This document shows, piece after piece, positions 1-64,000 of a stretch of 64,000 nucleotides of DNA; within the stretch, counting starts at the first letter, position 1, and each line of letters starts with the position of its first letter. The notes under the pieces are model-generated. The model saw nothing but the letters and a program-made list of their open reading frames with translations. It was not told the DNA's origin and did not search any database. This DNA comes from Gammaproteobacteria bacterium. Its GTDB lineage: Bacteria; Pseudomonadota; Gammaproteobacteria; Steroidobacterales; Rariloculaceae. Both the position numbers and the translations under genes were made by a program. Location of the stretch: positions 115 through 64,114 of the forward strand of contig JBDTOT010000023.1 in assembly GCA_039933105.1 (NCBI GenBank), written 5' to 3'.

Positions 1-1
1 C

Positions 2-172
2 GGGCACGGCGGCGGGGCGCCCCTCGATAAGCTTCTGGATGCGGCGGCGGCCATGCAGGTCATGGGCAGCGGCCGGAATGCCATGCCGCCGTTCGCCGGA
101 GTGCTCACGCCAGAGCAGATTCGCGATGTCGCGACCTACGTGGTGACAGCCCTTCGGGCCCCGCCGCGCTGA
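2..172 (+). CDS. c-type cytochrome, C-terminal fragment (5' end outside window)
   Basis: Frame is open from the window edge to TGA at 170-172. The tail ...GSGRNAMPPFAGVLTPEQIRDVATYVV resembles the Met-ligand and C-terminal helix region of class I cytochromes c. Confidence 0.45.
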   Translation, partial: GHGGGAPLDKLLDAAAAMQVMGSGRNAMPPFAGVLTPEQIRDVATYVVTALRAPPR

Positions 173-300
173 TGTTTCTTGCGAGTCACGCGCGAGCCGA
201 TTTTGTAAACTTGGGGCTCGTGCGGGGCTTGGCCATCCGTGCCTGCCCGGTGCCCGGGCCTAACTGCTCGGCAGTGCCGGTGGCTTACGGCTATTATTAG

Positions 301-1278
301 GTGTCCGCCGTCGCGGACGTTTTTGGGGGCGTACTGGTGTCGTCGTTGTCGCGCCGCGCAGTGCTGAAGACCGCGGGTAGTCTCGCGGCGGCATCGTTCG
401 GCGGCGCATTGCTTCGGCCGGGAGCCGTCTGGGCGCAAGTTGCCGGCGGTGCTCAACGCGCCACGCGGGACCTCGGCAACGGTGTTCACGTGCTAACGCT
501 CGGCGCAACGAACGTGCTCGCACTGACGGGCGCCGACGGCGTAGTGCTCGTCGACGGCGCACCCACGGGCCAGCACGCGCTGCTGACGGAGATGCTGGCC
601 ACGCTGCCGAAAACCGGCCGCGTACACACGCTGTTCAACTCGCACTGGCATCCCGAGCAGACGGGATCGAACGCAGCGCTGGGCAAAGCCGGCGCCACGA
701 TCATCGCGCAACAGAACACGAAGCTTTGGCTCACGACCGACGTGACATGGCCGTGGGATCCGCAGACGGTGAAGCCGCTTGCGAAGGAAGCGTTGCCGAA
801 CAAGACCTTCTACTCGCAGGCCGAGTTCGATGTCGGCGGCCGCAAGGCGCAGTGCGGCCATCTGCGCGATTGCCCGCATACCGACGGCGACATGTACGTG
901 TTTTTCCCGAACGATAACGTGCTCTGCGTCGGGGATGCTGTGTACAACGCCGGCTGGCCGTCCATCGACTGGTGGACCGGCGGCTGGATCGGCGGGCAGG
1001 TCGGCGGAATCGACATGCTCTTTTCCGTCACCAACAAGGACACGCGCATCGTGCCCGCACGAGGTCCCGTGATGACGCAGGCCGACCTGCGCGCCCAATA
1101 CGAGATGTACGGCACGATCTGGCAGCGCTTGTTGAAGACACTCTACAGCGGCGGCGGACCCGACGAGGCCGTGGCCGCGAAGCCCACCCAGGAGTTCGAG
1201 GCCAAGATGGGGCCGTCCGAGCCGTTCGTGCGCCGCGCATTCCAGAGTCTTTGGGCCTATCTGTCACCGGACGCTTGA
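301..1278 (+). CDS. MBL-fold metallo-hydrolase with twin-arginine signal
   Basis: 325-aa ORF with GTG start. N-terminus SRRAVLKTAGSLAAASFG looks like a Tat signal. The HWHPEQTGSN motif matches the HxHxD-type MBL signature, with later conserved H/D residues. Confidence 0.8.
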   Translation: MSAVADVFGGVLVSSLSRRAVLKTAGSLAAASFGGALLRPGAVWAQVAGGAQRATRDLGNGVHVLTLGATNVLALTGADGVVLVDGAPTGQHALLTEMLATLPKTGRVHTLFNSHWHPEQTGSNAALGKAGATIIAQQNTKLWLTTDVTWPWDPQTVKPLAKEALPNKTFYSQAEFDVGGRKAQCGHLRDCPHTDGDMYVFFPNDNVLCVGDAVYNAGWPSIDWWTGGWIGGQVGGIDMLFSVTNKDTRIVPARGPVMTQADLRAQYEMYGTIWQRLLKTLYSGGGPDEAVAAKPTQEFEAKMGPSEPFVRRAFQSLWAYLSPDA

Positions 1279-1291
1279 TCCAAATCGCAAG

Positions 1292-3715
1292 ATGAAATCG
1301 ATTCGACATCTGTCTTGGCTCGGAGCGCTCGTACTGGTTGCGGGCTGCGGCAAGTTCGGCGGCGAGCAGTCGGTTGCGGATGCCGGCAAAGAACAGTGGC
1401 CGATGGTGCAGAAGTACTGCAGCGACTGTCACAACGACGCTGAGCTCGCGGGCGGCATCGACTTCGCAAAGATTGGCCCGGATAACGTCGCCCAGCACGC
1501 TGAGACACTCGAGATGGCCGTGCGTAAATTGCGCAGCCACGCCATGCCGCCGCCGAAAGAGCCGCGGCCCGATGCGCAGCACCTCACGGCGTTCGTCTCG
1601 TGGCTCGAGCGCGCGCTCGACGAGGCTTCTGCGAATACGCACGGCTACCAGGCCATCGTTCCGCACCGGCTGAATCGCAAGGAATACGACAACGCGGTGC
1701 ACGATCTGCTGGCACTCGACGTCGACTCGGCAGAGTTCCTGCCGCCCGACGACGAGGTGAAGCACTTCGACAACATCGCCACCGGCTTGCAGGTGTCGCC
1801 TTCGTTCATCGAGCAGTACGTGATTGCCGCCCGCGCGGTTGCAGTACGCGCGGTGGGTCGCCCCGACGCGCGGACCGGCAGCCAGACCTACGCGGCGGGC
1901 CCCGGCAATCAGCAGACGCACGTGACCGGTTTGCCGCTTGGCACGCGCGGTGGCATGGTCGTCAATCATCTCTTCCCGTCGGACGGCGAGTACCGAGTCA
2001 ACATCGCCGACATGTTCACGCACATCTGGGGCAACGACTCGGAGTTCGAGAACGGCGTCGTCGTTACGCTAGACGGCAAGCTGGTGTACGAGACGACGGT
2101 AGGCGGCGACGAGGACTCGAAGGCCTACGACCAGGTCCAGAACGGCGTGATGGAGAAGGTCAACGGCCGTCTGAAGAACATCCGCTTCACCACGACCGCC
2201 GGGCCGCACAAAGTCGGCGTGACCTTTCGCCGCCGCACGTTCGCGGAATCGGACGATCAGCAACAGCTGTTCGTGCCGGGTGGTGGCCAGGACCGCGTGT
2301 TCCGCGTGAGCTCGTTCGAGATCAGCGGCCCGTACAAACCGACGGGCTTGAGCATGACGCCGAGCCGCGAGCGCATCTTCTCGTGCGATCCGGCGCGCGG
2401 CGACGATGAGAAGCTGTGTGCCGAGAAGATTCTCGGCGATCTCGCGAAGCGCGCGTACCGCCGGCCGCTCACGGAGACAGACGTGGCAGACCTGCTCGAG
2501 TATTACCGCGACGGCCGTGCCGCGAACGGTTTCGAGGAAGGCATTCGTGCCGGCGTCACGGGCATTCTGGCGAGCCCATATTTCCTGTATCGCGTGGAGC
2601 GCGCCCCCGAAGGGGTGCCACCCGGGCAGATCTACCGCGTCGACGACCTGGCGCTGGCGTCGAAGCTGTCGTTCTTCCTGTGGAACACGATTCCGGACGA
2701 TCAGTTGCTCGATCTCGCCGTTCGCGGCGAGCTCGGCAAAGAGAAGGTACTGCGCGAGCAGGTCACCCGCATGCTGAAGGATCCGCGTGCCGAAACGCTC
2801 GCGGCCAACTTCGTATTCCACTGGCTCGACATGCGCCGTCTCGGCGAAGTGGAGCCCGATCGCGCGATTTTCCCGTACGCGTCGGGGCGCGGCGATCCGC
2901 GCGCGGACTATTTGAAAGAGCTCGAACTGTTCGCGAAGGGCCTCTTCGACGAGGACCGCAGCGTCGCCGATTTCCTGACCGCGAAAGAAACTTATCTGAA
3001 CGAGCGCGTTGCGCTGTTGTACGGCATTACCGACGTCAAGGGCGATCAGTTCCGTCGCGTGGAGCTCAAAGACTCGGCACGCTGGGGCCTGCTGGGCAAA
3101 GGCGCGATCTTGATGGCCGCCGCCTATCCGAACCGCACGTCACCCGTATTGCGCGGATCGTTCATCTTGGAATACATCGCGGGTGCGCCGCCAGCACGGC
3201 CGCCGCTCAATGTACCGGCGTTCCCCGAGGCCGAAATCGGCACGGCAAAAGCGCGCACGGTGCGCGACATCATGGCGAAGCATCGCGAGAACCCGGTGTG
3301 CTTCTCGTGTCACGGCGTCATGGATCCGCTCGGCTTCGCGCTCGAGAACTTCGACGCTGTCGGCGCGTGGCGTGACAAGGATCGTTACGCGGGCACGCTG
3401 ATCGACTCGCGAGCCGTGTTGCCGGATGGCACTTCGGTCAAAGGCCCGAACGAGCTCCGCGAGGCCCTTGCGCGTGATCCTGAACAGTTCGTGCGCACGT
3501 TCACGGAGCGGTTCTTGACGTACGCGCTCGGCCGCGTCGTGGATTACCGCGACATGCCGGCCGTGCGCAAGATCGTGCGCGACGCCAAACATGACAACTA
3601 CAAGTTTTCTACGCTCGTCTGGGAAATCGTGACGAGTGAACCGTTCCAGATGCGGCAGGCGCCGGAAGCTTCGGCGCCGCCCGTCGTGACGGCGCAAACG
3701 GCTTCGACGAAGTAG
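1292..3715 (+). CDS. DUF1592/DUF1588/DUF1585-type haem-motif lipoprotein (planctomycete cytochrome C-like family)
   Basis: 807-aa ORF with lipobox LVAGC. It has two CxxCH motifs (CSDCH near the N-terminus, CFSCH near the C-terminus). The architecture is typical of the DUF1592 partner of DUF1552 proteins. Confidence 0.8.
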   Translation: MKSIRHLSWLGALVLVAGCGKFGGEQSVADAGKEQWPMVQKYCSDCHNDAELAGGIDFAKIGPDNVAQHAETLEMAVRKLRSHAMPPPKEPRPDAQHLTAFVSWLERALDEASANTHGYQAIVPHRLNRKEYDNAVHDLLALDVDSAEFLPPDDEVKHFDNIATGLQVSPSFIEQYVIAARAVAVRAVGRPDARTGSQTYAAGPGNQQTHVTGLPLGTRGGMVVNHLFPSDGEYRVNIADMFTHIWGNDSEFENGVVVTLDGKLVYETTVGGDEDSKAYDQVQNGVMEKVNGRLKNIRFTTTAGPHKVGVTFRRRTFAESDDQQQLFVPGGGQDRVFRVSSFEISGPYKPTGLSMTPSRERIFSCDPARGDDEKLCAEKILGDLAKRAYRRPLTETDVADLLEYYRDGRAANGFEEGIRAGVTGILASPYFLYRVERAPEGVPPGQIYRVDDLALASKLSFFLWNTIPDDQLLDLAVRGELGKEKVLREQVTRMLKDPRAETLAANFVFHWLDMRRLGEVEPDRAIFPYASGRGDPRADYLKELELFAKGLFDEDRSVADFLTAKETYLNERVALLYGITDVKGDQFRRVELKDSARWGLLGKGAILMAAAYPNRTSPVLRGSFILEYIAGAPPARPPLNVPAFPEAEIGTAKARTVRDIMAKHRENPVCFSCHGVMDPLGFALENFDAVGAWRDKDRYAGTLIDSRAVLPDGTSVKGPNELREALARDPEQFVRTFTERFLTYALGRVVDYRDMPAVRKIVRDAKHDNYKFSTLVWEIVTSEPFQMRQAPEASAPPVVTAQTASTK

Positions 3716-3752
3716 GGGCAAGGCGTAACACGCCGGGCAACAGGAGATAGCG

Positions 3753-5027
3753 ATGTTCATTACCAAGAAGCATCTTTCCCGTAGAACCGTATTGCGCGGA
3801 GCCGGCGCGGTCATCGCGCTGCCGCTGCTCGATGCGATGCTGCCTGCCATGGCCGCGAATTCGAAGCCGACGCCGCAGCGTCTGGCGTTCGTCGGCTTCC
3901 CGCACGGTGCCGTGATGCGGCACTGGTCGCCGGAGCAAACGGGCAAAGACTTCCAGATGACGAAAATTCTGGAGCCGCTCACGCCGTACCGTCAGCACCT
4001 GACGATCGTGTCCGGGCTCCGCAACAAGCCGGCGGAGAATCCCGAGCCGCACCAGTACGTCGAGAAAACCTGGCTCACGTGCGTGCCGTTCGACAAGGCT
4101 GGCGCGAACGGCAAAGACTACGGTGTCTCCGCCGACCAGCTCGCGGCGCGCCACATCGGCCAGGAGACGCGCTTGCCATCGCTCGAGATGACGACGACGC
4201 AGCAAGGCGCGCAGATGTCGTGGCGCACGCCAACGCAGTCGCTGCCGCAAGAGATCAGCCCGCGCGCGGTGTTTTACCGCCTGTTCGGTCAGGGCGACAC
4301 CGACAGCGAGCGCACGGCGATCGTCAAGGAAACCGGCAGCATCTTGGATCGCGTCACTGGCCAGGCGCAGGGTCTGCAGCAGAAGCTGGGCGCCACAGAT
4401 CGCGTGGCCGTCGACGCCTATCTCGACTCCGTGCGTGAGATCGAGCGACGTTTGCAGCTCTCCGCCGAGAAGGACAACAGCGGCCTGGAGATCCCGGAAG
4501 CGCCGATCGGCGTGCCGAACGACATCGACACGCACTTCAAGATGATGTTCGACTTGATGGCGCTCGCGTTTCAGGCGGACGTCACGCGCGTGGTCACGTT
4601 CTCGATGGACCGCGAAGCCAGCATGCGCACGTACAACAACTTGAGCATTAGCGAGGCGTTCCATCCGCTGTCGCACCACTCGAATGATCCGGCGAAGCAG
4701 GATCGGCTCGCGGTGATCCAGAACTACCATACGAAGGTGTTCGCCCGGTTCATCGAGCGCTTGGCGAAGACGCAGGATGGCGACGGCACGCTGCTCGACC
4801 ATTCGATGATCATGTTCGGTAGCAACATGAGCGACAGCAATCGCCACAACCATGATCCGCTGCCTATCGCGATCCTTGGGCGCGCGCACGGCAACATCAA
4901 AGGCGGTCAGCATCTGCGCTACCCGCAGGATTCGCGCTTTGCAGATTTGTTGCTCACCGTTCTTCAGCGCACGCAAATTCCGATCGAATCGATCGGCGAC
5001 AGCGCCGGCGTGATCTCGGAGGTGTAA
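3753..5027 (+). CDS. DUF1552 domain protein (Tat-signal)
   Basis: 424-aa ORF. The N-terminus MFITKKHLSRRTVLRGAGAVIALPLLDAMLP is the characteristic DUF1552 start. It lies immediately downstream of the DUF1592 gene. Confidence 0.8.
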   Translation: MFITKKHLSRRTVLRGAGAVIALPLLDAMLPAMAANSKPTPQRLAFVGFPHGAVMRHWSPEQTGKDFQMTKILEPLTPYRQHLTIVSGLRNKPAENPEPHQYVEKTWLTCVPFDKAGANGKDYGVSADQLAARHIGQETRLPSLEMTTTQQGAQMSWRTPTQSLPQEISPRAVFYRLFGQGDTDSERTAIVKETGSILDRVTGQAQGLQQKLGATDRVAVDAYLDSVREIERRLQLSAEKDNSGLEIPEAPIGVPNDIDTHFKMMFDLMALAFQADVTRVVTFSMDREASMRTYNNLSISEAFHPLSHHSNDPAKQDRLAVIQNYHTKVFARFIERLAKTQDGDGTLLDHSMIMFGSNMSDSNRHNHDPLPIAILGRAHGNIKGGQHLRYPQDSRFADLLLTVLQRTQIPIESIGDSAGVISEV

Positions 5028-5029
5028 CC

Positions 5030-6643
5030 ATGTACGCGCGGCTCATCGGTCTTACGTTTGCGTTCGTGGGCACTGTGGCCGGAGCTGCCGAGCAATCGCT
5101 GCTCTCGGCCGCCGAGGCCGGTGATCATGCGGCGGCGGTGGCGCTGATCAAGGGCGCCGACGTGAACGCGCGGGGTCCCGACGGCGCCACGGCGCTGCTG
5201 TGGGCCGTCTACAACCGCGATGCGGACCTCGCGACGCGGCTGATCGCCGCTGGGGCCGACGTGAACGCGAGGAACGAATTCGGTGCGTTTGCCCTGTCGG
5301 AAGCCGCGATTTCCGGCGACACGCCGCTGATCAAAGCGCTCATCGACGCTAAAGCCGACGTGAACATGGCGAACGCGGAAGGCGAAACGGCGCTGATGGT
5401 CGTCGCCCGCGCTGGCGACGTGCCCGCTGCCGAGTTGATCGTCAAAGCGGGCGCTGACGTGAACGCCGTTGAAGCGTGGGGCCTGCAGTCGCCGCTCATG
5501 TGGGCTGCGGCGCAGAAGCAGCCCGCCATGGTGAAGTTTCTCGTGGCGCATGGTGCGAACGTGAATGCGCGCGGCGCAGTTCGCGATTGGCAACGTAAAG
5601 TCATCCGCGAGCCGCGGCCGAAGGACATGAACCAGGGCGGTTTCACGCCGCTGCTGTATGCCGCGCGCGAGGGCTGCATCGAATGCGCGCGCGAGCTCGT
5701 CGCCGGTCACGTCGATTTGAATCTGCCGGACCCGCATCGCGTGACGCCGCTTGTGATGGCGCTGCTGAATTTGCACTTCGATCTCGCGGCCTACCTGATC
5801 GATATCGGCGCCGATGTCAACAAGTGGGACCTGTACGGCCGCACTCCGATCTACATGACGGCCGACACGGAAACGCTGCCCACTCAGGGCAACGGCACGA
5901 TGGTCGTGCTGCCGAGCATGGACAAGCTGACGGCCATGGACATCGCGAAGCAGCTGCTCGCGAAAGGCGCGGATCCGAACATCCAGCTGAAGCGCCGGCC
6001 GCCGTATCGCAACGTGCCGCAGGATCGTAACGGCGACACGATCCTGTCGTTCGGCGCCACGCCGCTGCTGCGTGCCGCGCGCGCTGGCGACGCCGCAATG
6101 GCGCAGCTCTTGCTCGAGCACGGGGCGCTCGTCGACTTGCCGAGCAATCAGGGCGTCACACCGCTCCTGGCGGCAGCCGGCGTCGAGTACGGCCTGCGCG
6201 TGACGCGCGGCCGCAATCGCACGGAAGAGGGAGTCCTCAAGACCCTGCAGGTGCTGCTCGACGCGGGTGCCGACATCAATGCGCGCGAGGTCATCGAGCC
6301 GAAGGGCGGCGCGCGGGCAGCGCAGCTGCCCGTAAACGATCAGAAGCTAGGCGATTTCAGTTATGACTATCGCGGCCGGCAAGTGCCGAGCGTACGCGCA
6401 ATCCCTCATCGAACGGCGTTGCAGGGCGCCGCGATGAAAGGCTTCACGCCGATCGTGAAGTTCCTGGCGGAACACGGCGCGGATCTGTACGCGAAGGACG
6501 CGAACAATCGCACGGCGCTCGATCTTGCGAATGGCGACTACAACGAGCCGTTCCTGCGCCAGGCCGCCGAGCCGCACGCCGATACCGTCGCGCTGCTCAA
6601 GCAGTTCATGGCGGAGCGTCCGCCGGCCCAGGCGCGCAACTGA
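5030..6643 (+). CDS. secreted ankyrin-repeat protein
   Basis: 537-aa ORF starting 3 nt after the DUF1552 stop. It has a signal-peptide-like N-terminus and many G-xTPL-A-GH--V-LL--GADVNA repeats. Confidence 0.85.
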   Translation: MYARLIGLTFAFVGTVAGAAEQSLLSAAEAGDHAAAVALIKGADVNARGPDGATALLWAVYNRDADLATRLIAAGADVNARNEFGAFALSEAAISGDTPLIKALIDAKADVNMANAEGETALMVVARAGDVPAAELIVKAGADVNAVEAWGLQSPLMWAAAQKQPAMVKFLVAHGANVNARGAVRDWQRKVIREPRPKDMNQGGFTPLLYAAREGCIECARELVAGHVDLNLPDPHRVTPLVMALLNLHFDLAAYLIDIGADVNKWDLYGRTPIYMTADTETLPTQGNGTMVVLPSMDKLTAMDIAKQLLAKGADPNIQLKRRPPYRNVPQDRNGDTILSFGATPLLRAARAGDAAMAQLLLEHGALVDLPSNQGVTPLLAAAGVEYGLRVTRGRNRTEEGVLKTLQVLLDAGADINAREVIEPKGGARAAQLPVNDQKLGDFSYDYRGRQVPSVRAIPHRTALQGAAMKGFTPIVKFLAEHGADLYAKDANNRTALDLANGDYNEPFLRQAAEPHADTVALLKQFMAERPPAQARN

Positions 6644-6662
6644 TCGAGCCCCTCCCGTTCAC

Positions 6663-7334
6663 TCAGAGGTGCGCGAGACGGTAGGCCACGATCGCGGGGC
6701 CGACGCCGCTCATCTGAAATGCGGCGTTGACGCCTTGGTAGAAGATCAGACCAAGCAGCGTTGCGAGATGAACGCGACGTCGCGTCCATAAGTCATGGAC
6801 GATGAACGAGGCCATGAGCCCGAGCATCGCGGCAAGTATGATCGGGACGAAGATGCCACCCCAGCTGCCGATTCTCGCGGCGGCCGGCCCCACCATTTCT
6901 AAAGTGGCGATCAGCATGAGTCGCATGTGGATATCGGGGCGCCGCCGAAAGTAGATCGCAAGCGCCACGAGCGTGGGTAAGACGACGAAGCCGGCCAGAT
7001 CGGCCGCCGTAACCGCGCTGTACAGTTGGATCTCCGCTTCCAAGAGCGGCGGGTGCGCTGCAGCGTTGCGCGGCACCATGTGTGTGCTCGTGTAAACACC
7101 GAGAGCGATGATCGCGACGCCCAAGCCCAATCCGAACCATCCGAGTTGCCGGTGCCGCGCGAAGTTGCCGTTCGCGATCAGGACTGCCTGAACGACTACG
7201 AGCACGAACCAGGCCGTGCCCGCGACTCCGTGCAGGTAGAGATAGAGCGGAATCTGCGGCACGTCGAAGAAGGGCCTTAGGAAGAACGTGGGCCCAAACC
7301 CGGCGAAGTTCACGATGAACATCGCGACGGCCAT
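6663..7334 (-). CDS. polytopic membrane protein, paralogue of 38720-39391
   Basis: This is the C-terminal 223 aa of the 439-aa track ORF. It is hydrophobic with multiple TM segments and aligns by eye with 38720-39391 (GF-PTFF, LHGVAGT-W, RH--LG). The start may lie further upstream (in-frame TTG at 7358). The long N-terminal extension to 7982 looks non-coding. Confidence 0.6.
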   Translation of the reverse strand: MAVAMFIVNFAGFGPTFFLRPFFDVPQIPLYLYLHGVAGTAWFVLVVVQAVLIANGNFARHRQLGWFGLGLGVAIIALGVYTSTHMVPRNAAAHPPLLEAEIQLYSAVTAADLAGFVVLPTLVALAIYFRRRPDIHMRLMLIATLEMVGPAAARIGSWGGIFVPIILAAMLGLMASFIVHDLWTRRRVHLATLLGLIFYQGVNAAFQMSGVGPAIVAYRLAHL

Positions 7335-7607
7335 GCTCACGGCGAAGGTTTGATTCAACGCAAGCGAGCCCCCAGGGCGCGCAGTCAGGTCCGCGGCGGC
7401 AGCCAATCTCGAATCCCCCCAAAAAGGTCGGTTGGTGCTGGACGGGTAGGCGACCGGGGGAGCATACGCCCCGATGGTTCCTTCGGACCAGAGAGGGCAG
7501 GCCACCGCCAGGCCTGCGGGCAGTTTCGTTTCTGTTTCTTGAACGGCTTCATGGTCTGTCGTGGTGCACCCGGGCAAAGTGTCCACGCTGGTTAACGGGA
7601 TTACATT

Positions 7608-7889
7608 ATGTCCAAGCTGCCGAAAAACGATTTTGCCATGGATGCCAAGGTCCAAAGCCGCACCTACCGTGGGCCGGACCGGCGCGATCCCGACGCGACC
7701 GACGACTCGCAGGTCTCGCGGCAGATCAAGTTCGACGCCAAGGGCAATCCTGTTCTCGAAGTCCGCGTGGACGTCCCCCGACGCCGCGGCGATGACAACA
7801 CGATCGATCTCCTGAAGTGCCTCGATGCCGACGGGCTGAAACTGCAACTCGAGGACGAGCCGAAGAAGCCCGCCAACAAGCGCCGCTAG
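7608..7889 (+). CDS. small charged hypothetical protein
   Basis: 93-aa ATG ORF in an otherwise empty gap. A 6-bp-stem hairpin (GCGCTC-N5-GAGCGC, 7889-7905) overlaps its stop. No family recognised. Confidence 0.4.
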   Translation: MSKLPKNDFAMDAKVQSRTYRGPDRRDPDATDDSQVSRQIKFDAKGNPVLEVRVDVPRRRGDDNTIDLLKCLDADGLKLQLEDEPKKPANKRR

Positions 7890-8002
7890 CGCTCGACTCG
7901 AGCGCGCCAAGTCCCTGACGCCCCGTCGCCGCTCGCCCGCGTGCGAGCCGTCCCCGCGGCGCGTAAGATCGCACCCGACCAAAACTCGAGAGGGCGGCTG
8001 TC

Positions 8003-8863
8003 ATGGGGCAACGATGGGGGATGATTGCGGTCGCGGTAGTGATCGCGTCGCCGGTGTCCGCCCAGCTTTCGAATCTGGCGGCACCCGTCGTCATCAGCCA
8101 CTACGAACTGAACGTCACGAACGTCGCCGAACACAAAAAATTCTGGGTGGACACGCTCGGCGGCAAAGCGACGAAGATCGGCAAGGTCGACGCGGTCGAG
8201 TTCCCAGACGCGCTCATTCTTTTGCGCGTGCACAAGCCCACGGGCCCCACCCGTGGCACTACGTTCGATCACATCGGCTTGGCCGCGCCCGACGTGGCGG
8301 CGCTGACGACGAAGGTCGTCGCGAACGGTTACAAGCTCACGGTGGGTCGCGAACCCGCGCCCGGTGAAACGGCGAGTCCGCCAACGGCCGGCAACTACGG
8401 CCGGTTCTCGTACCTCCTGGGCCCCGACGGTGTGAAGGTAGAGCTCGTCACGAACATGGACGCAGGCGCGCCGCCGATCAAAGGCCACCACGTGCACTTC
8501 GTGAACAAAGAGTTCGTTGCGATGCAGCAGTGGTTCATGAAAGCGTTCGACGCGACGCTGCGCGATGGGCAGACGGATTTCTTCATCGGCGCCGATCTGC
8601 CGAATGTGGGCTACAGCCTGAACTTTTTCAGTTGGCTGCCGAATGAGAAGCTCACCGGTACGCACGGCCGCGCGGTCGAGAGCGCCGGCTTCGACGTACA
8701 CGATTTGAAAGCGTTCTGCGCTCGATTGAAAGCGAAAGGCATTCCGCTGACGAAACCGTATTCGCTCGACAAGGCACTCGGTCTGTACACGGCGACCATC
8801 ACGGATCCGTGGGGCACCGTGATCGAATTGACGGAAGGTTTGCGGCCGAAGCCCCCGCGGTAG
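8003..8863 (+). CDS. secreted VOC (glyoxalase/bleomycin-resistance/dioxygenase) family protein, two-domain
   Basis: 286-aa ORF with a signal peptide (AVVIASPVSAQ). It has two beta-alpha-beta-beta-beta-like halves with HIGLAAPD and HHVHFVN type motifs. Confidence 0.7.
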   Translation: MGQRWGMIAVAVVIASPVSAQLSNLAAPVVISHYELNVTNVAEHKKFWVDTLGGKATKIGKVDAVEFPDALILLRVHKPTGPTRGTTFDHIGLAAPDVAALTTKVVANGYKLTVGREPAPGETASPPTAGNYGRFSYLLGPDGVKVELVTNMDAGAPPIKGHHVHFVNKEFVAMQQWFMKAFDATLRDGQTDFFIGADLPNVGYSLNFFSWLPNEKLTGTHGRAVESAGFDVHDLKAFCARLKAKGIPLTKPYSLDKALGLYTATITDPWGTVIELTEGLRPKPPR

Positions 8864-8867
8864 GCAT

Positions 8868-9689
8868 TTGGCGAGCCGCAAAGATCTCGACCGACGGCAA
8901 AGGCGCTGGGCCGACGTAGCAGGCGTCAGCTACGACGCCCGAGGCTACGTCCGCGAGCTCGGCGAAAATTTGCGCGTCCCGCTCGGCGCTGCCGCACGCG
9001 CGGAGATCGAGCGCGGCTCTGAGCTCGAGCAGACGAGCACGCGGCCCGCTCGTCTGTTGTCGCTGACGTCATCTGCTGCACTGGTCATCAACTTCTTCGA
9101 CTACTGGCGCGGTCGCGACAGCGCGCCGCTCGCTTCGGTGCTCGGGCTGCCGGCCGGTTCGCCACAACTGCGTTTCGAGGAGCCGCTGCCGACCGGACTC
9201 GAAGGCGATCCGCCGAGTGCGGACGTGACACTGCATTGGCCTTCGGGCCACGTGGCCGCCATCGAGAGCAAGCTCGGCGAATGGCTCGTGCGCCGGCCGC
9301 GCAACAAAGCCGTGTTCAAACGTAAGTACTTTCCGCTTGGCGGCGACGTGTGGTCGGCCGCGGGACTACCGCGCTGCCAGGCGCTCGCCGCGGACATCGA
9401 TTCGGGACGCGAGCGATTCCGTTGGCTGCACGCCGCGCAACTGCTGAAGCACGCGCTAGGTCTTGAGCGCCTCGGCGCGCCGGCCACGACGCTCGTGTAC
9501 CTCTACTATGACTGGCCGAGCCGTGAGGCGACCGAACACGCGGCGGAGCTCACGCGATTCGCAGCGCGCATCGAGGCCGAAGTAGACTTCCGCGTGCTCA
9601 CCTACCAGGCGCTGCAAGATGCGCTGGTTGCCGCGGACACGCTCGACCCCCAGCATCGCGCCTACCTCACGCAGCGCTACTTCCCGTAG
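8868..9689 (+). CDS. hypothetical protein with PD-(D/E)xK nuclease-like motifs
   Basis: 273-aa ORF with TTG start. It carries SSAALVINFF, then PSADVTL...AAIESKLGEW (D ... E-x-K arrangement), then QLLKHALG. This resembles restriction-endonuclease-fold proteins. No methyltransferase gene is adjacent. Confidence 0.5.
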   Translation: MASRKDLDRRQRRWADVAGVSYDARGYVRELGENLRVPLGAAARAEIERGSELEQTSTRPARLLSLTSSAALVINFFDYWRGRDSAPLASVLGLPAGSPQLRFEEPLPTGLEGDPPSADVTLHWPSGHVAAIESKLGEWLVRRPRNKAVFKRKYFPLGGDVWSAAGLPRCQALAADIDSGRERFRWLHAAQLLKHALGLERLGAPATTLVYLYYDWPSREATEHAAELTRFAARIEAEVDFRVLTYQALQDALVAADTLDPQHRAYLTQRYFP

Positions 9690-9792
9690 CGCCCCTTGCG
9701 CAGCCCGCGGACGGCGTGCGTTTGGCTAGGCAGGCGGTTACGATGGCGTGGGTCCGACCGCGACCGACAACAACAACGAACGAGGTCCCGCG

Positions 9793-11568
9793 ATGCCATT
9801 CGAATATGGCTCACAACAAGTCGATATCCCGAACCCATTCAAGTTCGAGGGCATGGCCTATACCGCACGGGCGGCGGTGCTGATTGTGCTGGGTCTGGTC
9901 TCGCTATTCACCGTGCGCGGCCTCGTCGCGGACGGGGAGCGTGTCGCCGGCATCGCCGTTGCAGTCGGGGGGCTCGCGCTGCTCGGATTTGGGGCCTACG
10001 CCGCGTACGTGGGTTTGTACAAGGTGTTCCGGTTTTACGTCGGCCGCGGCCAGCCCGCCGATCTCGCTGCGACGGTGTCGTCGGAGCAGACCGTCATGCC
10101 GGGCACGCGTACGGGCGGCACCACGGGATACCGCGGCATCTATCAGCCGAACGTCCTCGCAGACATGTTGCTCGGCCGCAAGAACCCCACGTTTCAGGAG
10201 CCCGAAGGCTGGCTGCCGCGGCTGCTCCACAGCGTTGCACCGACCCTGATTTTTCTGCCGTACGCGCTGCGCAACGATTCGGGTCTACGCTTCGCGGCCG
10301 CGGCGCACAGCTTGGTGCTGCTGATCCTGCTCGGCCTCGCGTGGTTCTCCGGGGTCACGGGCATCGTGCCGATGGCCGGCACGAGCATTATGGCGTGGCT
10401 CGTGTCCGTGGTGACGCTGCTGCTACTCGCGATTTGGTTACGGCAGGCCCTGAGACTGCAACCTTCGAATCGCATTGCGATGCTGCGTTTCTCTCCGCTA
10501 GGCCTCGCCTTTTGGGCCACGGTGGCCGTGCTGGCGCCCGTCGTGCTCGTGGGCCTGAACCGCGTCCAGCCGCTGCCGGCGCCTACCATCTCGCCGTACC
10601 CGTGGTTTGCGTTGACGTTGCTGGTGGCGATCGCGGCCACGGGCTTTAGCCTCTATTTGAGCTTGCGCCGCGCGCCGAAGACGCCACCGCCCACGGCCGT
10701 GACCGAATATCGCGAGCACTGGCAGGAGTCGGTGCACCCGATGGACATCTTCCGCGCGATCGAGATCACGCTCGCGAAGCACAGGTTTCAGGAGATTCCG
10801 AACCGCGTTTACGTGAACGATGTGCCGCAGCTCGTAGCGCAAGGCTCGCAGAACAAAGGCGAGTTCGAAGGCCGCACGTTGCAGGAAGTGCAGCCGAGGC
10901 CTATCGCCGATCGGCGCAGCGATGCGTTGCTGCGGATCGCGATCACCGTCGGCCAGGTGTTACTTGCGGCAGGCGGCATCGCCGTGTTCACGGTGCTGGT
11001 CCGGTTGCCCGACATCCCCATGACGTCCATCGTGCAGACGCTGCTCGGCGCCGCGATCCTGTGGACGCTCGGCATGTTGGTGGCGCACACGGCAAATTTG
11101 TACGTGTCCGAAATCGAGTTCGAGTCGGACCTGATCGTGTTCCAGGCCACGGGCACGTTCGCCGAGTCGCGCCTCGCGACGGGTATGAGCATTTACGACT
11201 CTACCCGCTCGGAGAACACGATCGTGCGCTCGAGCCTTACGCCGTGGCTGCTCGTCAGCAAGATCCACAGCAGCACGCTGGCCGTGAGTGGTTCCGACAA
11301 CCTCGAACAACCGCGCCTGGTGCTCGGCATGAGCCCCGACGACGATTTGTGCCGCGACCTCGTGAGCGATGCGCGGGCGTTTCTGCACGACCGGCAGATC
11401 ATGGCCACGGTGGCGTCGGAGTCGGATCTTCAGGCTGCTTCGAACATCTATCAGATGAACGAGCGCACGCGTGCCGCGCAAGCGGGCCAGCCCGGTCAGC
11501 CGCAGATCAGCCAGGATATGCGCGACGACAAGCGGCTGCCCGGCGGCGGCAATCCTCCGAGTAGCTGA
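9793..11568 (+). CDS. large polytopic membrane protein, unknown function
   Basis: ATG at 9793 preceded by GAGG (the track ORF starts at GTG 9748). About 8-10 hydrophobic segments and a soluble C-terminal region of about 130 aa. No family recognised. Confidence 0.6.
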   Translation: MPFEYGSQQVDIPNPFKFEGMAYTARAAVLIVLGLVSLFTVRGLVADGERVAGIAVAVGGLALLGFGAYAAYVGLYKVFRFYVGRGQPADLAATVSSEQTVMPGTRTGGTTGYRGIYQPNVLADMLLGRKNPTFQEPEGWLPRLLHSVAPTLIFLPYALRNDSGLRFAAAAHSLVLLILLGLAWFSGVTGIVPMAGTSIMAWLVSVVTLLLLAIWLRQALRLQPSNRIAMLRFSPLGLAFWATVAVLAPVVLVGLNRVQPLPAPTISPYPWFALTLLVAIAATGFSLYLSLRRAPKTPPPTAVTEYREHWQESVHPMDIFRAIEITLAKHRFQEIPNRVYVNDVPQLVAQGSQNKGEFEGRTLQEVQPRPIADRRSDALLRIAITVGQVLLAAGGIAVFTVLVRLPDIPMTSIVQTLLGAAILWTLGMLVAHTANLYVSEIEFESDLIVFQATGTFAESRLATGMSIYDSTRSENTIVRSSLTPWLLVSKIHSSTLAVSGSDNLEQPRLVLGMSPDDDLCRDLVSDARAFLHDRQIMATVASESDLQAASNIYQMNERTRAAQAGQPGQPQISQDMRDDKRLPGGGNPPSS

Positions 11569-11690
11569 GTCGTTCGACCGAGAGCGTTGCGCTGAGTAAC
11601 TTTCACCGTCTCTTCATTACTGCGCCGGCCGGCACCGCCGACCTCGCGGCCGCCGAGCTCACCGCATTTGGTGCGACCGAAGTCAAAGCG

Positions 11691-13850
11691 TTGCGCGCGG
11701 GCGTCGAATGCGCGGGTACGCTCGAGCATGCCTACCGCGCGTGCCTCTGGTCGCGTGTCGCGAATCGCGTGTTGCTGCCGATCGCGCAGTTCGCTGCGCC
11801 AACGCCCGAGGCGTTGTACGAAGGTGCACGCGGTGTGGACTGGAGCGCGCATCTAGCCACCGACGGCACGCTCGCGGTCGATTGCACGACCGGCCGGTCC
11901 GCAATCACGCACACGCAGTACGCGGCGCTGAAAGTCAAAGACGCCGTCGTCGATCAATTCCGCGAACGTACCGGTACGCGGCCGTCGGTCGACGTGGCCA
12001 CCCCGGACGTGCAGCTGAACCTGCACATCGATCGTGATATGGCCACGCTTGCCATCGATCTCTCTGGCGACAGCCTGCACCGCCGCGGCTATCGCGGCCC
12101 GCAGGGCGCCGCGCCGCTGAAGGAGAACCTCGCGGCGGCGATTCTGCTGCGCGCCGGTTGGGCGGAGATCTCGCGGGCGGAGCACGGCCCCGTGGGGTTG
12201 GTGGATCCGATGTGCGGCGCCGGCAGCCTCGTGATCGAGGCCGCGCTCATCGCGGGCGACGTGGCGCCGGGGTTATTGCGTAAGTACTTCGGCTTCCTGC
12301 GTTGGCGGGGCCACGATGCACCCCTATGGCAGGGGCTGATCGAGGAAGCCAACGCGCGGCGCGCCGCCGGCAGCCTCGCGCACGTCGCGCTGCGCGGGTA
12401 CGACCGCGACCCCGCGGCCGTCCGGTCGACGCTCGACAACGCAGCGCGCGCCGGTTTTGAGCGCCTCGTGCACGCCGAGCGACGAGAGCTCACCGATTTG
12501 CCGGCGGCGCCCGCGCCGCGCGGCCTCGTGGTCGTGAACCCGCCGTATGGCGAACGCATCGGCGAGGTGACCGAGCTCGCCGAGACGTATGCGCTGCTCG
12601 GCCGCAAGCTACGCGAGGGTTTTCTCGGTTGGCAGGCGGCGGTCTTCACGGGTAACCCGCCCCTCGGCCGCGAGCTCGGGTTGAAGGCCAAGCGCACGCA
12701 CACGATGTTCAACGGCCCGATCGAATGCCGGTTGCTGCGAATCGGCATCGACGCGAAGCACTTCGAGACGAAGCGCACGCCGGGCGCGCTGCCGGAGCTA
12801 AACGAAGAGGCGCGCGCGCGGCCGGGCGCCGACATGTTCGCGAATCGTCTGCGCAAGAACGCAGCAGCGCTCGGCGCGTGGGCCCGCCGCGAAGGTGTTG
12901 CCTGCTATCGCGTGTATGACGCCGACATGCCGGAGTACGCGTTCTCCATCGACGTGTATGCGGACTCCACCGATGCGGCGGCGCAGCGCTGGCTGTACGT
13001 GCAGGAGTACGCGCCGCCCGCAACCATCGACCCCGAGAAAGCGCGCGCGCGGCGCCAAGAGGCGTTCGCTGTGATCCCGGAGACGCTCGGTGTGGTGCGT
13101 GAGCGCGCGCATCTGCGCGTGCGGCGCAAACAGAAGGGTGGGGCGCAATACTCGAAGGTCAGCGAGCGCGGCGAGTTCGACCTCGTGACCGAGGGCGGCT
13201 TGTCGCTGTATGTGAATTTCACCGATTACCTCGACACCGGCTTGTTCCTCGATCACCGGCCCACGCGCGCTCGGATTCGCGAGCTCGCATCAGCGAAACG
13301 GTTTCTGAACTTGTTCGCCTATACGGGCACGGCCTCGGTGTTCGCGGCCGCCGGGGGCGCGCGCTCCACGACCACGATCGACATGTCACACACGTATCTC
13401 GACTGGGCGCGCCGCAATCTCGACCACAACGGCTTCACCGACGCACGCAAGCACGATTTGATTCAGGCCGATGTGCTGCAGTGGCTAGAGGAACGATCGC
13501 CCGATCGCTACGACCTGATCTTTCTCGATCCGCCGACTTTGTCGCGCTCGAAACGCATGGAGACGGAGTTCGATCTGCAGCGCGATCACGTGACACTGAT
13601 CCGGAACACGTTGACGCGGTTGGCCCCGGGGGGGCTGCTGATCTTCTCGAACAATTTCCGCAAGTTTCGGCTCGACGCCGAGGCGCTCGCCGAATTTGCC
13701 GTGCAGGACGTCACCGCCGCGACGATTCCGCACGACTTCGCGCGCAATCAACGCATTCACCAGTGCTTCGAGATTCGCGTGCCGGGCGGTGCCGCGAAAA
13801 CCGCCAAGCCGCTACTCTCGATTTGGGGCAAACCGCCCGCAAAAAAGTAG
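11691..13850 (+). CDS. rlmL: bifunctional 23S rRNA (guanine2069-N7)/(guanine2445-N2) methyltransferase RlmK/RlmL
   Basis: Colinear by eye with E. coli RlmL (THUMP region, DPMCGSG, NPPYGER, YRVYDADMPEY, DYLDTGLFLDHR, DPPTLSRSKRM). Similarity continues upstream of the first canonical start to about 11601 (see finding). Confidence 0.9.
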   Translation: MRAGVECAGTLEHAYRACLWSRVANRVLLPIAQFAAPTPEALYEGARGVDWSAHLATDGTLAVDCTTGRSAITHTQYAALKVKDAVVDQFRERTGTRPSVDVATPDVQLNLHIDRDMATLAIDLSGDSLHRRGYRGPQGAAPLKENLAAAILLRAGWAEISRAEHGPVGLVDPMCGAGSLVIEAALIAGDVAPGLLRKYFGFLRWRGHDAPLWQGLIEEANARRAAGSLAHVALRGYDRDPAAVRSTLDNAARAGFERLVHAERRELTDLPAAPAPRGLVVVNPPYGERIGEVTELAETYALLGRKLREGFLGWQAAVFTGNPPLGRELGLKAKRTHTMFNGPIECRLLRIGIDAKHFETKRTPGALPELNEEARARPGADMFANRLRKNAAALGAWARREGVACYRVYDADMPEYAFSIDVYADSTDAAAQRWLYVQEYAPPATIDPEKARARRQEAFAVIPETLGVVRERAHLRVRRKQKGGAQYSKVSERGEFDLVTEGGLSLYVNFTDYLDTGLFLDHRPTRARIRELASAKRFLNLFAYTGTASVFAAAGGARSTTTIDMSHTYLDWARRNLDHNGFTDARKHDLIQADVLQWLEERSPDRYDLIFLDPPTLSRSKRMETEFDLQRDHVTLIRNTLTRLAPGGLLIFSNNFRKFRLDAEALAEFAVQDVTAATIPHDFARNQRIHQCFEIRVPGGAAKTAKPLLSIWGKPPAKK

Positions 13851-14561
13851 CGCGCCTTCGAACAGCGCGTACATCGGCAGCGCGATCATCGTCTGCGACA
13901 ACACGTCGGGTGGTGTGAGCATCATGCCGACGACGAACGCGCCGAGGAATACGTACGCACGTGACTTGGCCAGCGCCTCGCGCGTGACGAGACCGGTCCA
14001 GACGCTGACGACGATCGCGACGGGCACCTGGAACGCGAAGCCGAATGCGAGCGTCATGCCGATCGTGAAGTCCAGGAACGAGTTGATGTCCGGCAGGATC
14101 TTCACGCCGTGCGGCGCCTGAGTCGCAAAGAAGCCAAACGCCATGGGTAGGACAAGAAAGTAAGAGAACGCTACACCCACATAGAACAGCGCCACGCTTG
14201 CGAACACGAACGGCAGGGCGATTTTGCGCGCGCGCGCCGGCAGCCATTGATCGATGAGCTTCCAGAGCTGATACAGCAGGGCGGGCATCGAGATGAATAC
14301 CGCGAGCCAGAAAATGGTCTTGAGCGGAGTCGTGAATGGGCCGGTGACATGCTTGCTGATCAGCGTGGAGCCGATCGGCAGGCGCGTCATGATGGGCGTG
14401 GCGATCTGGGTGAAGATCTGGTTCTGCCAGGGCGTCATGATCGCGAACACGCCGAGCAGCGACAGGATGGCCTTGAACAAGCGCGAACGTAGCTCGTAGG
14501 CGGCGGCCAGCAGGCGGGCGCCGAGTTGCTTGGTCTCGGGATCGATGAGGAGGTCGGCCAC
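13812..14561 (-). CDS. tatC: twin-arginine translocase subunit TatC
   Basis: 249 aa, colinear with E. coli TatC (ELRSRL, PFTTPLK, LYQLW, GAFVVGMMLTPPDVLSQTMIALPMY). No tatA or tatB gene is adjacent. Confidence 0.9.
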   Translation of the reverse strand: MADLLIDPETKQLGARLLAAAYELRSRLFKAILSLLGVFAIMTPWQNQIFTQIATPIMTRLPIGSTLISKHVTGPFTTPLKTIFWLAVFISMPALLYQLWKLIDQWLPARARKIALPFVFASVALFYVGVAFSYFLVLPMAFGFFATQAPHGVKILPDINSFLDFTIGMTLAFGFAFQVPVAIVVSVWTGLVTREALAKSRAYVFLGAFVVGMMLTPPDVLSQTMIALPMYALFEGALLFCGRFAPNRE

Positions 14562-14631
14562 ACGCGCATTCTAAACGAAGAGTTTCCAAGGAAACCCGCT
14601 AGACTTTGGGAATCTCGATGGAGGATGAACC

Positions 14632-15186
14632 ATGACGACGATCGTCGGAATCGCCGGCAGCCTGCGCAAAGGCTCGTTCAACGCGGCCCTGTTGCGTGCG
14701 GCCGTGGGCTCCATGCCAGCGGGCAGCACGCTCGAGCAGGCGACGATCGCCGGCATCCCCCTGTACAACGCCGACGTCGAGGCCGCGCAGGGCATTCCAC
14801 CGCCGGTCGCGAGCCTGAAAGATCGTCTGGCCGCTGCGGACGGGCTATTGCTCGTGACACCCGAATACAACAACTCGATCCCCGGCGTGTTGAAGAACGC
14901 GATCGACTGGTTGTCGCGACCCGACTCCGACATCTCGCGCGTGTTCGGCGGCAAACGCGTAGCGCTGATCGGTGCTTCGCCCGGTGGCTTTGGCACGATC
15001 CTGTCGCAAAACGCCTGGCTGCCGGTGCTGAAGACGCTGGGGATGGACCTGTGGGCCGGCAAGAAACTGCTGGTATCGCGCGCCAAGATGGTGTTCGACG
15101 AAGCGGGCAACCTCACGGATGCGAAGGTCGCCGAGCAGTTGACGGCGTTCCTGCAGGGCTTCGTGGCGTTCGCCGCACGCCGCTGA
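14632..15186 (+). CDS. NAD(P)H-dependent FMN reductase family oxidoreductase
   Basis: 184 aa with the motifs GSLRKGSFNAALLRAA and TPEYNNSIPGVLKNAIDWLSRP, typical of this family. Confidence 0.85.
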   Translation: MTTIVGIAGSLRKGSFNAALLRAAVGSMPAGSTLEQATIAGIPLYNADVEAAQGIPPPVASLKDRLAAADGLLLVTPEYNNSIPGVLKNAIDWLSRPDSDISRVFGGKRVALIGASPGGFGTILSQNAWLPVLKTLGMDLWAGKKLLVSRAKMVFDEAGNLTDAKVAEQLTAFLQGFVAFAARR

Positions 15187-15248
15187 ACTCGCTCGGGCTG
15201 TAGTACCATTCGGCATCGTGTGGGGATTCATTTGGAGGCGTGTTGGCT

Positions 15249-16103
15249 ATGAAGAAACAGTCGTGGCTCGGAGTTGTGGCGCTTGCGGTCGGTTGCTTCG
15301 CACTGCCGGCCGCCCAGGCACAGTTCGGCGACAAGCCCTCGAAGCTCTCGCTGGTCAAAGTGCAAGACGACCTGTACGTGATCCACAACGACGCCGTGCC
15401 GGGCAACACGACGGCGCTGATCACGAACCAGGGCGTAATCCTTGTCGACGATAAGTTCGAGATCGATCACGACAACATCATGGCGATGCTGAAGACCGTG
15501 ACGAATCAGCCGGTGAAGTATGTCGTCAACACGCACTTCCACGGCGACCACAGCGGCGGCAACGCCAAGATGCAGGCCGGCGGTACGTTGGCCGTGGCGT
15601 CTGCGCAGGCCCGCGCGCGCATGGTCGACGGCAAGATGAGCGGTCTGCCGGACATCACGATCGCGCCGCGCGGCACGCTGTATCTTGGCGGCAAAGTGGC
15701 AGAGATCTACTGGCTGGGGCGTTCGCACACGGACGGCGACGTCGTGGTGCTGTTCCCGCAGAACCGCGCCATCGCCATGGGCGACATGTATACGAACGGC
15801 GAAGGCACCCCGCAGCTGATCGACTACTCTGGCGGCGGCAGTGCGAAAGAGTGGACGGCCACGGTCGAGAACGCACTGAAGCTCGATTTTGACACGGTGA
15901 TCCCGGGTCACGGCAACGTTGTGAAGAAGGCCGATCTCATCGCGTTCCGCGATAGCACGAAGCGCCTCACCGAACTCATCACGCAGCAGGTCAAGCAGAA
16001 CAAGTCGAAGGCCGACGTCGAAGCGACGATGCGCAAGGAGTTCGGCTGGCAGGACTTCCACGTGCAGATGGCGCTCGACGGCCTGATCAAAGAGATGCGC
16101 TGA
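15249..16103 (+). CDS. secreted MBL-fold metallo-hydrolase
   Basis: Signal peptide MKKQSWLGVVALAVGCFALPAAQA. It has the HFHGDHSGGN motif and later H and D ligands. The track ORF starts 9 nt upstream at GTG. Confidence 0.8.
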   Translation: MKKQSWLGVVALAVGCFALPAAQAQFGDKPSKLSLVKVQDDLYVIHNDAVPGNTTALITNQGVILVDDKFEIDHDNIMAMLKTVTNQPVKYVVNTHFHGDHSGGNAKMQAGGTLAVASAQARARMVDGKMSGLPDITIAPRGTLYLGGKVAEIYWLGRSHTDGDVVVLFPQNRAIAMGDMYTNGEGTPQLIDYSGGGSAKEWTATVENALKLDFDTVIPGHGNVVKKADLIAFRDSTKRLTELITQQVKQNKSKADVEATMRKEFGWQDFHVQMALDGLIKEMR

Positions 16104-16107
16104 ACTG

Positions 16108-16131
16108 ACCCGCGGCCTTTCGGCCGCGGGT
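16108..16131 (+). terminator. GC-rich hairpin after the MBL gene (terminator-like)
   Basis: ACCCGCGGCC-TTTC-GGCCGCGGGT lies 5 nt after the stop at 16103. It is followed by only TT, so the T-tract is weak. Confidence 0.4.
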
Positions 16132-16180
16132 TGGCGTAGCGTGGCAGCCGCGCCCGTCTGGCCACGAGGGTGACTCCACG

Positions 16181-16918
16181 GTGAGACGCGATTTGCTCGT
16201 TCTCGTCATGGGGCTGACGCTGCTCGCGAGTAGTATCGCGTGCGCGCAGTTCGGCCGCAGGTTCGGGCGCCAGATCCAGGACAACGACGCGCCGCCCACC
16301 GAGTTCGTCGCGATGCGCTGGCATTTCGGCACGAACGGCGCGATCGGCCACATGGGCTGGTCGCACAACTACCCGGAATCCGAGATCAACCTGAACGGCT
16401 TCATCGGACGTACGACGCGCGTCGACGTCGAAGACAACTCATACCGGCTCATAGAGCTCGGCAGCCCTGAAATCTTCGATTACCCATTCGCCTATATTTC
16501 CGAGCCCGGCGAGATGGAGATGACGCAGACCGAGGTCGCAAACCTGCGCGAGTACATCCTTCGCGGCGGCTTCATTCTGATCGACGACTTCGACACCTGG
16601 CACATGAACAACCTGCGCGAGGAAATGCACCGCGCACTTCCCGAACGCGACTTCGAACGGCTCGACGGCGCCAACGCCATCTGGGACCTCGTATTCAAGG
16701 TCGAAGACCTCGAGAGCATGGCGCCGTATGTGCAAGGCGACGACCCCGTGTACTACGGACTCGTCAACGACGTGAGCCAGATCGCGATCATGGCGCTGCA
16801 CAACAATGACCTTGCAAACTTCTGGGAGTGGTACGGCAGCCCGCAGTATCCGTTGCGCCCGGCTACGGACGCGTTCCGCATGGGCACGAACTTCGTCGTG
16901 CACGCCATGACGCATTGA
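16181..16918 (+). CDS. DUF4159-like secreted protein
   Basis: 245 aa with a signal peptide. GWSHNYPESEINL and GGFILIDDF motifs match my recollection of DUF4159 family proteins. Confidence 0.65.
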   Translation: MRRDLLVLVMGLTLLASSIACAQFGRRFGRQIQDNDAPPTEFVAMRWHFGTNGAIGHMGWSHNYPESEINLNGFIGRTTRVDVEDNSYRLIELGSPEIFDYPFAYISEPGEMEMTQTEVANLREYILRGGFILIDDFDTWHMNNLREEMHRALPERDFERLDGANAIWDLVFKVEDLESMAPYVQGDDPVYYGLVNDVSQIAIMALHNNDLANFWEWYGSPQYPLRPATDAFRMGTNFVVHAMTH

Positions 16919-16941
16919 ACAGCGACACAAGAGGACACAGG

Positions 16942-17877
16942 ATGACACTCGACACAGAATCGACACGGCGCGAGTTCCTGCAGCGCGGCGCGTTACTGAC
17001 CGCGGCCGCAAGCGTCGCGAGCTCGCTGCCGCTCGCGGCGCTCGCACAGCGCGGCGTGCCGCAGCGGCCGATCCCGAGCACGGGCGAGATGCTGCCGGTG
17101 ATCGGCTTGGGTTCGAGCAAAGTGGTGGAGGAGATCGCGGCGAAAGGCAGCGACCCGGCGCTCGGCGTGCTGCGCGCCCTCGTGGCGAACGGCGGCAAGT
17201 TCGTCGACACGTGGCCGCGCAACGCCGACAACGATGCGGCGTTCGGCCGTTTGCTCGCGCTGCCGGAATTCAACGGCAAGCTGTTTGTGACCACGAAGGT
17301 CGATCAGGTCGGCAAGGACGTCGGCATTGCGCAGTTCAAACAGGCGCAGAAGCTGTATGGTCGGCAGACGCTCGACCTCGTGCAGATCTTCAGCCTCGTG
17401 GACGTCGATACGCACTGGCCGAGTCTGAAGCAGTGGAAGGCCGAGGGCGCGGCCCGTTACATCGGCGTCACGGTATCGCAGCCCGCAAAGTACGCGGATC
17501 TCGAACGGTTTCTGGCGCGCGAGAAACCGGATTTCGTGCAGATGAACTACTCGATCACGGAGCGCGGCGTCGAGCAACGGCTGCTCAAGGTGGCCCACGA
17601 TCGCGGGGTGGCCATCGTGATCAACCGGCCGTTCATGAACGGCGCGTACTTCGACAAGCTCAACGGCAAACCGCTGCCCGAGTGGGCGGCCGAGTTCGAG
17701 TGCGGCACGTGGGCGCAGTTCTCCTTGAAATACATACTGGCGAATCCGCTCTTGACCTGTGTGCTGACGGAGACCGCCAACCCGCAGCACATGATGGACA
17801 ACCTCGTTACGGCGCTCGGACCGCTGCCCGATGCGGCAGCGCGCCAGCGTATGCGCGAAGTCATCGATCGAGTCTGA
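16942..17877 (+). CDS. aldo/keto reductase with twin-arginine signal
   Basis: ATG at 16942 preceded by GAGGA. It has TRREFLQRGALLTAAASVA (Tat-like). The AKR core follows (IGLGS, DTWPRNADN, YIGVT, QMNYS). Confidence 0.85.
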   Translation: MTLDTESTRREFLQRGALLTAAASVASSLPLAALAQRGVPQRPIPSTGEMLPVIGLGSSKVVEEIAAKGSDPALGVLRALVANGGKFVDTWPRNADNDAAFGRLLALPEFNGKLFVTTKVDQVGKDVGIAQFKQAQKLYGRQTLDLVQIFSLVDVDTHWPSLKQWKAEGAARYIGVTVSQPAKYADLERFLAREKPDFVQMNYSITERGVEQRLLKVAHDRGVAIVINRPFMNGAYFDKLNGKPLPEWAAEFECGTWAQFSLKYILANPLLTCVLTETANPQHMMDNLVTALGPLPDAAARQRMREVIDRV

Positions 17878-17910
17878 AGCCGCGGGATCGGCCTCATCAA
17901 GGAGCCAACA

Positions 17911-18522
17911 ATGCGTTCGATTCTGCTGCTGGGCGTCGTCGTCTCGGTTGTGATCGCGTTTGCGATCGGCCGACTGTCGGCGCAGGAGTCTCCGGCGTCG
18001 TGCCGGATGTGTCCGTCCACGTACATCCCGGCCAGCGAGATCGCAGAGTTCACGGCGCTTGGGCGCGCGGACCTGTCGCTGCTCGATCAGCAGATGCGCG
18101 CGATCGACATTGGCAAGTCGCAGGTCGAGGTCGCTCTCGTGCATCGCGGCAAACTGGACAAGGTGGGTGCGCGCTCGGTGGCCGAGCACGATCTCGTGAG
18201 CGAGGTGTATTACGTACTGAGCGGCTCCGGCACCAACCGAACGGGGCCGGACCTCGTGGACCAGAAGCGGCGGCCGGCCACGGACCGCGCCGTGCGTCTG
18301 CTGAACGGCCCCGGCGGCGACGCAGCCGACATACGCAACGCCGCGGAGCACGAGCTCAAGGCCGGCGACGTGCTTGTCATTCCCGCCGGCACCGGCCACC
18401 AATTCACGAAGATCGACGATCACATTACGTATCTGGTGGTCCGCGTCGACCCGGACAAGGTGGTTCCCCTCATGGACGAAGCCGCTTCGCAAGCCTATCG
18501 TGCCGCCCATCGGCGGAAGTAG
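17911..18522 (+). CDS. membrane-anchored or secreted cupin-domain protein
   Basis: 203 aa with a hydrophobic N-terminus. HDLVSEVYYVLSGSG ... GDVLVIPAGTGHQF has a cupin-like two-motif pattern. Confidence 0.6.
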   Translation: MRSILLLGVVVSVVIAFAIGRLSAQESPASCRMCPSTYIPASEIAEFTALGRADLSLLDQQMRAIDIGKSQVEVALVHRGKLDKVGARSVAEHDLVSEVYYVLSGSGTNRTGPDLVDQKRRPATDRAVRLLNGPGGDAADIRNAAEHELKAGDVLVIPAGTGHQFTKIDDHITYLVVRVDPDKVVPLMDEAASQAYRAAHRRK

Positions 18523-18531
18523 AGTGGCGGC

Positions 18532-19173
18532 ATGAGAATCGATTTCGTTGCAGACGTGGCGTGCCCGTGGTGCGCAATCGGCTTGGCCGCGCTCGACACG
18601 GCGATCGAGCGCATTGGACCTTCCCTCGAGGTCGAGCTGCACATGCAGCCGTTCGAATTGAATCCCGGCATGCCGCCGGAAGGCGATGAGGTTGCGAACT
18701 ACCTCAAGAGCAAATACGGCATGTCGGACGAACAGCTCGTCGCCGGCCAGACGCAGCTCAAAGCGCGTGGTGCAGAGGAAGGCTTCGAATTCGGCGAACG
18801 CAAGTACGTGTGGAATACGTTCGACGCACATCGAATGGTGCGGTGGTCGGCCACGGAGGGCGCACCGGGCGCGCAACATGCACTGAAGCGCGCGATGTTC
18901 GTGGCGTATCACGGCGAAGGCCGCAACCCGTCCGATCCGGGCGTGCTGATCGATCTCGTCACTGCAGTCGGACTCGACGTCGACCGCGCGCGGGAGGTGC
19001 TTGCCTCGGACGCGTTCGCCGACGAGGTGCGTGCTGCCGAGCAGTTCTGGCAGGAGATCGGCATCCATGCCGTGCCGGCCGTCGTGATCAACCGCAAGCA
19101 CTTGATCTCGGGCGGCCAGCCGAGCGCGGTATTCGAGCGCGCGTTGCGCGAGCTCGCCGAAGAACAAGAGTAG
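18532..19173 (+). CDS. DsbA-family oxidoreductase (FrnE/2-hydroxychromene-2-carboxylate isomerase-like)
   Basis: 213 aa with a CPWC active-site motif at the N-terminus (DVACPWCAIG) and a ...HAVPAVVI... cis-Pro region. Confidence 0.85.
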   Translation: MRIDFVADVACPWCAIGLAALDTAIERIGPSLEVELHMQPFELNPGMPPEGDEVANYLKSKYGMSDEQLVAGQTQLKARGAEEGFEFGERKYVWNTFDAHRMVRWSATEGAPGAQHALKRAMFVAYHGEGRNPSDPGVLIDLVTAVGLDVDRAREVLASDAFADEVRAAEQFWQEIGIHAVPAVVINRKHLISGGQPSAVFERALRELAEEQE

Positions 19174-19186
19174 GAAGGAGCGGCAC

Positions 19187-19780
19187 ATGCTTCGAGTAAT
19201 GGCAATCGTATTGCTGGCGGCGCAGCTCACGGGCTGTGGCTACAACCGGTTTCAGACACAGGACGAGCAGACCAAAGCTGCGTGGTCCGAGGTGCTGAAC
19301 CAGTATCAGCGCCGCGCCGATTTGATCCCGAATCTCGTCGAGACCGTGCGCGGCTTCGCGCAGCAGGAACAGACCGTGCTGCTCGGCGTGACGGAAGCGC
19401 GTGCGAAGGTCGGTTCGGTGAAAGCCACGCCCGAGCTCGTCAACGACCCCAAGGCGTTTCAGCAGTTCCAGGCCGCGCAGAGCGAGCTCTCGGGCGCGCT
19501 GTCGCGCCTCATGGTCGTCGTCGAAATGTATCCGGATTTGAAGTCCGACCAGAACTTCCGCGATCTGCAGGCGCAGCTCGAAGGCACGGAAAACAGGATC
19601 ACGGTGGCTCGCAACCGTTACATCGAGTCTGTGCAGAACTACAACGTCACGGTGCGCAGCTTCCCGAGCAATATCACGGCGATGATGTTCGGCTATCAGC
19701 AGAAGGCGAACTTCACCGTGGAGAACGAGGCGCAGATCTCGAAACCGCCGCAGGTCGACTTCAGCCGTCCGAAGCAATGA
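19187..19780 (+). CDS. LemA family protein
   Basis: 197 aa. W-EVLNQYQRRADLIPNLVETVRGFAQQE and VEMYPDLKSDQNFRDLQ are hallmark LemA motifs. Confidence 0.9.
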   Translation: MLRVMAIVLLAAQLTGCGYNRFQTQDEQTKAAWSEVLNQYQRRADLIPNLVETVRGFAQQEQTVLLGVTEARAKVGSVKATPELVNDPKAFQQFQAAQSELSGALSRLMVVVEMYPDLKSDQNFRDLQAQLEGTENRITVARNRYIESVQNYNVTVRSFPSNITAMMFGYQQKANFTVENEAQISKPPQVDFSRPKQ

Positions 19781-19808
19781 GCGCAGGCGCTGCGTGCGTG
19801 GCCTGACG

Positions 19809-20681
19809 ATGCACGCCTTCCGGCGCGGCTTTGCCGCGTTCGGCCTCATGCTATTGTTCGTGGCCGCGCTGGCGTTGGCGCAACAGCCCGTGCCGCCGCG
19901 CGCGGCGCGTGTGACGGACTTGACCAATACGTTGCCCGCGGCTACGCAAGCCGCGCTCGATCGCAAGCTCGCGGCGTTCGAGGCACGCAAGGGTAGCCAG
20001 ATCGCGGTACTGCTCGTGGCGACCACCGCGCCCGAGTCGATCGAGCAATACTCGCAACGCGTTGCCGAAGCGTGGAAGCTCGGCCGTGCCGGCGTCGACG
20101 ACGGCGTGCTGCTGCTCGTCGCGGTGCAGGACCGGCGCGCGCGATTCGAGATCGGCTACGGGTTGGAAGGCGCGGTGCCCGACGCGCTCGCGCGGCGCGT
20201 CATCGCCGAGCAACTGGCGCCGAAGTTCAGGGATGGCGACTACGCCGGCGGCATCGACGCGGGTCTGGACGCGCTGATCGGCCTCGTCGAGGGCGAGCCG
20301 TTGCCCGAGCCGGCCGCCCGCGCGCCCGATGTCGAGCCGTGGGGCGCCATGCCCGTGCTGCTGATATTCGCGGCGTTCGTGGCACCGCTGTTCCGCCGCA
20401 TCTTCGGTACGCTGTTTGGCTCGTTGGCACTGGGCGCGGGCGCCGGATTCATCGTGTGGCTCGTCAGCAGCGTGCTGTTCGCTTCCGTGCTCGTGGGTGG
20501 CCTGGTGTTCGTGTTCGCGCTCGCCGGCATCGGTGGCGGTGCTGGCCGGTGGGCCTCTCGCGGCGGCCCGTTCGGCGGCATGCCGGGAGGTTTCGGCGGG
20601 GGCTTCGGCGGAGGCGGGGGCGGTGGCTTTCGCGGGGGCGGCGGGCGTTTCGGCGGCGGCGGTGCGTCGGGAGGCTGGTAG
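19809..20681 (+). CDS. TPM-domain (YgcG-like) membrane protein with Gly-rich tail
   Basis: Signal peptide, then the TPM core (VTDLTNTLP ... IAVLLV ... DDGVLLLVAVQDRRARFEIGYGLE), TM segments and a GGFGGGFGGGGGGGFRGGGGRFGGGG tail. Confidence 0.85.
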   Translation: MHAFRRGFAAFGLMLLFVAALALAQQPVPPRAARVTDLTNTLPAATQAALDRKLAAFEARKGSQIAVLLVATTAPESIEQYSQRVAEAWKLGRAGVDDGVLLLVAVQDRRARFEIGYGLEGAVPDALARRVIAEQLAPKFRDGDYAGGIDAGLDALIGLVEGEPLPEPAARAPDVEPWGAMPVLLIFAAFVAPLFRRIFGTLFGSLALGAGAGFIVWLVSSVLFASVLVGGLVFVFALAGIGGGAGRWASRGGPFGGMPGGFGGGFGGGGGGGFRGGGGRFGGGGASGGW

Positions 20682-20683
20682 CG

Positions 20684-21172
20684 ATGCGCGTCGTCCCTCA
20701 CCTGCTGCTGCCGCGCGTCGTGTTGAACCGGCGGTTCCCGGCGCCGACGCTGAAGGCCATCGAAGGCGCGATCGGCGCGTCGGAGAAGCGCCATCGAGCC
20801 GAAATCCGGTTCGCGATCGAGGTGGCGCTCGATGTGCGCGCCTTATGGCGCGTTCGCACGGTACGCGACCGCGCGCTCGAGGTGTTCGCCGAACTCGGTG
20901 TGTGGAGCACGGCAGAGCGCAACGGCGTGCTGATCTACGTGCTGCTGGCCGAGCGCCACGTCGAGATCGTGGCCGATCAGGGGTTCAAGGGCCGCGTCGG
21001 CGACGCCGAATGGCGCGAAGTCTGCGCGCTGATCGAGCGGGAATTCGCACACAGCCGCTGGTGTGACGGCGCCCTGCACGGCATCGAAGCCGCCACGGCC
21101 TTGCTCGCGCGCGAGTTCCCGACGAGCGGGCAAAACCGCAACGAGCAGCCCGACCGCCCGGTCATTCTCTAA
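20684..21172 (+). CDS. TPM-domain protein
   Basis: ATG 3 nt after the previous stop. It has IEGAIGASEKRHRAEIRFAIE ... NGVLIYVLLAERHVEIVAD. This is the usual third gene of LemA-TPM-TPM clusters. Confidence 0.8.
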   Translation: MRVVPHLLLPRVVLNRRFPAPTLKAIEGAIGASEKRHRAEIRFAIEVALDVRALWRVRTVRDRALEVFAELGVWSTAERNGVLIYVLLAERHVEIVADQGFKGRVGDAEWREVCALIEREFAHSRWCDGALHGIEAATALLAREFPTSGQNRNEQPDRPVIL

Positions 21173-21190
21173 ACCCGAATAACTTCAAGA

Positions 21191-23269
21191 TCAATTAGTT
21201 AGGCCAAGCTCCTCGAGTAACGCGTTAGCCCGGTACACCTTCGTCAGGCCTTCGCGAATAATCGCCGTATCCACGGCCACGGCGCGGTTGCGCGCCGCAT
21301 CGAAGCCATACGAACCGCTGATCGAGTGAATGTTGCCGTCGAAGATCAGGCCTACGACGCGACCATCGGCTGCGATCAGCGGGCTGCCGGAGTTGCCGCC
21401 GACGATGTCGTTGTCCGTGGCCACGTTGAACGGCGTCGTGAGGTCGAGCGTCGGGCGCACAGCCTGCCAACTTTGGGGCACTGCGAACGGCGGCCTGCCG
21501 GTCGCGCGCTCGAACAGCCGCGCGAGGCGAGTCAGCGGATCGACAGCGGTGCCGTTCTCGTCCCAGCCGCGTACGGCGCCGAACGAGAGCCGCAGCGTGA
21601 ACGTGGCGTCCGGGTAGACGGCGGTGCCGAACGCCGCAAACTTCGCGCGTGCGATCTGCTCGTGTGCCGCATCGATCACGGCCTCGACCTCATCCTCGTG
21701 CCATTTGCGGAGCTCGCGCCCCAGGGGGTCGAGCCGCTTGGCAAGCACGATCAACGGGTCGGTGCTCGCGTCGATCGCGGGCTGGCCGCCTTTCCACAGG
21801 GCGAGGCGTACGGCCGGATCGGCCAGCTTCGAGCCGTCGATCAGTCGCGCTGCGAGCGAGTCCGGCGTGTCGTCCGTCAGTAGCTGGCGTACCACCGGGT
21901 CGTCGGGACCGAGCCATTCGCGCATGCGCTCGAGCCCGAACGACAACGTCAGGCGCTCGAGCTCGGGATAGATCGGCACGGCTGCGCCGAGCTGTTGCTC
22001 GATACGCGGTAACGCCGCATCGGCGTACTCGCGCAGCCTCTCGGTGTTCGGCTTCGTGCGCTCGGCGGCCGCGCGCACGAGCAGGCGCGCGTAGCGGAAC
22101 AGGCTGCTGCTGAAGCCGCTGCCGTTCTCGACGTACACGTACGGCAGCCAGCGTCGCTGCTCGGCGGCCAGCGCCGCCTCGATTCGTGCCCAGGGGTCGC
22201 CGCTGACGGTGGCATTGAGCGCCGCGCTCTGCGAGATCTTGCGTTGCAAATCTGCTTCGGCGTCCTGTTTCGTCTGGAGCAGGCTGTCGTCCAGCAACGC
22301 GTCGAGCTGTTTGCGCTGGACCTTGATCGTGTTCTCGAGCCCAAACAGGTTGTCCTGAACGATGCGCGCCGCGGCGTCGCCCGTCTTCGCGAACTGGATG
22401 TACCGGCCGCGCAGCTCGGACGCCCGGAGCAGCGCCTGTGGCAGCCGGCGGTCGCGCAGCGCCTTGAGCTCGGCGACGGTCAGCTGTCGGTCGGTCGAGC
22501 CCGGGTGGCCCGCGACGAATACCGGGTCACCGGCCTTCGGTCCTGCGAAATTGATCGTCAGGTGGTTGGGCGTCGCGGCGGGCTGGCCGTTCACATACGC
22601 GCGCAGCAGCGACATGTCGAAGTCCCAGCGTGGGAACTGGAAGTTGTCGGGGTCGCCACCGAATGCCGCGATCGCGTCCTCGGGGGCGAACACCAGCCGC
22701 ACATCGTCATAGCGGCGGTACTTATAAAGCCAGTACTGCCCGCCGTCGTACAAAGTAACGGCCTGGCATTTCAACGAGCTACGAGACTTTCTGGAAGCAT
22801 CCTCGCAGGTCTGTTCGAGGCCTACGAGCGTCTGGCGGCGCCGTTCGTGGGCGGCCTTGTCGTCGAGGTTCTTGAGCGCAGCTGCCACCTTGGCGGTCAC
22901 GTCCTCCGTGGCCTCGAGCACCTCGGCGATCTGCACGGGGCAACGCAGCTCGTCGGCGCGTGTCGCGGCCGCGAAGCCGCTGTCGATCAGGCTTTCGTCG
23001 CGCGTCGAGTTCTGGGCGAGGCAGTTCTCGACGCAGTGGTGGTTCGTGAGCAGCAGACCCTGCGCCGACACGAACGACGCCGTGCAGTTCGACAGCCGCA
23101 CCGTGGCGAACCGCACGCGGTCGAGCCAGGCCTGATCGATGTTCGCGCCGTAACGCTGCGAGACGGTGGCGCGGGGGAAATTGTCGAAGGTCCACATACC
23201 TTCGTCGGCGAATGCCGGGGCGCTCGCACCGGCGAGCAACGCGAGGGCGGCGACAGCGGCGCGGTTCAT
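21191..23269 (-). CDS. S46 family dipeptidyl-peptidase (DPP7/DPP11-like)
   Basis: Starts MNRAAVAALALLAGASAPAFADEGMW. Catalytic-triad contexts are present (TNHHCV, GGNSGSPL). The 984-aa track ORF includes a spurious extension overlapping modA. Confidence 0.85.
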   Translation of the reverse strand: MNRAAVAALALLAGASAPAFADEGMWTFDNFPRATVSQRYGANIDQAWLDRVRFATVRLSNCTASFVSAQGLLLTNHHCVENCLAQNSTRDESLIDSGFAAATRADELRCPVQIAEVLEATEDVTAKVAAALKNLDDKAAHERRRQTLVGLEQTCEDASRKSRSSLKCQAVTLYDGGQYWLYKYRRYDDVRLVFAPEDAIAAFGGDPDNFQFPRWDFDMSLLRAYVNGQPAATPNHLTINFAGPKAGDPVFVAGHPGSTDRQLTVAELKALRDRRLPQALLRASELRGRYIQFAKTGDAAARIVQDNLFGLENTIKVQRKQLDALLDDSLLQTKQDAEADLQRKISQSAALNATVSGDPWARIEAALAAEQRRWLPYVYVENGSGFSSSLFRYARLLVRAAAERTKPNTERLREYADAALPRIEQQLGAAVPIYPELERLTLSFGLERMREWLGPDDPVVRQLLTDDTPDSLAARLIDGSKLADPAVRLALWKGGQPAIDASTDPLIVLAKRLDPLGRELRKWHEDEVEAVIDAAHEQIARAKFAAFGTAVYPDATFTLRLSFGAVRGWDENGTAVDPLTRLARLFERATGRPPFAVPQSWQAVRPTLDLTTPFNVATDNDIVGGNSGSPLIAADGRVVGLIFDGNIHSISGSYGFDAARNRAVAVDTAIIREGLTKVYRANALLEELGLTN

Positions 23270-24030
23270 GGCGCGCCGGGCCGGTAGCCGAAGTCTGAGA
23301 TCGTTCTGGCGGCAGGCGCGCTGCGCAGGAATTTCAGGAACTCGCGCGCCGCGACGTTCTCTCGGCCGTGCGCGAGCAGCACTGCGTCTTGGCGAAGCGG
23401 CGCGTGCAACTCCTCGGGCACCGGGAAGTAGGCCGTCGGATCCCCGTAGGCGATGGCCTGCGACATCGCGACGAATGCGAGATCTGCGTTGCGCGTTTCG
23501 GCTTGCGCGAAGGTCTGCGCAATGCTCTGCCCGCGCACGAGGCGCGGCTGCAGCGTGTCCCAGAGGCCGAGCGCCTGCAACGTCTGTTGCGCCGCGAGGC
23601 CATACGGAGCGAGGTCCGGATTGGCAATTGCGAGCCAACGAAAATTCTGGCTGCGCAACGCGTCGAGGTTTAGGGGCGCAAATTTTCGTGGTTCCCGCGT
23701 GAATAGCACTAGAGTGCCCACGGCGTACGTGAAGCGCATGGAGCCGTCGCCGCGGCCGTGTGCGACGAGTTTCGCAATCGTCTCCTGGTCCGCGGAGAGC
23801 ATGACGTCGAACGGCGCCCCGTTCGTGATCTGCGCATATAGCTGCCCGGTGCTGCCCGAGACGACCGAGAGCTTGTGCGTGCCGGTCTGCTCGAAGGTGC
23901 GCTGCAGCGCTTCGAGCGGAGCCAGAAAATTGGCCGCGACGGCCACGGTGGCCGAGTCGGCGCCGGCGTGCGCAGACGCACCGCCAAGCAACGCGGCCGC
24001 GACGAGCAGGGGTCTGAAGCAGGTTCTCAT
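23266..24030 (-). CDS. modA: molybdate ABC transporter substrate-binding protein
   Basis: 254 aa with a signal peptide. It has VAVAANFLAPLEAL, SGSTGQLYAQITNGAPFDV and IANPDLAPYG motifs typical of ModA. Confidence 0.8.
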   Translation of the reverse strand: MRTCFRPLLVAAALLGGASAHAGADSATVAVAANFLAPLEALQRTFEQTGTHKLSVVSGSTGQLYAQITNGAPFDVMLSADQETIAKLVAHGRGDGSMRFTYAVGTLVLFTREPRKFAPLNLDALRSQNFRWLAIANPDLAPYGLAAQQTLQALGLWDTLQPRLVRGQSIAQTFAQAETRNADLAFVAMSQAIAYGDPTAYFPVPEELHAPLRQDAVLLAHGRENVAAREFLKFLRSAPAARTISDFGYRPGAP

Positions 24031-24090
24031 TCGCGTGTTTTAGCAGAGCAAAAGGGCGCCGCCTACTGCATATTTCGTGTGACGGTGGCG

Positions 24091-25947
24091 ATGGCGGCGT
24101 GTGGCATGATCGACGCCATGTCGTCTCTGCCTCTTTCGCCCGCAACCGCCGCCGACCGGGCGCGCCACATATTGCGCGAAACGTTCGGGTATGCGGTGTT
24201 TCGCGACCAGCAGGAGCAGGTCATCGGGGCCGCGCTCGACGGGCGCGACTCGCTGGTGCTGATGCCGACCGGCGGCGGTAAGTCGCTGTGCTTTCAGATC
24301 CCCGCGCTCGTTCGCGACGGCGTCGGCATCGTCGTGTCGCCGCTCATTGCGCTGATGGAGGACCAGGTCGGTGCGCTGCGCGAGGCCGGTGTCTCGGCCG
24401 CGTTCTTGAATTCGACGCTGAAGCCCGCCGAGCAGCGCAGCGTAATCGCCGCGCTGCGTTCCGGCGAGCTCGAGCTGCTGTATCTCGCGCCGGAGCGGCT
24501 GCTGCAGCCCGAGACCCTGGACCTGCTCGCCGATGTGCCCGTGGCGCTGATCGCAATCGACGAAGCGCACTGCGTGTCGCAGTGGGGCCATGACTTCCGC
24601 ACGGAATATCTCGGCTTGAGCGCGCTAAAGAGTCGATTTCCCGGCGTACCGCGCATGGCGTTGACGGCCACGGCCACCGTCCCCACGCGGGACGAGATCG
24701 TCGCGCGGCTTGAGCTCAACTCGCCGGACGTGTTCGTGTCGAGTTTCGATCGGGCGAACATCCGCTACTCCGTCCGCAGCAAAACCGATGCGCGCCGCCA
24801 GCTGCTCGACTTCCTGCAAGGTCATCGCGAGGAAGCGGGCATCGTGTACTGCCTGTCGCGCGCCAAGGTGGAGAGCGTGGCCGAATGGTTGAATGAGCAG
24901 GGCTTCTCCGCCGTGCCGTACCACGCAGGGCTTTCGAACGACCAACGCGCCTCGAATCAGCGCCGGTTTTTGAACGAGGACGGGCTCATCGTCGTCGCGA
25001 CGATCGCGTTTGGAATGGGCATCGACAAACCGGACGTGCGTTTCGTCGCGCATCTCGATCTGCCGAAGAGCATGGAGTCGTACTACCAGGAGACCGGCCG
25101 AGCGGGGCGCGACGGCGAGCCGGCCGACGCGTGGATGGTATACGGGCTGCAGGATGTCGTGCAGCTGCGCGCGCTCGTCGAAAGTTCGGAAGCGGGGGAG
25201 GAGCACAAGCGGCGCGAGCTACGCAAGCTCGACGCGCTGCTCGGTTGGTGCGAAGTCACGGAGTGCCGACGGCGGCCGCTGCTCGCGTATTTCGACGAGC
25301 AGCTCACGGCCGACTGCGGCAACTGCGACAACTGTCTCACTCCGCCGGCGACGTTCGACGGCACCGAAGCCGCACGCAAGCTACTGTCCGCCGTGTATCG
25401 CACCGGCCAGATGTTTGGCGCGGCGCATGTGATCGATGTGTTGCTCGGCAACGCAACGGAAAAGGTCGAACGCCATCGACACGAGCGGCTGTCGGTATTC
25501 GGCCTCGGCGCCGACTGGCCAGCTCCCACCTGGCGCTCGTTGCTACGCCAGCTGATCGTACGCGGCTACGTGCAAGTCGATCACGCCCGCTACGGCGCGC
25601 TGGTGCTCACGGACGCGAGCCGCCCCTTGCTGCGTGGCGAAGCGCAGATGCGTGTGCGCGAAGATGCGCGCGCGGCTACCCCACGTAAGAAAACCCGAGC
25701 CGCTGCGCCCGTCGATCTCACGCCCGGCGACGAGCCTCTGTGGCAAGCACTACGCGACTGCCGCAGGCGTCTCGCCACCGAGCACAACGTGCCGCCCTAC
25801 GTGATCTTCCACGACGCGACGCTGCGCGAAATGTTGCGCGCCCGGCCCGACTCGCGCGAAGCCCTGTTGGCGATCTCGGGCGTCGGCCAGTCGAAACTCG
25901 AGCGCTACGGCGACGACTTCCTGGCCGTCCTCCGCTCCGCCGCGTAG
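24091..25947 (+). CDS. recQ: ATP-dependent DNA helicase RecQ
   Basis: Has FGYAVFRDQQEQVI, MPTGGGKSLCFQIPA, DEAHCVSQWGHDFR, a zinc-finger Cys cluster and a C-terminal HRDC region. Alternative ATG starts lie at 24106 and 24118. Confidence 0.9.
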   Translation: MAACGMIDAMSSLPLSPATAADRARHILRETFGYAVFRDQQEQVIGAALDGRDSLVLMPTGGGKSLCFQIPALVRDGVGIVVSPLIALMEDQVGALREAGVSAAFLNSTLKPAEQRSVIAALRSGELELLYLAPERLLQPETLDLLADVPVALIAIDEAHCVSQWGHDFRTEYLGLSALKSRFPGVPRMALTATATVPTRDEIVARLELNSPDVFVSSFDRANIRYSVRSKTDARRQLLDFLQGHREEAGIVYCLSRAKVESVAEWLNEQGFSAVPYHAGLSNDQRASNQRRFLNEDGLIVVATIAFGMGIDKPDVRFVAHLDLPKSMESYYQETGRAGRDGEPADAWMVYGLQDVVQLRALVESSEAGEEHKRRELRKLDALLGWCEVTECRRRPLLAYFDEQLTADCGNCDNCLTPPATFDGTEAARKLLSAVYRTGQMFGAAHVIDVLLGNATEKVERHRHERLSVFGLGADWPAPTWRSLLRQLIVRGYVQVDHARYGALVLTDASRPLLRGEAQMRVREDARAATPRKKTRAAAPVDLTPGDEPLWQALRDCRRRLATEHNVPPYVIFHDATLREMLRARPDSREALLAISGVGQSKLERYGDDFLAVLRSAA

Positions 25948-26017
25948 AGAATCCTGCAACTAGGCAAAACCCAGCACCGTCTTTATGCTGCGCGGTACGC
26001 GTTTCGTGGGGGAGTTC

Positions 26018-26749
26018 ATGCGTAAACCGCCAACGTCAGCCCGTATCCTCGTGGCGCTGCTCGGCCTGTCGCTGGCCGGCGTGGCGGCTGCCACGCGGCC
26101 GGATTTCACCGGCGTGTGGGGCGTGTATCGCGAGCCCGGCGCCGCGGCCCCGCAACGCGGTGCGCCGCAACCGGCGTTACCGCTCAAGCCCGAAGCCAAA
26201 GCGAAGATCGACGCATACCACGCGCTCGTCGACAAGAGCGGTGACACGCCGGGCGGCTTTTGCCTTGGCACCGGCATGCCGGGCTCGATGCTCGGCTCCG
26301 GCGGCTACCCGATGGAGGTCGTTCAGCACGACAAGATGTTCGTCGTCGTGTACGAAGCGCACACCGAAGTGCGGCACATCTACTTAGGCGAGCGCGCGAA
26401 AGAGCAGGATCTGTTCCCCGATCGCAACGGCTATTCGTTCGGCCGTTGGGACGGTGACAGCCTGATCGTCGAAACCACGCATCTGAAGGAGGCCGTCGAT
26501 CAGGCGCGCTATCCGCACAGCGACCAAGCGAAGATCGTCGAGGAGTATCGTCTCGTGACGAACGACGACGGCAGCAAGGTGCTGATCGCCAACATGACAC
26601 TGACCGACCCCACGTTCTACACGCAGCCAATCAAGGCCGAGAAGAAATGGCAGTACCAGCCGGGGATCCGCCTGTTACCGTACGAGTGCACGGAGCCCGC
26701 GTGGGAAGCGCACCTCGAAGAGCTCGCGAACAAACAGGCCGCGCACTAG
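26018..26749 (+). CDS. secreted partner protein L1 of the recurrent S/L module (unknown function)
   Basis: ATG preceded by GGGGGAG, with a signal peptide. Shared motifs: PDFTGVW, P-x3-C-x-G-x-GMP, VRHIY, GYSFGRWDGDSLIVE, YECTE. It is a paralogue of 33092-33952, 48708-49472, 55374-56333 and the C-terminal half of 32022-33077. Confidence 0.75.
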   Translation: MRKPPTSARILVALLGLSLAGVAAATRPDFTGVWGVYREPGAAAPQRGAPQPALPLKPEAKAKIDAYHALVDKSGDTPGGFCLGTGMPGSMLGSGGYPMEVVQHDKMFVVVYEAHTEVRHIYLGERAKEQDLFPDRNGYSFGRWDGDSLIVETTHLKEAVDQARYPHSDQAKIVEEYRLVTNDDGSKVLIANMTLTDPTFYTQPIKAEKKWQYQPGIRLLPYECTEPAWEAHLEELANKQAAH

Positions 26750-26766
26750 TGTGGTCGGAGACGCCA

Positions 26767-27123
26767 ATGAACAAACTGTTAGTTGCACTGCTGCTCACGG
26801 CGGCATTGACGCCACCGGCGTTTGCGCACCACTCCGCGGCGCGGTTCGATCTCACGATTCGCGACCACACGGTCGTAGGGATAGTGAAAGAGTTCAAACC
26901 TGCGAATCCGCACACGAAGATCGTGCTCGAGATTGCGGACGAGAAGGGCAAGCGCGACATCGAATTCGAGGGCCACAGTTTGAACAATTACTACCGTGGC
27001 GGTTGGCGCGAAGGATTGGTCAAGCTCGGTGACAAGATCACGCTGTATGCGGCGCCGACGAAAGACGGCACGGATGGCGGGTACGCGCTCGAAGTCGTAG
27101 CCGCCGATGGCACGAGGTTCTGA
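26767..27123 (+). CDS. small secreted HHS-motif protein S1 (DUF6152-like)
   Basis: 118 aa with GGAG 7 nt upstream of the ATG. Signal peptide ...PPAFA|HHSAARFD, then NPH. One of six paralogous S domains in the window. Confidence 0.8.
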   Translation: MNKLLVALLLTAALTPPAFAHHSAARFDLTIRDHTVVGIVKEFKPANPHTKIVLEIADEKGKRDIEFEGHSLNNYYRGGWREGLVKLGDKITLYAAPTKDGTDGGYALEVVAADGTRF

Positions 27124-27494
27124 TGGACCCCTCCGTCAACGTATTCGGCGAGGAAATCATCGGCTGCAGCGACCGGCCGATCACCGGCTTCTTTCGCGAC
27201 GGCTGCTGCAACACGAGCGATGACGATGTCGGTTCGCACACGGTGTGCGTCGAGGTCACGAAGGATTTTCTCGAGTTCTCGCGCTTCAAGGGCAACGATT
27301 TGTCGACGGCGCGTCCCGAGTTCAATTTTCCGGGCTTGAAGCCGGGCGACCGCTGGTGTTTGTGCGCCGCGCGCTGGCTCGAAGCGCAGCAGCAGGGCAT
27401 GGCGCCGCGCGTGGTGCTCCGGGGCACGCACGAGCGCGCGCTCGAGGTGGTGTCGCTCGATCTCTTGAAGAAGTTCGCCGTCGATTTGAACTAG
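27123..27494 (+). CDS. DUF2237 family protein
   Basis: 123 aa. GFFRDGCCNT ... GNDLSTARPEFNFPGLKPGDRWCLCAARW is the DUF2237 signature. Its start overlaps the S1 stop (TGATG). Confidence 0.85.
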   Translation: MDPSVNVFGEEIIGCSDRPITGFFRDGCCNTSDDDVGSHTVCVEVTKDFLEFSRFKGNDLSTARPEFNFPGLKPGDRWCLCAARWLEAQQQGMAPRVVLRGTHERALEVVSLDLLKKFAVDLN

Positions 27495-27572
27495 GAGATG
27501 GTGAAGCCGGTGTTGTGACAGATCCCGGTAGTGTCTGATAGCTTCCGTCTGGGGGAACAACAGGGGATCGTG

Positions 27573-28457
27573 ATGAAAGTGCTTGGCCGTCTTGTGAGTT
27601 CAGTGGTCGTCGTGTGGGGCCTGTCATCGTTGACGCCCATGTCAGGGCAGTCGCAGCAGCCGCCGCCGAATACCGGCACGCCGGAAGAAACCGCAAAACT
27701 TGCGGTGGCGGCCGGCAAATACGATATCGCCGGGCTGAAGCTCGGCACGCCGCTCAAGGAGTCGATGCAGGCGCTGAAGGCGCACAATCCCAAGCTGCAA
27801 ATGAAACAGGACACTGTTCGGTACGACGTGCTGGGCGCCGACCTGCTCTACGGCCTGACCTTCACGAGCCCGGAGGAAAGATTCATCTTTAGCCTCACGA
27901 TGCCTCCCAATCCGATCGTCGTATCGAGGCTGGCCCGTGTGCTGATATTCACGAAGGAGACGGCGCCGACACAGCAAGTGATCGTCGATGCCTTGATCGA
28001 GAAGTATGGCACGCCCAGTTACGACAACGGCCCCAACCAACTGAACGACGCCAATTTTCGCGTCATCAACTGGTTGGACGATGCCGACGGCAAGCGGATG
28101 AAAGACCCGACCGGCCAGATGTGCACGACGTCCAACTCGTTTACGGGCATACCGCCGCAATCGGCTGAGGCCGCGCAGATGCCGGTGCGGGGAATATCGA
28201 TGCTCCTCGAGTCGCGTTTTTCCATCGGCCAGGGGGATGTCTGTGAGACGCGTCGGATGGTTCAGGCGAGGCTCCAAAAGTGTTGCAGAGACGGCTTGGC
28301 TGCCCCGAATTTGGTCGGAGGGCTAGTGGTCCACCTGGGCGATGGCCCGCTCGACGAACAATCCATCGGCGCGACGCACGAGATGCTCGTGAACGCGACG
28401 AAGGCCAAGGACGCGAAGGAGCAGGAGAGCGCGCAGAAGAACCGGCCGAAGCTGTAG
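27573..28457 (+). CDS. secreted hypothetical protein
   Basis: ATG at 27573 (track ORF starts at 27531). Signal peptide present, no family recognised. The region looks more A/T-rich than its neighbours by eye. Confidence 0.55.
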   Translation: MKVLGRLVSSVVVVWGLSSLTPMSGQSQQPPPNTGTPEETAKLAVAAGKYDIAGLKLGTPLKESMQALKAHNPKLQMKQDTVRYDVLGADLLYGLTFTSPEERFIFSLTMPPNPIVVSRLARVLIFTKETAPTQQVIVDALIEKYGTPSYDNGPNQLNDANFRVINWLDDADGKRMKDPTGQMCTTSNSFTGIPPQSAEAAQMPVRGISMLLESRFSIGQGDVCETRRMVQARLQKCCRDGLAAPNLVGGLVVHLGDGPLDEQSIGATHEMLVNATKAKDAKEQESAQKNRPKL

Positions 28458-28458
28458 A

Positions 28459-30423
28459 TTGATTTCAATACACCGGGAGGGTCCTTCTTTGAAACGCTGC
28501 TGTGCGCACGCGTGGGTCTTGGCCACGCTCATCATCGCCGTCGGAGTCGTTGCAGTGCACGCGCCGCGCGCGAATGCGCAGGCGAAATCGCCGATGGTCG
28601 AGTGGCCCATCTACGGCGGCAACCTTGCATCGCAGTTCTACTCGCCGCTCGATCAGATCAACGCGCGCAACGTAAAGGACCTGAAGGTCGCGTGGCGTTG
28701 GTACGCAGGCAACTTCGGTCCAGATCCGGAGCTGAAGAGCGAGAACACGCCGCTCATGATCGGTGGCGTGCTGTATGCGACCGCTGGCGCCACACGTAAC
28801 GTTGCGGCGATCGACGCCGCCACGGGCGAGACGCTGTGGGTCTGGCGACCGAACGAGACCGAGCGGTTCAAGCAGGCGCCGCGCAAGATGGCCGGGCGCG
28901 GCGTGGCGTACTGGACCGACGGAACGCAAGACAAGCGCGTGTTCGTCGTGACGCCGGGCTTCTTTTTGTGGTCGCTCGACGCGACGACCGGTCTGCCGAA
29001 GCGCGAGTTCGGCGAAGCCGGAGTCGTCGATCTGCGCCGAGGCCTACGCGGGCCAGCGGACAACGTAGAGGCGGGCTCATCGTCGCCCGCGCTCGTGGTG
29101 GGCGACGTGGTGATCGTGGGGCCGGCCGGCGGCATTGGCGCACGGCCGAACTCGAAGACTCAGGTGAAGCTCGACGTGCGCGGCTTCGACGCGAAGAGCG
29201 GCAAGCTCTTGTGGACGTTCCATACGATTCCGGAGAATGCCGAGTTCGGCTACGACACGTGGCTCACGCCGGGCTCTGCCGAGTACACGGGTAACGCGGG
29301 CGTGTGGGCGCCGATGGCGGCCGATCCCACGCTCGGGCTCGTGTATCTGCCGGTCGAAGGCCCCACCAGTGATTTGTACGGCGGCGAGAGGCCCGGCAAT
29401 AATTTGTTTGGCAACACGCTGGTGGCGCTCGACGCGAAGACCGGCCAGCGTGTGTGGCACCAGCAGCTCGTACATCACGACATCTGGGATTACGACAACC
29501 CCACATCGCCGATCCTGCTCGACGTGAGGGTGGGCGGCAAACAAGTCAAAGCCGTGGTGCAGCTCACGAAGCAAGCGTTCGCGTACGCGTTCGATCGCGC
29601 GACCGGTGCGCCGCTCTGGCCGATCGAAGAGCGGCCTGTGCCGACGTCCGACGTGCCGGGCGAATGGACCTCGCCAACGCAGCCGTTTCCGACGAAGCCG
29701 AAAGCCTACGACCGCCAGGGCGTCAGCGAGGCCGATCTCGTCGACTTCACGCCCGCGATCAAGGCGGCGGCGCTCGCGGCCGTCAAAGACTTGCGCATGG
29801 GCCCGATGTATACGACGTCGTCGCTGATCGACGCGACGGACGGCACGCGCGGCGCGCTCGTGCTTCCGCATTTTGGCGGCGGCACGAACTGGGAGGGCGG
29901 CGCGGCGGATCCCGAGACTGGCATGCTGTACGTCGCGTCGCAGACCACGATGAACGTATTCGCCGTGAACCTTGCGAACGGCCGCTCCGACATTCGCTAC
30001 TTGTTCGTAAACGGCGACGCGCCGCATCCGCTCGGATTGCCGCTGATCAAGCCGCCGTATGGCCGTATCACGGCCATCGACATGAACACCGGCGAGCACC
30101 GGTTCATGATTCCGAACGGCGACACACCGGACGACGTCAAGAACAACCCGGCGCTCAAGGGCGTGAAGCTGCCGCCAACGGGTAAGCCGAGCAAGGCCCT
30201 GCTGCTCGTGACGAAGACGCTGCTGTTCGCGGCCGAAGGCTACGGCGGCGGGCCGATCCTGCGGGCGTACGACAAGGCCACCGGCGCCGTGGTGGCTGAG
30301 CTTGCGTTGCCCGGTGTGGCGAGCGGCAAACCCATGACCTACCTATTGAACGGCAAGCAGTACCTCGTGCTGGCCGTTGGCAAGGACCACCCGGCGGAGC
30401 TCGTGGCGTTCGCATTGCCTTAG
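28459..30423 (+). CDS. PQQ-dependent dehydrogenase (glucose/quinate/shikimate-type beta-propeller)
   Basis: 654 aa with a signal or anchor segment. It has WPIYGGNLASQFYSPLDQINARNVKDLKVAWRW, repeated W-docking motifs and TKQAFAYAFDRATGAPLW. The exact start is uncertain. Confidence 0.85.
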   Translation: MISIHREGPSLKRCCAHAWVLATLIIAVGVVAVHAPRANAQAKSPMVEWPIYGGNLASQFYSPLDQINARNVKDLKVAWRWYAGNFGPDPELKSENTPLMIGGVLYATAGATRNVAAIDAATGETLWVWRPNETERFKQAPRKMAGRGVAYWTDGTQDKRVFVVTPGFFLWSLDATTGLPKREFGEAGVVDLRRGLRGPADNVEAGSSSPALVVGDVVIVGPAGGIGARPNSKTQVKLDVRGFDAKSGKLLWTFHTIPENAEFGYDTWLTPGSAEYTGNAGVWAPMAADPTLGLVYLPVEGPTSDLYGGERPGNNLFGNTLVALDAKTGQRVWHQQLVHHDIWDYDNPTSPILLDVRVGGKQVKAVVQLTKQAFAYAFDRATGAPLWPIEERPVPTSDVPGEWTSPTQPFPTKPKAYDRQGVSEADLVDFTPAIKAAALAAVKDLRMGPMYTTSSLIDATDGTRGALVLPHFGGGTNWEGGAADPETGMLYVASQTTMNVFAVNLANGRSDIRYLFVNGDAPHPLGLPLIKPPYGRITAIDMNTGEHRFMIPNGDTPDDVKNNPALKGVKLPPTGKPSKALLLVTKTLLFAAEGYGGGPILRAYDKATGAVVAELALPGVASGKPMTYLLNGKQYLVLAVGKDHPAELVAFALP

Positions 30424-30447
30424 CTGTCTTTTTGGCCCGCCGCTTTC

Positions 30448-31932
30448 TCAACGAGGCGTGGTAGCCGCGCTGCGCAGATGCGCGCGCCACGACCAGCCGA
30501 CCACGATCGTCAACACGACGAGCGCTATGCCGGTGAGCACCGTCGTCGCGCGGTCGAAGCCGGCGGCGAAGGCCGTAGACACGCCGGGATCTTTCGAGAG
30601 ATCGATGGAGCTCAGCGATGCCGGGTAGCCGCTCGCGACCATCGTCAATGTCACGACCACGGTCGCGAACGTCACACCGATCACGTTGCCCGAGTTGCGG
30701 CACAGGTTCACGAAGCCCGCCGTCGCACCGTGCGCTTTGTCGTCGACAGCATTCATGATCGACGCCGAGTTCGCCGCGCCGAAGATCGACATGCCGAACG
30801 ACGTGACCATGAGCCCCACCACGATGACCCAGACCGGTGTCGCGACGTGCAGGCCAATGAATACGGAGAATCCGAGTGTCGTGAGCGCGAGCCCGATGTT
30901 GGCGAACAGGCGCACGCCCCAGCGGTCCGCGAGGCGACCGGCGAAGGGCGCTATGGTGGCGGTCACCAGCGCGGCCGGCACGATCAAGAGGCCGACCGTT
31001 GCCGCCGTGTAGCCGCGCACGCCTTGCAGGAAGAACGGCACGAGGAAGCGGATGGCGGAGATGCCCATGAAGACGACGAATGCGCCGAGCGCACCGAACG
31101 CGAAGTCGGGCTTGCGGAACAGGTTGAGGTCGAGCATCGGTGCCTGGCTGCGCCGCTCGAGCAGCACGAACCCGAGCACGAGCAGCACGGACGCAATCTC
31201 GCCCGTGACCGTGATCGGCGCGAGCCAGCCGAGGTTCGGTCCGAGCGTCAACGTCAGGAGTAGTGCGACGAGGAACGACGAGAGCAGCAGCGCGCCGACG
31301 AAGTCGAATGGCGGTTGATCCCTGCGGTGCACTTCGTTGCGCCGCGGCAGCTTGCGGTGCGCGGTCAGCGTGATCGCTAGCATCGCCGCTGCCGTGATCG
31401 CGAACAGCATTCGCCAGCCGGCCGTTCCAACGACGATGCCGCCGGTGGCCGGGCCTACGATCGAGCCCAAGCCCACGGCCCCGAGCTGGAGCCCCAGCAT
31501 TTTCGCGCGCTCGCTGGAGTGGAAGCTGCCGACGATGATGGCTGTGCTCGTGGCCTGCGTCATGGCCGAGCCGATGCCGACCACGACCCGTGCACCGATC
31601 AGCCCGTAGATCGAGCCGGCCCACGACGCCGCGAAGGCGCCGATGGCGAAAATCAGTGCGCCAATCACGTAGATCCGTTTGCGCCCGGCGACGTCGGACA
31701 GTCGTCCCATCGGCACGAGCAGCGCTGCGATCGTGAGGCCGTTGCCGGCGATGACCCACTGCGCCGTCAGGAGGTCGGTACCGAACTCGTGCGCGATCGT
31801 CGGCAAGGCGACGATCGACGAGCTCGTGTCGAACACGGTGATGAAAATACCGACCACGCAAACGAGGAAGACGACGTGGCGTTGGTCGAGTGTGGGGAGG
31901 CGCATGGTGGCCGCCATCTTAGGCAGCCGCAC
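30448..31932 (-). CDS. MFS transporter, 14-TMS drug:H+ antiporter (DHA2/EmrB-like)
   Basis: 494 aa. The GRLSDVAGRKRIY motif lies between TM2 and TM3, and about 14 hydrophobic segments are present. Confidence 0.9.
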   Translation of the reverse strand: MRLPKMAATMRLPTLDQRHVVFLVCVVGIFITVFDTSSSIVALPTIAHEFGTDLLTAQWVIAGNGLTIAALLVPMGRLSDVAGRKRIYVIGALIFAIGAFAASWAGSIYGLIGARVVVGIGSAMTQATSTAIIVGSFHSSERAKMLGLQLGAVGLGSIVGPATGGIVVGTAGWRMLFAITAAAMLAITLTAHRKLPRRNEVHRRDQPPFDFVGALLLSSFLVALLLTLTLGPNLGWLAPITVTGEIASVLLVLGFVLLERRSQAPMLDLNLFRKPDFAFGALGAFVVFMGISAIRFLVPFFLQGVRGYTAATVGLLIVPAALVTATIAPFAGRLADRWGVRLFANIGLALTTLGFSVFIGLHVATPVWVIVVGLMVTSFGMSIFGAANSASIMNAVDDKAHGATAGFVNLCRNSGNVIGVTFATVVVTLTMVASGYPASLSSIDLSKDPGVSTAFAAGFDRATTVLTGIALVVLTIVVGWSWRAHLRSAATTPR

Positions 31933-32021
31933 GGTCGCGGGCTAGTCGAAGCGCGCGGCGACAAGTATGCGAGGCGCGGGTAAACTCCGGGCGTCGTCGG
32001 TTGCGTGAACTGCTGAACGTC

Positions 32022-33077
32022 ATGATGAGAATCGAACGGGGGTGGTTGGCGGCAGCGCTGTGCGCGACGGCGCCGACGGTGTACGCGCACCATAGCGTGT
32101 CCGCGTGGTTCGACACCACGAACATGATCGAGGTCGAAGGGCGGGTGACCGAATTCCGCTGGCAGAACCCGCACGTGATCTTCACGTTGAACGTGGTCGA
32201 CGCGGTTGGCGCGACCACGCCGTGGGCCATCGAGACGCTCTCGATCAGCGGCATCAGCCGCTGGGGCATCACGGAGGATCTTTTCAAGGTCGGCGATTGG
32301 CTGCGTGTGGCAGGCAATCCTGCGCGCAAGGACGGTCACAACATCTTCGTGCGCAACATTCTGCTGCCCGGCGGGCGCGAGATCGTGCTCGGCGGCGCGG
32401 CGCGCTGGTCGAACGATACGCTGCGCGGCAGCGAGCTGCTGCAAGCGCGTGACGGCGACCCTTCGCGGCCCGAGCTCGGCATCTACCGCACGTGGAGCAG
32501 CGGCGGTGTCGGCGCCGTGCTGTTTCCGGAGGCCGTGCAGGCGAATTTCGATTTCAACAAGTATCCGTTGACGGCGGCCGGGCGTGCCGCGCTGCAGAAG
32601 TTCGACTTCGCGGCCGACGACCCCACGGCCGACTGCAAGCCGAAAGGCATGCCGACGGTCATGGAGCAGCCATACCCGATGGTGGTGACCGAGCGCGGTG
32701 CGACCATCGAGATCGCGCTCGAGGAGTACGACACGAGGCGCATCGTGCACATGGGCGCCGCTGGTGCGGCCGCCGCGGCGAAGGCGCAGCCGAGCGCGCT
32801 CGGGTACTCGGTCGGTCGCTGGGAAGATGGCACGCTCGTGGTCACGACGACGAAGTCGATCTGGGGGCACTTCGACAGCGTGGGGATTCCGCTCACGACG
32901 GCTGCCGTCATGGTCGAACGCTTCACCCCGAGCGCCGACGGCGCGCGGCTCGACTACATACTAAGCGTTACGGACGCCGCGACATTCACGATGCCGGTCG
33001 AGCTCAAGAAGGCGTGGATCTGGCGACCCGAGGTTACGATCGGCAAGTTCGAGTGCCAGCGCGTCGTGCGGAGGTAA
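32022..33077 (+). CDS. natural fusion of an S domain and an L domain (secreted, unknown function)
   Basis: The N-terminal half has ...TVYA|HHSVSAWFD ... QNPH ... VGDWLRVAGNP (S-type). The C-terminal half has DDPTADCKPKGMP, TRRIVH, GYSVGRWEDGTLVV and FECQR (L-type). There is no second signal peptide. The start could be TTG 32001 or ATG 32022/32025. Confidence 0.75.
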   Translation: MMRIERGWLAAALCATAPTVYAHHSVSAWFDTTNMIEVEGRVTEFRWQNPHVIFTLNVVDAVGATTPWAIETLSISGISRWGITEDLFKVGDWLRVAGNPARKDGHNIFVRNILLPGGREIVLGGAARWSNDTLRGSELLQARDGDPSRPELGIYRTWSSGGVGAVLFPEAVQANFDFNKYPLTAAGRAALQKFDFAADDPTADCKPKGMPTVMEQPYPMVVTERGATIEIALEEYDTRRIVHMGAAGAAAAAKAQPSALGYSVGRWEDGTLVVTTTKSIWGHFDSVGIPLTTAAVMVERFTPSADGARLDYILSVTDAATFTMPVELKKAWIWRPEVTIGKFECQRVVRR

Positions 33078-33091
33078 GCGGAGTGCTGGCG

Positions 33092-33952
33092 ATGGATACG
33101 CGGGTGCGCGGGGCATGGTTTGGATGTGCGATCACCGTGATTGCGGGGATGGCCGCGGTCGCGACAGAGCGAGGCTCGGCTGCGCAGTGGGTCGACTATC
33201 CCACTGCAAATGTGCCGCGCAATGCCGACGGCTCGCCGAACTTGAAGGCGCCTGCGCCGCGCGCCGCCGACGGCAAGCCAGACCTGTCGGGCATGTGGTT
33301 CTCGGCCGAACTACTCCCGGAGTGCGCCGACACCAAGGTTGACTGCATCCCGCAGATGAATCTCCCTGCCGACCAGATCAACATCGGGCGCACGCTGAAG
33401 GATGGATTGCCGTACACGCCTTGGGCCGCGAAGCTGGTGGCGGAGCGCACGGCAAACGGCGCAAAGGACGATCCGCACGCGTTCTGTCTGCCACCGAACT
33501 TCCCGCGCGCGTACTCTCTGCCGCAGTACATCAAGATCGCGCAGATGCCGAAGCTGACGATCGTGTTGCACGAGTTCAACGCGAGCTATCGGCAAATCTT
33601 CACGGACGGGCGGCCGCTGCCGAAGGATCCGTTGCCGGCGTGGAACGGTTACTCGGTCGGGCATTGGGAACGCGACACACTGGTGGTCGAGTCGAGCGGC
33701 TTCCGCGACGATCTGTGGCTCGATCTTTCGGGCAGCCCGATGACGAGCGCTGCGCACGTGGTGGAGCGCATCAAGCGGCCGAGCTTCGGCTCCCTAGAGA
33801 TCGAGGTCACGGTCAACGATCCCAAGGCCTACACGAAGCCGTGGACGGTGACACTGCGCCAGAACATCGTGCTCGACACCGAATTGATCGAGGAGACGTG
33901 CCTCGAGAACGAGCGCGATACGGGGTTGTTCAAGAAAGAGGGCGCCAAGTGA
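33092..33952 (+). CDS. secreted partner protein L3 of the S/L module
   Basis: 286 aa from ATG 33092 (GTG at 33083 also possible). Motifs: PDLSGMW, DDPHAFCLPPNFP, YRQIFTDGRP, GYSVGHWERDTLVVE, ETCLEN. Confidence 0.75.
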   Translation: MDTRVRGAWFGCAITVIAGMAAVATERGSAAQWVDYPTANVPRNADGSPNLKAPAPRAADGKPDLSGMWFSAELLPECADTKVDCIPQMNLPADQINIGRTLKDGLPYTPWAAKLVAERTANGAKDDPHAFCLPPNFPRAYSLPQYIKIAQMPKLTIVLHEFNASYRQIFTDGRPLPKDPLPAWNGYSVGHWERDTLVVESSGFRDDLWLDLSGSPMTSAAHVVERIKRPSFGSLEIEVTVNDPKAYTKPWTVTLRQNIVLDTELIEETCLENERDTGLFKKEGAK

Positions 33953-34332
33953 AGGCAAAGGTGTTGCTGCTGCCACTGTCTCTGCTGCTGGCGCTACCGA
34001 CGAGCGCGCATCACTCCGGCGCCGCGTACGACCGCGACAAGACGGTGACCGTGAACGGCACCGTGAATTCCGTCGAGTGGACGAGTCCCCACGCCTGGAT
34101 CAAGGTCGACGCCAAGAACGAGGCGGGTGCTGCGGTGACGTGGGAGTTCGAGCTGCCGAGTCCCGTGACACTGACGCGCCGCGGGTGGGCGCGCACGGCG
34201 CTCACGCCCGGCGACAAGATCACGGTGACCGGCGCACTGGCGCGGGAGCATCCGAACATCGCCATTGCGACCGGCGTGATCGACAAGAACGGCCGCCGCC
34301 TGTTCGGCGGCGCCGCGGATTCGAAGGAGTAG
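33949..34332 (+). CDS. small secreted HHS-motif protein S3
   Basis: GTG start overlaps the L3 stop (GTGA). Signal peptide ...LALPTSA|HHSGAAYD, then SPH and PGDKITVTG. Confidence 0.8.
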   Translation: MKAKVLLLPLSLLLALPTSAHHSGAAYDRDKTVTVNGTVNSVEWTSPHAWIKVDAKNEAGAAVTWEFELPSPVTLTRRGWARTALTPGDKITVTGALAREHPNIAIATGVIDKNGRRLFGGAADSKE

Positions 34333-34336
34333 GGCG

Positions 34337-34771
34337 CTAGGCTTTCGCGTCCGCGACGAGCCCGGCCTGTTCGATGCCGTAAGCGCATACGGCCTCGTCT
34401 TCCTCGCCCGTGCCGCCGCTGGCGCCCGCCGCACCCAGGATGTTGCCCTGCGCGTCGCGGATCAGCACGCCGCCGATCTGCGGCAGGAACTTGCCCGCGG
34501 CCGTCGCCGCAAGTGTGATGAAGAAGTTCGGGTTGTCCTTGGCGCGGGCCGCCAGTGCGCGGCTCGAAGCGCCCATGCCGACAGCGGCCCAGGCTTTGCC
34601 GGTGGCCACATCGAACCTGAACATGCTCGCGCCGTCCTCGCGTTGCATGGCCTTCAAGTGCCCCGACTGGTCGAGGACGACCACGGTCACGGGCTTGATC
34701 TTCATTTCGCGCGCCTTCTCCAGCGCCTTCGTGATGATCTGATTGGCCTTCGCGATATCCAGTGTCGACAT
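34337..34771 (-). CDS. GlcG/HbpS-like haem-binding protein (DUF336)
   Basis: 144 aa from the ATG at 34771, preceded by AGGAGG. GGVLIRDAQGNILGAAGASGGTGEEDEAVC matches the DUF336 core. The longer 307-aa track ORF is rejected. Confidence 0.8.
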   Translation of the reverse strand: MSTLDIAKANQIITKALEKAREMKIKPVTVVVLDQSGHLKAMQREDGASMFRFDVATGKAWAAVGMGASSRALAARAKDNPNFFITLAATAAGKFLPQIGGVLIRDAQGNILGAAGASGGTGEEDEAVCAYGIEQAGLVADAKA

Positions 34772-34916
34772 GCGCCTCCTCCCAAAACAGCAACGCCGGC
34801 CTGCAGCATAAAGGCTCGCGCAGACGGTGTCAGGTGTTGTCGCGCGCAGAGGCGGCGTTCGCGATGTCGTTGCAGGCGCGTAGAATGCTGCAGCCGCTGC
34901 GAGGGGAGGTTTCCGA

Positions 34917-35747
34917 ATGAGTACGCCGTGCATCATCACCGTGGCGATCACTGGCTCGGTGCCGAAGAAGGCGGACAATCCGGCGGTGCCGATCACCGTT
35001 CCCGAGCAGATCGAGTCGACGCATGCGGCGTACGAAGCCGGTGCCGCGCTCGTGCACCTCCACGTACGCAATGACGACGGTACTACGACGTCGAATGCCG
35101 AGAAGTTCGGCCAGTTCCTGGAAGGGATACGCAAGCACTGCCCCGACATCATCGTACAGTTCTCGACGGGTGGGCGAAGTGGCGTGGGCGCCGAGCGTGG
35201 CGGCATGTTGCACCACCGGCCCGACATGGCATCCCTGTCGACCGGCTCCGTGAACTTCAAGACGATGATCTACGAGAACCACCCGAAGCTCATCGTCGAC
35301 CTCGCCACGCGTATGCTCGAGCACGACGTAAAACCGGAGATCGAGATCTTCGATCTCGCGATGCTCTACAACGCGGCCAAGCTCGTCGAGGAAGGGTTGC
35401 TCAAGTCGCCGGTGCACGTGCAGTTCGTGCTGGGGGTTCCGAACGCGTTGCCGGCCGATCGGCAGGTGCTCGAATTCGAACTCACGCAGCTGAAGCGTGT
35501 GCTCCCCGATGCGACGTGGACGGCGGCCGGCGTGGGGCGCTTCCAGCTACTCGTGAACGAATGGACGCTCGAGCTTGGCGGGCACTGCCGCACGGGGCTC
35601 GAGGACAATGTCCGCTTCGACAAGAGCCGCCTCGCGACCAGCAACGCAGAACTCGTCGCCCGAGTGGCAGGGCTCTGCGGACGCTACTGCCGCAAGGTCG
35701 CGACGCCGGCGGAAGCCCGCCGACTGCTTGGATTACGTGCCGCTTAA
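34917..35747 (+). CDS. 3-keto-5-aminohexanoate cleavage enzyme family (BKACE/DUF849)
   Basis: 276 aa with IITVAITGSVP, ALVHLHVRNDDG and QFSTGGRSG, typical BKACE motifs. Confidence 0.85.
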   Translation: MSTPCIITVAITGSVPKKADNPAVPITVPEQIESTHAAYEAGAALVHLHVRNDDGTTTSNAEKFGQFLEGIRKHCPDIIVQFSTGGRSGVGAERGGMLHHRPDMASLSTGSVNFKTMIYENHPKLIVDLATRMLEHDVKPEIEIFDLAMLYNAAKLVEEGLLKSPVHVQFVLGVPNALPADRQVLEFELTQLKRVLPDATWTAAGVGRFQLLVNEWTLELGGHCRTGLEDNVRFDKSRLATSNAELVARVAGLCGRYCRKVATPAEARRLLGLRAA

Positions 35748-35765
35748 AACAAGAAGGGGAACTCG

Positions 35766-36149
35766 ATGGAACTCGTTTATCTGACGATTTTGCTGGCGCT
35801 CGTGGAGTACACGATCTTCACCGCGCTCGTGGGCCGCGCGCGCGCAAAGTACGGCATCAAGGCGCCGGCGATGACGGGGCATCCCGATTTTGAACGCGTG
35901 AATCGTGTCCACATGAACACGCTCGAGAGCCTGATCGTGTTCATCCCGGCGATCTTGATGTTCGCGCACTACATCGACGCGCGTTGGGCGGCGGGGCTTG
36001 GCCTGCTGTTCGTGATCGGGCGTGCGCTGTACGCAGTCGGCTATATAAAGGCGGCCGAGAAACGCGGACTCGGCGCAGGGATCTGCGGCCTCACGAACAT
36101 TGCGTTGCTGCTCGGCGCGCTCTTTGGCGTCGTTCGGGCGTTGATGTAA
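35766..36149 (+). CDS. MAPEG family membrane protein
   Basis: 127 aa with 3-4 TM segments. RVHMNTLESL and GRALYAVGY motifs are typical of MAPEG. Confidence 0.75.
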   Translation: MELVYLTILLALVEYTIFTALVGRARAKYGIKAPAMTGHPDFERVNRVHMNTLESLIVFIPAILMFAHYIDARWAAGLGLLFVIGRALYAVGYIKAAEKRGLGAGICGLTNIALLLGALFGVVRALM

Positions 36150-36163
36150 CGCGAGCGGAGGAC

Positions 36164-36655
36164 TCAGCCGCCGCCGGTGCCCAAGTACGGCAGCAACCGG
36201 CCAAACGCCAGCACGCCGAACCAGAACGTCAGCGACAGCACGCCGACCACCTTCGCGAGCGCCGGCGTGGCGTCGTGCGGCCCCAAGCGCAGGAGCTTCG
36301 GCTCGACCGCAAAGAAGTAGAGCAGAAAGTTCAAGCCAGCCGCCACGACCAGAATCATTTTGGCCCAGAACGACCAGTTGCCGGAGTAGTTGTACGGGTC
36401 GCCGAAAAAGAAGCACACGCCGGTAATCAAGTTGATCGAGAAGGCGGCGATCGCCCACGGCATCAGGCTGTGCACGGCCTTCAATGGAATCGTGCGCTGG
36501 AAGCCGATCAAGCGCAGGTCCATCACGAGCAACGCGCCCATCAACACGCATAGGCCGAGGAAGTGCAGCGACTCGAGCGTCGGCCAGCTCCAGGGGTAGC
36601 CCAGGACGAGCTTGTTGAGCCACGTGGTCAGCATCCAGTCATAGATGTGGTGCAT
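36164..36655 (-). CDS. 4-TM membrane protein, tandem paralogue B
   Basis: 163 aa. It shares P-T-x-x-[ST]-LH-x-[IL]-G, [VM]-DLRL-[LI]-G, IN-[LT]-x-[ST]-G and GRL with the upstream gene 36668-37162. Confidence 0.65.
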   Translation of the reverse strand: MHHIYDWMLTTWLNKLVLGYPWSWPTLESLHFLGLCVLMGALLVMDLRLIGFQRTIPLKAVHSLMPWAIAAFSINLITGVCFFFGDPYNYSGNWSFWAKMILVVAAGLNFLLYFFAVEPKLLRLGPHDATPALAKVVGVLSLTFWFGVLAFGRLLPYLGTGGG

Positions 36656-36667
36656 TTGGCTCGTCTC

Positions 36668-37162
36668 CTAAATGAAAATCATGATGTAGGCCGTGAGTCG
36701 ACCTGTCACGATCGCGCAGAGCCAAAAAACGATCCCGATCGCGGCGATGTTGCGAACGCGTGCCGGCGGCTTGCCACCGGGCCACGTGCTTGCCTTGGCA
36801 AGCTCCGGCTGCAGGATGCCGGCGGTCGCGGCGCCGGCGAACACGAGCACGATTTTCGCGATGAACATGAGGTCCGTGGCGAACATCGTAGCCTGCGCCA
36901 CGAACAGCCCCGAGCCCGACAATGTGTTGATGAGGAAGCCGACCCAGGCGACCGGCAGCAGCTTCTGCAGCGACTCGTACGGAATGCCGTCGAATCGGCC
37001 GAGTAGCCGCAGATCCACGATCACGCACAGGCCGACCATGATCGCCATGCCGATGGCGTGGAGCGTGATGACGGTCGGATAGCCTTCGCTCGACATCCGA
37101 ACCCATTCGGCGAGCTTGCTCGCCTCTAACCAAGCAAAGAATGCCACGCGAAGTTCCCCCAA
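36668..37162 (-). CDS. 4-TM membrane protein, tandem paralogue A
   Basis: 164 aa with a TTG start (start uncertain). Paralogous to 36164-36655, with a 12-nt intergenic gap. Confidence 0.65.
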   Translation of the reverse strand: MGELRVAFFAWLEASKLAEWVRMSSEGYPTVITLHAIGMAIMVGLCVIVDLRLLGRFDGIPYESLQKLLPVAWVGFLINTLSGSGLFVAQATMFATDLMFIAKIVLVFAGAATAGILQPELAKASTWPGGKPPARVRNIAAIGIVFWLCAIVTGRLTAYIMIFI

Positions 37163-37313
37163 CGATTGAATTCGTTGTTATCCGGTCAGCGTAGCTGCAA
37201 CTTGCGGCGGCTGTCCACTCAGGAAGTCCTTATGACAGGGGGTGGCCTGACCATGCCTCGGCTCGCGTGCGCGGTTGCCAATGCCGCGCGGCGTCGCCTA
37301 TAGTCGGCCGCCG

Positions 37314-38714
37314 ATGGCCTCTGAACAAAAGAACAACGATTCGGGGCTCGCACGACTCGGTCTAAAGCTCTCGGACTGGTTCGAGAAGTGGTTTCCCGAT
37401 GCGTTTGCGCTCGCGCTCGCGGCCGTTGCGATCGTGTTCGTGGCTACGCTATTCGCCGGCTCTTCGCCCTTGGACTCCGCGCAGCGGTTTGGCGCTGGGT
37501 TCTGGGACCTGATCACGTTCACGTTGCAGATGTCGATGATCGTGGTGACGGGCTATGCCGTCGCGACGGCGCCGCCCGTGTATCGCGTGATCCGCGCTCT
37601 CGCCGCGTGGCCCACGACCGGCCCCGGCGCAGCTGCCTACGTCGGTTTGTTCTCGATGCTGACGTCACTCGTCTCGTGGAGTTTCAGCCTGATCTTCAGC
37701 GCGCTGCTCGCGCGCGAAATCGCCCACCGGGTGCGCGGTGCGGACTACAGAGCGATTGGGGCCGCGGCATACCTCGGTGTCGGCAGTGTGTGGGCGCTCG
37801 GCTTGTCGTCATCGGCCGCGTTGATCATGGCGTCGCCGGCGTCGTTGCCTGAGGCGGTCAAGCGAATTAGCGGCGTGCTGCCGCTCTCGCAGACGCTCGG
37901 GCTTTGGCAGAGCCTGTTGATCGCCGCGTCGCTGATTCTCGTATCGATGGCCGTCGCCTTCTACTCGGCCCCGAGTGCGGCGCAAGCGCGCACGATGCAG
38001 GACATGGGCGTCACCTATGCGCCCGCGACGCACGACATCGGCAAGCGCGCGACGCCGGGCGAGTGGCTCGAGTACAGCCCGCTGCTGACGATCGTGCTGT
38101 GCGTGCTCGGCTTCGGTTATCTGCTGCGCGAGGTGCTGGCGAGCGGCCCGGCCGTGTTGCTTCAGCTCGATCATTATCTTTTCCTATTCCTCGTGGTCGG
38201 CCTGCTGCTGCACTGGCGACCGAAGTCGTTCGTGCAGGCCATCTCGGCGTCCGTCACACCGGTCGGCGGCGTGATGATCCAGTACCCGATGTACGCCGGT
38301 ATCGTGCGCATGCTGACCGAGTCCGGCCTTGCGAAGAGCATGTCGGATTTTTTCGTCTCCATCGCGAACCAGCACACGTATCCCGTGCTCGTCGGCATCT
38401 ATTCGGCGGTGCTGGGCATCTTCATTCCGTCGGCCGGCGGTAAGTGGCTGATCGAAGCGCCGTACCTGCTGGGTGCCGCGAAAGATTTGAACGTGCATCT
38501 CGGCTGGGTGGTGCAGACGTACAACGCCACAGAAGCCCTTGCGAATCTGATCCATCCGTTCTGGATGCTGCCGCTCGTCGGTATTCTCGGGCTCAAGGCC
38601 CGCGACATCGTCGGCTACTCGATGCTGCAGTTCGTCGTGCACGTCCCGATCGTGCTGCTGCTCGTCTGGTTGCTGAACTACACGCTGCAATACGTGGCGC
38701 CGGTGCTGCCGTAG
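37314..38714 (+). CDS. short-chain fatty acid transporter (AtoE family)
   Basis: 466 aa from ATG 37314. FEKWFPDAFALAL and the polytopic layout are colinear with E. coli AtoE by eye. Confidence 0.85.
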   Translation: MASEQKNNDSGLARLGLKLSDWFEKWFPDAFALALAAVAIVFVATLFAGSSPLDSAQRFGAGFWDLITFTLQMSMIVVTGYAVATAPPVYRVIRALAAWPTTGPGAAAYVGLFSMLTSLVSWSFSLIFSALLAREIAHRVRGADYRAIGAAAYLGVGSVWALGLSSSAALIMASPASLPEAVKRISGVLPLSQTLGLWQSLLIAASLILVSMAVAFYSAPSAAQARTMQDMGVTYAPATHDIGKRATPGEWLEYSPLLTIVLCVLGFGYLLREVLASGPAVLLQLDHYLFLFLVVGLLLHWRPKSFVQAISASVTPVGGVMIQYPMYAGIVRMLTESGLAKSMSDFFVSIANQHTYPVLVGIYSAVLGIFIPSAGGKWLIEAPYLLGAAKDLNVHLGWVVQTYNATEALANLIHPFWMLPLVGILGLKARDIVGYSMLQFVVHVPIVLLLVWLLNYTLQYVAPVLP

Positions 38715-38719
38715 CGGCC

Positions 38720-39391
38720 ATGCCGGGGTTCTCGTCGCCGCACGACCGTTGGTTCTACAGCGGTATGGCGACGTTGCTCGCCGGCGTAATTGTCGCGGGC
38801 TTCGTGCCGACGTTTTTTGCTCGCGGCGCGTACCCCGAGTTGCCGCCGCTGCCGATACCCGCGTTGCTGCACGGTGTCGCGGGCACACTGTGGCTGATGC
38901 TGTTCGTGGCGCAAGCTTGGCTCGTAACCGCCGAGAGGCGCGACTGGCATCGGCGACTCGGCGCGTGCGGTGCCGTCCTCGGCATGTTGTTCGTATCGAG
39001 CGCCGCGCGCGTTATCGCAAACGTCGAAAGCAGTCATTCCTATGACTCGCTGGGCACACTCTTTGCGCACGTGTATGCGAACGGAGCGCCGACAGCGGCG
39101 TTCGGCGTGCTGGTTGCCGCGGGTATAGCGCAGCGCCGCGTGGCGGCCCGTCACAAGCGCTTCATGCTGCTGGCGGCCATCGCATTGCTGCCGCCAGGCA
39201 CGGGCCGCTTGTTCGGCCATTTCGGCTTGTCGTTCTTGAACGTGCCCGTGTACTTGTGCGTGCTGTTCTTCAACGCACTGTACGACGCGTTCGTCCATCG
39301 GCGCGTGCATCCGGTGTCGTGGATCGGAGGCGCAGCGCTGGCGGCGATCGAGATCAGCACCGACGCGTGGCTCCACGCAGTCGGTTCGTAG
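38720..39391 (+). CDS. polytopic membrane protein, paralogue of 6663-7334
   Basis: 223 aa from an ATG 5 nt after the atoE-like stop. It shares GFVPTFF, LHGVAGTLW and RH--LG type motifs with 6663-7334. Confidence 0.65.
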   Translation: MPGFSSPHDRWFYSGMATLLAGVIVAGFVPTFFARGAYPELPPLPIPALLHGVAGTLWLMLFVAQAWLVTAERRDWHRRLGACGAVLGMLFVSSAARVIANVESSHSYDSLGTLFAHVYANGAPTAAFGVLVAAGIAQRRVAARHKRFMLLAAIALLPPGTGRLFGHFGLSFLNVPVYLCVLFFNALYDAFVHRRVHPVSWIGGAALAAIEISTDAWLHAVGS

Positions 39392-39398
39392 TCGCGCG

Positions 39399-40238
39399 TC
39401 AGCGTGCCGCCGGCTGGCAGCGCCATGTCGCGGCGCCATCGCGATCCAGTTCCTTCGCGAGCCAGGGCAACGCTACTGCAAGCTCGTCGTCGAGCTGCCA
39501 TGGCGGGTTTACGACGAACATGCTGCTGCCGAACAAGCCGCCGTCTCGCGTCTCGCCCGCTACGCAAAGCTCGTACGTCGACAGCGGCGCGAGCCCAGTG
39601 GCACGCAGCGCGCGCTCGAACTTGTCCGCCGCGCGCCGGTCGATGATCGGGTGCCAGATTGCGATCACGCCGGTCGCGAAGCGTTGATGCGCTTGCACAA
39701 TGGCGTTCACGACGTCGCGCGCCTCCTCGGTGCGTTCGTACGACGGATCGATCAACAGCAGCCCACGTCGTTCCAGCGGCGGTACCAACGCGACGCAGCC
39801 CTTGAGCCCGTCCTCGCGTAGCACTTTGACGTTGCGAACTCGAGCGAAATCGTGCGCGAGCTTCCGATGCTCCGCCGGGTGTAACTCGAACAGGTGCAGG
39901 CGATCGTCGGCGCGCAGACTCTCGTGCGCGAGCCAGGGCGATCCTGGATAGCGGCGTAGCGGTCCCTCGCCGTTGTAGCGGTAAGCGAGCTCCAGCAGCC
40001 GCGCCACGGCGGGCGGTGCGTCGGGCGCCAACCAGATGCGGCCGATGCCGCCGGCATGCTCGCGGTTGCGTTGCGCTTGCGGCGCGTTCATGTCGTAGCC
40101 GCCCGCGCCCGCATGCGTGTCGATATAGCACAGCGGTTTGTCCTTCGCGACGAGCCGCGCAACGATCGCGGTCAACACCGTGTGCTTCAGCACGTCGGCG
40201 TGATTGCCCGCGTGAAATCCGTGCAGATAACTCAGCAT
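39399..40238 (-). CDS. rlmJ: 23S rRNA (adenine2030-N6)-methyltransferase RlmJ
   Basis: The N-terminus MLSYLHGFHAGNHADVLKHTVL is nearly identical to E. coli RlmJ, and the length (279 aa) fits. Confidence 0.9.
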   Translation of the reverse strand: MLSYLHGFHAGNHADVLKHTVLTAIVARLVAKDKPLCYIDTHAGAGGYDMNAPQAQRNREHAGGIGRIWLAPDAPPAVARLLELAYRYNGEGPLRRYPGSPWLAHESLRADDRLHLFELHPAEHRKLAHDFARVRNVKVLREDGLKGCVALVPPLERRGLLLIDPSYERTEEARDVVNAIVQAHQRFATGVIAIWHPIIDRRAADKFERALRATGLAPLSTYELCVAGETRDGGLFGSSMFVVNPPWQLDDELAVALPWLAKELDRDGAATWRCQPAAR

Positions 40239-40399
40239 GCGTGGCGACGAAGAGGCGTTGATGTCGCGCGAGATACTGACATTCGCGCCGCGCGGACGCC
40301 ACGACGTAACGCCGAGAGATTGTCCGGACGCCCGGGCGGCGATGGGTGCGGGCCGATGCTATAGTGACAGCACTTCACTGCCACGTTGAGCTTTCGACA

Positions 40400-41857
40400 A
40401 TGAGCTACATCGGTGGCCGCGACGCCGAGCGGCCTGCCCCGGACCGCCTTCTTACCGACATCGCGGATTACGTCCTTCACGCTCCCACTGACAGCGCGGA
40501 AGCGCGACGCATTGCGCGTTACTGCCTTATGGATACGCTGGGCTGCGGAATGCTGGCCCTCGGTTACCCGGCCTGCACGAAGCTGCTCGGCCCTGTGGTA
40601 CCCGGTGCGGACATGAAAGGCGGCGCGCGCGTGCCGGGCACCGGGTACGAGCTCGACCCCGTGATGGCCGCGTTCAACATCGGGGCACTCGTTCGCTGGC
40701 TCGATTTCAACGACACGTGGCTCGCGGCCGAGTGGGGCCACCCCTCCGACAACTTGGGCGCAATCCTCGCCGTCGCCGACTATCTCGGCCGGAAGCGCGT
40801 CGCGGCCGGGCAGCACGCGTTGAAGATGGCCGACGTGTTGACGGCCATGATCAAGGCGCACGAGATCCAAGGCGTGCTCGCGCTCAATCACAGTTTCAAC
40901 CGCGTGGGCCTCGACCACGTGCTGCTCGTGCGTGTGGCGAGCACCGCAGTGGCAACACAAATGCTGGGCGGCAGTCGTGAGGAGGTGGTGAACGCCGTCT
41001 CGAACGCGTGGCTCGATGGCGGTGCGCTGCGCACCTATCGGCACGCGCCGAATACCGGCTCGCGCAAGAGCTGGGCCGCGGGCGATGCGACGAGCCGCGG
41101 CGTTCGGCACGCGCTGTTCGCTTTGGCGGGGGAGATGGGTTATCCGTCGGCCCTGACCGCGAAGGCGTGGGGTTTTCAGGACGTGCTGTTCAAAGGCCAG
41201 TCGATCGCGCTCGAGCGGCCGCTCACCTCATACGTCATGGAGAACGTGCTTTTCAAAATCTCCTTCCCGGCCGAATTCCACGCGCAGACTGCGGTCGAGG
41301 CGGCGCTGAAGCTGCACGAGAGCGTAGCGGGGCGGCTCGATCGCGTATCCAAAGTGCTGATCGAGACTCAGGAGGCCGGCGTGCGAATCATCGACAAGAC
41401 CGGACCGCTTGCAAACCCGGCCGATCGGGATCATTGCCTCCAATACATGGTGGCCGTGCCGCTGATCTTCGGACGGCTCACGGCGGACGACTACGAAGAC
41501 GACGTCGCGTGCGATCCGCGCATCGACGCGCTGCGCGCGAAGATGGTCGTGGTGGAAAACAAAACGTTCAGCAGCGACTACCTCGATCCCGACAAACGCG
41601 CGATCGGCAACGCCATTCAAGTGGAGTTCGCCGATGGTACGAAGACGGAGCGAATTGCGGTCGACTATCCAATCGGTCATCGCCGCCGCCGTGACGAAGG
41701 CATTCCGAAGCTGGTAGAAAAATTCGAGCTGAGTCTCGCGACGCGGTTCACGCCGGAGCGGGCCGCAGGGATTCTGCTTGCGTGCGCCGACCAGCAGCGT
41801 TTCGAGGCGTTACCGGTGTCCGATTTCATGGCGCTTTGGGTGCAAAACCACGCATGA
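40400..41857 (+). CDS. prpD: 2-methylcitrate dehydratase
   Basis: 485 aa, colinear with E. coli PrpD ([73 protein letters not shown]). Confidence 0.9.
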
Positions 41858-42756
41858 GCCAAGGTAAGAAATTTCGCGCGGCGGTTGCACGTCACGCGCC
41901 GCTCCAGATTCCGGGCGCCATCAACGCGTACTCCGCATTGCTCGCGGAGCGCGCCGGGTTCAAGGCGCTCTACCTCTCCGGCGCAGGCGTCGCAAATGCC
42001 TCGTTCGGGTTGCCGGACTTGGGCGTCACTGCGCTCGGGGATGTGATCGAGGACGCGCGCAGGATCACGGCTGCCACTGATCTGCCGCTGCTCGTGGACG
42101 TCGATACGGGTTTTGGCAGTGCGTTCAACATTGCGAGAACCGTGCGCGAGATGGAACGCGCCGGCGTCGCGGCGATCCACATCGAAGACCAGGAGCAGGC
42201 GAAGCGCTGCGGCCACCGGCCGAACAAAGCGACGGTGTCGACTGCCGAGATGTGCGATCGCCTCAAGGCCGCCGTCGATGCGCGTCGCGACGCGAAGTTC
42301 GTGATCATGGCGCGGACCGACGCGTTAGCGCGCGAAGGCCGAAAAGCCGCGCTCGAGCGCACGGCTGCTTACGTCGAGGCCGGCGCGGACATGATCTTCG
42401 CAGAAGCGCTCTACACGCTCGAGGACTATGCGGCCTTCACGCGCGCGATCCACGTACCAGTGCTCGCGAATCTCACGGAGTTCGGATTGACGCCGTACTT
42501 CAGCGTGGCCGAGCTCGCGCGGGCCGGTATCAAGATGGTGCTGTATCCGCTCACGGCGTTTCGCGCGATGAGCCGCGCAGCGGAACTTGTCTACACCGCG
42601 GTGCGCGAGCACGGAACGCAGCGCGAAGTGCTCGATATTCTGCAAACACGCGAAGAGCTCTACGCCGTGCTGAAGTACTACGACTTCGAGCGCAAGCTCG
42701 ACGAGCTATACGCGAAGACGGCCACGAAGCCGCGCCGCGCGCGCAAGAAGCGCTAA
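41854..42756 (+). CDS. prpB: methylisocitrate lyase
   Basis: ATG overlaps the prpD stop (ATGA). [41 protein letters not shown] and [11 protein letters not shown] match PrpB. Confidence 0.9.
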
Positions 42757-42775
42757 CGGATCAAGAAGGCGTTTG

Positions 42776-44740
42776 TCAGCCGCCGCGGCGGGTGGCGGAC
42801 TTGCGGCGATCGCTCGGCGGCGCACTCGAATCGTCGATCAGCTCCAGCGGCGCATCCGGACCGAGATTGAACAAGTCCATGAGGTCGTCCTCCGGCGGCG
42901 CGGCCTGCGGCGGCGTGCTGGCTTCGGGCGCGAAGGCTTCCGACTCTTCACTCTCACCGCTGGAGGAGGCGAGCGCCGCGCTCAGGAAGTCGAGATCCGC
43001 TTCACCGAACAGTGTCTCGGCCATCGAGTCGCTGACGTCGTCGATCGACTTGGCCATCGAGATCGCGCGCATCGTCTGCGTTTGATGTAGCTGATCGGAA
43101 TCCTCTTCCATGTCTGCTGCGGGTACCGGCGGCGGCGCACTCGGCAGCGGCGCCTTCGGCTCCAGCAAGCGGCGAAACGGTGGGAGCGGCGCGGTGGCTT
43201 CGGCACGTGGGGGCGGCGGCGTGGCGCGGCGCGGCGCCGGCGCCGCGGTGGCGCGGGCGGCGGCCGGGGGCGTCACGATCGTCTTGGCGACGGGCGCAGC
43301 CGGCAGCGGAGCGCGTGTGCGCGGCACGATGTCTTCGACGGCGTCCGTCAGCACGGGGAAGTCGAAGCTCGAAACGTCGGGAATGTCGGTCGCAGTTGCG
43401 TCGAAATCGGGCAAGGCCGGCCGCGGTGCAGCGGGTTTCGTGAGCGCCGCGTTCTGCGGCGGCGCGATCGCGGCCGTTGGCGTCGGAGCGGGCCGCGGAG
43501 CTGCCATCGGCGCCGTCTGCATGACCACGGGTGGCGGCACCGGTGAGGCGGCCACCACCGGCGCGGGTGCCGGCGGGGGCGTCATGGGAACGGCTACAGT
43601 TGCGGTGGGCGGAGCGGCCTGGGCGACCGGTGCAACGGGTTGTGCCACCACGGGAGCGGGCGCCATTGCCACGGGCGCGGCGGCGGTCGGGTCAGTCGCG
43701 GTGGACGGCTGCGGAGCCGGTGTTGCCAGCGGCGCTGGCGCCACAGGTAAGTCTGCAGCTCGCGGCGCGGCGGACGCGGTTTTCGGAGCGGTCACGACCG
43801 TGGCGGTTTTCACAGGCGTGATGTCGATCGCGACGGACGCGATCGTAACGGTGTTTGTCTTGGTAACCGCAACGGGCGGGACGGGGGCTTCCGCTGGCGT
43901 TGCCTGCGGTGTGGGCGGTGCCACGACTTCTTCGTCGCCGAACATGTCGACGGCGACTTGTGTGATGAGCTCGGGAGTCAGCGCGAGCGTGTTCGTAGCG
44001 GCTGCCGCGGTGAGCGCAGCTTCACACAACGTGTTAGCGAGCCGAGCGACGCCGCCCGTCACGCGATACACCGCGGCCGCCGCACCCGGTGCAAACAGTT
44101 TGTCGAAGGTGCCGCCGACCCGGGTGACGCGGTGACGCAGATACTCGGTGAGCTCCGCGGCCGAAAACGGCTCTAGGCGTTGGCGTAGTCGAATCCGCTG
44201 ACGCAGCGATTCCAGCGACGGCGAGCCGAGGAATCCGGCCAAACCTTGATGTCCGAGCAGTACGACGTTGGCGCCTGGGCTGCCGCTCGCGTCGGCGCCA
44301 GTCACCGCGTCCAGTGCGCGCAGCACTTCCGGCGCGAGCTCTTCCGTGCGCTCGGCGACGACGAATACGCGCGTGTCCGTCGCGCTCATCTCTTCCAGAT
44401 ACTGGCGCCACATCTGCACTCGCTCGATGCGCGATGCGCGATGCGCGTTGATGCCGAGTTCGACGAGCAACAGCTCGAGCATTTCATTGGCGTTGGTGGG
44501 CATCGAGCTCAGCCGGGCCAGCGCTAAGCGCGTGCTGATCGAACGGATGGCTGCGAGGGCAAGCGTGGTCTTGCCGATGCCCGGAGGGCCGGAGAATGTG
44601 GCGACCGAATCCGACGCAGCGAGCGCGAGCTTGGCCTTGTCGATGATCGTGCTCTGGCGAGTACCGCGAAAGACGTCGACCTCCTGCGCTATGCCGGTGT
44701 CGAACGGTCGTCCTCGCAAGCCGAAATGAGCTTCGTACAT
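42776..44740 (-). CDS. ExeA/GspA-like AAA ATPase with long Pro/Ala-rich tail
   Basis: Starts MYEAHFGLRGRPF (ExeA-type start) with Walker A GPPGIGKT. About 270 aa are ordered. These are followed by roughly 350 aa of P/A/T/V-rich low-complexity sequence and an acidic C-terminus. The track ORF's extension to 45043 is rejected. Confidence 0.7.
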   Translation of the reverse strand: MYEAHFGLRGRPFDTGIAQEVDVFRGTRQSTIIDKAKLALAASDSVATFSGPPGIGKTTLALAAIRSISTRLALARLSSMPTNANEMLELLLVELGINAHRASRIERVQMWRQYLEEMSATDTRVFVVAERTEELAPEVLRALDAVTGADASGSPGANVVLLGHQGLAGFLGSPSLESLRQRIRLRQRLEPFSAAELTEYLRHRVTRVGGTFDKLFAPGAAAAVYRVTGGVARLANTLCEAALTAAAATNTLALTPELITQVAVDMFGDEEVVAPPTPQATPAEAPVPPVAVTKTNTVTIASVAIDITPVKTATVVTAPKTASAAPRAADLPVAPAPLATPAPQPSTATDPTAAAPVAMAPAPVVAQPVAPVAQAAPPTATVAVPMTPPPAPAPVVAASPVPPPVVMQTAPMAAPRPAPTPTAAIAPPQNAALTKPAAPRPALPDFDATATDIPDVSSFDFPVLTDAVEDIVPRTRAPLPAAPVAKTIVTPPAAARATAAPAPRRATPPPPRAEATAPLPPFRRLLEPKAPLPSAPPPVPAADMEEDSDQLHQTQTMRAISMAKSIDDVSDSMAETLFGEADLDFLSAALASSSGESEESEAFAPEASTPPQAAPPEDDLMDLFNLGPDAPLELIDDSSAPPSDRRKSATRRGG

Positions 44741-44915
44741 CGCGACGCTAGCCCCACGAAAACCCCAAGTTGACCGGTAGTCTGCCGGGCCGAAGAGGCC
44801 ATTTCGTGAAACCAGGTCACAACTTATGCAAAACCCCGTACCCGTATTCCAGGCGCGAACGGGTCCTATATAGTGCGGGGGAGGCGGCGCGTCAGGCCGC
44901 AGGAGCGCGGGCCGC

Positions 44916-45464
44916 ATGGCCGTTAGACCGATCCTTCGCCTTGGGCACCCGACGCTGCGCGAAATCGCAGCGCCGATACAGGCGTTCGACACGCCCGAGC
45001 TGCATGCGCTGGTCGAGGACATGCTGGACACCATGCGTGCCAACGACGGCGCCGGCCTCGCCGCGATCCAGATCGGCGTGCTCCAGCGTGTCGTGATCTT
45101 CGGTCTCGACTATAGCCCCCGTTATCCGAACGCCGAGCCGGTGCCTCTGACCGTACTCGTGAACCCAGAGATCGAGCCCATCGGCACCGAGCGCACCCCC
45201 GGTTGGGAGGGCTGTCTCAGCGTGCCGGGCATGCGCGGGCTAGTGCCGCGTTACCACGAGATCCGCTACCGCGGATTCGATCAGTTCGGCCAGCCTGTCG
45301 AGCGCACGGTCACCGACTTCCACGCGCGCGTCGTGCAGCACGAGTGCGATCACCTCGACGGTATTCTCTATCCGCAACGTATCGAAGACATGCGCCAGTT
45401 CGGATTCACGGACGAGTTGCTCGCGAGCGGCACATTGCCGATAGCCGCAGCGGCCGCTGACTAG
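44916..45464 (+). CDS. def: peptide deformylase
   Basis: 182 aa with the three PDF motifs: GAGLAAIQIG, EGCLSVPG, QHECDHLDG. Confidence 0.9.
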   Translation: MAVRPILRLGHPTLREIAAPIQAFDTPELHALVEDMLDTMRANDGAGLAAIQIGVLQRVVIFGLDYSPRYPNAEPVPLTVLVNPEIEPIGTERTPGWEGCLSVPGMRGLVPRYHEIRYRGFDQFGQPVERTVTDFHARVVQHECDHLDGILYPQRIEDMRQFGFTDELLASGTLPIAAAAAD

Positions 45465-45465
45465 A

Positions 45466-45906
45466 ATGCACGTCGATCGTTCACCCACCGGTCGTGTGGC
45501 GGCCGTGGCCTTCCTGACTGCGGTGTGCGCGCTCGCCGGCATCGTTGCTCTGGCGCAAACGGAGCCGCGCACGCTGCGCGACGGCGTGTTCTCGGCCGCT
45601 CAAGCCGCGCGCGGACAGCGCATCTTCAAGTCGATCTGCGTGGATTGTCACGAGATCGAAGAGTTCACGGGGGCGGGCGCCTACTTGGAAGAACACGACG
45701 GCAAGCCGTTGTGGGACACGTTCGACTTCGTCTCGGAGAACATGCCGGACGACGATCCTGGCTCGCTCAAGCCCGCCGACTACACGGCCGTGCTCGCGTA
45801 CATTTTCAGCGTGTATGGTTTGCCGGCGGGCGACGCTGATTTGCCGGACGACCGCGCGGTGCTCGAAGCGATCACGATCACGCGCCCGGGATCTCCCGGC
45901 GGGTAA
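45466..45906 (+). CDS. membrane-anchored or secreted c-type cytochrome
   Basis: 146 aa with a hydrophobic N-terminus and a single CVDCH haem motif. It starts 2 nt after the def stop. Confidence 0.7.
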   Translation: MHVDRSPTGRVAAVAFLTAVCALAGIVALAQTEPRTLRDGVFSAAQAARGQRIFKSICVDCHEIEEFTGAGAYLEEHDGKPLWDTFDFVSENMPDDDPGSLKPADYTAVLAYIFSVYGLPAGDADLPDDRAVLEAITITRPGSPGG

Positions 45907-45946
45907 CGCCGGTCGACGTCGACAACGGCCATGTTCCGATGCGTGG

Positions 45947-48016
45947 CTACCAGATTCGAACGCGCTGGTCCGGCGGCAGATAGAGCTTCGCCATCGTTTT
46001 CACGTTGAATGCCCGATACCACTCGTCCATGTTGCGCACCGGGCCGTTCGAGCGAAACTCCGCAGGCGAGTGCGGATCGGACACGACTTGGCGGCGCAGC
46101 TGACCTTCGCGGATCAGCGAGCGCCAGATTTGTCCGAAGCCAAGGAAGAAACGCTGAACGCCCGTGAAGCCGTCGATGATCGGCGGCTCTTTACCGTTCA
46201 ACGAGATCTTGTAAGCCTCGAGCGCGACGTTGAGGCCGCCGAGGTCGCCAATGTTCTCACCGAGCGTGAAGCGACCGTCCACGAACAGCCCGGGCAGGGG
46301 TTCGAACTTCTGGTACTGATCCGCTAGCTTGCTCGTGAGCTCCTGGAAACGGTGTTCGTCGTCCGCGTTCCACCAGCTGCGCAATACGCCGTGCTCGTCC
46401 GATTTTGCGCCTTGGTCGTCGAAGCCGTGTCCCATCTCGTGCCCGATCACGGCGCCGATCGCGCCGTAGTTCACCGCCGGATCTGCGTTCAAATCGAAGA
46501 ACGGTGGTTGGAGGATCGCCGCGGGGAACACGATCTCGTTCCACGAGAAGCGGTAGTAAGCGTTCACCGTTTGGGGAGACATTCCCCATTCGCCGCGATC
46601 GGCAGGTTTGGTCAAGCGCTCGAGATCGCGCGCACGCGCGAATGCTGCTTCGCGCTTACGATTAGCGAAGGGTTCGTCGGGCGCGATCTCGAGCGCGGTG
46701 TAATCGCGCCATCGGTCCGGATAACCGATTTTGACGTTGATCGTCTCGAGCTTTCGCAACGCGGCGCTTTTCGTTGTCTTGCTCATCCACGCGAGCTGCG
46801 AGATTCGAGCTCGATAGGCCGCGCGCAGATTTTCGACGAGCGCGCGCATCGCCTCTTTCGATTGCGGCGAGAAATACCGCTTCACGTAGAGTTGGCCCGA
46901 GGCTTCGCCCATGGACGGGCCGCTCAACGCGCCCACGGCGCGCCGCCAGCGCTCGAGTTGGTCGGGCTGTCCGGAGATCGTGCGACCAAAGAATTCGAAC
47001 CGGGCCTCGTCGAACGCCTTCGGCAACACGTCCGCCATTCGATCGAGGTAGTGAAAGGTCATGTAGGCGCGCCAGGTCTCGACCGGCGTGGCGCGGAACA
47101 ATTTGGCCAATCCCTGCACGGCATCCGGCTGCGCGACCACGAAGAAGTCCTGGCTCGGTGCGCCGAAACTCGCGAGGCTCGCATCCCACGGCAGCTCGGG
47201 GGCAAAAGCTCTGAGCTCGGCCCCGGATTTCGGGTTGTAGGTCAAGTCGCGGTCGCGGGATTTGTCGCGTGTCCAGTGAAGCGCCGCGATCTTGCGCTCA
47301 ACTTCGACGATCGCGTCGGCGCTCGCGGCGGCAGCCGGGTATGCGGCGAGGGTGAGTAGCGTTTCGATGTAAGTGTGGTATTTCGTTCGCGCCTCGGCGA
47401 ACCGCGCGTCTTCCTTCAAGTAGTAGTCGCGATCGGGCATGCCGAGGCCCGATTGTGCGACGCCGATGACGTAGACGTCAGGACGTTTCTCATCCGTGTC
47501 TACGAACAGGCCAATCGGCAGATTACCGGCGGTGTCCCTTGCAGCGGCGAATGCCACGATGTCTTCGTGCGTTCGCGCCGCCGCGATTCGCGCCAAGTCC
47601 GGTCTCGCAGGCGCGAGGTTTTTAGCCTCGATCGCGGCGGCGTCGAGGTACGCGCGATAGTGATCGATGGCCTTGCGCTCGGGAGATCCGGCCGTGATGG
47701 GCCCTTTGGCAGCGTCCTCGACGGCGTCGCGCACATGGCCTTCCGACTCGGCGCGTAATGTGTCGAAGGAGCCCCAGCGTGAACGGTCCGGCGGGATCTG
47801 TGTCGTCTTCATCCACGTGCCGCCGACGTAGTGGCAGAAGTCATCGCCCGGCTCGATCGAGCGGTCCATGCCCGCAATGTCGAAACCCCACGTGCCGATG
47901 GTGGCCTTGCCGATGGCGGCGCGGGCGGTGCGCCAGAAATTGGTTACGCCGAGGCCCACGGCCACGGCCGACGCAGTACCCACGAGAACGGCGCGACGAT
48001 TCAAAAGCGGAGACAT
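45947..48016 (-). CDS. M13 family metallopeptidase (PepO/endothelin-converting enzyme-like)
   Basis: 689 aa with a Tat- or Sec-like N-terminus. HEMGHGFD and GENIGDLGG zinc-binding motifs are present. Confidence 0.9.
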   Translation of the reverse strand: MSPLLNRRAVLVGTASAVAVGLGVTNFWRTARAAIGKATIGTWGFDIAGMDRSIEPGDDFCHYVGGTWMKTTQIPPDRSRWGSFDTLRAESEGHVRDAVEDAAKGPITAGSPERKAIDHYRAYLDAAAIEAKNLAPARPDLARIAAARTHEDIVAFAAARDTAGNLPIGLFVDTDEKRPDVYVIGVAQSGLGMPDRDYYLKEDARFAEARTKYHTYIETLLTLAAYPAAAASADAIVEVERKIAALHWTRDKSRDRDLTYNPKSGAELRAFAPELPWDASLASFGAPSQDFFVVAQPDAVQGLAKLFRATPVETWRAYMTFHYLDRMADVLPKAFDEARFEFFGRTISGQPDQLERWRRAVGALSGPSMGEASGQLYVKRYFSPQSKEAMRALVENLRAAYRARISQLAWMSKTTKSAALRKLETINVKIGYPDRWRDYTALEIAPDEPFANRKREAAFARARDLERLTKPADRGEWGMSPQTVNAYYRFSWNEIVFPAAILQPPFFDLNADPAVNYGAIGAVIGHEMGHGFDDQGAKSDEHGVLRSWWNADDEHRFQELTSKLADQYQKFEPLPGLFVDGRFTLGENIGDLGGLNVALEAYKISLNGKEPPIIDGFTGVQRFFLGFGQIWRSLIREGQLRRQVVSDPHSPAEFRSNGPVRNMDEWYRAFNVKTMAKLYLPPDQRVRIW

Positions 48017-48252
48017 GGCTTCCCCCTCGTATGGCGGCGGTGAGAATCATCGCCCGCGTGGCGCGCTCGTGAAGTCGATCCACGAGGCGACACGTTGAAC
48101 GATAGTACTTTCGAAAACGCGAGGCCATCGGGGCGCGGCCGGTGTCGTCGGGGGGCTTGCTTCGTAGACGGCGGCGCACAACCATAGCGGCGAGTCAGCC
48201 GAGGTGGCCCTTATCGGGCCGGCGAACCGTGTTCTTGATCGGGAGATTCCGC

Positions 48253-48711
48253 ATGGCCACTGCCCATCGCGCCTCGCGCGTCATCGTCGCCGCGTTTGGT
48301 CTCGTCATCGCGGCAGGCGCGGCCGCTCATCACTCGTACGCCATGTTCGAGCCTGCGCGGACGGCGACCGTCACGGGCACGGTTGCGAAGCTCGAGTGGA
48401 CGAATCCGCACGTGTTCATCTGGATGTACGTGCCGAACGCGGCGCGCGACAACGGGTTCGATTTGTATGCGTTCGAGAATGGGTCGCCGAACGTGCTGCT
48501 GAAGCGGGGATGGTCCAAGGAGACATTCGCGGTCGGCGAGAAACTATCGATCGCCTATTGGCCGCTCGCCGACGGGCGCACGGGTGGGCACTTCGCAGTC
48601 GCCACGCGCGTGGACGGCAGCGTCATTCGCGGCGCGGGCGGGCCCGGTGGCGGTGTCGACGCCTCGGACGCCGTCGGTGCACCCACGGCACCGCCGGCAG
48701 GTAAGCCGTGA
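48253..48711 (+). CDS. small secreted HHS-motif protein S4 (with Gly/Pro-rich tail)
   Basis: ATG preceded by GGGAG. Signal peptide ...AAGAAA|HHSYAMFE, then NPH and VGEKLSIAYWP. It has a low-complexity C-terminal extension. Confidence 0.8.
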   Translation: MATAHRASRVIVAAFGLVIAAGAAAHHSYAMFEPARTATVTGTVAKLEWTNPHVFIWMYVPNAARDNGFDLYAFENGSPNVLLKRGWSKETFAVGEKLSIAYWPLADGRTGGHFAVATRVDGSVIRGAGGPGGGVDASDAVGAPTAPPAGKP

Positions 48712-49472
48712 GCACACGCACGAACCGATGTTGGCGTTGGGGCGGCGCGTTGCTGGGTGCGCTCGTTACCGTCACCGCCTCGGCTCAGCCGGCGAGTAAC
48801 CTGCCGGGCGCTACCTACGCCTCGCTCGCGAAGCTGCCCGACTGGAGCGGATGGTGGGGCTTCGGACAAGCAGGGCAGGACGAGCTGCGAACGCACCCGT
48901 TGCCGCTGCAGCCTGCGGCGCGCGATGCCGCCCGCGCCGCGGGACCCGATGCGGATCCGCTGCGCTACTGTCGGCCGTTGCAGTTCACGGGCTCGAGCGG
49001 AGGCTTCACGGAAGCGGTCGAGTTCTTGTTCACACCGGGCCGCGTGACCGTGACGAACGAGCGCGGCCTGGTTCGGCGCATCTACTCCGATGGCCGGGGG
49101 ATGTCCGCGGAGCCCGATCCGACGAACACCGGCGTGTCGATCGGCCGTTGGGAGGGCGAGATGCTCATCGTCGAAACGCGAGGCATCAATCCGCTCGCGT
49201 CGTATGGCGGTGTGCCGATCGGTAAGAATGTGCGGATCACCGAGCGCATATTCCTCAAGGATCCGGGCACGCTGCAGATCGATGTCGTGACCGAAGCGCC
49301 CGACGTGCTCACGCAGCCCGATCGCCGGACGCGCCTCTACCAGCGCGTCGGGAAAACCATGGCGAACGAGATCACGTGGTGCACCGAGTACGATCGCTCG
49401 ATCGAGCCGGGCTCGGGCAAACAGCGTTTCGACCTGACGCCGCCCGCCGATTTGCCGCCGCCGCCGCGCTAG
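48708..49472 (+). CDS. secreted partner protein L4 of the S/L module
   Basis: GTG start overlaps the S4 stop (GTGA). Motifs: PDWSGWW, DPLRYCRPLQF, VRRIYSDGRG, GVSIGRWEGEMLIVE, TWCTEY. Confidence 0.75.
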   Translation: MSTRTNRCWRWGGALLGALVTVTASAQPASNLPGATYASLAKLPDWSGWWGFGQAGQDELRTHPLPLQPAARDAARAAGPDADPLRYCRPLQFTGSSGGFTEAVEFLFTPGRVTVTNERGLVRRIYSDGRGMSAEPDPTNTGVSIGRWEGEMLIVETRGINPLASYGGVPIGKNVRITERIFLKDPGTLQIDVVTEAPDVLTQPDRRTRLYQRVGKTMANEITWCTEYDRSIEPGSGKQRFDLTPPADLPPPPR

Positions 49473-49480
49473 CTCGAAGA

Positions 49481-51247
49481 TCAGCGCGTCGGCAGCGCGA
49501 ACACGAACAGCTTGTTGCGGCTGTCGTTGGGCGCGACATCCGGCGTCAGCCGCGAGAGCCCGCCCGTCATGTTGGAGCGGCCGGTGCTCACCGCTACGTA
49601 CTGCTTGCCGCCGGCTTCGAACGTGATCGGGTGCCCGGTGACCTGCGAGCCTACATTCGTTTCCCACAGCACCTTGCCCGTCGTCGCGTCGAACGCACGA
49701 AAGTTGCCCGCCACGTCGCCGCCGAATACGAGGTCGCCCGCCGTTGCGACGAGCGCCGTCACGCCCGCGCGCGTGTCGAACCGCCACACGGCCTTGCCGG
49801 TCTCGGCCGAGAGCGCGCGCACCGTGCCGACCTTACCGTCCGCGTCCGGCGTGATCATTGTCTCGCCGCTGATGGCGTAGAGAAGCTCCGGTTTTCGCTC
49901 GGTCGTCGCGGCCGTGGTCACGTTCCAGCAGGTGTTCTGCAACGGCATGTACATGGCCTTCGTGCGCGGGCTGTATGCGCCGGCAGGCCAGTTCTTGCCT
50001 CCGTTCGTCGTCGGGCAGATGAACAGCGTTTGATTCGCCGCGGTGAACAAGGCTTTTTCGTTGACCGTGACCTTGCCGGTGGCGCCGTCGATACCCGCGA
50101 CCACATTCTGGAAGATGGTCGGCCGTGCCCACAGAAATTCGCCCGTGACGCGATCGAGCGTGTAGACGAGGCCGGTCTTGCCGGGTATTCCCGTCACGAC
50201 TTTGCGGTGCTCGCCGGGCTTCAGCCGAGGGTTGATCCACGGCACTTCGCTCTTGTCGGGCGCAACGGCCGTGTCGAGCAGAATTCGCTCGAACGGGTGA
50301 TCGAGATCCCAGTGGTCGACGACGTGCTGGTAGTACCACGCGGTTTCGCCGGTGGCCGGACGCAGCGCGAGCGTCGAGTTGTGGTAGAGGTACTGCTTGT
50401 CATTGCCGGCCAGCAGGAACTTCGGTGCCGGTGCCGTGACCGACGTGCCCATATAGATGAGATCGAGCTCGGGGTCGTAGCTCGGCATCATCCACGCGCC
50501 GACGTGCCAACGGCCCGAATCCGGTATGTCGCCCCAACTGTCGCCGCCGGGCTCGCCAGGTTTCGGGATCGTGCGCTTGCGCCACAGTTCCTTACCGGTG
50601 TGCGCGTCGTGCGCCGTGATCACGCACGCATCGGGCCCGCCCTGCGGCTGGCAATTGCGGCCCGAGATCAGCTTGCCCGCGACGACGAAAGGCGCCGTGC
50701 CCTGTTTCACGTGACTCACGTGATAGTCGAAGACCTTGTTCTCCCACACGAGCTTGCCGGTCGCTGCATCGAGCGCGTAGATCGTGTTGTCGGCGCCGTT
50801 GTCGATGATCAGTCGATCGTAGATCGCGAGGTTGCGATTCGTCTGCGGGAACGGCACGAACTTGCCCAGATCTTCCGGGAGTGCGCGACGGTGTTCCCAG
50901 AGTGTCTTGCCGGTCGCCGCGTCGAGCGCGACGGTGTGGTCCGACGGGTTGGGGAAATACATGACGCCGTCGTGCACGATCGGCGTGCCTTCCTGCGACG
51001 GCGCGTCGTCGAGGTCGATCGACCATGCGACCTTCAAACTACCGACGTTGCTGCGGTTGATCTGGTCGAGTGGGCTGTAGCCCCACGCATCGAATGTGCG
51101 CCGCCACATGAGCCAGTCGGCGTCGTCCGGGTGCCTAAGCATCGCGTCGGTCACGGGGCGGAACTCGTGCTCGGCGGCATTCGCGCCGATAGCGGCGGCG
51201 AAGCAGAGCGAAACAGCGAGTAGGGTGGTGCGGGTTGGCATCGGCAA
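49481..51247 (-). CDS. PQQ-dependent dehydrogenase (methanol/ethanol-family-like quinoprotein)
   Basis: 588 aa with a signal peptide. WLMWRRTFDAWGYSPLDQINRSNVGSLKVAWS and an eight-blade W-motif pattern are present. Confidence 0.85.
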   Translation of the reverse strand: MPMPTRTTLLAVSLCFAAAIGANAAEHEFRPVTDAMLRHPDDADWLMWRRTFDAWGYSPLDQINRSNVGSLKVAWSIDLDDAPSQEGTPIVHDGVMYFPNPSDHTVALDAATGKTLWEHRRALPEDLGKFVPFPQTNRNLAIYDRLIIDNGADNTIYALDAATGKLVWENKVFDYHVSHVKQGTAPFVVAGKLISGRNCQPQGGPDACVITAHDAHTGKELWRKRTIPKPGEPGGDSWGDIPDSGRWHVGAWMMPSYDPELDLIYMGTSVTAPAPKFLLAGNDKQYLYHNSTLALRPATGETAWYYQHVVDHWDLDHPFERILLDTAVAPDKSEVPWINPRLKPGEHRKVVTGIPGKTGLVYTLDRVTGEFLWARPTIFQNVVAGIDGATGKVTVNEKALFTAANQTLFICPTTNGGKNWPAGAYSPRTKAMYMPLQNTCWNVTTAATTERKPELLYAISGETMITPDADGKVGTVRALSAETGKAVWRFDTRAGVTALVATAGDLVFGGDVAGNFRAFDATTGKVLWETNVGSQVTGHPITFEAGGKQYVAVSTGRSNMTGGLSRLTPDVAPNDSRNKLFVFALPTR

Positions 51248-51407
51248 GGTCCCCCTTCGTTAGCGGCGATTCGAATTGTCGCTCAAGCGTGCGTCGCTGC
51301 GACAGTCCGGGCTAGCCCGCAGCGCGCGCTTCAAGATCGTCGCGACCGGGTTCCGCGGAATGCTGGGCGGAGTGTTCGCGGAGTTGTAGAGTACGCTGCA
51401 CTCCGCC

Positions 51408-52871
51408 ATGGCCTTCAAGCTGCACACTCACTGGTCACGTCGCGACCTGCTCGGCAGGGCCGCTCTCGTGCTCGGCGCCGGCGCGGTTCCCTCGCTGCTC
51501 GCGCGTGCGCAGCAGGTCGGCAGCGTGATGGGGGCGCTAAGTACCTACATGGTCGGCGCGCGCGCGCGTTCGGTGCCCGCACGCGTGCTCGAGCAAGCGA
51601 AGTTCCACATTCTCGACACGCTGGCCGCGATGATCTCCGGATCGCAGTTGCGGCCGGGCATCGCCGCGCTGCGATTTGCGGCGGCACAGGCGGCGGGGGG
51701 CAGCGCCACGGTCGTCGCTACCAAAACGTTGCTGAATCCACTCGAAGCCGCGTTCGTAAATGGCGTGCTCGCGCATTCGGACGAGACCGATGACTCGCAT
51801 GGGCAGTCGCAGTCGCATCCGGGCTCGGCCGTGGTGCCGGCCGCGCTCGCAATGGCCGAAGCAGTGGGTGCGAGCGGCGAGCAGTTCCTGCGCGCCGTGA
51901 CGTTGGGGTATGACGTCGGCCCGCGTATCACGATGGCACTCGGCGGCACTGCGTTTAGAACCGACTCGCGGCGTAGCACGCATGCGTTCGCGGGTACGTT
52001 CGGGGCGGCAGCTGCCGCGGGCAGCCTGGCCGCTCTCGACGAGCAGCAGATGCGCTGGTTGCTCGACTACGCGTCGCAGCAGGCCGCCGGCTACGCCGTG
52101 TGGGGACGCGATACGGAACACGTCGAGAAGGCGTTCGTGTTCGGCGGCATGCCGGCCCGCGCGGGCGTGACGGCCGCCGAAGTCGTGCGCGCAGGGTGGA
52201 CCGGCGTCGACGACGTATTCTCGGGCGAGGACAACTTCTTTCGCGTCAATGCGCCGGGCGCGAAACTCGAATTGCTCGTCGAGGCGCTCGGCGAGCGCTA
52301 CGAGATCGCCAACACGGATATCAAGAAGTGGACCGTCGGCACGCCCATCCAGGCTCCACTCGATGCGCTCGAGACTTTGTTGCGGCGGCACGGCTTCTCC
52401 GTAGCCGACGTGACCGAGGTCGTGGTGCGGCTCGCGCCTGCGGTCGGTTCGGTCGTCGACAACCGCGACATTCCCGATATCTGCCTGCAGCACATACTCG
52501 CGGTCATGCTCGTCGACGGAACGGTGTCGTTCCATGCGGCGCATGACATGGCGCGCATGCAGGATCCGATCGTGCTGCACGAGCGGCGCAAGGTTCGCTA
52601 CGTGCCGGACGCCGAGCTCACCGCGCTGCTGCCGGTTCGCGTCGCGATAGTCGAAGTCGCGTTGCGTGACGGCACGCGGCATAGCGAGCGCGTGCAAGCG
52701 GTGCGCGGCACGCCTCGCAATCCGATGGGGCGGGACGAGATCGTTGCCAAAGCGCGCGACCTGATCGGGCCGGTGCTCAGCGGCGCCACGGCGGATCGGC
52801 TGATCGACAAGCTGCTCGCGCTGGAGACGCTCGGTGACATTCGCGCGCTGCGGCCGTTGCTGCAGCGATAG
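51408..52871 (+). CDS. MmgE/PrpD family protein with twin-arginine signal
   Basis: 487 aa. SRRDLLGRAALVLGAGAVPSLLARAQQ precedes a PrpD-like fold (HILDTLAAMISG, HSDETDDSH). Confidence 0.8.
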   Translation: MAFKLHTHWSRRDLLGRAALVLGAGAVPSLLARAQQVGSVMGALSTYMVGARARSVPARVLEQAKFHILDTLAAMISGSQLRPGIAALRFAAAQAAGGSATVVATKTLLNPLEAAFVNGVLAHSDETDDSHGQSQSHPGSAVVPAALAMAEAVGASGEQFLRAVTLGYDVGPRITMALGGTAFRTDSRRSTHAFAGTFGAAAAAGSLAALDEQQMRWLLDYASQQAAGYAVWGRDTEHVEKAFVFGGMPARAGVTAAEVVRAGWTGVDDVFSGEDNFFRVNAPGAKLELLVEALGERYEIANTDIKKWTVGTPIQAPLDALETLLRRHGFSVADVTEVVVRLAPAVGSVVDNRDIPDICLQHILAVMLVDGTVSFHAAHDMARMQDPIVLHERRKVRYVPDAELTALLPVRVAIVEVALRDGTRHSERVQAVRGTPRNPMGRDEIVAKARDLIGPVLSGATADRLIDKLLALETLGDIRALRPLLQR

Positions 52872-52888
52872 CTTTTCAAGGAGGCTGC

Positions 52889-54055
52889 ATGAAACGTAGC
52901 ACTGACCGCATTCTTACGACGCACGCGGGCAGCCTGCCGCGGCCCGACTATCTGCTCGAAGGCTATCGCGAGCGGCCCGCGGAGCCGTCGACGTCGGCGC
53001 TCCTGCGCGGCGCAGTCGCCGAGGTCGTGGCGCAGCAGGTCGTGGCTGGCATTGATGTCGTCAACGATGGCGAGTATGGCAAGCCCATGACGGAAGCAGT
53101 CGACTATGGCGCGTGGGCCACGTATGTCTCCGGCAGGCTGAGCGGCTTCGAGCAGCGCGAGCTCACGAACGTCGCAGGCGTACTCAAGGAGATCATGGGG
53201 GACAGTAAGGATCGGAAGGACTTCGCCGCGTTCTACGCGGCCGGTTCCCCCATGGTCGAGCGTCGTGGGCCGCCGCGCGTCTCGATCAATGTCGGACCGA
53301 TTGCATACACCGGCCAGGCGCTCGTCCAGCGCGACATCGATAACTTCAAGGCGGCGCTCGGCGCGGCGCCGGCCGAAGATGCGTACTTGAGCGCTGTCTT
53401 CACGGGTGTGCAGTTCGGCAAGAGCGAGTACTACCGAAGCAGCGAGGAACAGGCGGTGGCCTGCGCCGAGGCCATGCGCGAGGAGTACCAGGCGATCGTG
53501 AATGCGGGCCTGAACGTGCAGATCGACGACCCGATCCTCGTCAACGTCTACGAGTTTCGCTATTCGGAAAACCGCGATGTAGCCGCTTTCCGCAAGTGGG
53601 CGGCCGAGCACGTGGCGCTCGTGAACCATGCGCTCGAGGGCATTCCGGAGGAGCGCATTCGCTATCACCTATGTTGGGGCAGCTGGCACGGGCCGCACAG
53701 CGCCGACCTGCCGATGCGGGACGTCATCGATCTGTTGCTGAAGGTCAAAGCCAGTCAGTACTCGTTCGAGGCGGCGAACCCGCAGCACGAGCACGAGTGG
53801 AAGGTGTGGAAGGACGTGAAGCTGCCTGCGGGGCGCGCGCTGATCCCCGGCGTCGTCACGCACAAGACGACGATCCTCGAGCATCCCGAGACCGTGTGCG
53901 ACCGGATCGTGCGCTACGCGAACGTGGTGGGTCGCGAGAACGTGATCGCGGGAACCGATTGCGGAATGGGCGGACGCATTCACCCTCAGGTTGCATGGGC
54001 CAAGCTGAAAGCGCTCGCAGAGGGCGCCGCGCTCGCCACCGAGCAGCTATGGTGA
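52889..54055 (+). CDS. cobalamin-independent methionine synthase II (MetE C-terminal-like) family protein
   Basis: 388 aa. ILTTHAGSLPRP, QIDDP and a H-x-C ... C zinc-ligand pattern (YHLCWG, GTDCGMG) are present. Confidence 0.75.
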   Translation: MKRSTDRILTTHAGSLPRPDYLLEGYRERPAEPSTSALLRGAVAEVVAQQVVAGIDVVNDGEYGKPMTEAVDYGAWATYVSGRLSGFEQRELTNVAGVLKEIMGDSKDRKDFAAFYAAGSPMVERRGPPRVSINVGPIAYTGQALVQRDIDNFKAALGAAPAEDAYLSAVFTGVQFGKSEYYRSSEEQAVACAEAMREEYQAIVNAGLNVQIDDPILVNVYEFRYSENRDVAAFRKWAAEHVALVNHALEGIPEERIRYHLCWGSWHGPHSADLPMRDVIDLLLKVKASQYSFEAANPQHEHEWKVWKDVKLPAGRALIPGVVTHKTTILEHPETVCDRIVRYANVVGRENVIAGTDCGMGGRIHPQVAWAKLKALAEGAALATEQLW

Positions 54056-54103
54056 CCGGGCCGTTCTGGCTAGTAATAAACATAAGAATGAGTGCGTAAC
54101 TTC

Positions 54104-54967
54104 ATGATTGAGCTACGAGTGGGTGGTGTGCCCGAGCACTTCAATTTGCCGTGGCATTTGGCCGTGGAAGCCCGCGTGCCGGAACGCCTCGGCGTGGGGC
54201 TCACATGGCGGGACTATCCCGATGGCTCGGGCGCCATGGCGGCCGCGCTGCGCTCAGGTGAGCTCGACGCGGCACTCTTGTTGACAGAGGGCGCAATGGC
54301 CGGCATCGCGAACGGCGGCGGATTCAAGATCGCAAGTCTGTACACGGAATCGTCGTTGATCTGGGGCATCCACGTGCCCGCGCGCTCGCAATTTGCGAGC
54401 GTGGGCGACATCCGCGGCGCCCGCTACGCGATCAGTCGCTTGGGTTCGGGCTCGCATCTGATGGCGGTCGTGCACGCTCGTGCGCAGGCGTGGCCGGTCG
54501 ACACGCTCGAGTGGGTGACGGTGCGCAATCTCGCCGGCGCCATCGACGCGTTCGCGAGCGGCGCGGCCGATGTGTTCTTCTGGGAGAAGTTCATGACGAA
54601 GCCGCTGGTCGATGACGGCCGGTTTCGGCGCGTCGGTGAATTCCTAGCGCCATGGCCAGCGTTCGTCGTGTGTGTCGCCGACTGCGTCGGAGCGCCACAG
54701 CGCGCAGCACTGCGCGCGCTGGTGGCCGCGGTTCTCGCCGAGGCCGCAACCATGGTGGCTCGGCAGGATGCCTCGGTGGTGATCGGCCAGCGCTACTCGC
54801 TCGCACCCGACGATGTGGCGGAGTGGTTGCGGGTAACGCGCTGGGCGAGCGATGTCGGCGTCGAAACCAGCGACCTCACGCAGGTGACGGCGGCGTTGCA
54901 GGATCTGCAGCTCGTGCCGCCGACGTTCCAACCCGAGAGCGCGCTGCTGCCGCTAAACGGGAGCTGA
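54104..54967 (+). CDS. NMT1/THI5-like (periplasmic-binding-fold) protein without obvious signal
   Basis: LRVGGVPEHFNLPWHLA and SRLGSGSHLM motifs. The start could be GTG 54092 or ATG 54104. Confidence 0.65.
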   Translation: MIELRVGGVPEHFNLPWHLAVEARVPERLGVGLTWRDYPDGSGAMAAALRSGELDAALLLTEGAMAGIANGGGFKIASLYTESSLIWGIHVPARSQFASVGDIRGARYAISRLGSGSHLMAVVHARAQAWPVDTLEWVTVRNLAGAIDAFASGAADVFFWEKFMTKPLVDDGRFRRVGEFLAPWPAFVVCVADCVGAPQRAALRALVAAVLAEAATMVARQDASVVIGQRYSLAPDDVAEWLRVTRWASDVGVETSDLTQVTAALQDLQLVPPTFQPESALLPLNGS

Positions 54968-54977
54968 GCAACAGCGA

Positions 54978-55364
54978 TTACTTGATCGCGAAGCCGGCGC
55001 CCGGGTTGAGTTCCTTGCCGTCGCCACGCGTGGCCTTCATCCACGCCGCTGCGGGGCGGCCGTCCTTCATCGGGTGGCCGGTGATCGTGACCTCGGTGCC
55101 CGGAGAGAGATCGCTCTTGCGGATACCGGCACGAGTCAGAGTGCTCGGGCCCTCGGCCTCGAAGCCCCACGTCGTGACGGTGCCATCCGTGTTCTTGACG
55201 TCGACGAGCAACCACGAGTGCGGGTTCGTGTACTGAAACTCTTTCACGGTGCCCTTGACGGTGACCTCTTTGGCGTCATCGAACATGACGGCCGAGTGGT
55301 GCGCAAAGCTGGGCGCTGCTACGAGTGCGAGCCCGCCAAATGCGATTGCCAGAATCTGTTTCAT
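54978..55364 (-). CDS. small secreted HHS-motif protein S5
   Basis: 128 aa. Signal peptide ...VAAPSFA|HHSAVMFD, then NPH and PGTEVTITGHP. Its AGGAG ribosome-binding site overlaps the TAG stop of L5. Confidence 0.8.
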   Translation of the reverse strand: MKQILAIAFGGLALVAAPSFAHHSAVMFDDAKEVTVKGTVKEFQYTNPHSWLLVDVKNTDGTVTTWGFEAEGPSTLTRAGIRKSDLSPGTEVTITGHPMKDGRPAAAWMKATRGDGKELNPGAGFAIK

Positions 55365-55373
55365 CGTCGTCTC

Positions 55374-56333
55374 CTACTTGTCGCCTTTCTTCGTGAAATT
55401 GAAGTTCGTGAAATCAGAACTGCCGGTATCGGTCTTGGTGACCGTATTGTTTTGGTTTTCCCCACAGTCCCAGTAACGGATACGCAGACTCTTGTCGTCG
55501 TTCGACAGGCGCTTGTAGGTCTGTTGAGTGTACCAAGGTTCCGCAAGAGCCGGCGGGTCGAAGGCCCAGATGTCGACGGCCATCGTATCGGCATCCGCCT
55601 TTTGCCAGATTTCGACGGTCTCGACCTGCTCTGTGTAGTACGGCTGAATGCGCTGGTATTGACCGGCCCGCATCTGCGCGGTGTGGATCACGAGCTTGTT
55701 GCCGTCCCAGAAGCCGATCGAGTCGCCTTCCCAGAGCGGATAGGCGTCTTCTGCACTCGGGTGATCGCGGCCATCTGTGTAGACGCGACGCATCTCATTC
55801 TGCATCTCGTTGACGAGATACGTTTCCTGCGGAGTCACGACCCATTCGCGCAAAAACGGCTCGACCATCCATCGCGGCATGCCGGCAGGCTCGCAGTTGC
55901 TCAGCGGATCGAACTCGATGCCCCGGTTGATCTTGTCGAGCTTGTCCATGAGGCGTTTGCTGAATTCGGGCGTCAGCTTTGCTGTCGGCAATGCCGTGGG
56001 AGACCCTTGATCCGGATCCCAGAAGAACGGGCTCGCTTCGCGCGTCCAGACACCCGTCCAATCGGGAACCGTCTCCCATAACAGCGCTTTGCCGCCCTGA
56101 GCTTGTTGCTTCAAGTGGTCGTACAGCGCCCGAGCCGTCTTGTATTCAATGCCAAGATTCGTCAGGCGCTGCTTTTCGGCGGCGCGCGCTGCGGGTATGG
56201 AGGGCGCCGCGGCCGCCGTACCCGTGGCGGCGGGGGGCTGCGGTGCAGGTTGTTGTTGACAGGCGGTCGCAGCGATTGTCGCGATCGCGACGCACAGCAT
56301 CCGGCAGCCAGCAGTGCTGATAGTGCTCATCAT
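55374..56333 (-). CDS. partner protein L5 of the S/L module, probable lipoprotein
   Basis: 319 aa with a lipobox-like IAATAC followed by a Q/P/A-rich linker. Motifs: PDWTGVW, DPLSNCEPAGMP, MRRVYTDGRD, GDSIGFWDGNKLVI, WDCGEN. Confidence 0.75.
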   Translation of the reverse strand: MMSTISTAGCRMLCVAIATIAATACQQQPAPQPPAATGTAAAAPSIPAARAAEKQRLTNLGIEYKTARALYDHLKQQAQGGKALLWETVPDWTGVWTREASPFFWDPDQGSPTALPTAKLTPEFSKRLMDKLDKINRGIEFDPLSNCEPAGMPRWMVEPFLREWVVTPQETYLVNEMQNEMRRVYTDGRDHPSAEDAYPLWEGDSIGFWDGNKLVIHTAQMRAGQYQRIQPYYTEQVETVEIWQKADADTMAVDIWAFDPPALAEPWYTQQTYKRLSNDDKSLRIRYWDCGENQNNTVTKTDTGSSDFTNFNFTKKGDK

Positions 56334-56487
56334 CTCGAAGCGTCTCCCCCAGCTCGCCCGTGCTTAAGATTCGGGGCCTATTGTAGTGCGCGTCGTGGCG
56401 CAGCGGTACAGACGGGGGCCGCTGGTCTTGGCGGAATGAACTTGCTAAGGTCGAGACGTATCGGCGGGGTCGGAAAGAGGGTAAGGA

Positions 56488-56865
56488 ATGCGTACCGGTT
56501 GGCGTTATGTCGCTGCACTCCTGTGCGCTTTGGCGGTCGTCGCAGCCTTGCCCGCGTCTGGTCACCATTCCTTCGCGGTCTACGACTTCGAACAACAGAT
56601 TCCGTTCGAGGGCGTCGTGGCTACGTTGAGCTTCAAGAACCCGCACATGTCGATGACCTTGACGCACACGCGCCCGGATGGCAGTACCGAGACGATCGAT
56701 TTCGTCGAAGGCGCGCCGGCGAACATGGCCGTGCGCGGCGGCCTCACGCCTGACATGATCAAGCCGGGTACCAAGATCACTGCGATCGGTTCGCCGCGGC
56801 GCGACAATCCGAACGTGTTCTTCCTGCGCCACGTTCGGCTCGCGGACGGCCGCGAATTCATGTAG
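56488..56865 (+). CDS. small secreted HHS-motif protein S6 (no adjacent L on its own strand)
   Basis: 125 aa with a good ribosome-binding site (AAGAGGGTAAGGA). Signal peptide ...ALPASG|HHSFAVYD, then NPH and PGTKITAIGSP. Confidence 0.8.
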   Translation: MRTGWRYVAALLCALAVVAALPASGHHSFAVYDFEQQIPFEGVVATLSFKNPHMSMTLTHTRPDGSTETIDFVEGAPANMAVRGGLTPDMIKPGTKITAIGSPRRDNPNVFFLRHVRLADGREFM

Positions 56866-56898
56866 CCGCGGCCGCGGCCGCAATCCATCGTCTGCGAT

Positions 56899-57315
56899 CT
56901 ACTTGCCGCCCGAGGCTTGGTTCCTGCGCGCCAGCACGTCGCGTAGCAACGGCAGGTCGTTCAAGGCGGGCGCGTCGACCGGGATCGTGTTCAGATACGC
57001 CCAGATGTCCGCTAGCGTTTGCGCCGATGCGTCCGGCATCGCGGGCATGTTGGGCAACGGTGAGTTCTGCACGAACGTGATGAAGCCCTCGAGCGGATAC
57101 TTCATCGGCACTAAACGGCGCTCGCCGGTCTGCGCGTCGAAGCCGTGGCAGGCGTAACAGTTGTAGGTATCCGAGAACAGCTGTTTGCCGCGTTCGGCAT
57201 TGCCAACCGGCGCGCTGCCGGCGCTTTGCTGCGCCGGCGACGGCGTGACGACGACGAATAGACCGAGCGCGATCGATGGAAGCAGTGAGGCATGTGCCAG
57301 CTTACGCAGTTTCAT
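56899..57315 (-). CDS. secreted mono-haem c-type cytochrome
   Basis: 138 aa with a signal peptide. It has a CYACH haem motif and a distal NMPAMP Met region. It lies 14 nt downstream of the TPP enzyme gene. Confidence 0.8.
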   Translation of the reverse strand: MKLRKLAHASLLPSIALGLFVVVTPSPAQQSAGSAPVGNAERGKQLFSDTYNCYACHGFDAQTGERRLVPMKYPLEGFITFVQNSPLPNMPAMPDASAQTLADIWAYLNTIPVDAPALNDLPLLRDVLARRNQASGGK

Positions 57316-57329
57316 AACCGAAATACCGC

Positions 57330-59252
57330 CTATCGGGGTTGTGAGACGACGTCGAGCAGTGCGGGCTCGCCCGCGCGAACACGCGCGAGCGCACGCTCGA
57401 GAGCCGGTGCCAACGCGTTCGGATCGCTGATCGGGCCTTCGGCGTACACGCCGTAGCCCTGTGCGATCTTGGCGTAATCTGGCGCCGGTTCGCGAATCAC
57501 GTTGCCGATATCCACTTTGTCGTTGCCGCGACCGCGCCGTGCTGCCGTGCGCTGCACGAGCATGACTTCCGCGTGATATGCGCGGTTATTGTGGATGATC
57601 AGGAGCAGCGGGATCTTGTGGTGCGCCGCCGTCCACAGTGCGCCGGCGCCGACGAAGTTGAAGTCGCCGTCGCCGACGATGCCGATGGATAGTCGGCCAT
57701 GCGCTTTGTGCGCCAGCGCGCCGCCGACCGAGGCCGGTGTGTCGTAGCCGATGCCGAAGCCACCGGAGTCGCCGTTGTAGCGATAGTGCTTGTCGTGATT
57801 CAGCAGCCGGCGTTGCCATTGGCCCGTGAACTGATGGCCCGAGACGATCGCCCAGTCGTCGTTCTGAATCTGGCGGCCGAGCTCGGTGATCATGCGCGGC
57901 ACGCTGATCGGGCTCGCGTTCCAGCCGTAACGTGCGTCGTCGATCTCACGCTCGTGCACCGCTTTGTGCGCAGCCGCGACCTGGGTACGGCGCGCCGTGC
58001 GTGCGCGCGCCGCGTCGCGCGGGCTCTGGCGGCGAATCTCTTCGATCAACGAGGGTAGCGTCGCTTCAGCGTCCGCGGCGATCGCGAGGTCGACGTCGGT
58101 GTAGCTGCCGTAGTCGTGGATGTTGTGGCCCTGCGACAGGTACTCGGCGCAGATGCTGATCGTCTTACCGCCAGTCGCGTGTGTCTGGCGCACCGATGGC
58201 ACCATGTCGTTCAGCTCGAGGCCCAAGATCACGTCCGGTTTGTAGTCGGCGCCGCCTGAGCCGTACAGCGCGTGCCACGACGGGAAGTCCTGCCACGAGC
58301 CGTACGTGCCGACGTCCACTGGCGATTGCAGCAGCTCGGCGAGTTCGAGCAACAGGTCCCAGCCGGCCGGCGTGCGTCCGAGCTTGCCTGGCCGAATCAG
58401 CGGCCGCTCGGCACTGGCGAGCCACTTGGCCGCCTCGCGAACGGCGCCGGTCTCCCCTTGCGGGACCGCAGGCAGGATCACCTTCGGGATCGGCAAGCTC
58501 ATGCCGTTTGGGATTGCGGCTTCTTGGAGCTCCGAGTCGACGACCAGCAAGGTCGGGCCCATCGGCGGCGTGCGGCCGATCGTGTACGCGCGCATCGCGA
58601 TCCCTGCGAATACGTCGAGCCGCGTGGGCTCGTCGTCCATCTTCATGAAGTCGCGCACGATCGAGCCCATGTCTTGTGCGCTATGCGGGCGATTGATGAC
58701 CGACGTGGGATTCCGCGGTTGTCCGACAACGGCGAACACCGGCACGCGGTCGCACCACGCGTGGAACAGCCCCATCGACGCGTGCAGCAGACCGACGGTG
58801 CCGTGCATCAACGTCATCATCGGTTTGCCGGCCGCTTTCGCGTAACTATGTGCGATGGCCGCGCCGGCTTCCTCATGCAGTACGGTAAGAATCTCGGGCT
58901 TGCGGTTGCCGCCGTGGTTAATGAGCGATTCGTGTATGCCCTCGAACGCCGAGCCGGGGTTCACCGCTACGTAATCGAAATCGAGTGCCTTCAGCACGTC
59001 GACCATGTGATCGGAGCCGGGGTGCTCGATGAAGGCTGCGCCGACACGTGGCTCCGGCGGAACAAAATCCTTCCGGGCGTCGGCGTCCGTCGGTCGCGCG
59101 ACCGCGGGGCGTGCGGTGGGTGGCGCTTGCTGCGCGTCGCTGGCGTTGCCGACCAACACGCTTGCGGCACCTGCGGCGCCGCCGGCAGCGCCCTTCAAGA
59201 ATCTTCTTCGATCGACGGACGGTGTCGCGTCGCTGTCGCTGCGTTTGCCCAC
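57330..59252 (-). CDS. thiamine-pyrophosphate enzyme (acetolactate-synthase fold) with twin-arginine signal
   Basis: GTG at 59252 is preceded by GGGGA (the track ATG is at 59306). DRRRFLKGAAGGAAGAASV matches the RRxFLK Tat consensus. The TPP_N domain and the GDGDF ... NN pyrophosphate motif are present. Confidence 0.85.
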   Translation of the reverse strand: MGKRSDSDATPSVDRRRFLKGAAGGAAGAASVLVGNASDAQQAPPTARPAVARPTDADARKDFVPPEPRVGAAFIEHPGSDHMVDVLKALDFDYVAVNPGSAFEGIHESLINHGGNRKPEILTVLHEEAGAAIAHSYAKAAGKPMMTLMHGTVGLLHASMGLFHAWCDRVPVFAVVGQPRNPTSVINRPHSAQDMGSIVRDFMKMDDEPTRLDVFAGIAMRAYTIGRTPPMGPTLLVVDSELQEAAIPNGMSLPIPKVILPAVPQGETGAVREAAKWLASAERPLIRPGKLGRTPAGWDLLLELAELLQSPVDVGTYGSWQDFPSWHALYGSGGADYKPDVILGLELNDMVPSVRQTHATGGKTISICAEYLSQGHNIHDYGSYTDVDLAIAADAEATLPSLIEEIRRQSPRDAARARTARRTQVAAAHKAVHEREIDDARYGWNASPISVPRMITELGRQIQNDDWAIVSGHQFTGQWQRRLLNHDKHYRYNGDSGGFGIGYDTPASVGGALAHKAHGRLSIGIVGDGDFNFVGAGALWTAAHHKIPLLLIIHNNRAYHAEVMLVQRTAARRGRGNDKVDIGNVIREPAPDYAKIAQGYGVYAEGPISDPNALAPALERALARVRAGEPALLDVVSQPR

Positions 59253-59370
59253 GGTTATCCCCCTATGCGATCCGGGCTCCGCAGTGCAAAAGGTGCGGCG
59301 GAGCAATCGCGGGGATCATACCCCAATCGTTTCGGTGGGAAAGGACGGTGCCGTTCCGCGCGTGCGGCGG

Positions 59371-60417
59371 TCAGCTTGTCATGCGGACGCGGTTGCGACC
59401 CGCCGCTTTGGACTGCATCAGTGCCTGGTCGGCGCGCTCGATCAGCGCTTCGGCGGGAGTTGGATCGTTCGCTGGACGCACCGTGAATCCGACGCTCACG
59501 CTGACCGGCATGGAGCCGTCGCGCGTCGGGATCGGCGTGTCGGTGATCGTGCGGCGGATGCGCTCCGCGACCCTGCCCGCGACGGCAGCGTCCGTGTCGG
59601 TCATCAACACCAGGAACTCGTCGCCGCCAATCCGGCAGATATTGTCTTCGCCGCGCACGACGGTCAGCAAACGGCTCGCGATCTTGCGCAGCACTTCGTC
59701 ACCGCTTTGATGGCCGAAGGTGTCGTTGACGCGCTTGAAGTTATCGAGGTCGAGCAGGGCGAGCGTGAGCGGCGAACGGTGCTCGTCTGCTTTGCGGAAG
59801 GCAGCTTTCAGGAGCACGGAGGCGCCACGTCGATTCCATAGGTGTGTGAGGGGATCCATCAGCGCTTCGCGACGCGCGAGGCTCAGCTTGGAAGTCAGTG
59901 CGGCCTGGGCGCTGCTCAACTGATCGTTGACGAGTTCGCGCTGCGCGAGTGCCGCAAGGTCGGTGATCGTCTGGCAATCGGCCGGAGAGAACTCGCGGGG
60001 CTGCAAGTCGAACACGCAGAAGGTCCCTATGACGGTCCCGTGCTCATCCGTGAGCGGGTAGCCCGCGTACGCACGGAAGCGCGGTGCTTGCGTCACGATC
60101 TTGCACGTCGCGACGCAGGGGTCTGCCAACGTGTCGGGAATCGTCAGTAGCCGGTTCTCTTCGACGGTCAATCGGCAGATCGCATCCGCGCGGGGAATTT
60201 CAGAAACTCCCCAACCTGCGGCGGACTTGAACCACTGTTTATCGTCATTCAGTAGCGAGATCGCCGCGACCGGAACGTGCAGGGCCCTCCGCGCTATTCG
60301 TGAGATTCGCTCGAATCGTTCCTCGATCGGGGTATAGAACAGGTCGAGGGTATGAATATTGGCGATCTTGAGCGTCGCTGTGCTCGCGATGGTCTTGCTG
60401 AGTGTCGTGTCGCTCAC
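59371..60417 (-). CDS. GAF-GGDEF diguanylate cyclase
   Basis: A GAF-like N-terminal domain is followed by DPLTHLWNRRG ... LLDLDNFKRVNDTFGHQSGD ... RIGGDEFLVL. The start could be GTG 60417 or ATG 60525. Confidence 0.8.
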   Translation of the reverse strand: MSDTTLSKTIASTATLKIANIHTLDLFYTPIEERFERISRIARRALHVPVAAISLLNDDKQWFKSAAGWGVSEIPRADAICRLTVEENRLLTIPDTLADPCVATCKIVTQAPRFRAYAGYPLTDEHGTVIGTFCVFDLQPREFSPADCQTITDLAALAQRELVNDQLSSAQAALTSKLSLARREALMDPLTHLWNRRGASVLLKAAFRKADEHRSPLTLALLDLDNFKRVNDTFGHQSGDEVLRKIASRLLTVVRGEDNICRIGGDEFLVLMTDTDAAVAGRVAERIRRTITDTPIPTRDGSMPVSVSVGFTVRPANDPTPAEALIERADQALMQSKAAGRNRVRMTS

Positions 60418-60653
60418 GCGTGGATCCCGGACCGTTCTTGGTGCCTGCGCGAAGGAAGTAATGTACGCCCGCGGCTCCCGGCCCACGTGTGAGGAATGTC
60501 TCGGTCCGGCCTGATTCGCGGGCACAGACCCCTCTCAATGGCCTCGCCGGAGCGAAATCAGGGTCCAGAACATGGAAATTGTGATTCAAGTCGTCAGTTA
60601 ACTGCGGCGCGGTCGTTAGCCTGTGAATTCACAAGTTTCTTTCGTTCCGGCGT

Positions 60654-62216
60654 ATGCCGGTCCCCGATGGAGGTCCTGGAAGGGCTATGCGACAGACGAA
60701 GAGTCGGCCCGACCAGTCGGACCCTGCCGCAATCGACTCGAGCCTGCTGCACGACAGCAGCGTCGTCTTGGCCATCGCGGTCATGGCGGACGGGCGCATC
60801 ATGTGGGCCAATGCGCGGTTGCGCGAGTTGTTGGGGACGCCTGTTCTCACGACCCTCGCGGGCCGCAAGCTTACGGAGTTCCTCGTCAATCCCGCGGATT
60901 GGGACGCGTGGCGCGACGCGTCCGCTTCCGGTCGCGCCCTTCAGCTGAACATCCGTACCGTAGGTGGTGCGGTGAAGACCCTGCGCGGGGATATTCGAGC
61001 GACAGACGAAGGTCAGGGTCGCGTCGTCTCCGGCCTGTTCGTAGCCGTAGACGAACAGCCGAACTTGCGCGGCTTGGCACAACGCGCCGCGCGTATGGAA
61101 GCGCTCGGCAGTTTGACGGCGGGTATCGCGCACGACTTCAACAACTTGCTGACGGTGCTCGTCGGCAATCTGTACCTTGTTGGCGAGGAGTTGCGAGCGC
61201 AGCCGAAAGTTTTCGAGAAGCTGAAAGCGGCGCGCGACGCCGCGAAGCGCGGCACCGATCTGATCAAGCAGCTATTGGCGTTCGCGCGGCGCGAAGAGAT
61301 CCACGCCGATATTATCAATCCAGCCAAAGTCATCGATGGCGTGACGCCTCTGCTGCGCCGCGCACTGGGCGTGCGAATCACCCTCGAGACGACGTATCAA
61401 GCCGACGCGGGCACGGTTCGGGCGAGTGCGGCTCAGTTCGAGAGTGTCGTCGTGAACTTGGCCGTGAATGCGCGGGATTCGATCGAGAATAGGGGACGCA
61501 TCGGGGTGGAAGTGCAACGCGTGCAGCTGACGCAGGCGGAGGCCGAGCGTCGGCGCCTCGTGCGTGCCGGCGTGTACGTGGTGATCAGCGTTGCAGATAC
61601 CGGCTGCGGCGTCCCGCCGGAATTGACCGAGCGCGTGTTCGAGCCGTTCTTCTCGACCAAGGGCGAGCGCGGCGGCACGGGCTTAGGGCTCAGTATGGTT
61701 CGCTGGTTCGCCGAGCAGGCCGGTGGCGCCGTGGAGCTGCGAAGCGTCGTCGGTCGCGGCACGACCGTCACGCTATTGCTCCCGCAACAATCCGAGCAGG
61801 CCAACGTCGGCGGTGACGGGACGATGCCTCTCTCGATACTGCCGGGCGGCGACGAGCGCGTCGTAGTGCTGGCACTGGACGAAGAGCTACGCACCACCAT
61901 TCGCCAGACGCTCGAAGTGTTGGGGTACGCAGTACACATAGCGTCCGGCGTCGAGGACATGCTCGACGCACTTCATGCGGCCGACGCACAACTGCTGCTG
62001 GTGGACGGCCTGGGCCGTGCCGATACGGACGTGCTGATTCGTGCGCGCGCGATCCGCCCCGGGCTCAAAGTCTTGGTCACCACCGATTCAACGCGCGAAG
62101 GCGAGCGAATCCTTGCGGCAGGCGTCGGTATGCTGTCGAAGCCGTTTTCGCTCGCAGATCTCGCGGGTGGAGTGCGCGCAGCGTTGGATGGCGGGGCCGG
62201 TACGCCCCGCGTTTAG
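60654..62216 (+). CDS. hybrid sensor histidine kinase/response regulator (PAS-HisKA-HATPase-REC)
   Basis: Has the H-box GIAHDFNNLL, N-box NLAVNARDS, G-boxes DTGCGV and GGTGLGLS, and a C-terminal receiver (LDEE, LLLVDG, SKPF). Confidence 0.85.
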   Translation: MPVPDGGPGRAMRQTKSRPDQSDPAAIDSSLLHDSSVVLAIAVMADGRIMWANARLRELLGTPVLTTLAGRKLTEFLVNPADWDAWRDASASGRALQLNIRTVGGAVKTLRGDIRATDEGQGRVVSGLFVAVDEQPNLRGLAQRAARMEALGSLTAGIAHDFNNLLTVLVGNLYLVGEELRAQPKVFEKLKAARDAAKRGTDLIKQLLAFARREEIHADIINPAKVIDGVTPLLRRALGVRITLETTYQADAGTVRASAAQFESVVVNLAVNARDSIENRGRIGVEVQRVQLTQAEAERRRLVRAGVYVVISVADTGCGVPPELTERVFEPFFSTKGERGGTGLGLSMVRWFAEQAGGAVELRSVVGRGTTVTLLLPQQSEQANVGGDGTMPLSILPGGDERVVVLALDEELRTTIRQTLEVLGYAVHIASGVEDMLDALHAADAQLLLVDGLGRADTDVLIRARAIRPGLKVLVTTDSTREGERILAAGVGMLSKPFSLADLAGGVRAALDGGAGTPRV

Positions 62217-62227
62217 GCCGGTCTGGC

Positions 62228-62698
62228 CTATTCTTTCGTGTCGAGCATCAAGGTGAAGCGCTCGAGCTGTGTCGTCAGACCTCGCATGGCCAGTAGTTGC
62301 TCGTCGGTCAAACGCTCCAAAGCCTCGGCGAAGTAGCGGAGCCGCTGCTCCTGAGCGCGTTGGTAGATCCGGCGGCCTTTCGGCGTCGTCGTGACGAGTA
62401 CTCCGCGGCCGTCGTCCTTGTCTCCGCCGCGTTTTACGAGGCCGTCCTCGACGAGGGCCGAGACCATCCGCGACATCGTCGCCGGACGCACCATTTCTCG
62501 ATCCGCCAGTGCGGTGACCGAGATCGGCCCGCGCCGGTCGATCACGGACAAAGCGCTCAACCGTTCCGGGGTCATTCCCTGCGGCAGTTCGAGGTTACGC
62601 ATCTCGCGGGCCAGCCGCGCGAACTGCTCATGCAACAATGCGGCGACTTCCGCTCGCGCTTCGACGGCGTCGCCCGTCGGCTTATGTAATGACATCAA
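62228..62698 (-). CDS. MarR family transcriptional regulator
   Basis: 156 aa. The winged-helix region LSALSVIDRRGPISVTALADREMVRPATMSRMVSALVEDGLV is present. The start is TTG 62698 or ATG 62695. Confidence 0.85.
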   Translation of the reverse strand: MMSLHKPTGDAVEARAEVAALLHEQFARLAREMRNLELPQGMTPERLSALSVIDRRGPISVTALADREMVRPATMSRMVSALVEDGLVKRGGDKDDGRGVLVTTTPKGRRIYQRAQEQRLRYFAEALERLTDEQLLAMRGLTTQLERFTLMLDTKE

Positions 62699-62855
62699 AC
62701 CAGTACCTTCCTATTGTTGTGTGCAGCAGCGGCCGATAAAGACACAAACTCGCGCGCTCGGTGGTTGAAACGGCCGCTTGCCGTCTGCGAATCGTAAGCT
62801 AAATCTTGCAGAGGCTGTCTAGCTGTCACAAGGTTTTGGGATTGCGTTCCCTCGC

Positions 62856-64000
62856 TCAATCGAACGATAACGTGAAACGGAACGATATCAGGCGTTCGGG
62901 AATCAGGCTCGTGTCTTCTGGATCCACATCCTGGAACCGAAAACGACGATCCATCAAATTGTCTGCGTTGAGAGACAGAAGCCCGCGGCGATTCGGCAAA
63001 CGATAGCCGACGAACGCGTCGAGTAGCCAGAAGCGATCCGCACCCGCCTCCAAGGCGCCTGGTACCGGCGTGTTCGCGACGAATGTGCCGTGTTCTTTAA
63101 TATGGGATGTCCTGAAGCCCAACGTCAGACCGGTGGGGGAAAAATAGCGTAGTTCTAGCGGCAGGCGCTCGATCGTCAGCCCCGTGTAGTTGAACAGCGG
63201 CATTCCGTTCGCCGGCACGGTACTCGTATACCGGCCATGCTCGAGTGTGGCGCTGAAACCCAGCCGGTCGTGCGGCGTCCAGTAGAAATACGCCCGTTGC
63301 GTCCGCTCCCCGAGCGTGACGCCTTGGATTTGCAGTTCCGGGGGGGCGGTGGAATCGAGGATGCTCGTATCGGTATCGCGATGAGAAGCTTCCAACCCGG
63401 CATACATCCGGTCGGATAATGCGTGATCGACCGCGAGGCCGGTGAGGGCTGAATGATCGGCCGCGCCCCCGAACAAGAGTTGACTGAACCCCGCGACTTG
63501 TATCGGCTCCAGTCGCGGTTGCGGATTCAATCGCGACGTCGTCAGAGAGCCCGACAACGAGCGAAACGTGGCTGCCCGCACAGTGGTGTGGCTCGTGGGG
63601 CGCCACGCAATACCCAGTTTTGGGTTCGTAGCGTGGTCTGTGAGCAACTCCGTGCTGATGCGTTCCCACGCCGCGCCCGCCGTGATCGTCACCGAGGGTG
63701 CAGGGTCGACGAGCACGTACGCATAGACATCGGTTTGCGATAGGCGGTCGTCCGTTGCGGATACGATCGGTGGGTTGCCCGGGAAGACGAAACGCGTTTC
63801 GGTGTCGTCCTGGCGGGTTCCTTGCGCAAGCCCCGTCAAAAGGCGGACAGCGCCCATTTGGTGAATCAGCTGGACGCCGAGCGCTGACGTTCTCGCTGGG
63901 TTCGAGTACGCAAACGCGTCGCCGGCAGTGATATCGCCGCGGCCACGTTCGTAGGTAAGCGACGCCAACAGGCTGTCATGGGCTGAGAAGTCGTGTCGTG
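62856..64000 (-). CDS. outer-membrane beta-barrel-like protein, 5' end beyond window
   Basis: Alternating amphipathic strands with Y/F/G-rich turns, and a C-terminal ...ISFRFTLSFD. The frame stays open upstream of the track start (TTG 63968) to the window edge. Confidence 0.5.
   Translation of the reverse strand, partial: RHDFSAHDSLLASLTYERGRGDITAGDAFAYSNPARTSALGVQLIHQMGAVRLLTGLAQGTRQDDTETRFVFPGNPPIVSATDDRLSQTDVYAYVLVDPAPSVTITAGAAWERISTELLTDHATNPKLGIAWRPTSHTTVRAATFRSLSGSLTTSRLNPQPRLEPIQVAGFSQLLFGGAADHSALTGLAVDHALSDRMYAGLEASHRDTDTSILDSTAPPELQIQGVTLGERTQRAYFYWTPHDRLGFSATLEHGRYTSTVPANGMPLFNYTGLTIERLPLELRYFSPTGLTLGFRTSHIKEHGTFVANTPVPGALEAGADRFWLLDAFVGYRLPNRRGLLSLNADNLMDRRFRFQDVDPEDTSLIPERLISFRFTLSFD

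What the first reader, a model, noticed from the sequence alone, without database searches (positions are those of the whole stretch)
56899..59252. Tat-exported thiamine-pyrophosphate enzyme in an operon with a c-type cytochrome
The 640-aa acetolactate-synthase-fold protein has a textbook twin-arginine motif (DRRRFLKG, followed by an A/G-rich h-region) ahead of the TPP_N domain. It retains the GDG-x24-NN TPP/Mg motif. A secreted mono-haem cytochrome c (CYACH) follows after 14 nt. TPP enzymes of this fold are normally cytoplasmic. A periplasmic, Tat-dependent member paired with a cytochrome c suggests an unusual periplasmic oxidative TPP chemistry, with the cytochrome as electron acceptor. I know of no characterised example.
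Basis: partly seen in the sequence, partly recalled or inferred. Interest (0 to 1): 0.7.

Follow-up and report, generated by a model that had tools for sequence, protein, structure and literature searches.

The report
Periplasmic thiamine enzyme paired with cytochrome c
A thiamine-pyrophosphate enzyme of a normally cytoplasmic type carries a conserved export signal for folded proteins and almost always sits beside its own small cytochrome c, which points to an undescribed kind of periplasmic dehydrogenase common in soil bacteria.

Summary
Window 57330..59252(-) encodes a 640-aa TPP enzyme with a PYR domain, a divergent middle domain and a PP domain. Its N-terminus is a twin-arginine signal (DRRRFLKG, A/G-rich h-region, SDA|QQ). 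A Sec-type mono-haem cytochrome c (CYACH, Met90-Pro91) follows 14 nt downstream at 56899..57315(-).

Both unusual features are conserved:
- The RRxFL motif is in 22/22 representatives of a clade that is monophyletic in 100/100 NJ bootstraps. The clade spans Gamma-, Beta- and Alphaproteobacteria, Acidobacteriota and Gemmatimonadota.
- 66 of 72 loci with enough flanking DNA carry a homologue of this cytochrome next to the TPP gene. It lies downstream, upstream or convergent, and in several loci the start and stop codons overlap.
- The nearest signal-less relatives are a negative control: 0 of 80 loci have the cytochrome, and none has a credible Tat signal.

The catalytic Glu and the GDG-x25-NN motif are intact. 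The FAD signatures of ALS, PoxB and Gcl are absent. No curated family, solved structure or paper describes this enzyme.

The most likely function is a Tat-exported 2-oxoacid (or aldehyde):cytochrome c oxidoreductase, possibly flavin-free. The substrate is unknown and the redox role is inferred, not shown. Rhizorhabdus wittichii RW1 has the module and could be used for experiments.

The parts
57330..59252 (-). Gene for the 640-aa Tat-signal-bearing TPP enzyme (precursor)
   Evidence: ORF list. Pfam TPP_N, TPP_M (partial) and TPP_C. AF2 model with mean pLDDT 87 and the three-domain fold of TPP decarboxylase-type enzymes.
59258..59264 (-). Shine-Dalgarno-like AGGGGGA, 5 nt upstream of the GTG start
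   Evidence: Read directly from the sequence.
59133..59252 (-). Twin-arginine signal peptide, aa 1-40: n-region, D-R-R-R-F-L-K-G, A/G-rich h-region, SDA|QQ cleavage site
   Evidence: R15 and R16 conserved 22/22, F18 21/22, L19 20/22, A40 21/22 in clade representatives, and the region is absent from the sister clade. Disordered in the AF2 model, residues 1-49 with pLDDT below 50. Weak Pfam TAT_signal hit. One homologue is named 'twin-arginine translocation signal domain-containing protein' by NCBI.
59193..59210 (-). Core twin-arginine motif R15-R16-R17-F18-L19-K20
58698..59018 (-). PYR (TPP_enzyme_N) domain, aa 79-185, with the cofactor-activating Glu127 (58872-58874)
   Evidence: Pfam. E127 is invariant in A2 and nearly invariant in A4, which includes E. 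coli Gcl, PoxB, IlvI and Oxc.
57918..58451 (-). Divergent middle domain, about aa 268-445, lacking the FAD/ADP-binding signatures
   Evidence: Partial Pfam TPP_M match, 21.5 bits against a cutoff of 30.4. Alignment A4 shows the G-x-G loop replaced by GKL, the GMxGxxG segment deleted and RFDDR absent.
57348..57821 (-). PP (TPP_enzyme_C) domain, aa 478-635
   Evidence: Pfam.
57585..57674 (-). TPP/Mg2+ motif G527-D-G ... N555-N556 (GDG-x25-NN). It is followed by the clade-specific segment R-A-Y-H560-A-E562-V-M564
   Evidence: D528, N555 and N556 are invariant, including against the E. coli enzymes. H554, H560, E562, M564 and Q567 are conserved only in the Tat clade.
57316..57329 (-). 14-nt intergenic spacer between the TPP stop codon and the cytochrome c start codon
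   Evidence: In other lineages the two genes overlap by 4 nt or share a boundary coordinate.
56899..57315 (-). Gene for the 138-aa mono-haem class I cytochrome c (precursor with a Sec-type signal)
   Evidence: Pfam Cytochrome_CBB3 and Cytochrom_C. A homologue is adjacent to the TPP gene in 66/72 loci with room.
57145..57159 (-). Haem attachment motif C53-Y-A-C-H57
   Evidence: C53 and C56 conserved 67/67, H57 66/67 among partner cytochromes.
57043..57048 (-). M90-P91, the probable sixth (Met) haem ligand
   Evidence: Conserved 67/67. The role as ligand is inferred from class I cytochrome c architecture.

Best explanation
The two genes encode a periplasmic, TPP-dependent dehydrogenase and its dedicated electron acceptor.

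Proposed steps:
1. The TPP protein folds, dimerises and binds TPP-Mg2+ in the cytoplasm. TPP active sites lie at dimer interfaces.
2. The folded protein is exported by the Tat pathway, and the 40-residue signal is cleaved after SDA.
3. The cytochrome c is exported unfolded by Sec and receives its haem in the periplasm.
4. In the periplasm the enzyme adds a 2-oxo acid, with loss of CO2, or an aldehyde to the TPP ylide. This forms the enamine (hydroxyalkyl-TPP).
5. The enamine is oxidised in two one-electron steps by the cytochrome c, which carries the electrons to a terminal oxidase.
6. The acyl-TPP is hydrolysed to a carboxylate.

Because the flavin signatures of related oxidases are missing, electron transfer is probably flavin-free. 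The cytochrome would then play the role that ferricyanide plays in classical TPP-enzyme assays.

What is shown:
- gene structure and motifs;
- conservation of the signal;
- conservation and co-evolution of the cytochrome partner;
- absence of both features from the sister clade.

What is inferred:
- export;
- complex formation;
- direction of electron flow;
- absence of flavin;
- substrate class. My rough split is 2-oxo acid about 45%, aldehyde about 25%, other about 30%.
For: - Signal: the Tat motif, h-region and AxA site are present, and are conserved in 22/22 representatives down to 38% identity and in nearly all of 80 genomic loci from at least five phyla or classes.
- Single origin: the Tat clade is monophyletic in 100/100 NJ bootstraps computed on the mature part only.
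- Partner: the cytochrome homologue is adjacent in 66/72 loci with room. It lies downstream on the same strand in 51, upstream on the same strand in 6, and convergent in 7, so the linkage survives rearrangement.
- Coupling: the genes overlap by 4 nt in six of the loci, and in R. wittichii RW1 they share a boundary coordinate. This suggests translational coupling.
- Co-evolution: identities of the TPP protein and the cytochrome to the window co-vary (Spearman 0.87, n=66).
- Cytochrome features: CxxCH and Met-Pro are essentially invariant, and the sequences begin with a hydrophobic signal-like N-terminus.
- Negative control: 0/80 sister-clade loci have the cytochrome. Two of 66 have a stray RR match, which I judge spurious.
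- Independent lineages: those fetched separately (RW1; P0124, taxon not named; a Pseudomonadales lineage) show the same pair.
- Catalytic competence: the catalytic Glu and TPP/Mg motif are intact.
- No flavin: FAD signatures are absent.
- Context: neighbours are periplasmic oxidative enzymes and uptake proteins, including PQQ dehydrogenases, TonB receptors, Mo enzymes and other cytochromes.
Against: - There is no biochemical evidence of any kind.
- No substrate can be deduced. Apart from the cytochrome, no neighbour is present in more than about 25% of loci.
- A flavin-free route from TPP to a haem c has no precedent, and the distance from the buried TPP to a docked haem is unknown.
- The Pfam TAT_signal score is below its gathering threshold. 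TatP and SignalP could not be run.
- The absence of FAD is judged from motif and indel comparison with four E. coli enzymes. It is not based on a structure with ligands.
- PQQ dehydrogenases recur nearby in 14-16 of 80 loci, and the cytochrome could in principle serve them instead.
Confidence: 0.6

Rival explanations
1. The TPP enzyme is periplasmic but not a redox enzyme. It would act as a decarboxylase, lyase or carboligase on aldehydes or 2-oxo acids produced by periplasmic dehydrogenases. The adjacent cytochrome c would be the electron acceptor of another enzyme, for example the nearby PQQ dehydrogenase, much as cytochrome c550/cL serves ethanol or methanol dehydrogenase.
For: - No FAD signatures, as in the non-oxidative BFD and BAL enzymes. 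The best sequence and fold matches are BFD-type decarboxylases, BAL and glyoxylate carboligase.
- A PQQ dehydrogenase lies within about 1-7 kb in 14-16 of 80 loci in two phyla, and in the window at 49481..51247.
Against: - The cytochrome tracks the TPP gene, not the PQQ gene. It is adjacent in 66/72 loci, while most loci have no PQQ dehydrogenase within 8 kb.
- It stays adjacent through three different gene arrangements, and overlaps the TPP gene by 4 nt in several lineages.
- The window has another small cytochrome c (45466..45906) closer to the PQQ gene.
Confidence: 0.15
2. It is a pyruvate-oxidase-like flavoenzyme after all. The middle domain would bind FAD, or another redox cofactor, in a non-canonical way. 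Electrons would then flow from TPP through the flavin to cytochrome c, as in periplasmic flavoprotein:cytochrome c dehydrogenases.
For: - A three-domain fold with a Rossmann-like middle domain is retained.
- All known oxidative enzymes of this fold use FAD (established knowledge).
- Tat export is typical of proteins that carry tightly bound redox cofactors.
Against: - The G-x-G loop is GKL here, and is GRA, DRL or DRT in other clade members.
- The GMxGxxG segment is deleted and the RFDDR-type motif is absent. All three are present in E. coli IlvI, and Gcl and PoxB carry them wholly or in variant form.
- The Pfam TPP_M match is only partial and below threshold.
Confidence: 0.15
3. The RR-containing N-terminus is not a functional export signal. 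The protein would stay cytoplasmic, or be anchored by an uncleaved signal, and the neighbouring cytochrome would be coincidental.
For: The Pfam TAT_signal score is below threshold. No export experiment exists.
Against: - The motif, the h-region and the AxA site are conserved across phyla and are absent from the sister clade.
- The partner is itself a secreted protein.
- The Tat signal and the cytochrome appear together on the tree.
Confidence: 0.05

Closest known systems
Benzoylformate decarboxylase-type TPP enzymes (PDB 4q9d, 6qsi, 1bfd; NCBIfam NF005485) and NCBIfam NF006203 (PRK08327) 'thiamine pyrophosphate-requiring protein'
   Same: Same three-domain TPP decarboxylase-type fold, activating Glu and GDG...NN motif. 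Apparently no flavin. These are the best sequence and profile matches.
   Different: - Only about 20% identity.
- Scores are far below family cutoffs: 199 against 456 bits for PRK08327, and 143 against 493 bits for BFD.
- Those enzymes are cytoplasmic, have no signal peptide and have no cytochrome partner.
Pyruvate oxidase / PoxB (pyruvate:quinone oxidoreductase; formerly listed as pyruvate dehydrogenase (cytochrome), EC 1.2.2.2)
   Same: A TPP enzyme of the same fold that oxidatively decarboxylates a 2-oxo acid and feeds electrons into the respiratory chain.
   Different: PoxB needs FAD, is a cytoplasmic peripheral membrane protein with a C-terminal lipid-binding segment, and reduces quinone. 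Here the FAD motifs and the C-terminal extension are absent, a Tat signal is present, and the presumed acceptor is a soluble cytochrome c.
Pyruvate:ferredoxin oxidoreductase (PFOR) family
   Same: Flavin-free oxidation of the TPP-bound intermediate by sequential one-electron transfers through a TPP radical. This is the closest mechanistic precedent for the proposed chemistry.
   Different: PFOR has an unrelated domain architecture, [4Fe-4S] clusters, a cytoplasmic location and a ferredoxin acceptor. The protein here has no invariant cysteines.
Periplasmic two-gene dehydrogenase/cytochrome c modules: SorAB sulfite dehydrogenase, NicA2-CycN nicotine dehydrogenase, PQQ alcohol dehydrogenase with cytochrome c550/cL
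   Same: Same genetic and cellular logic: a cofactor-loaded catalytic subunit is exported, by Tat in SorA and NicA2, and a Sec-exported mono-haem cytochrome c encoded next to it acts as dedicated acceptor. This comparison rests on established knowledge and was not tested here.
   Different: The cofactor is molybdopterin, FAD or PQQ. None of these modules uses TPP.

Membership tests
TPP-dependent decarboxylase-type (POX/ALS/BFD) superfamily | PYR domain with the cofactor-activating Glu | tested here: met
   Pfam TPP_enzyme_N, E 1.5e-19. E127 aligns with the activating Glu position in E. coli Gcl, PoxB, IlvI and Oxc.
TPP-dependent decarboxylase-type (POX/ALS/BFD) superfamily | PP domain with the GDG-x(24-27)-NN TPP/Mg2+ motif | tested here: met
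   Pfam TPP_enzyme_C, E 5e-20. D528, N555 and N556 are invariant.
TPP-dependent decarboxylase-type (POX/ALS/BFD) superfamily | Three-domain alpha/beta fold | tested here: met
   AF2 model with pLDDT 87. Foldseek TM-scores (normalised to the target) of 0.75-0.84 to Gcl, BFD, BAL, HACL, ALS and POX.
Acetolactate synthase large subunit (the name given by JGI annotation) | Reaches the curated ALS model score | tested here: not met
   TIGR00118 scores 89 bits against a cutoff of 538. All ALS equivalog models are far below their cutoffs.
Acetolactate synthase large subunit (the name given by JGI annotation) | FAD-binding signatures (GGG loop, GMxG segment, RFDDR motif) | tested here: not met
   Alignment A4 shows GKL, a deletion, and LELNDM at the three positions.
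Acetolactate synthase large subunit (the name given by JGI annotation) | Adjacent small regulatory subunit gene | tested here: not met
   The downstream gene is a cytochrome c. Neighbourhood clustering of the 80 loci turned up no recurrent regulatory small-subunit gene.
Benzoylformate decarboxylase | Reaches the curated model score | tested here: not met
   NF005485 scores 142.7 bits against a cutoff of 493. The best PDB BFD-like chain gives E 3e-27 at about 21% identity.
Pyruvate oxidase / PoxB | FAD site and C-terminal membrane-binding segment | tested here: not met
   Both are missing in alignment A4. NF006591 scores 58.7 bits against a cutoff of 792.
Tat (twin-arginine) export substrates | S/T-R-R-x-F-L-K consensus, weakly hydrophobic h-region, AxA cleavage site | tested here: met
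   DRRRFLKG, then GAAGGAAGAASVLVGNA, then SDA|QQ. Conserved across the clade.
Tat (twin-arginine) export substrates | Passes a trained predictor or profile threshold | tested here: inconclusive
   Pfam PF10518 scores 17.6 bits against a cutoff of 22.7. PF10518 is precomputed for homologues P0088, P0102 and P0118, and NCBI names P0063 a Tat-signal protein. TatP and SignalP were not available.
Tat (twin-arginine) export substrates | Tat-dependent export shown experimentally | not testable with these tools
   Needs fractionation, an RR-to-KK mutant and a tatC mutant.
Class I c-type cytochromes | CxxCH haem attachment site and distal Met ligand, secreted | tested here: met
   C53 and C56 are conserved 67/67, H57 66/67 and M90-P91 67/67. 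A hydrophobic N-terminal signal is present. Pfam PF13442 and PF00034 are above their cutoffs.
PFOR family | Fe-S cluster-binding cysteine motifs | tested here: not met
   The protein has only two Cys residues, and neither is among the invariant or nearly invariant columns.

The most novel reading that the evidence does not exclude
This is the founding member of a new class of periplasmic respiratory dehydrogenases, alongside the PQQ, molybdopterin, flavin and haem classes. A Tat-exported enzyme with TPP as its only organic cofactor would oxidise 2-oxo acids or aldehydes and pass electrons directly from a TPP-radical intermediate to a dedicated cytochrome c, with no flavin and no iron-sulphur cluster.
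Probability: 0.35. Interest if true: 0.88.

Novelty: new variant of a known kind. Interest (0 to 1): 0.74.

Why it matters
As far as I know, and as far as ten literature searches showed, TPP enzymes are regarded as cytoplasmic or organellar. No Tat-exported or cytochrome c-coupled example has been described.

- **Tat cargo.** If exported, this protein would add TPP to the list of cofactors carried across the membrane inside folded Tat substrates.
- **Respiration.** It would add a cofactor class to periplasmic ('extracytoplasmic') respiration.
- **Mechanism.** If it is flavin-free, it would show a natural one-electron acceptor taking electrons straight from a TPP intermediate in the ALS/BFD fold. 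Until now this has been seen only with artificial oxidants or in the unrelated PFOR architecture.
- **Ecology.** The clade is large, with thousands of sequences in soil metagenomes, and it is found in abundant but poorly studied soil lineages: Vicinamibacterales, Rariloculaceae-like Gammaproteobacteria, Usitatibacter/Casimicrobiaceae and Gemmatimonas. It may be a significant unrecognised route of organic-acid or aldehyde oxidation in soils.
- **Annotation.** The family is currently mis-annotated as 'acetolactate synthase'.

Tried and rejected
- **Alternative start downstream of RR.** Rejected on the Shine-Dalgarno sequence, on amino-acid conservation of the signal, and because M83 lies inside the conserved domain.
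- **Membership of a curated family.** NCBIfam, Pfam and PDB sequence searches give nothing above cutoff. This also holds for other clade members and for the sister clade.
- **Substrate from gene context.** Clustering the neighbours of the 80 Tat-clade loci and of the 80 sister-clade loci gave no neighbour beyond the cytochrome in more than about 25% of loci. The sister clade has no conserved neighbour at all.
- **Regulatory RNA, promoter or terminator.** No Rfam hit with E up to 0.1 in 54000-62500. No sigma-70-like promoter, and no terminator above the shuffle expectation.
- **Discriminating FAD from non-FAD relatives by fold search.** Not possible. Both kinds match equally well.
- **Literature.** Ten searches combined Tat, periplasm, TPP/ThDP, cytochrome c, BFD, ALS, DUF6152 and guessed RW1 locus tags. 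They found nothing relevant.
- **Technical failure.** A first tree script using Biopython's BLOSUM distances timed out. I replaced it with a numpy p-distance NJ bootstrap.
- **Complex prediction.** Not attempted. The structure tool takes one chain and returns no coordinates or PAE.
Full report
**1.

The minus-strand ORF 57330..59252 encodes 640 aa from a GTG start. The longest possible ORF starts at a TTG at 59306. AGGGGGA lies 5 nt upstream of the GTG, and close homologues begin at the same position with MAKRSD....

Pfam finds TPP_enzyme_N (aa 79-185) and TPP_enzyme_C (aa 478-635). The TPP_enzyme_M match is partial and below threshold, and the TAT_signal match is weak (17.6 bits against a cutoff of 22.7).

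The N-terminus reads MGKRSDSDATPSVD-RRRFLKG-AAGGAAGAASVLVGNA-SDA|QQ. This gives an n-region, a twin-arginine consensus, a weakly hydrophobic A/G-rich h-region and an AxA-type cleavage site. Glu127 (LHEEAG) and the GDG...NN motif are intact.

Fourteen nucleotides after the stop codon, 56899..57315(-) encodes a 138-aa protein. It has a hydrophobic signal, C53-Y-A-C-H57 and M90-P91, and matches Pfam Cytochrome_CBB3 and Cytochrom_C. The next gene is convergent, so the unit is a two-gene operon. A GGDEF gene ends 118 nt upstream.

**2. The Tat signal is a conserved feature of a clade**

More than 6000 database proteins match the query. The best 120 listed are mostly about 640 aa long, with a few shorter fragments, and they align over the signal. 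RR and F are invariant in a 17-sequence alignment.

A scan of one genome per species returned 80 loci, all from metagenome-assembled genomes:
- Gammaproteobacteria, including Rariloculaceae
- Acidobacteriota (Vicinamibacterales)
- Gemmatimonas
- Burkholderiales, Usitatibacter and Casimicrobiaceae
- Alphaproteobacteria

In nearly all loci with an intact 5' end, an RRxF[LFM]K/T motif followed by an A/G-rich stretch precedes the PYR domain. This holds even at 42-48% identity.

An exhaustive search of 50%-identity representatives shows where the signal stops. P0121 and P0123-P0132 (38-66% identity) all carry RRxFL. From P0134 onward (37% identity or less, about 600 aa) the proteins start 6-30 residues before the PYR domain and have no signal.

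R15 and R16 are conserved 22/22, F18 21/22, L19 20/22 and A40 21/22 in the Tat clade. The sister clade has gaps at these positions.

An NJ tree built only on the mature part (residue 78 onward), rooted with one of four E. coli outgroup sequences (Gcl, PoxB, IlvI, Oxc), recovers the Tat clade as monophyletic in 100/100 bootstraps. The signal was therefore acquired once.

**3. The cytochrome partner is just as conserved, and specific to the clade**

tblastn with the window cytochrome finds a homologue in 66 of the 80 loci. Eight of the other 14 lack room on the contig.

| Position of the cytochrome homologue | Loci |
|---|---|
| Immediately downstream, same strand | 51 |
| Immediately upstream, same strand | 6 |
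| Convergent, just downstream | 7 |
| 0.7-1.4 kb away | 2 |

- Three or four of the six remaining loci with room have a different CxxCH ORF beside the TPP gene.
- In six loci the genes overlap by 4 nt. In Rhizorhabdus wittichii RW1 they share a boundary coordinate.
- Identity of the cytochrome to the window tracks identity of the TPP enzyme (Spearman 0.87, n=66).
- Across 67 partner cytochromes, C53 and C56 are 67/67, H57 is 66/67 (L049 is the exception) and M90-P91 is 67/67.
- Lineages fetched separately show the same pair: RW1, P0124 (taxon not named) and a Pseudomonadales lineage.

As a control I fetched 80 metagenomic loci of the signal-less sister clade. None contains a homologue of the cytochrome. 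The only two RR matches lie in spurious upstream read-through. The Tat signal and the cytochrome therefore appear together on the tree.

**4. What kind of TPP enzyme it is**

- The AF2 model is confident (pLDDT 87), with residues 1-49 disordered.
- It matches glyoxylate carboligase, 4-hydroxybenzoylformate and benzoylformate decarboxylases, benzaldehyde lyase, 2-hydroxyacyl-CoA lyase, ALS, CDH and POX about equally well, at roughly 20% identity.
- The best PDB sequence hit is a BFD-like protein from M. smegmatis (E 3e-27).
- The best NCBIfam model is PRK08327, 'thiamine pyrophosphate-requiring protein', at 199 bits against a cutoff of 456. No member of the Tat or sister clade reaches the cutoff.

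The JGI label 'acetolactate synthase' is therefore not supported.

I aligned the protein with E. coli Gcl, PoxB and IlvI (FAD-binding) and Oxc (ADP-binding). The middle domain differs at three points:

| Feature | FAD/ADP-binding enzymes | This clade |
|---|---|---|
| G-x-G loop | GGG, GSG, GKG | GKL here; GRA, DRL, DRT in other clade members |
| GMxGxxG segment | present in the FAD-binding enzymes | deleted, as in Oxc |
| RFDDR / NRFANR motif | present in IlvI and Gcl | absent |

The assignment of these motifs to FAD binding comes from my knowledge of the AHAS literature. It is not a tool result. I conclude, with moderate confidence, that no flavin is bound in the canonical way.

There are no invariant cysteines, so there is no Fe-S cluster.

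Tat-clade-specific conserved residues cluster just after the NN of the TPP motif: H554, H560, E562, M564 and Q567, plus Y490. This segment lines the active site in related enzymes. These residues are candidates for catalysis or electron relay.

**5. Mechanism**

Three facts need explaining:
- A cofactor-dependent enzyme that is an obligate oligomer has a Tat signal.
- A Sec-exported His/Met cytochrome c is genetically locked to it.
- Both features arose together.

The simplest reading is a periplasmic dehydrogenase with a dedicated acceptor. This is the logic of SorAB, NicA2-CycN and PQQ alcohol dehydrogenase with cytochrome c.

TPP chemistry offers an obvious electron source. The enamine formed after decarboxylation of a 2-oxo acid, or after addition of an aldehyde, is strongly reducing. 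It is oxidised by FAD in pyruvate oxidase, by Fe-S clusters in PFOR, and by ferricyanide in classical assays of many TPP enzymes. With no flavin signature, the cytochrome may take the electrons directly.

This step, the direction of electron flow and the substrate are all inferred.

Gene context gives only a general setting. Neighbours include PQQ dehydrogenases (14-16 of 80 loci, in two phyla), TonB-dependent receptors, Mo enzymes, other cytochromes and Tat-bearing PrpD/MmgE proteins. In RW1 the module sits in an aromatic-catabolic island. This is consistent with periplasmic oxidation of imported organic acids or aldehydes.

**6. Rivals**

- **A non-redox periplasmic decarboxylase or lyase, with the cytochrome serving a PQQ dehydrogenase.** This is disfavoured because the cytochrome follows the TPP gene through rearrangements and overlaps it. 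Most loci also have no PQQ gene nearby.
- **A cryptic flavoenzyme.** This remains possible and would make the system a more ordinary POX-like dehydrogenase.
- **A non-functional signal.** This is very unlikely given its conservation.

**7. Novelty and verdict**

Ten full-text searches found no Tat-exported or cytochrome c-linked TPP enzyme (and for DUF6152). There is no curated family and no solved structure. NCBI's pipeline has noticed the Tat signal in one homologue, but without assigning a function.

I rate it a new variant of a known kind: the TPP decarboxylase-type fold in a new compartment with a new redox partner. There is a realistic chance that the mechanism is categorically new. A cultured, sequenced carrier exists for testing: R. 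wittichii RW1, protein ABQ67889.1.

Noticed in passing
window 51408..52871 (+); also L001, L007, L024, L038: An MmgE/PrpD-family protein, a family that is normally cytoplasmic, carries a twin-arginine motif (HWSRRDLLGRAALVLGAGA). Tat-bearing PrpD homologues also lie near the Tat-TPP gene in Gammaproteobacteria (L001, L007) and in Acidobacteriota (L024, L038: L[ST]RRRVLK[ST]AGGLVAAAG). PrpD homologues near the TPP gene in L051, L068 and L169 lack the signal.
   Followed up: partly
window 54978..55364 (-) and 56488..56865 (+), flanking 55374..56333 (-): Two DUF6152 proteins would have mature N-termini beginning His-His-Ser after the signal peptide (..SFA|HHS..ASG|HHS). That is reminiscent of an N-terminal histidine metal site. 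They flank a 319-aa putative lipoprotein with no Pfam family. The trio recurs in about 20 of the 80 loci, including some Acidobacteriota. No paper mentions DUF6152.
   Followed up: partly
window 49481..51247 (-): A PQQ-dependent dehydrogenase of the methanol/ethanol type scores below the NCBIfam cutoff (372 bits against 480). Homologues lie within about 1-7 kb of the TPP-cytochrome pair in 14-16 of 80 loci, in both Gammaproteobacteria and Acidobacteriota. This may reflect a functional link, with the dehydrogenase producing an aldehyde.
   Followed up: partly
L166 7465..8001 (Rhizorhabdus wittichii RW1, CP000699.1): In RW1 a 178-aa protein with several hydrophobic, probably membrane-spanning stretches and no Pfam family lies directly upstream of the TPP gene, and the two genes share a boundary coordinate (8001). 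It may be a lineage-specific third component. The window has no equivalent. The RW1 module sits beside a recombinase and a Rieske dioxygenase / thiolase / AMP-ligase cluster.
   Followed up: no
L049 about 103..345: One partner cytochrome has CFSCL instead of CxxCH. It is the only exception among the 67 aligned sequences (66 partner cytochromes plus the window's). It may be a sequencing error or a degenerate copy.
   Followed up: no
window 52889..54055 (+) and 54092..54967 (+): A 388-aa protein has only the catalytic domain of cobalamin-independent methionine synthase. Beside it is a Ca3427-like / SsuA-like binding protein with no obvious signal peptide. Both lie between the PrpD gene and the DUF6152 genes, and their function here is unclear.
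   Followed up: no
window 301..1278, 3753..5027, 16828..17877, 45947..48016; 1292..3715; 45466..45906: The window is unusually rich in predicted exported redox proteins. Several further ORFs have RR motifs near the N-terminus. There is also an 807-aa protein with two CxxCH motifs and another small mono-haem cytochrome c.
   Followed up: no
window aa 41-78 of the TPP protein (about 59019..59132): The mature protein begins with a stretch of about 38 residues that the sister clade lacks. It carries a semi-conserved motif (ARPxVARPTEADxRxDFxPPEP; a P-x-V-x-x-P-T core in distant members). AF2 confidence there is low to moderate. It may be a lid or a docking segment.
   Followed up: no
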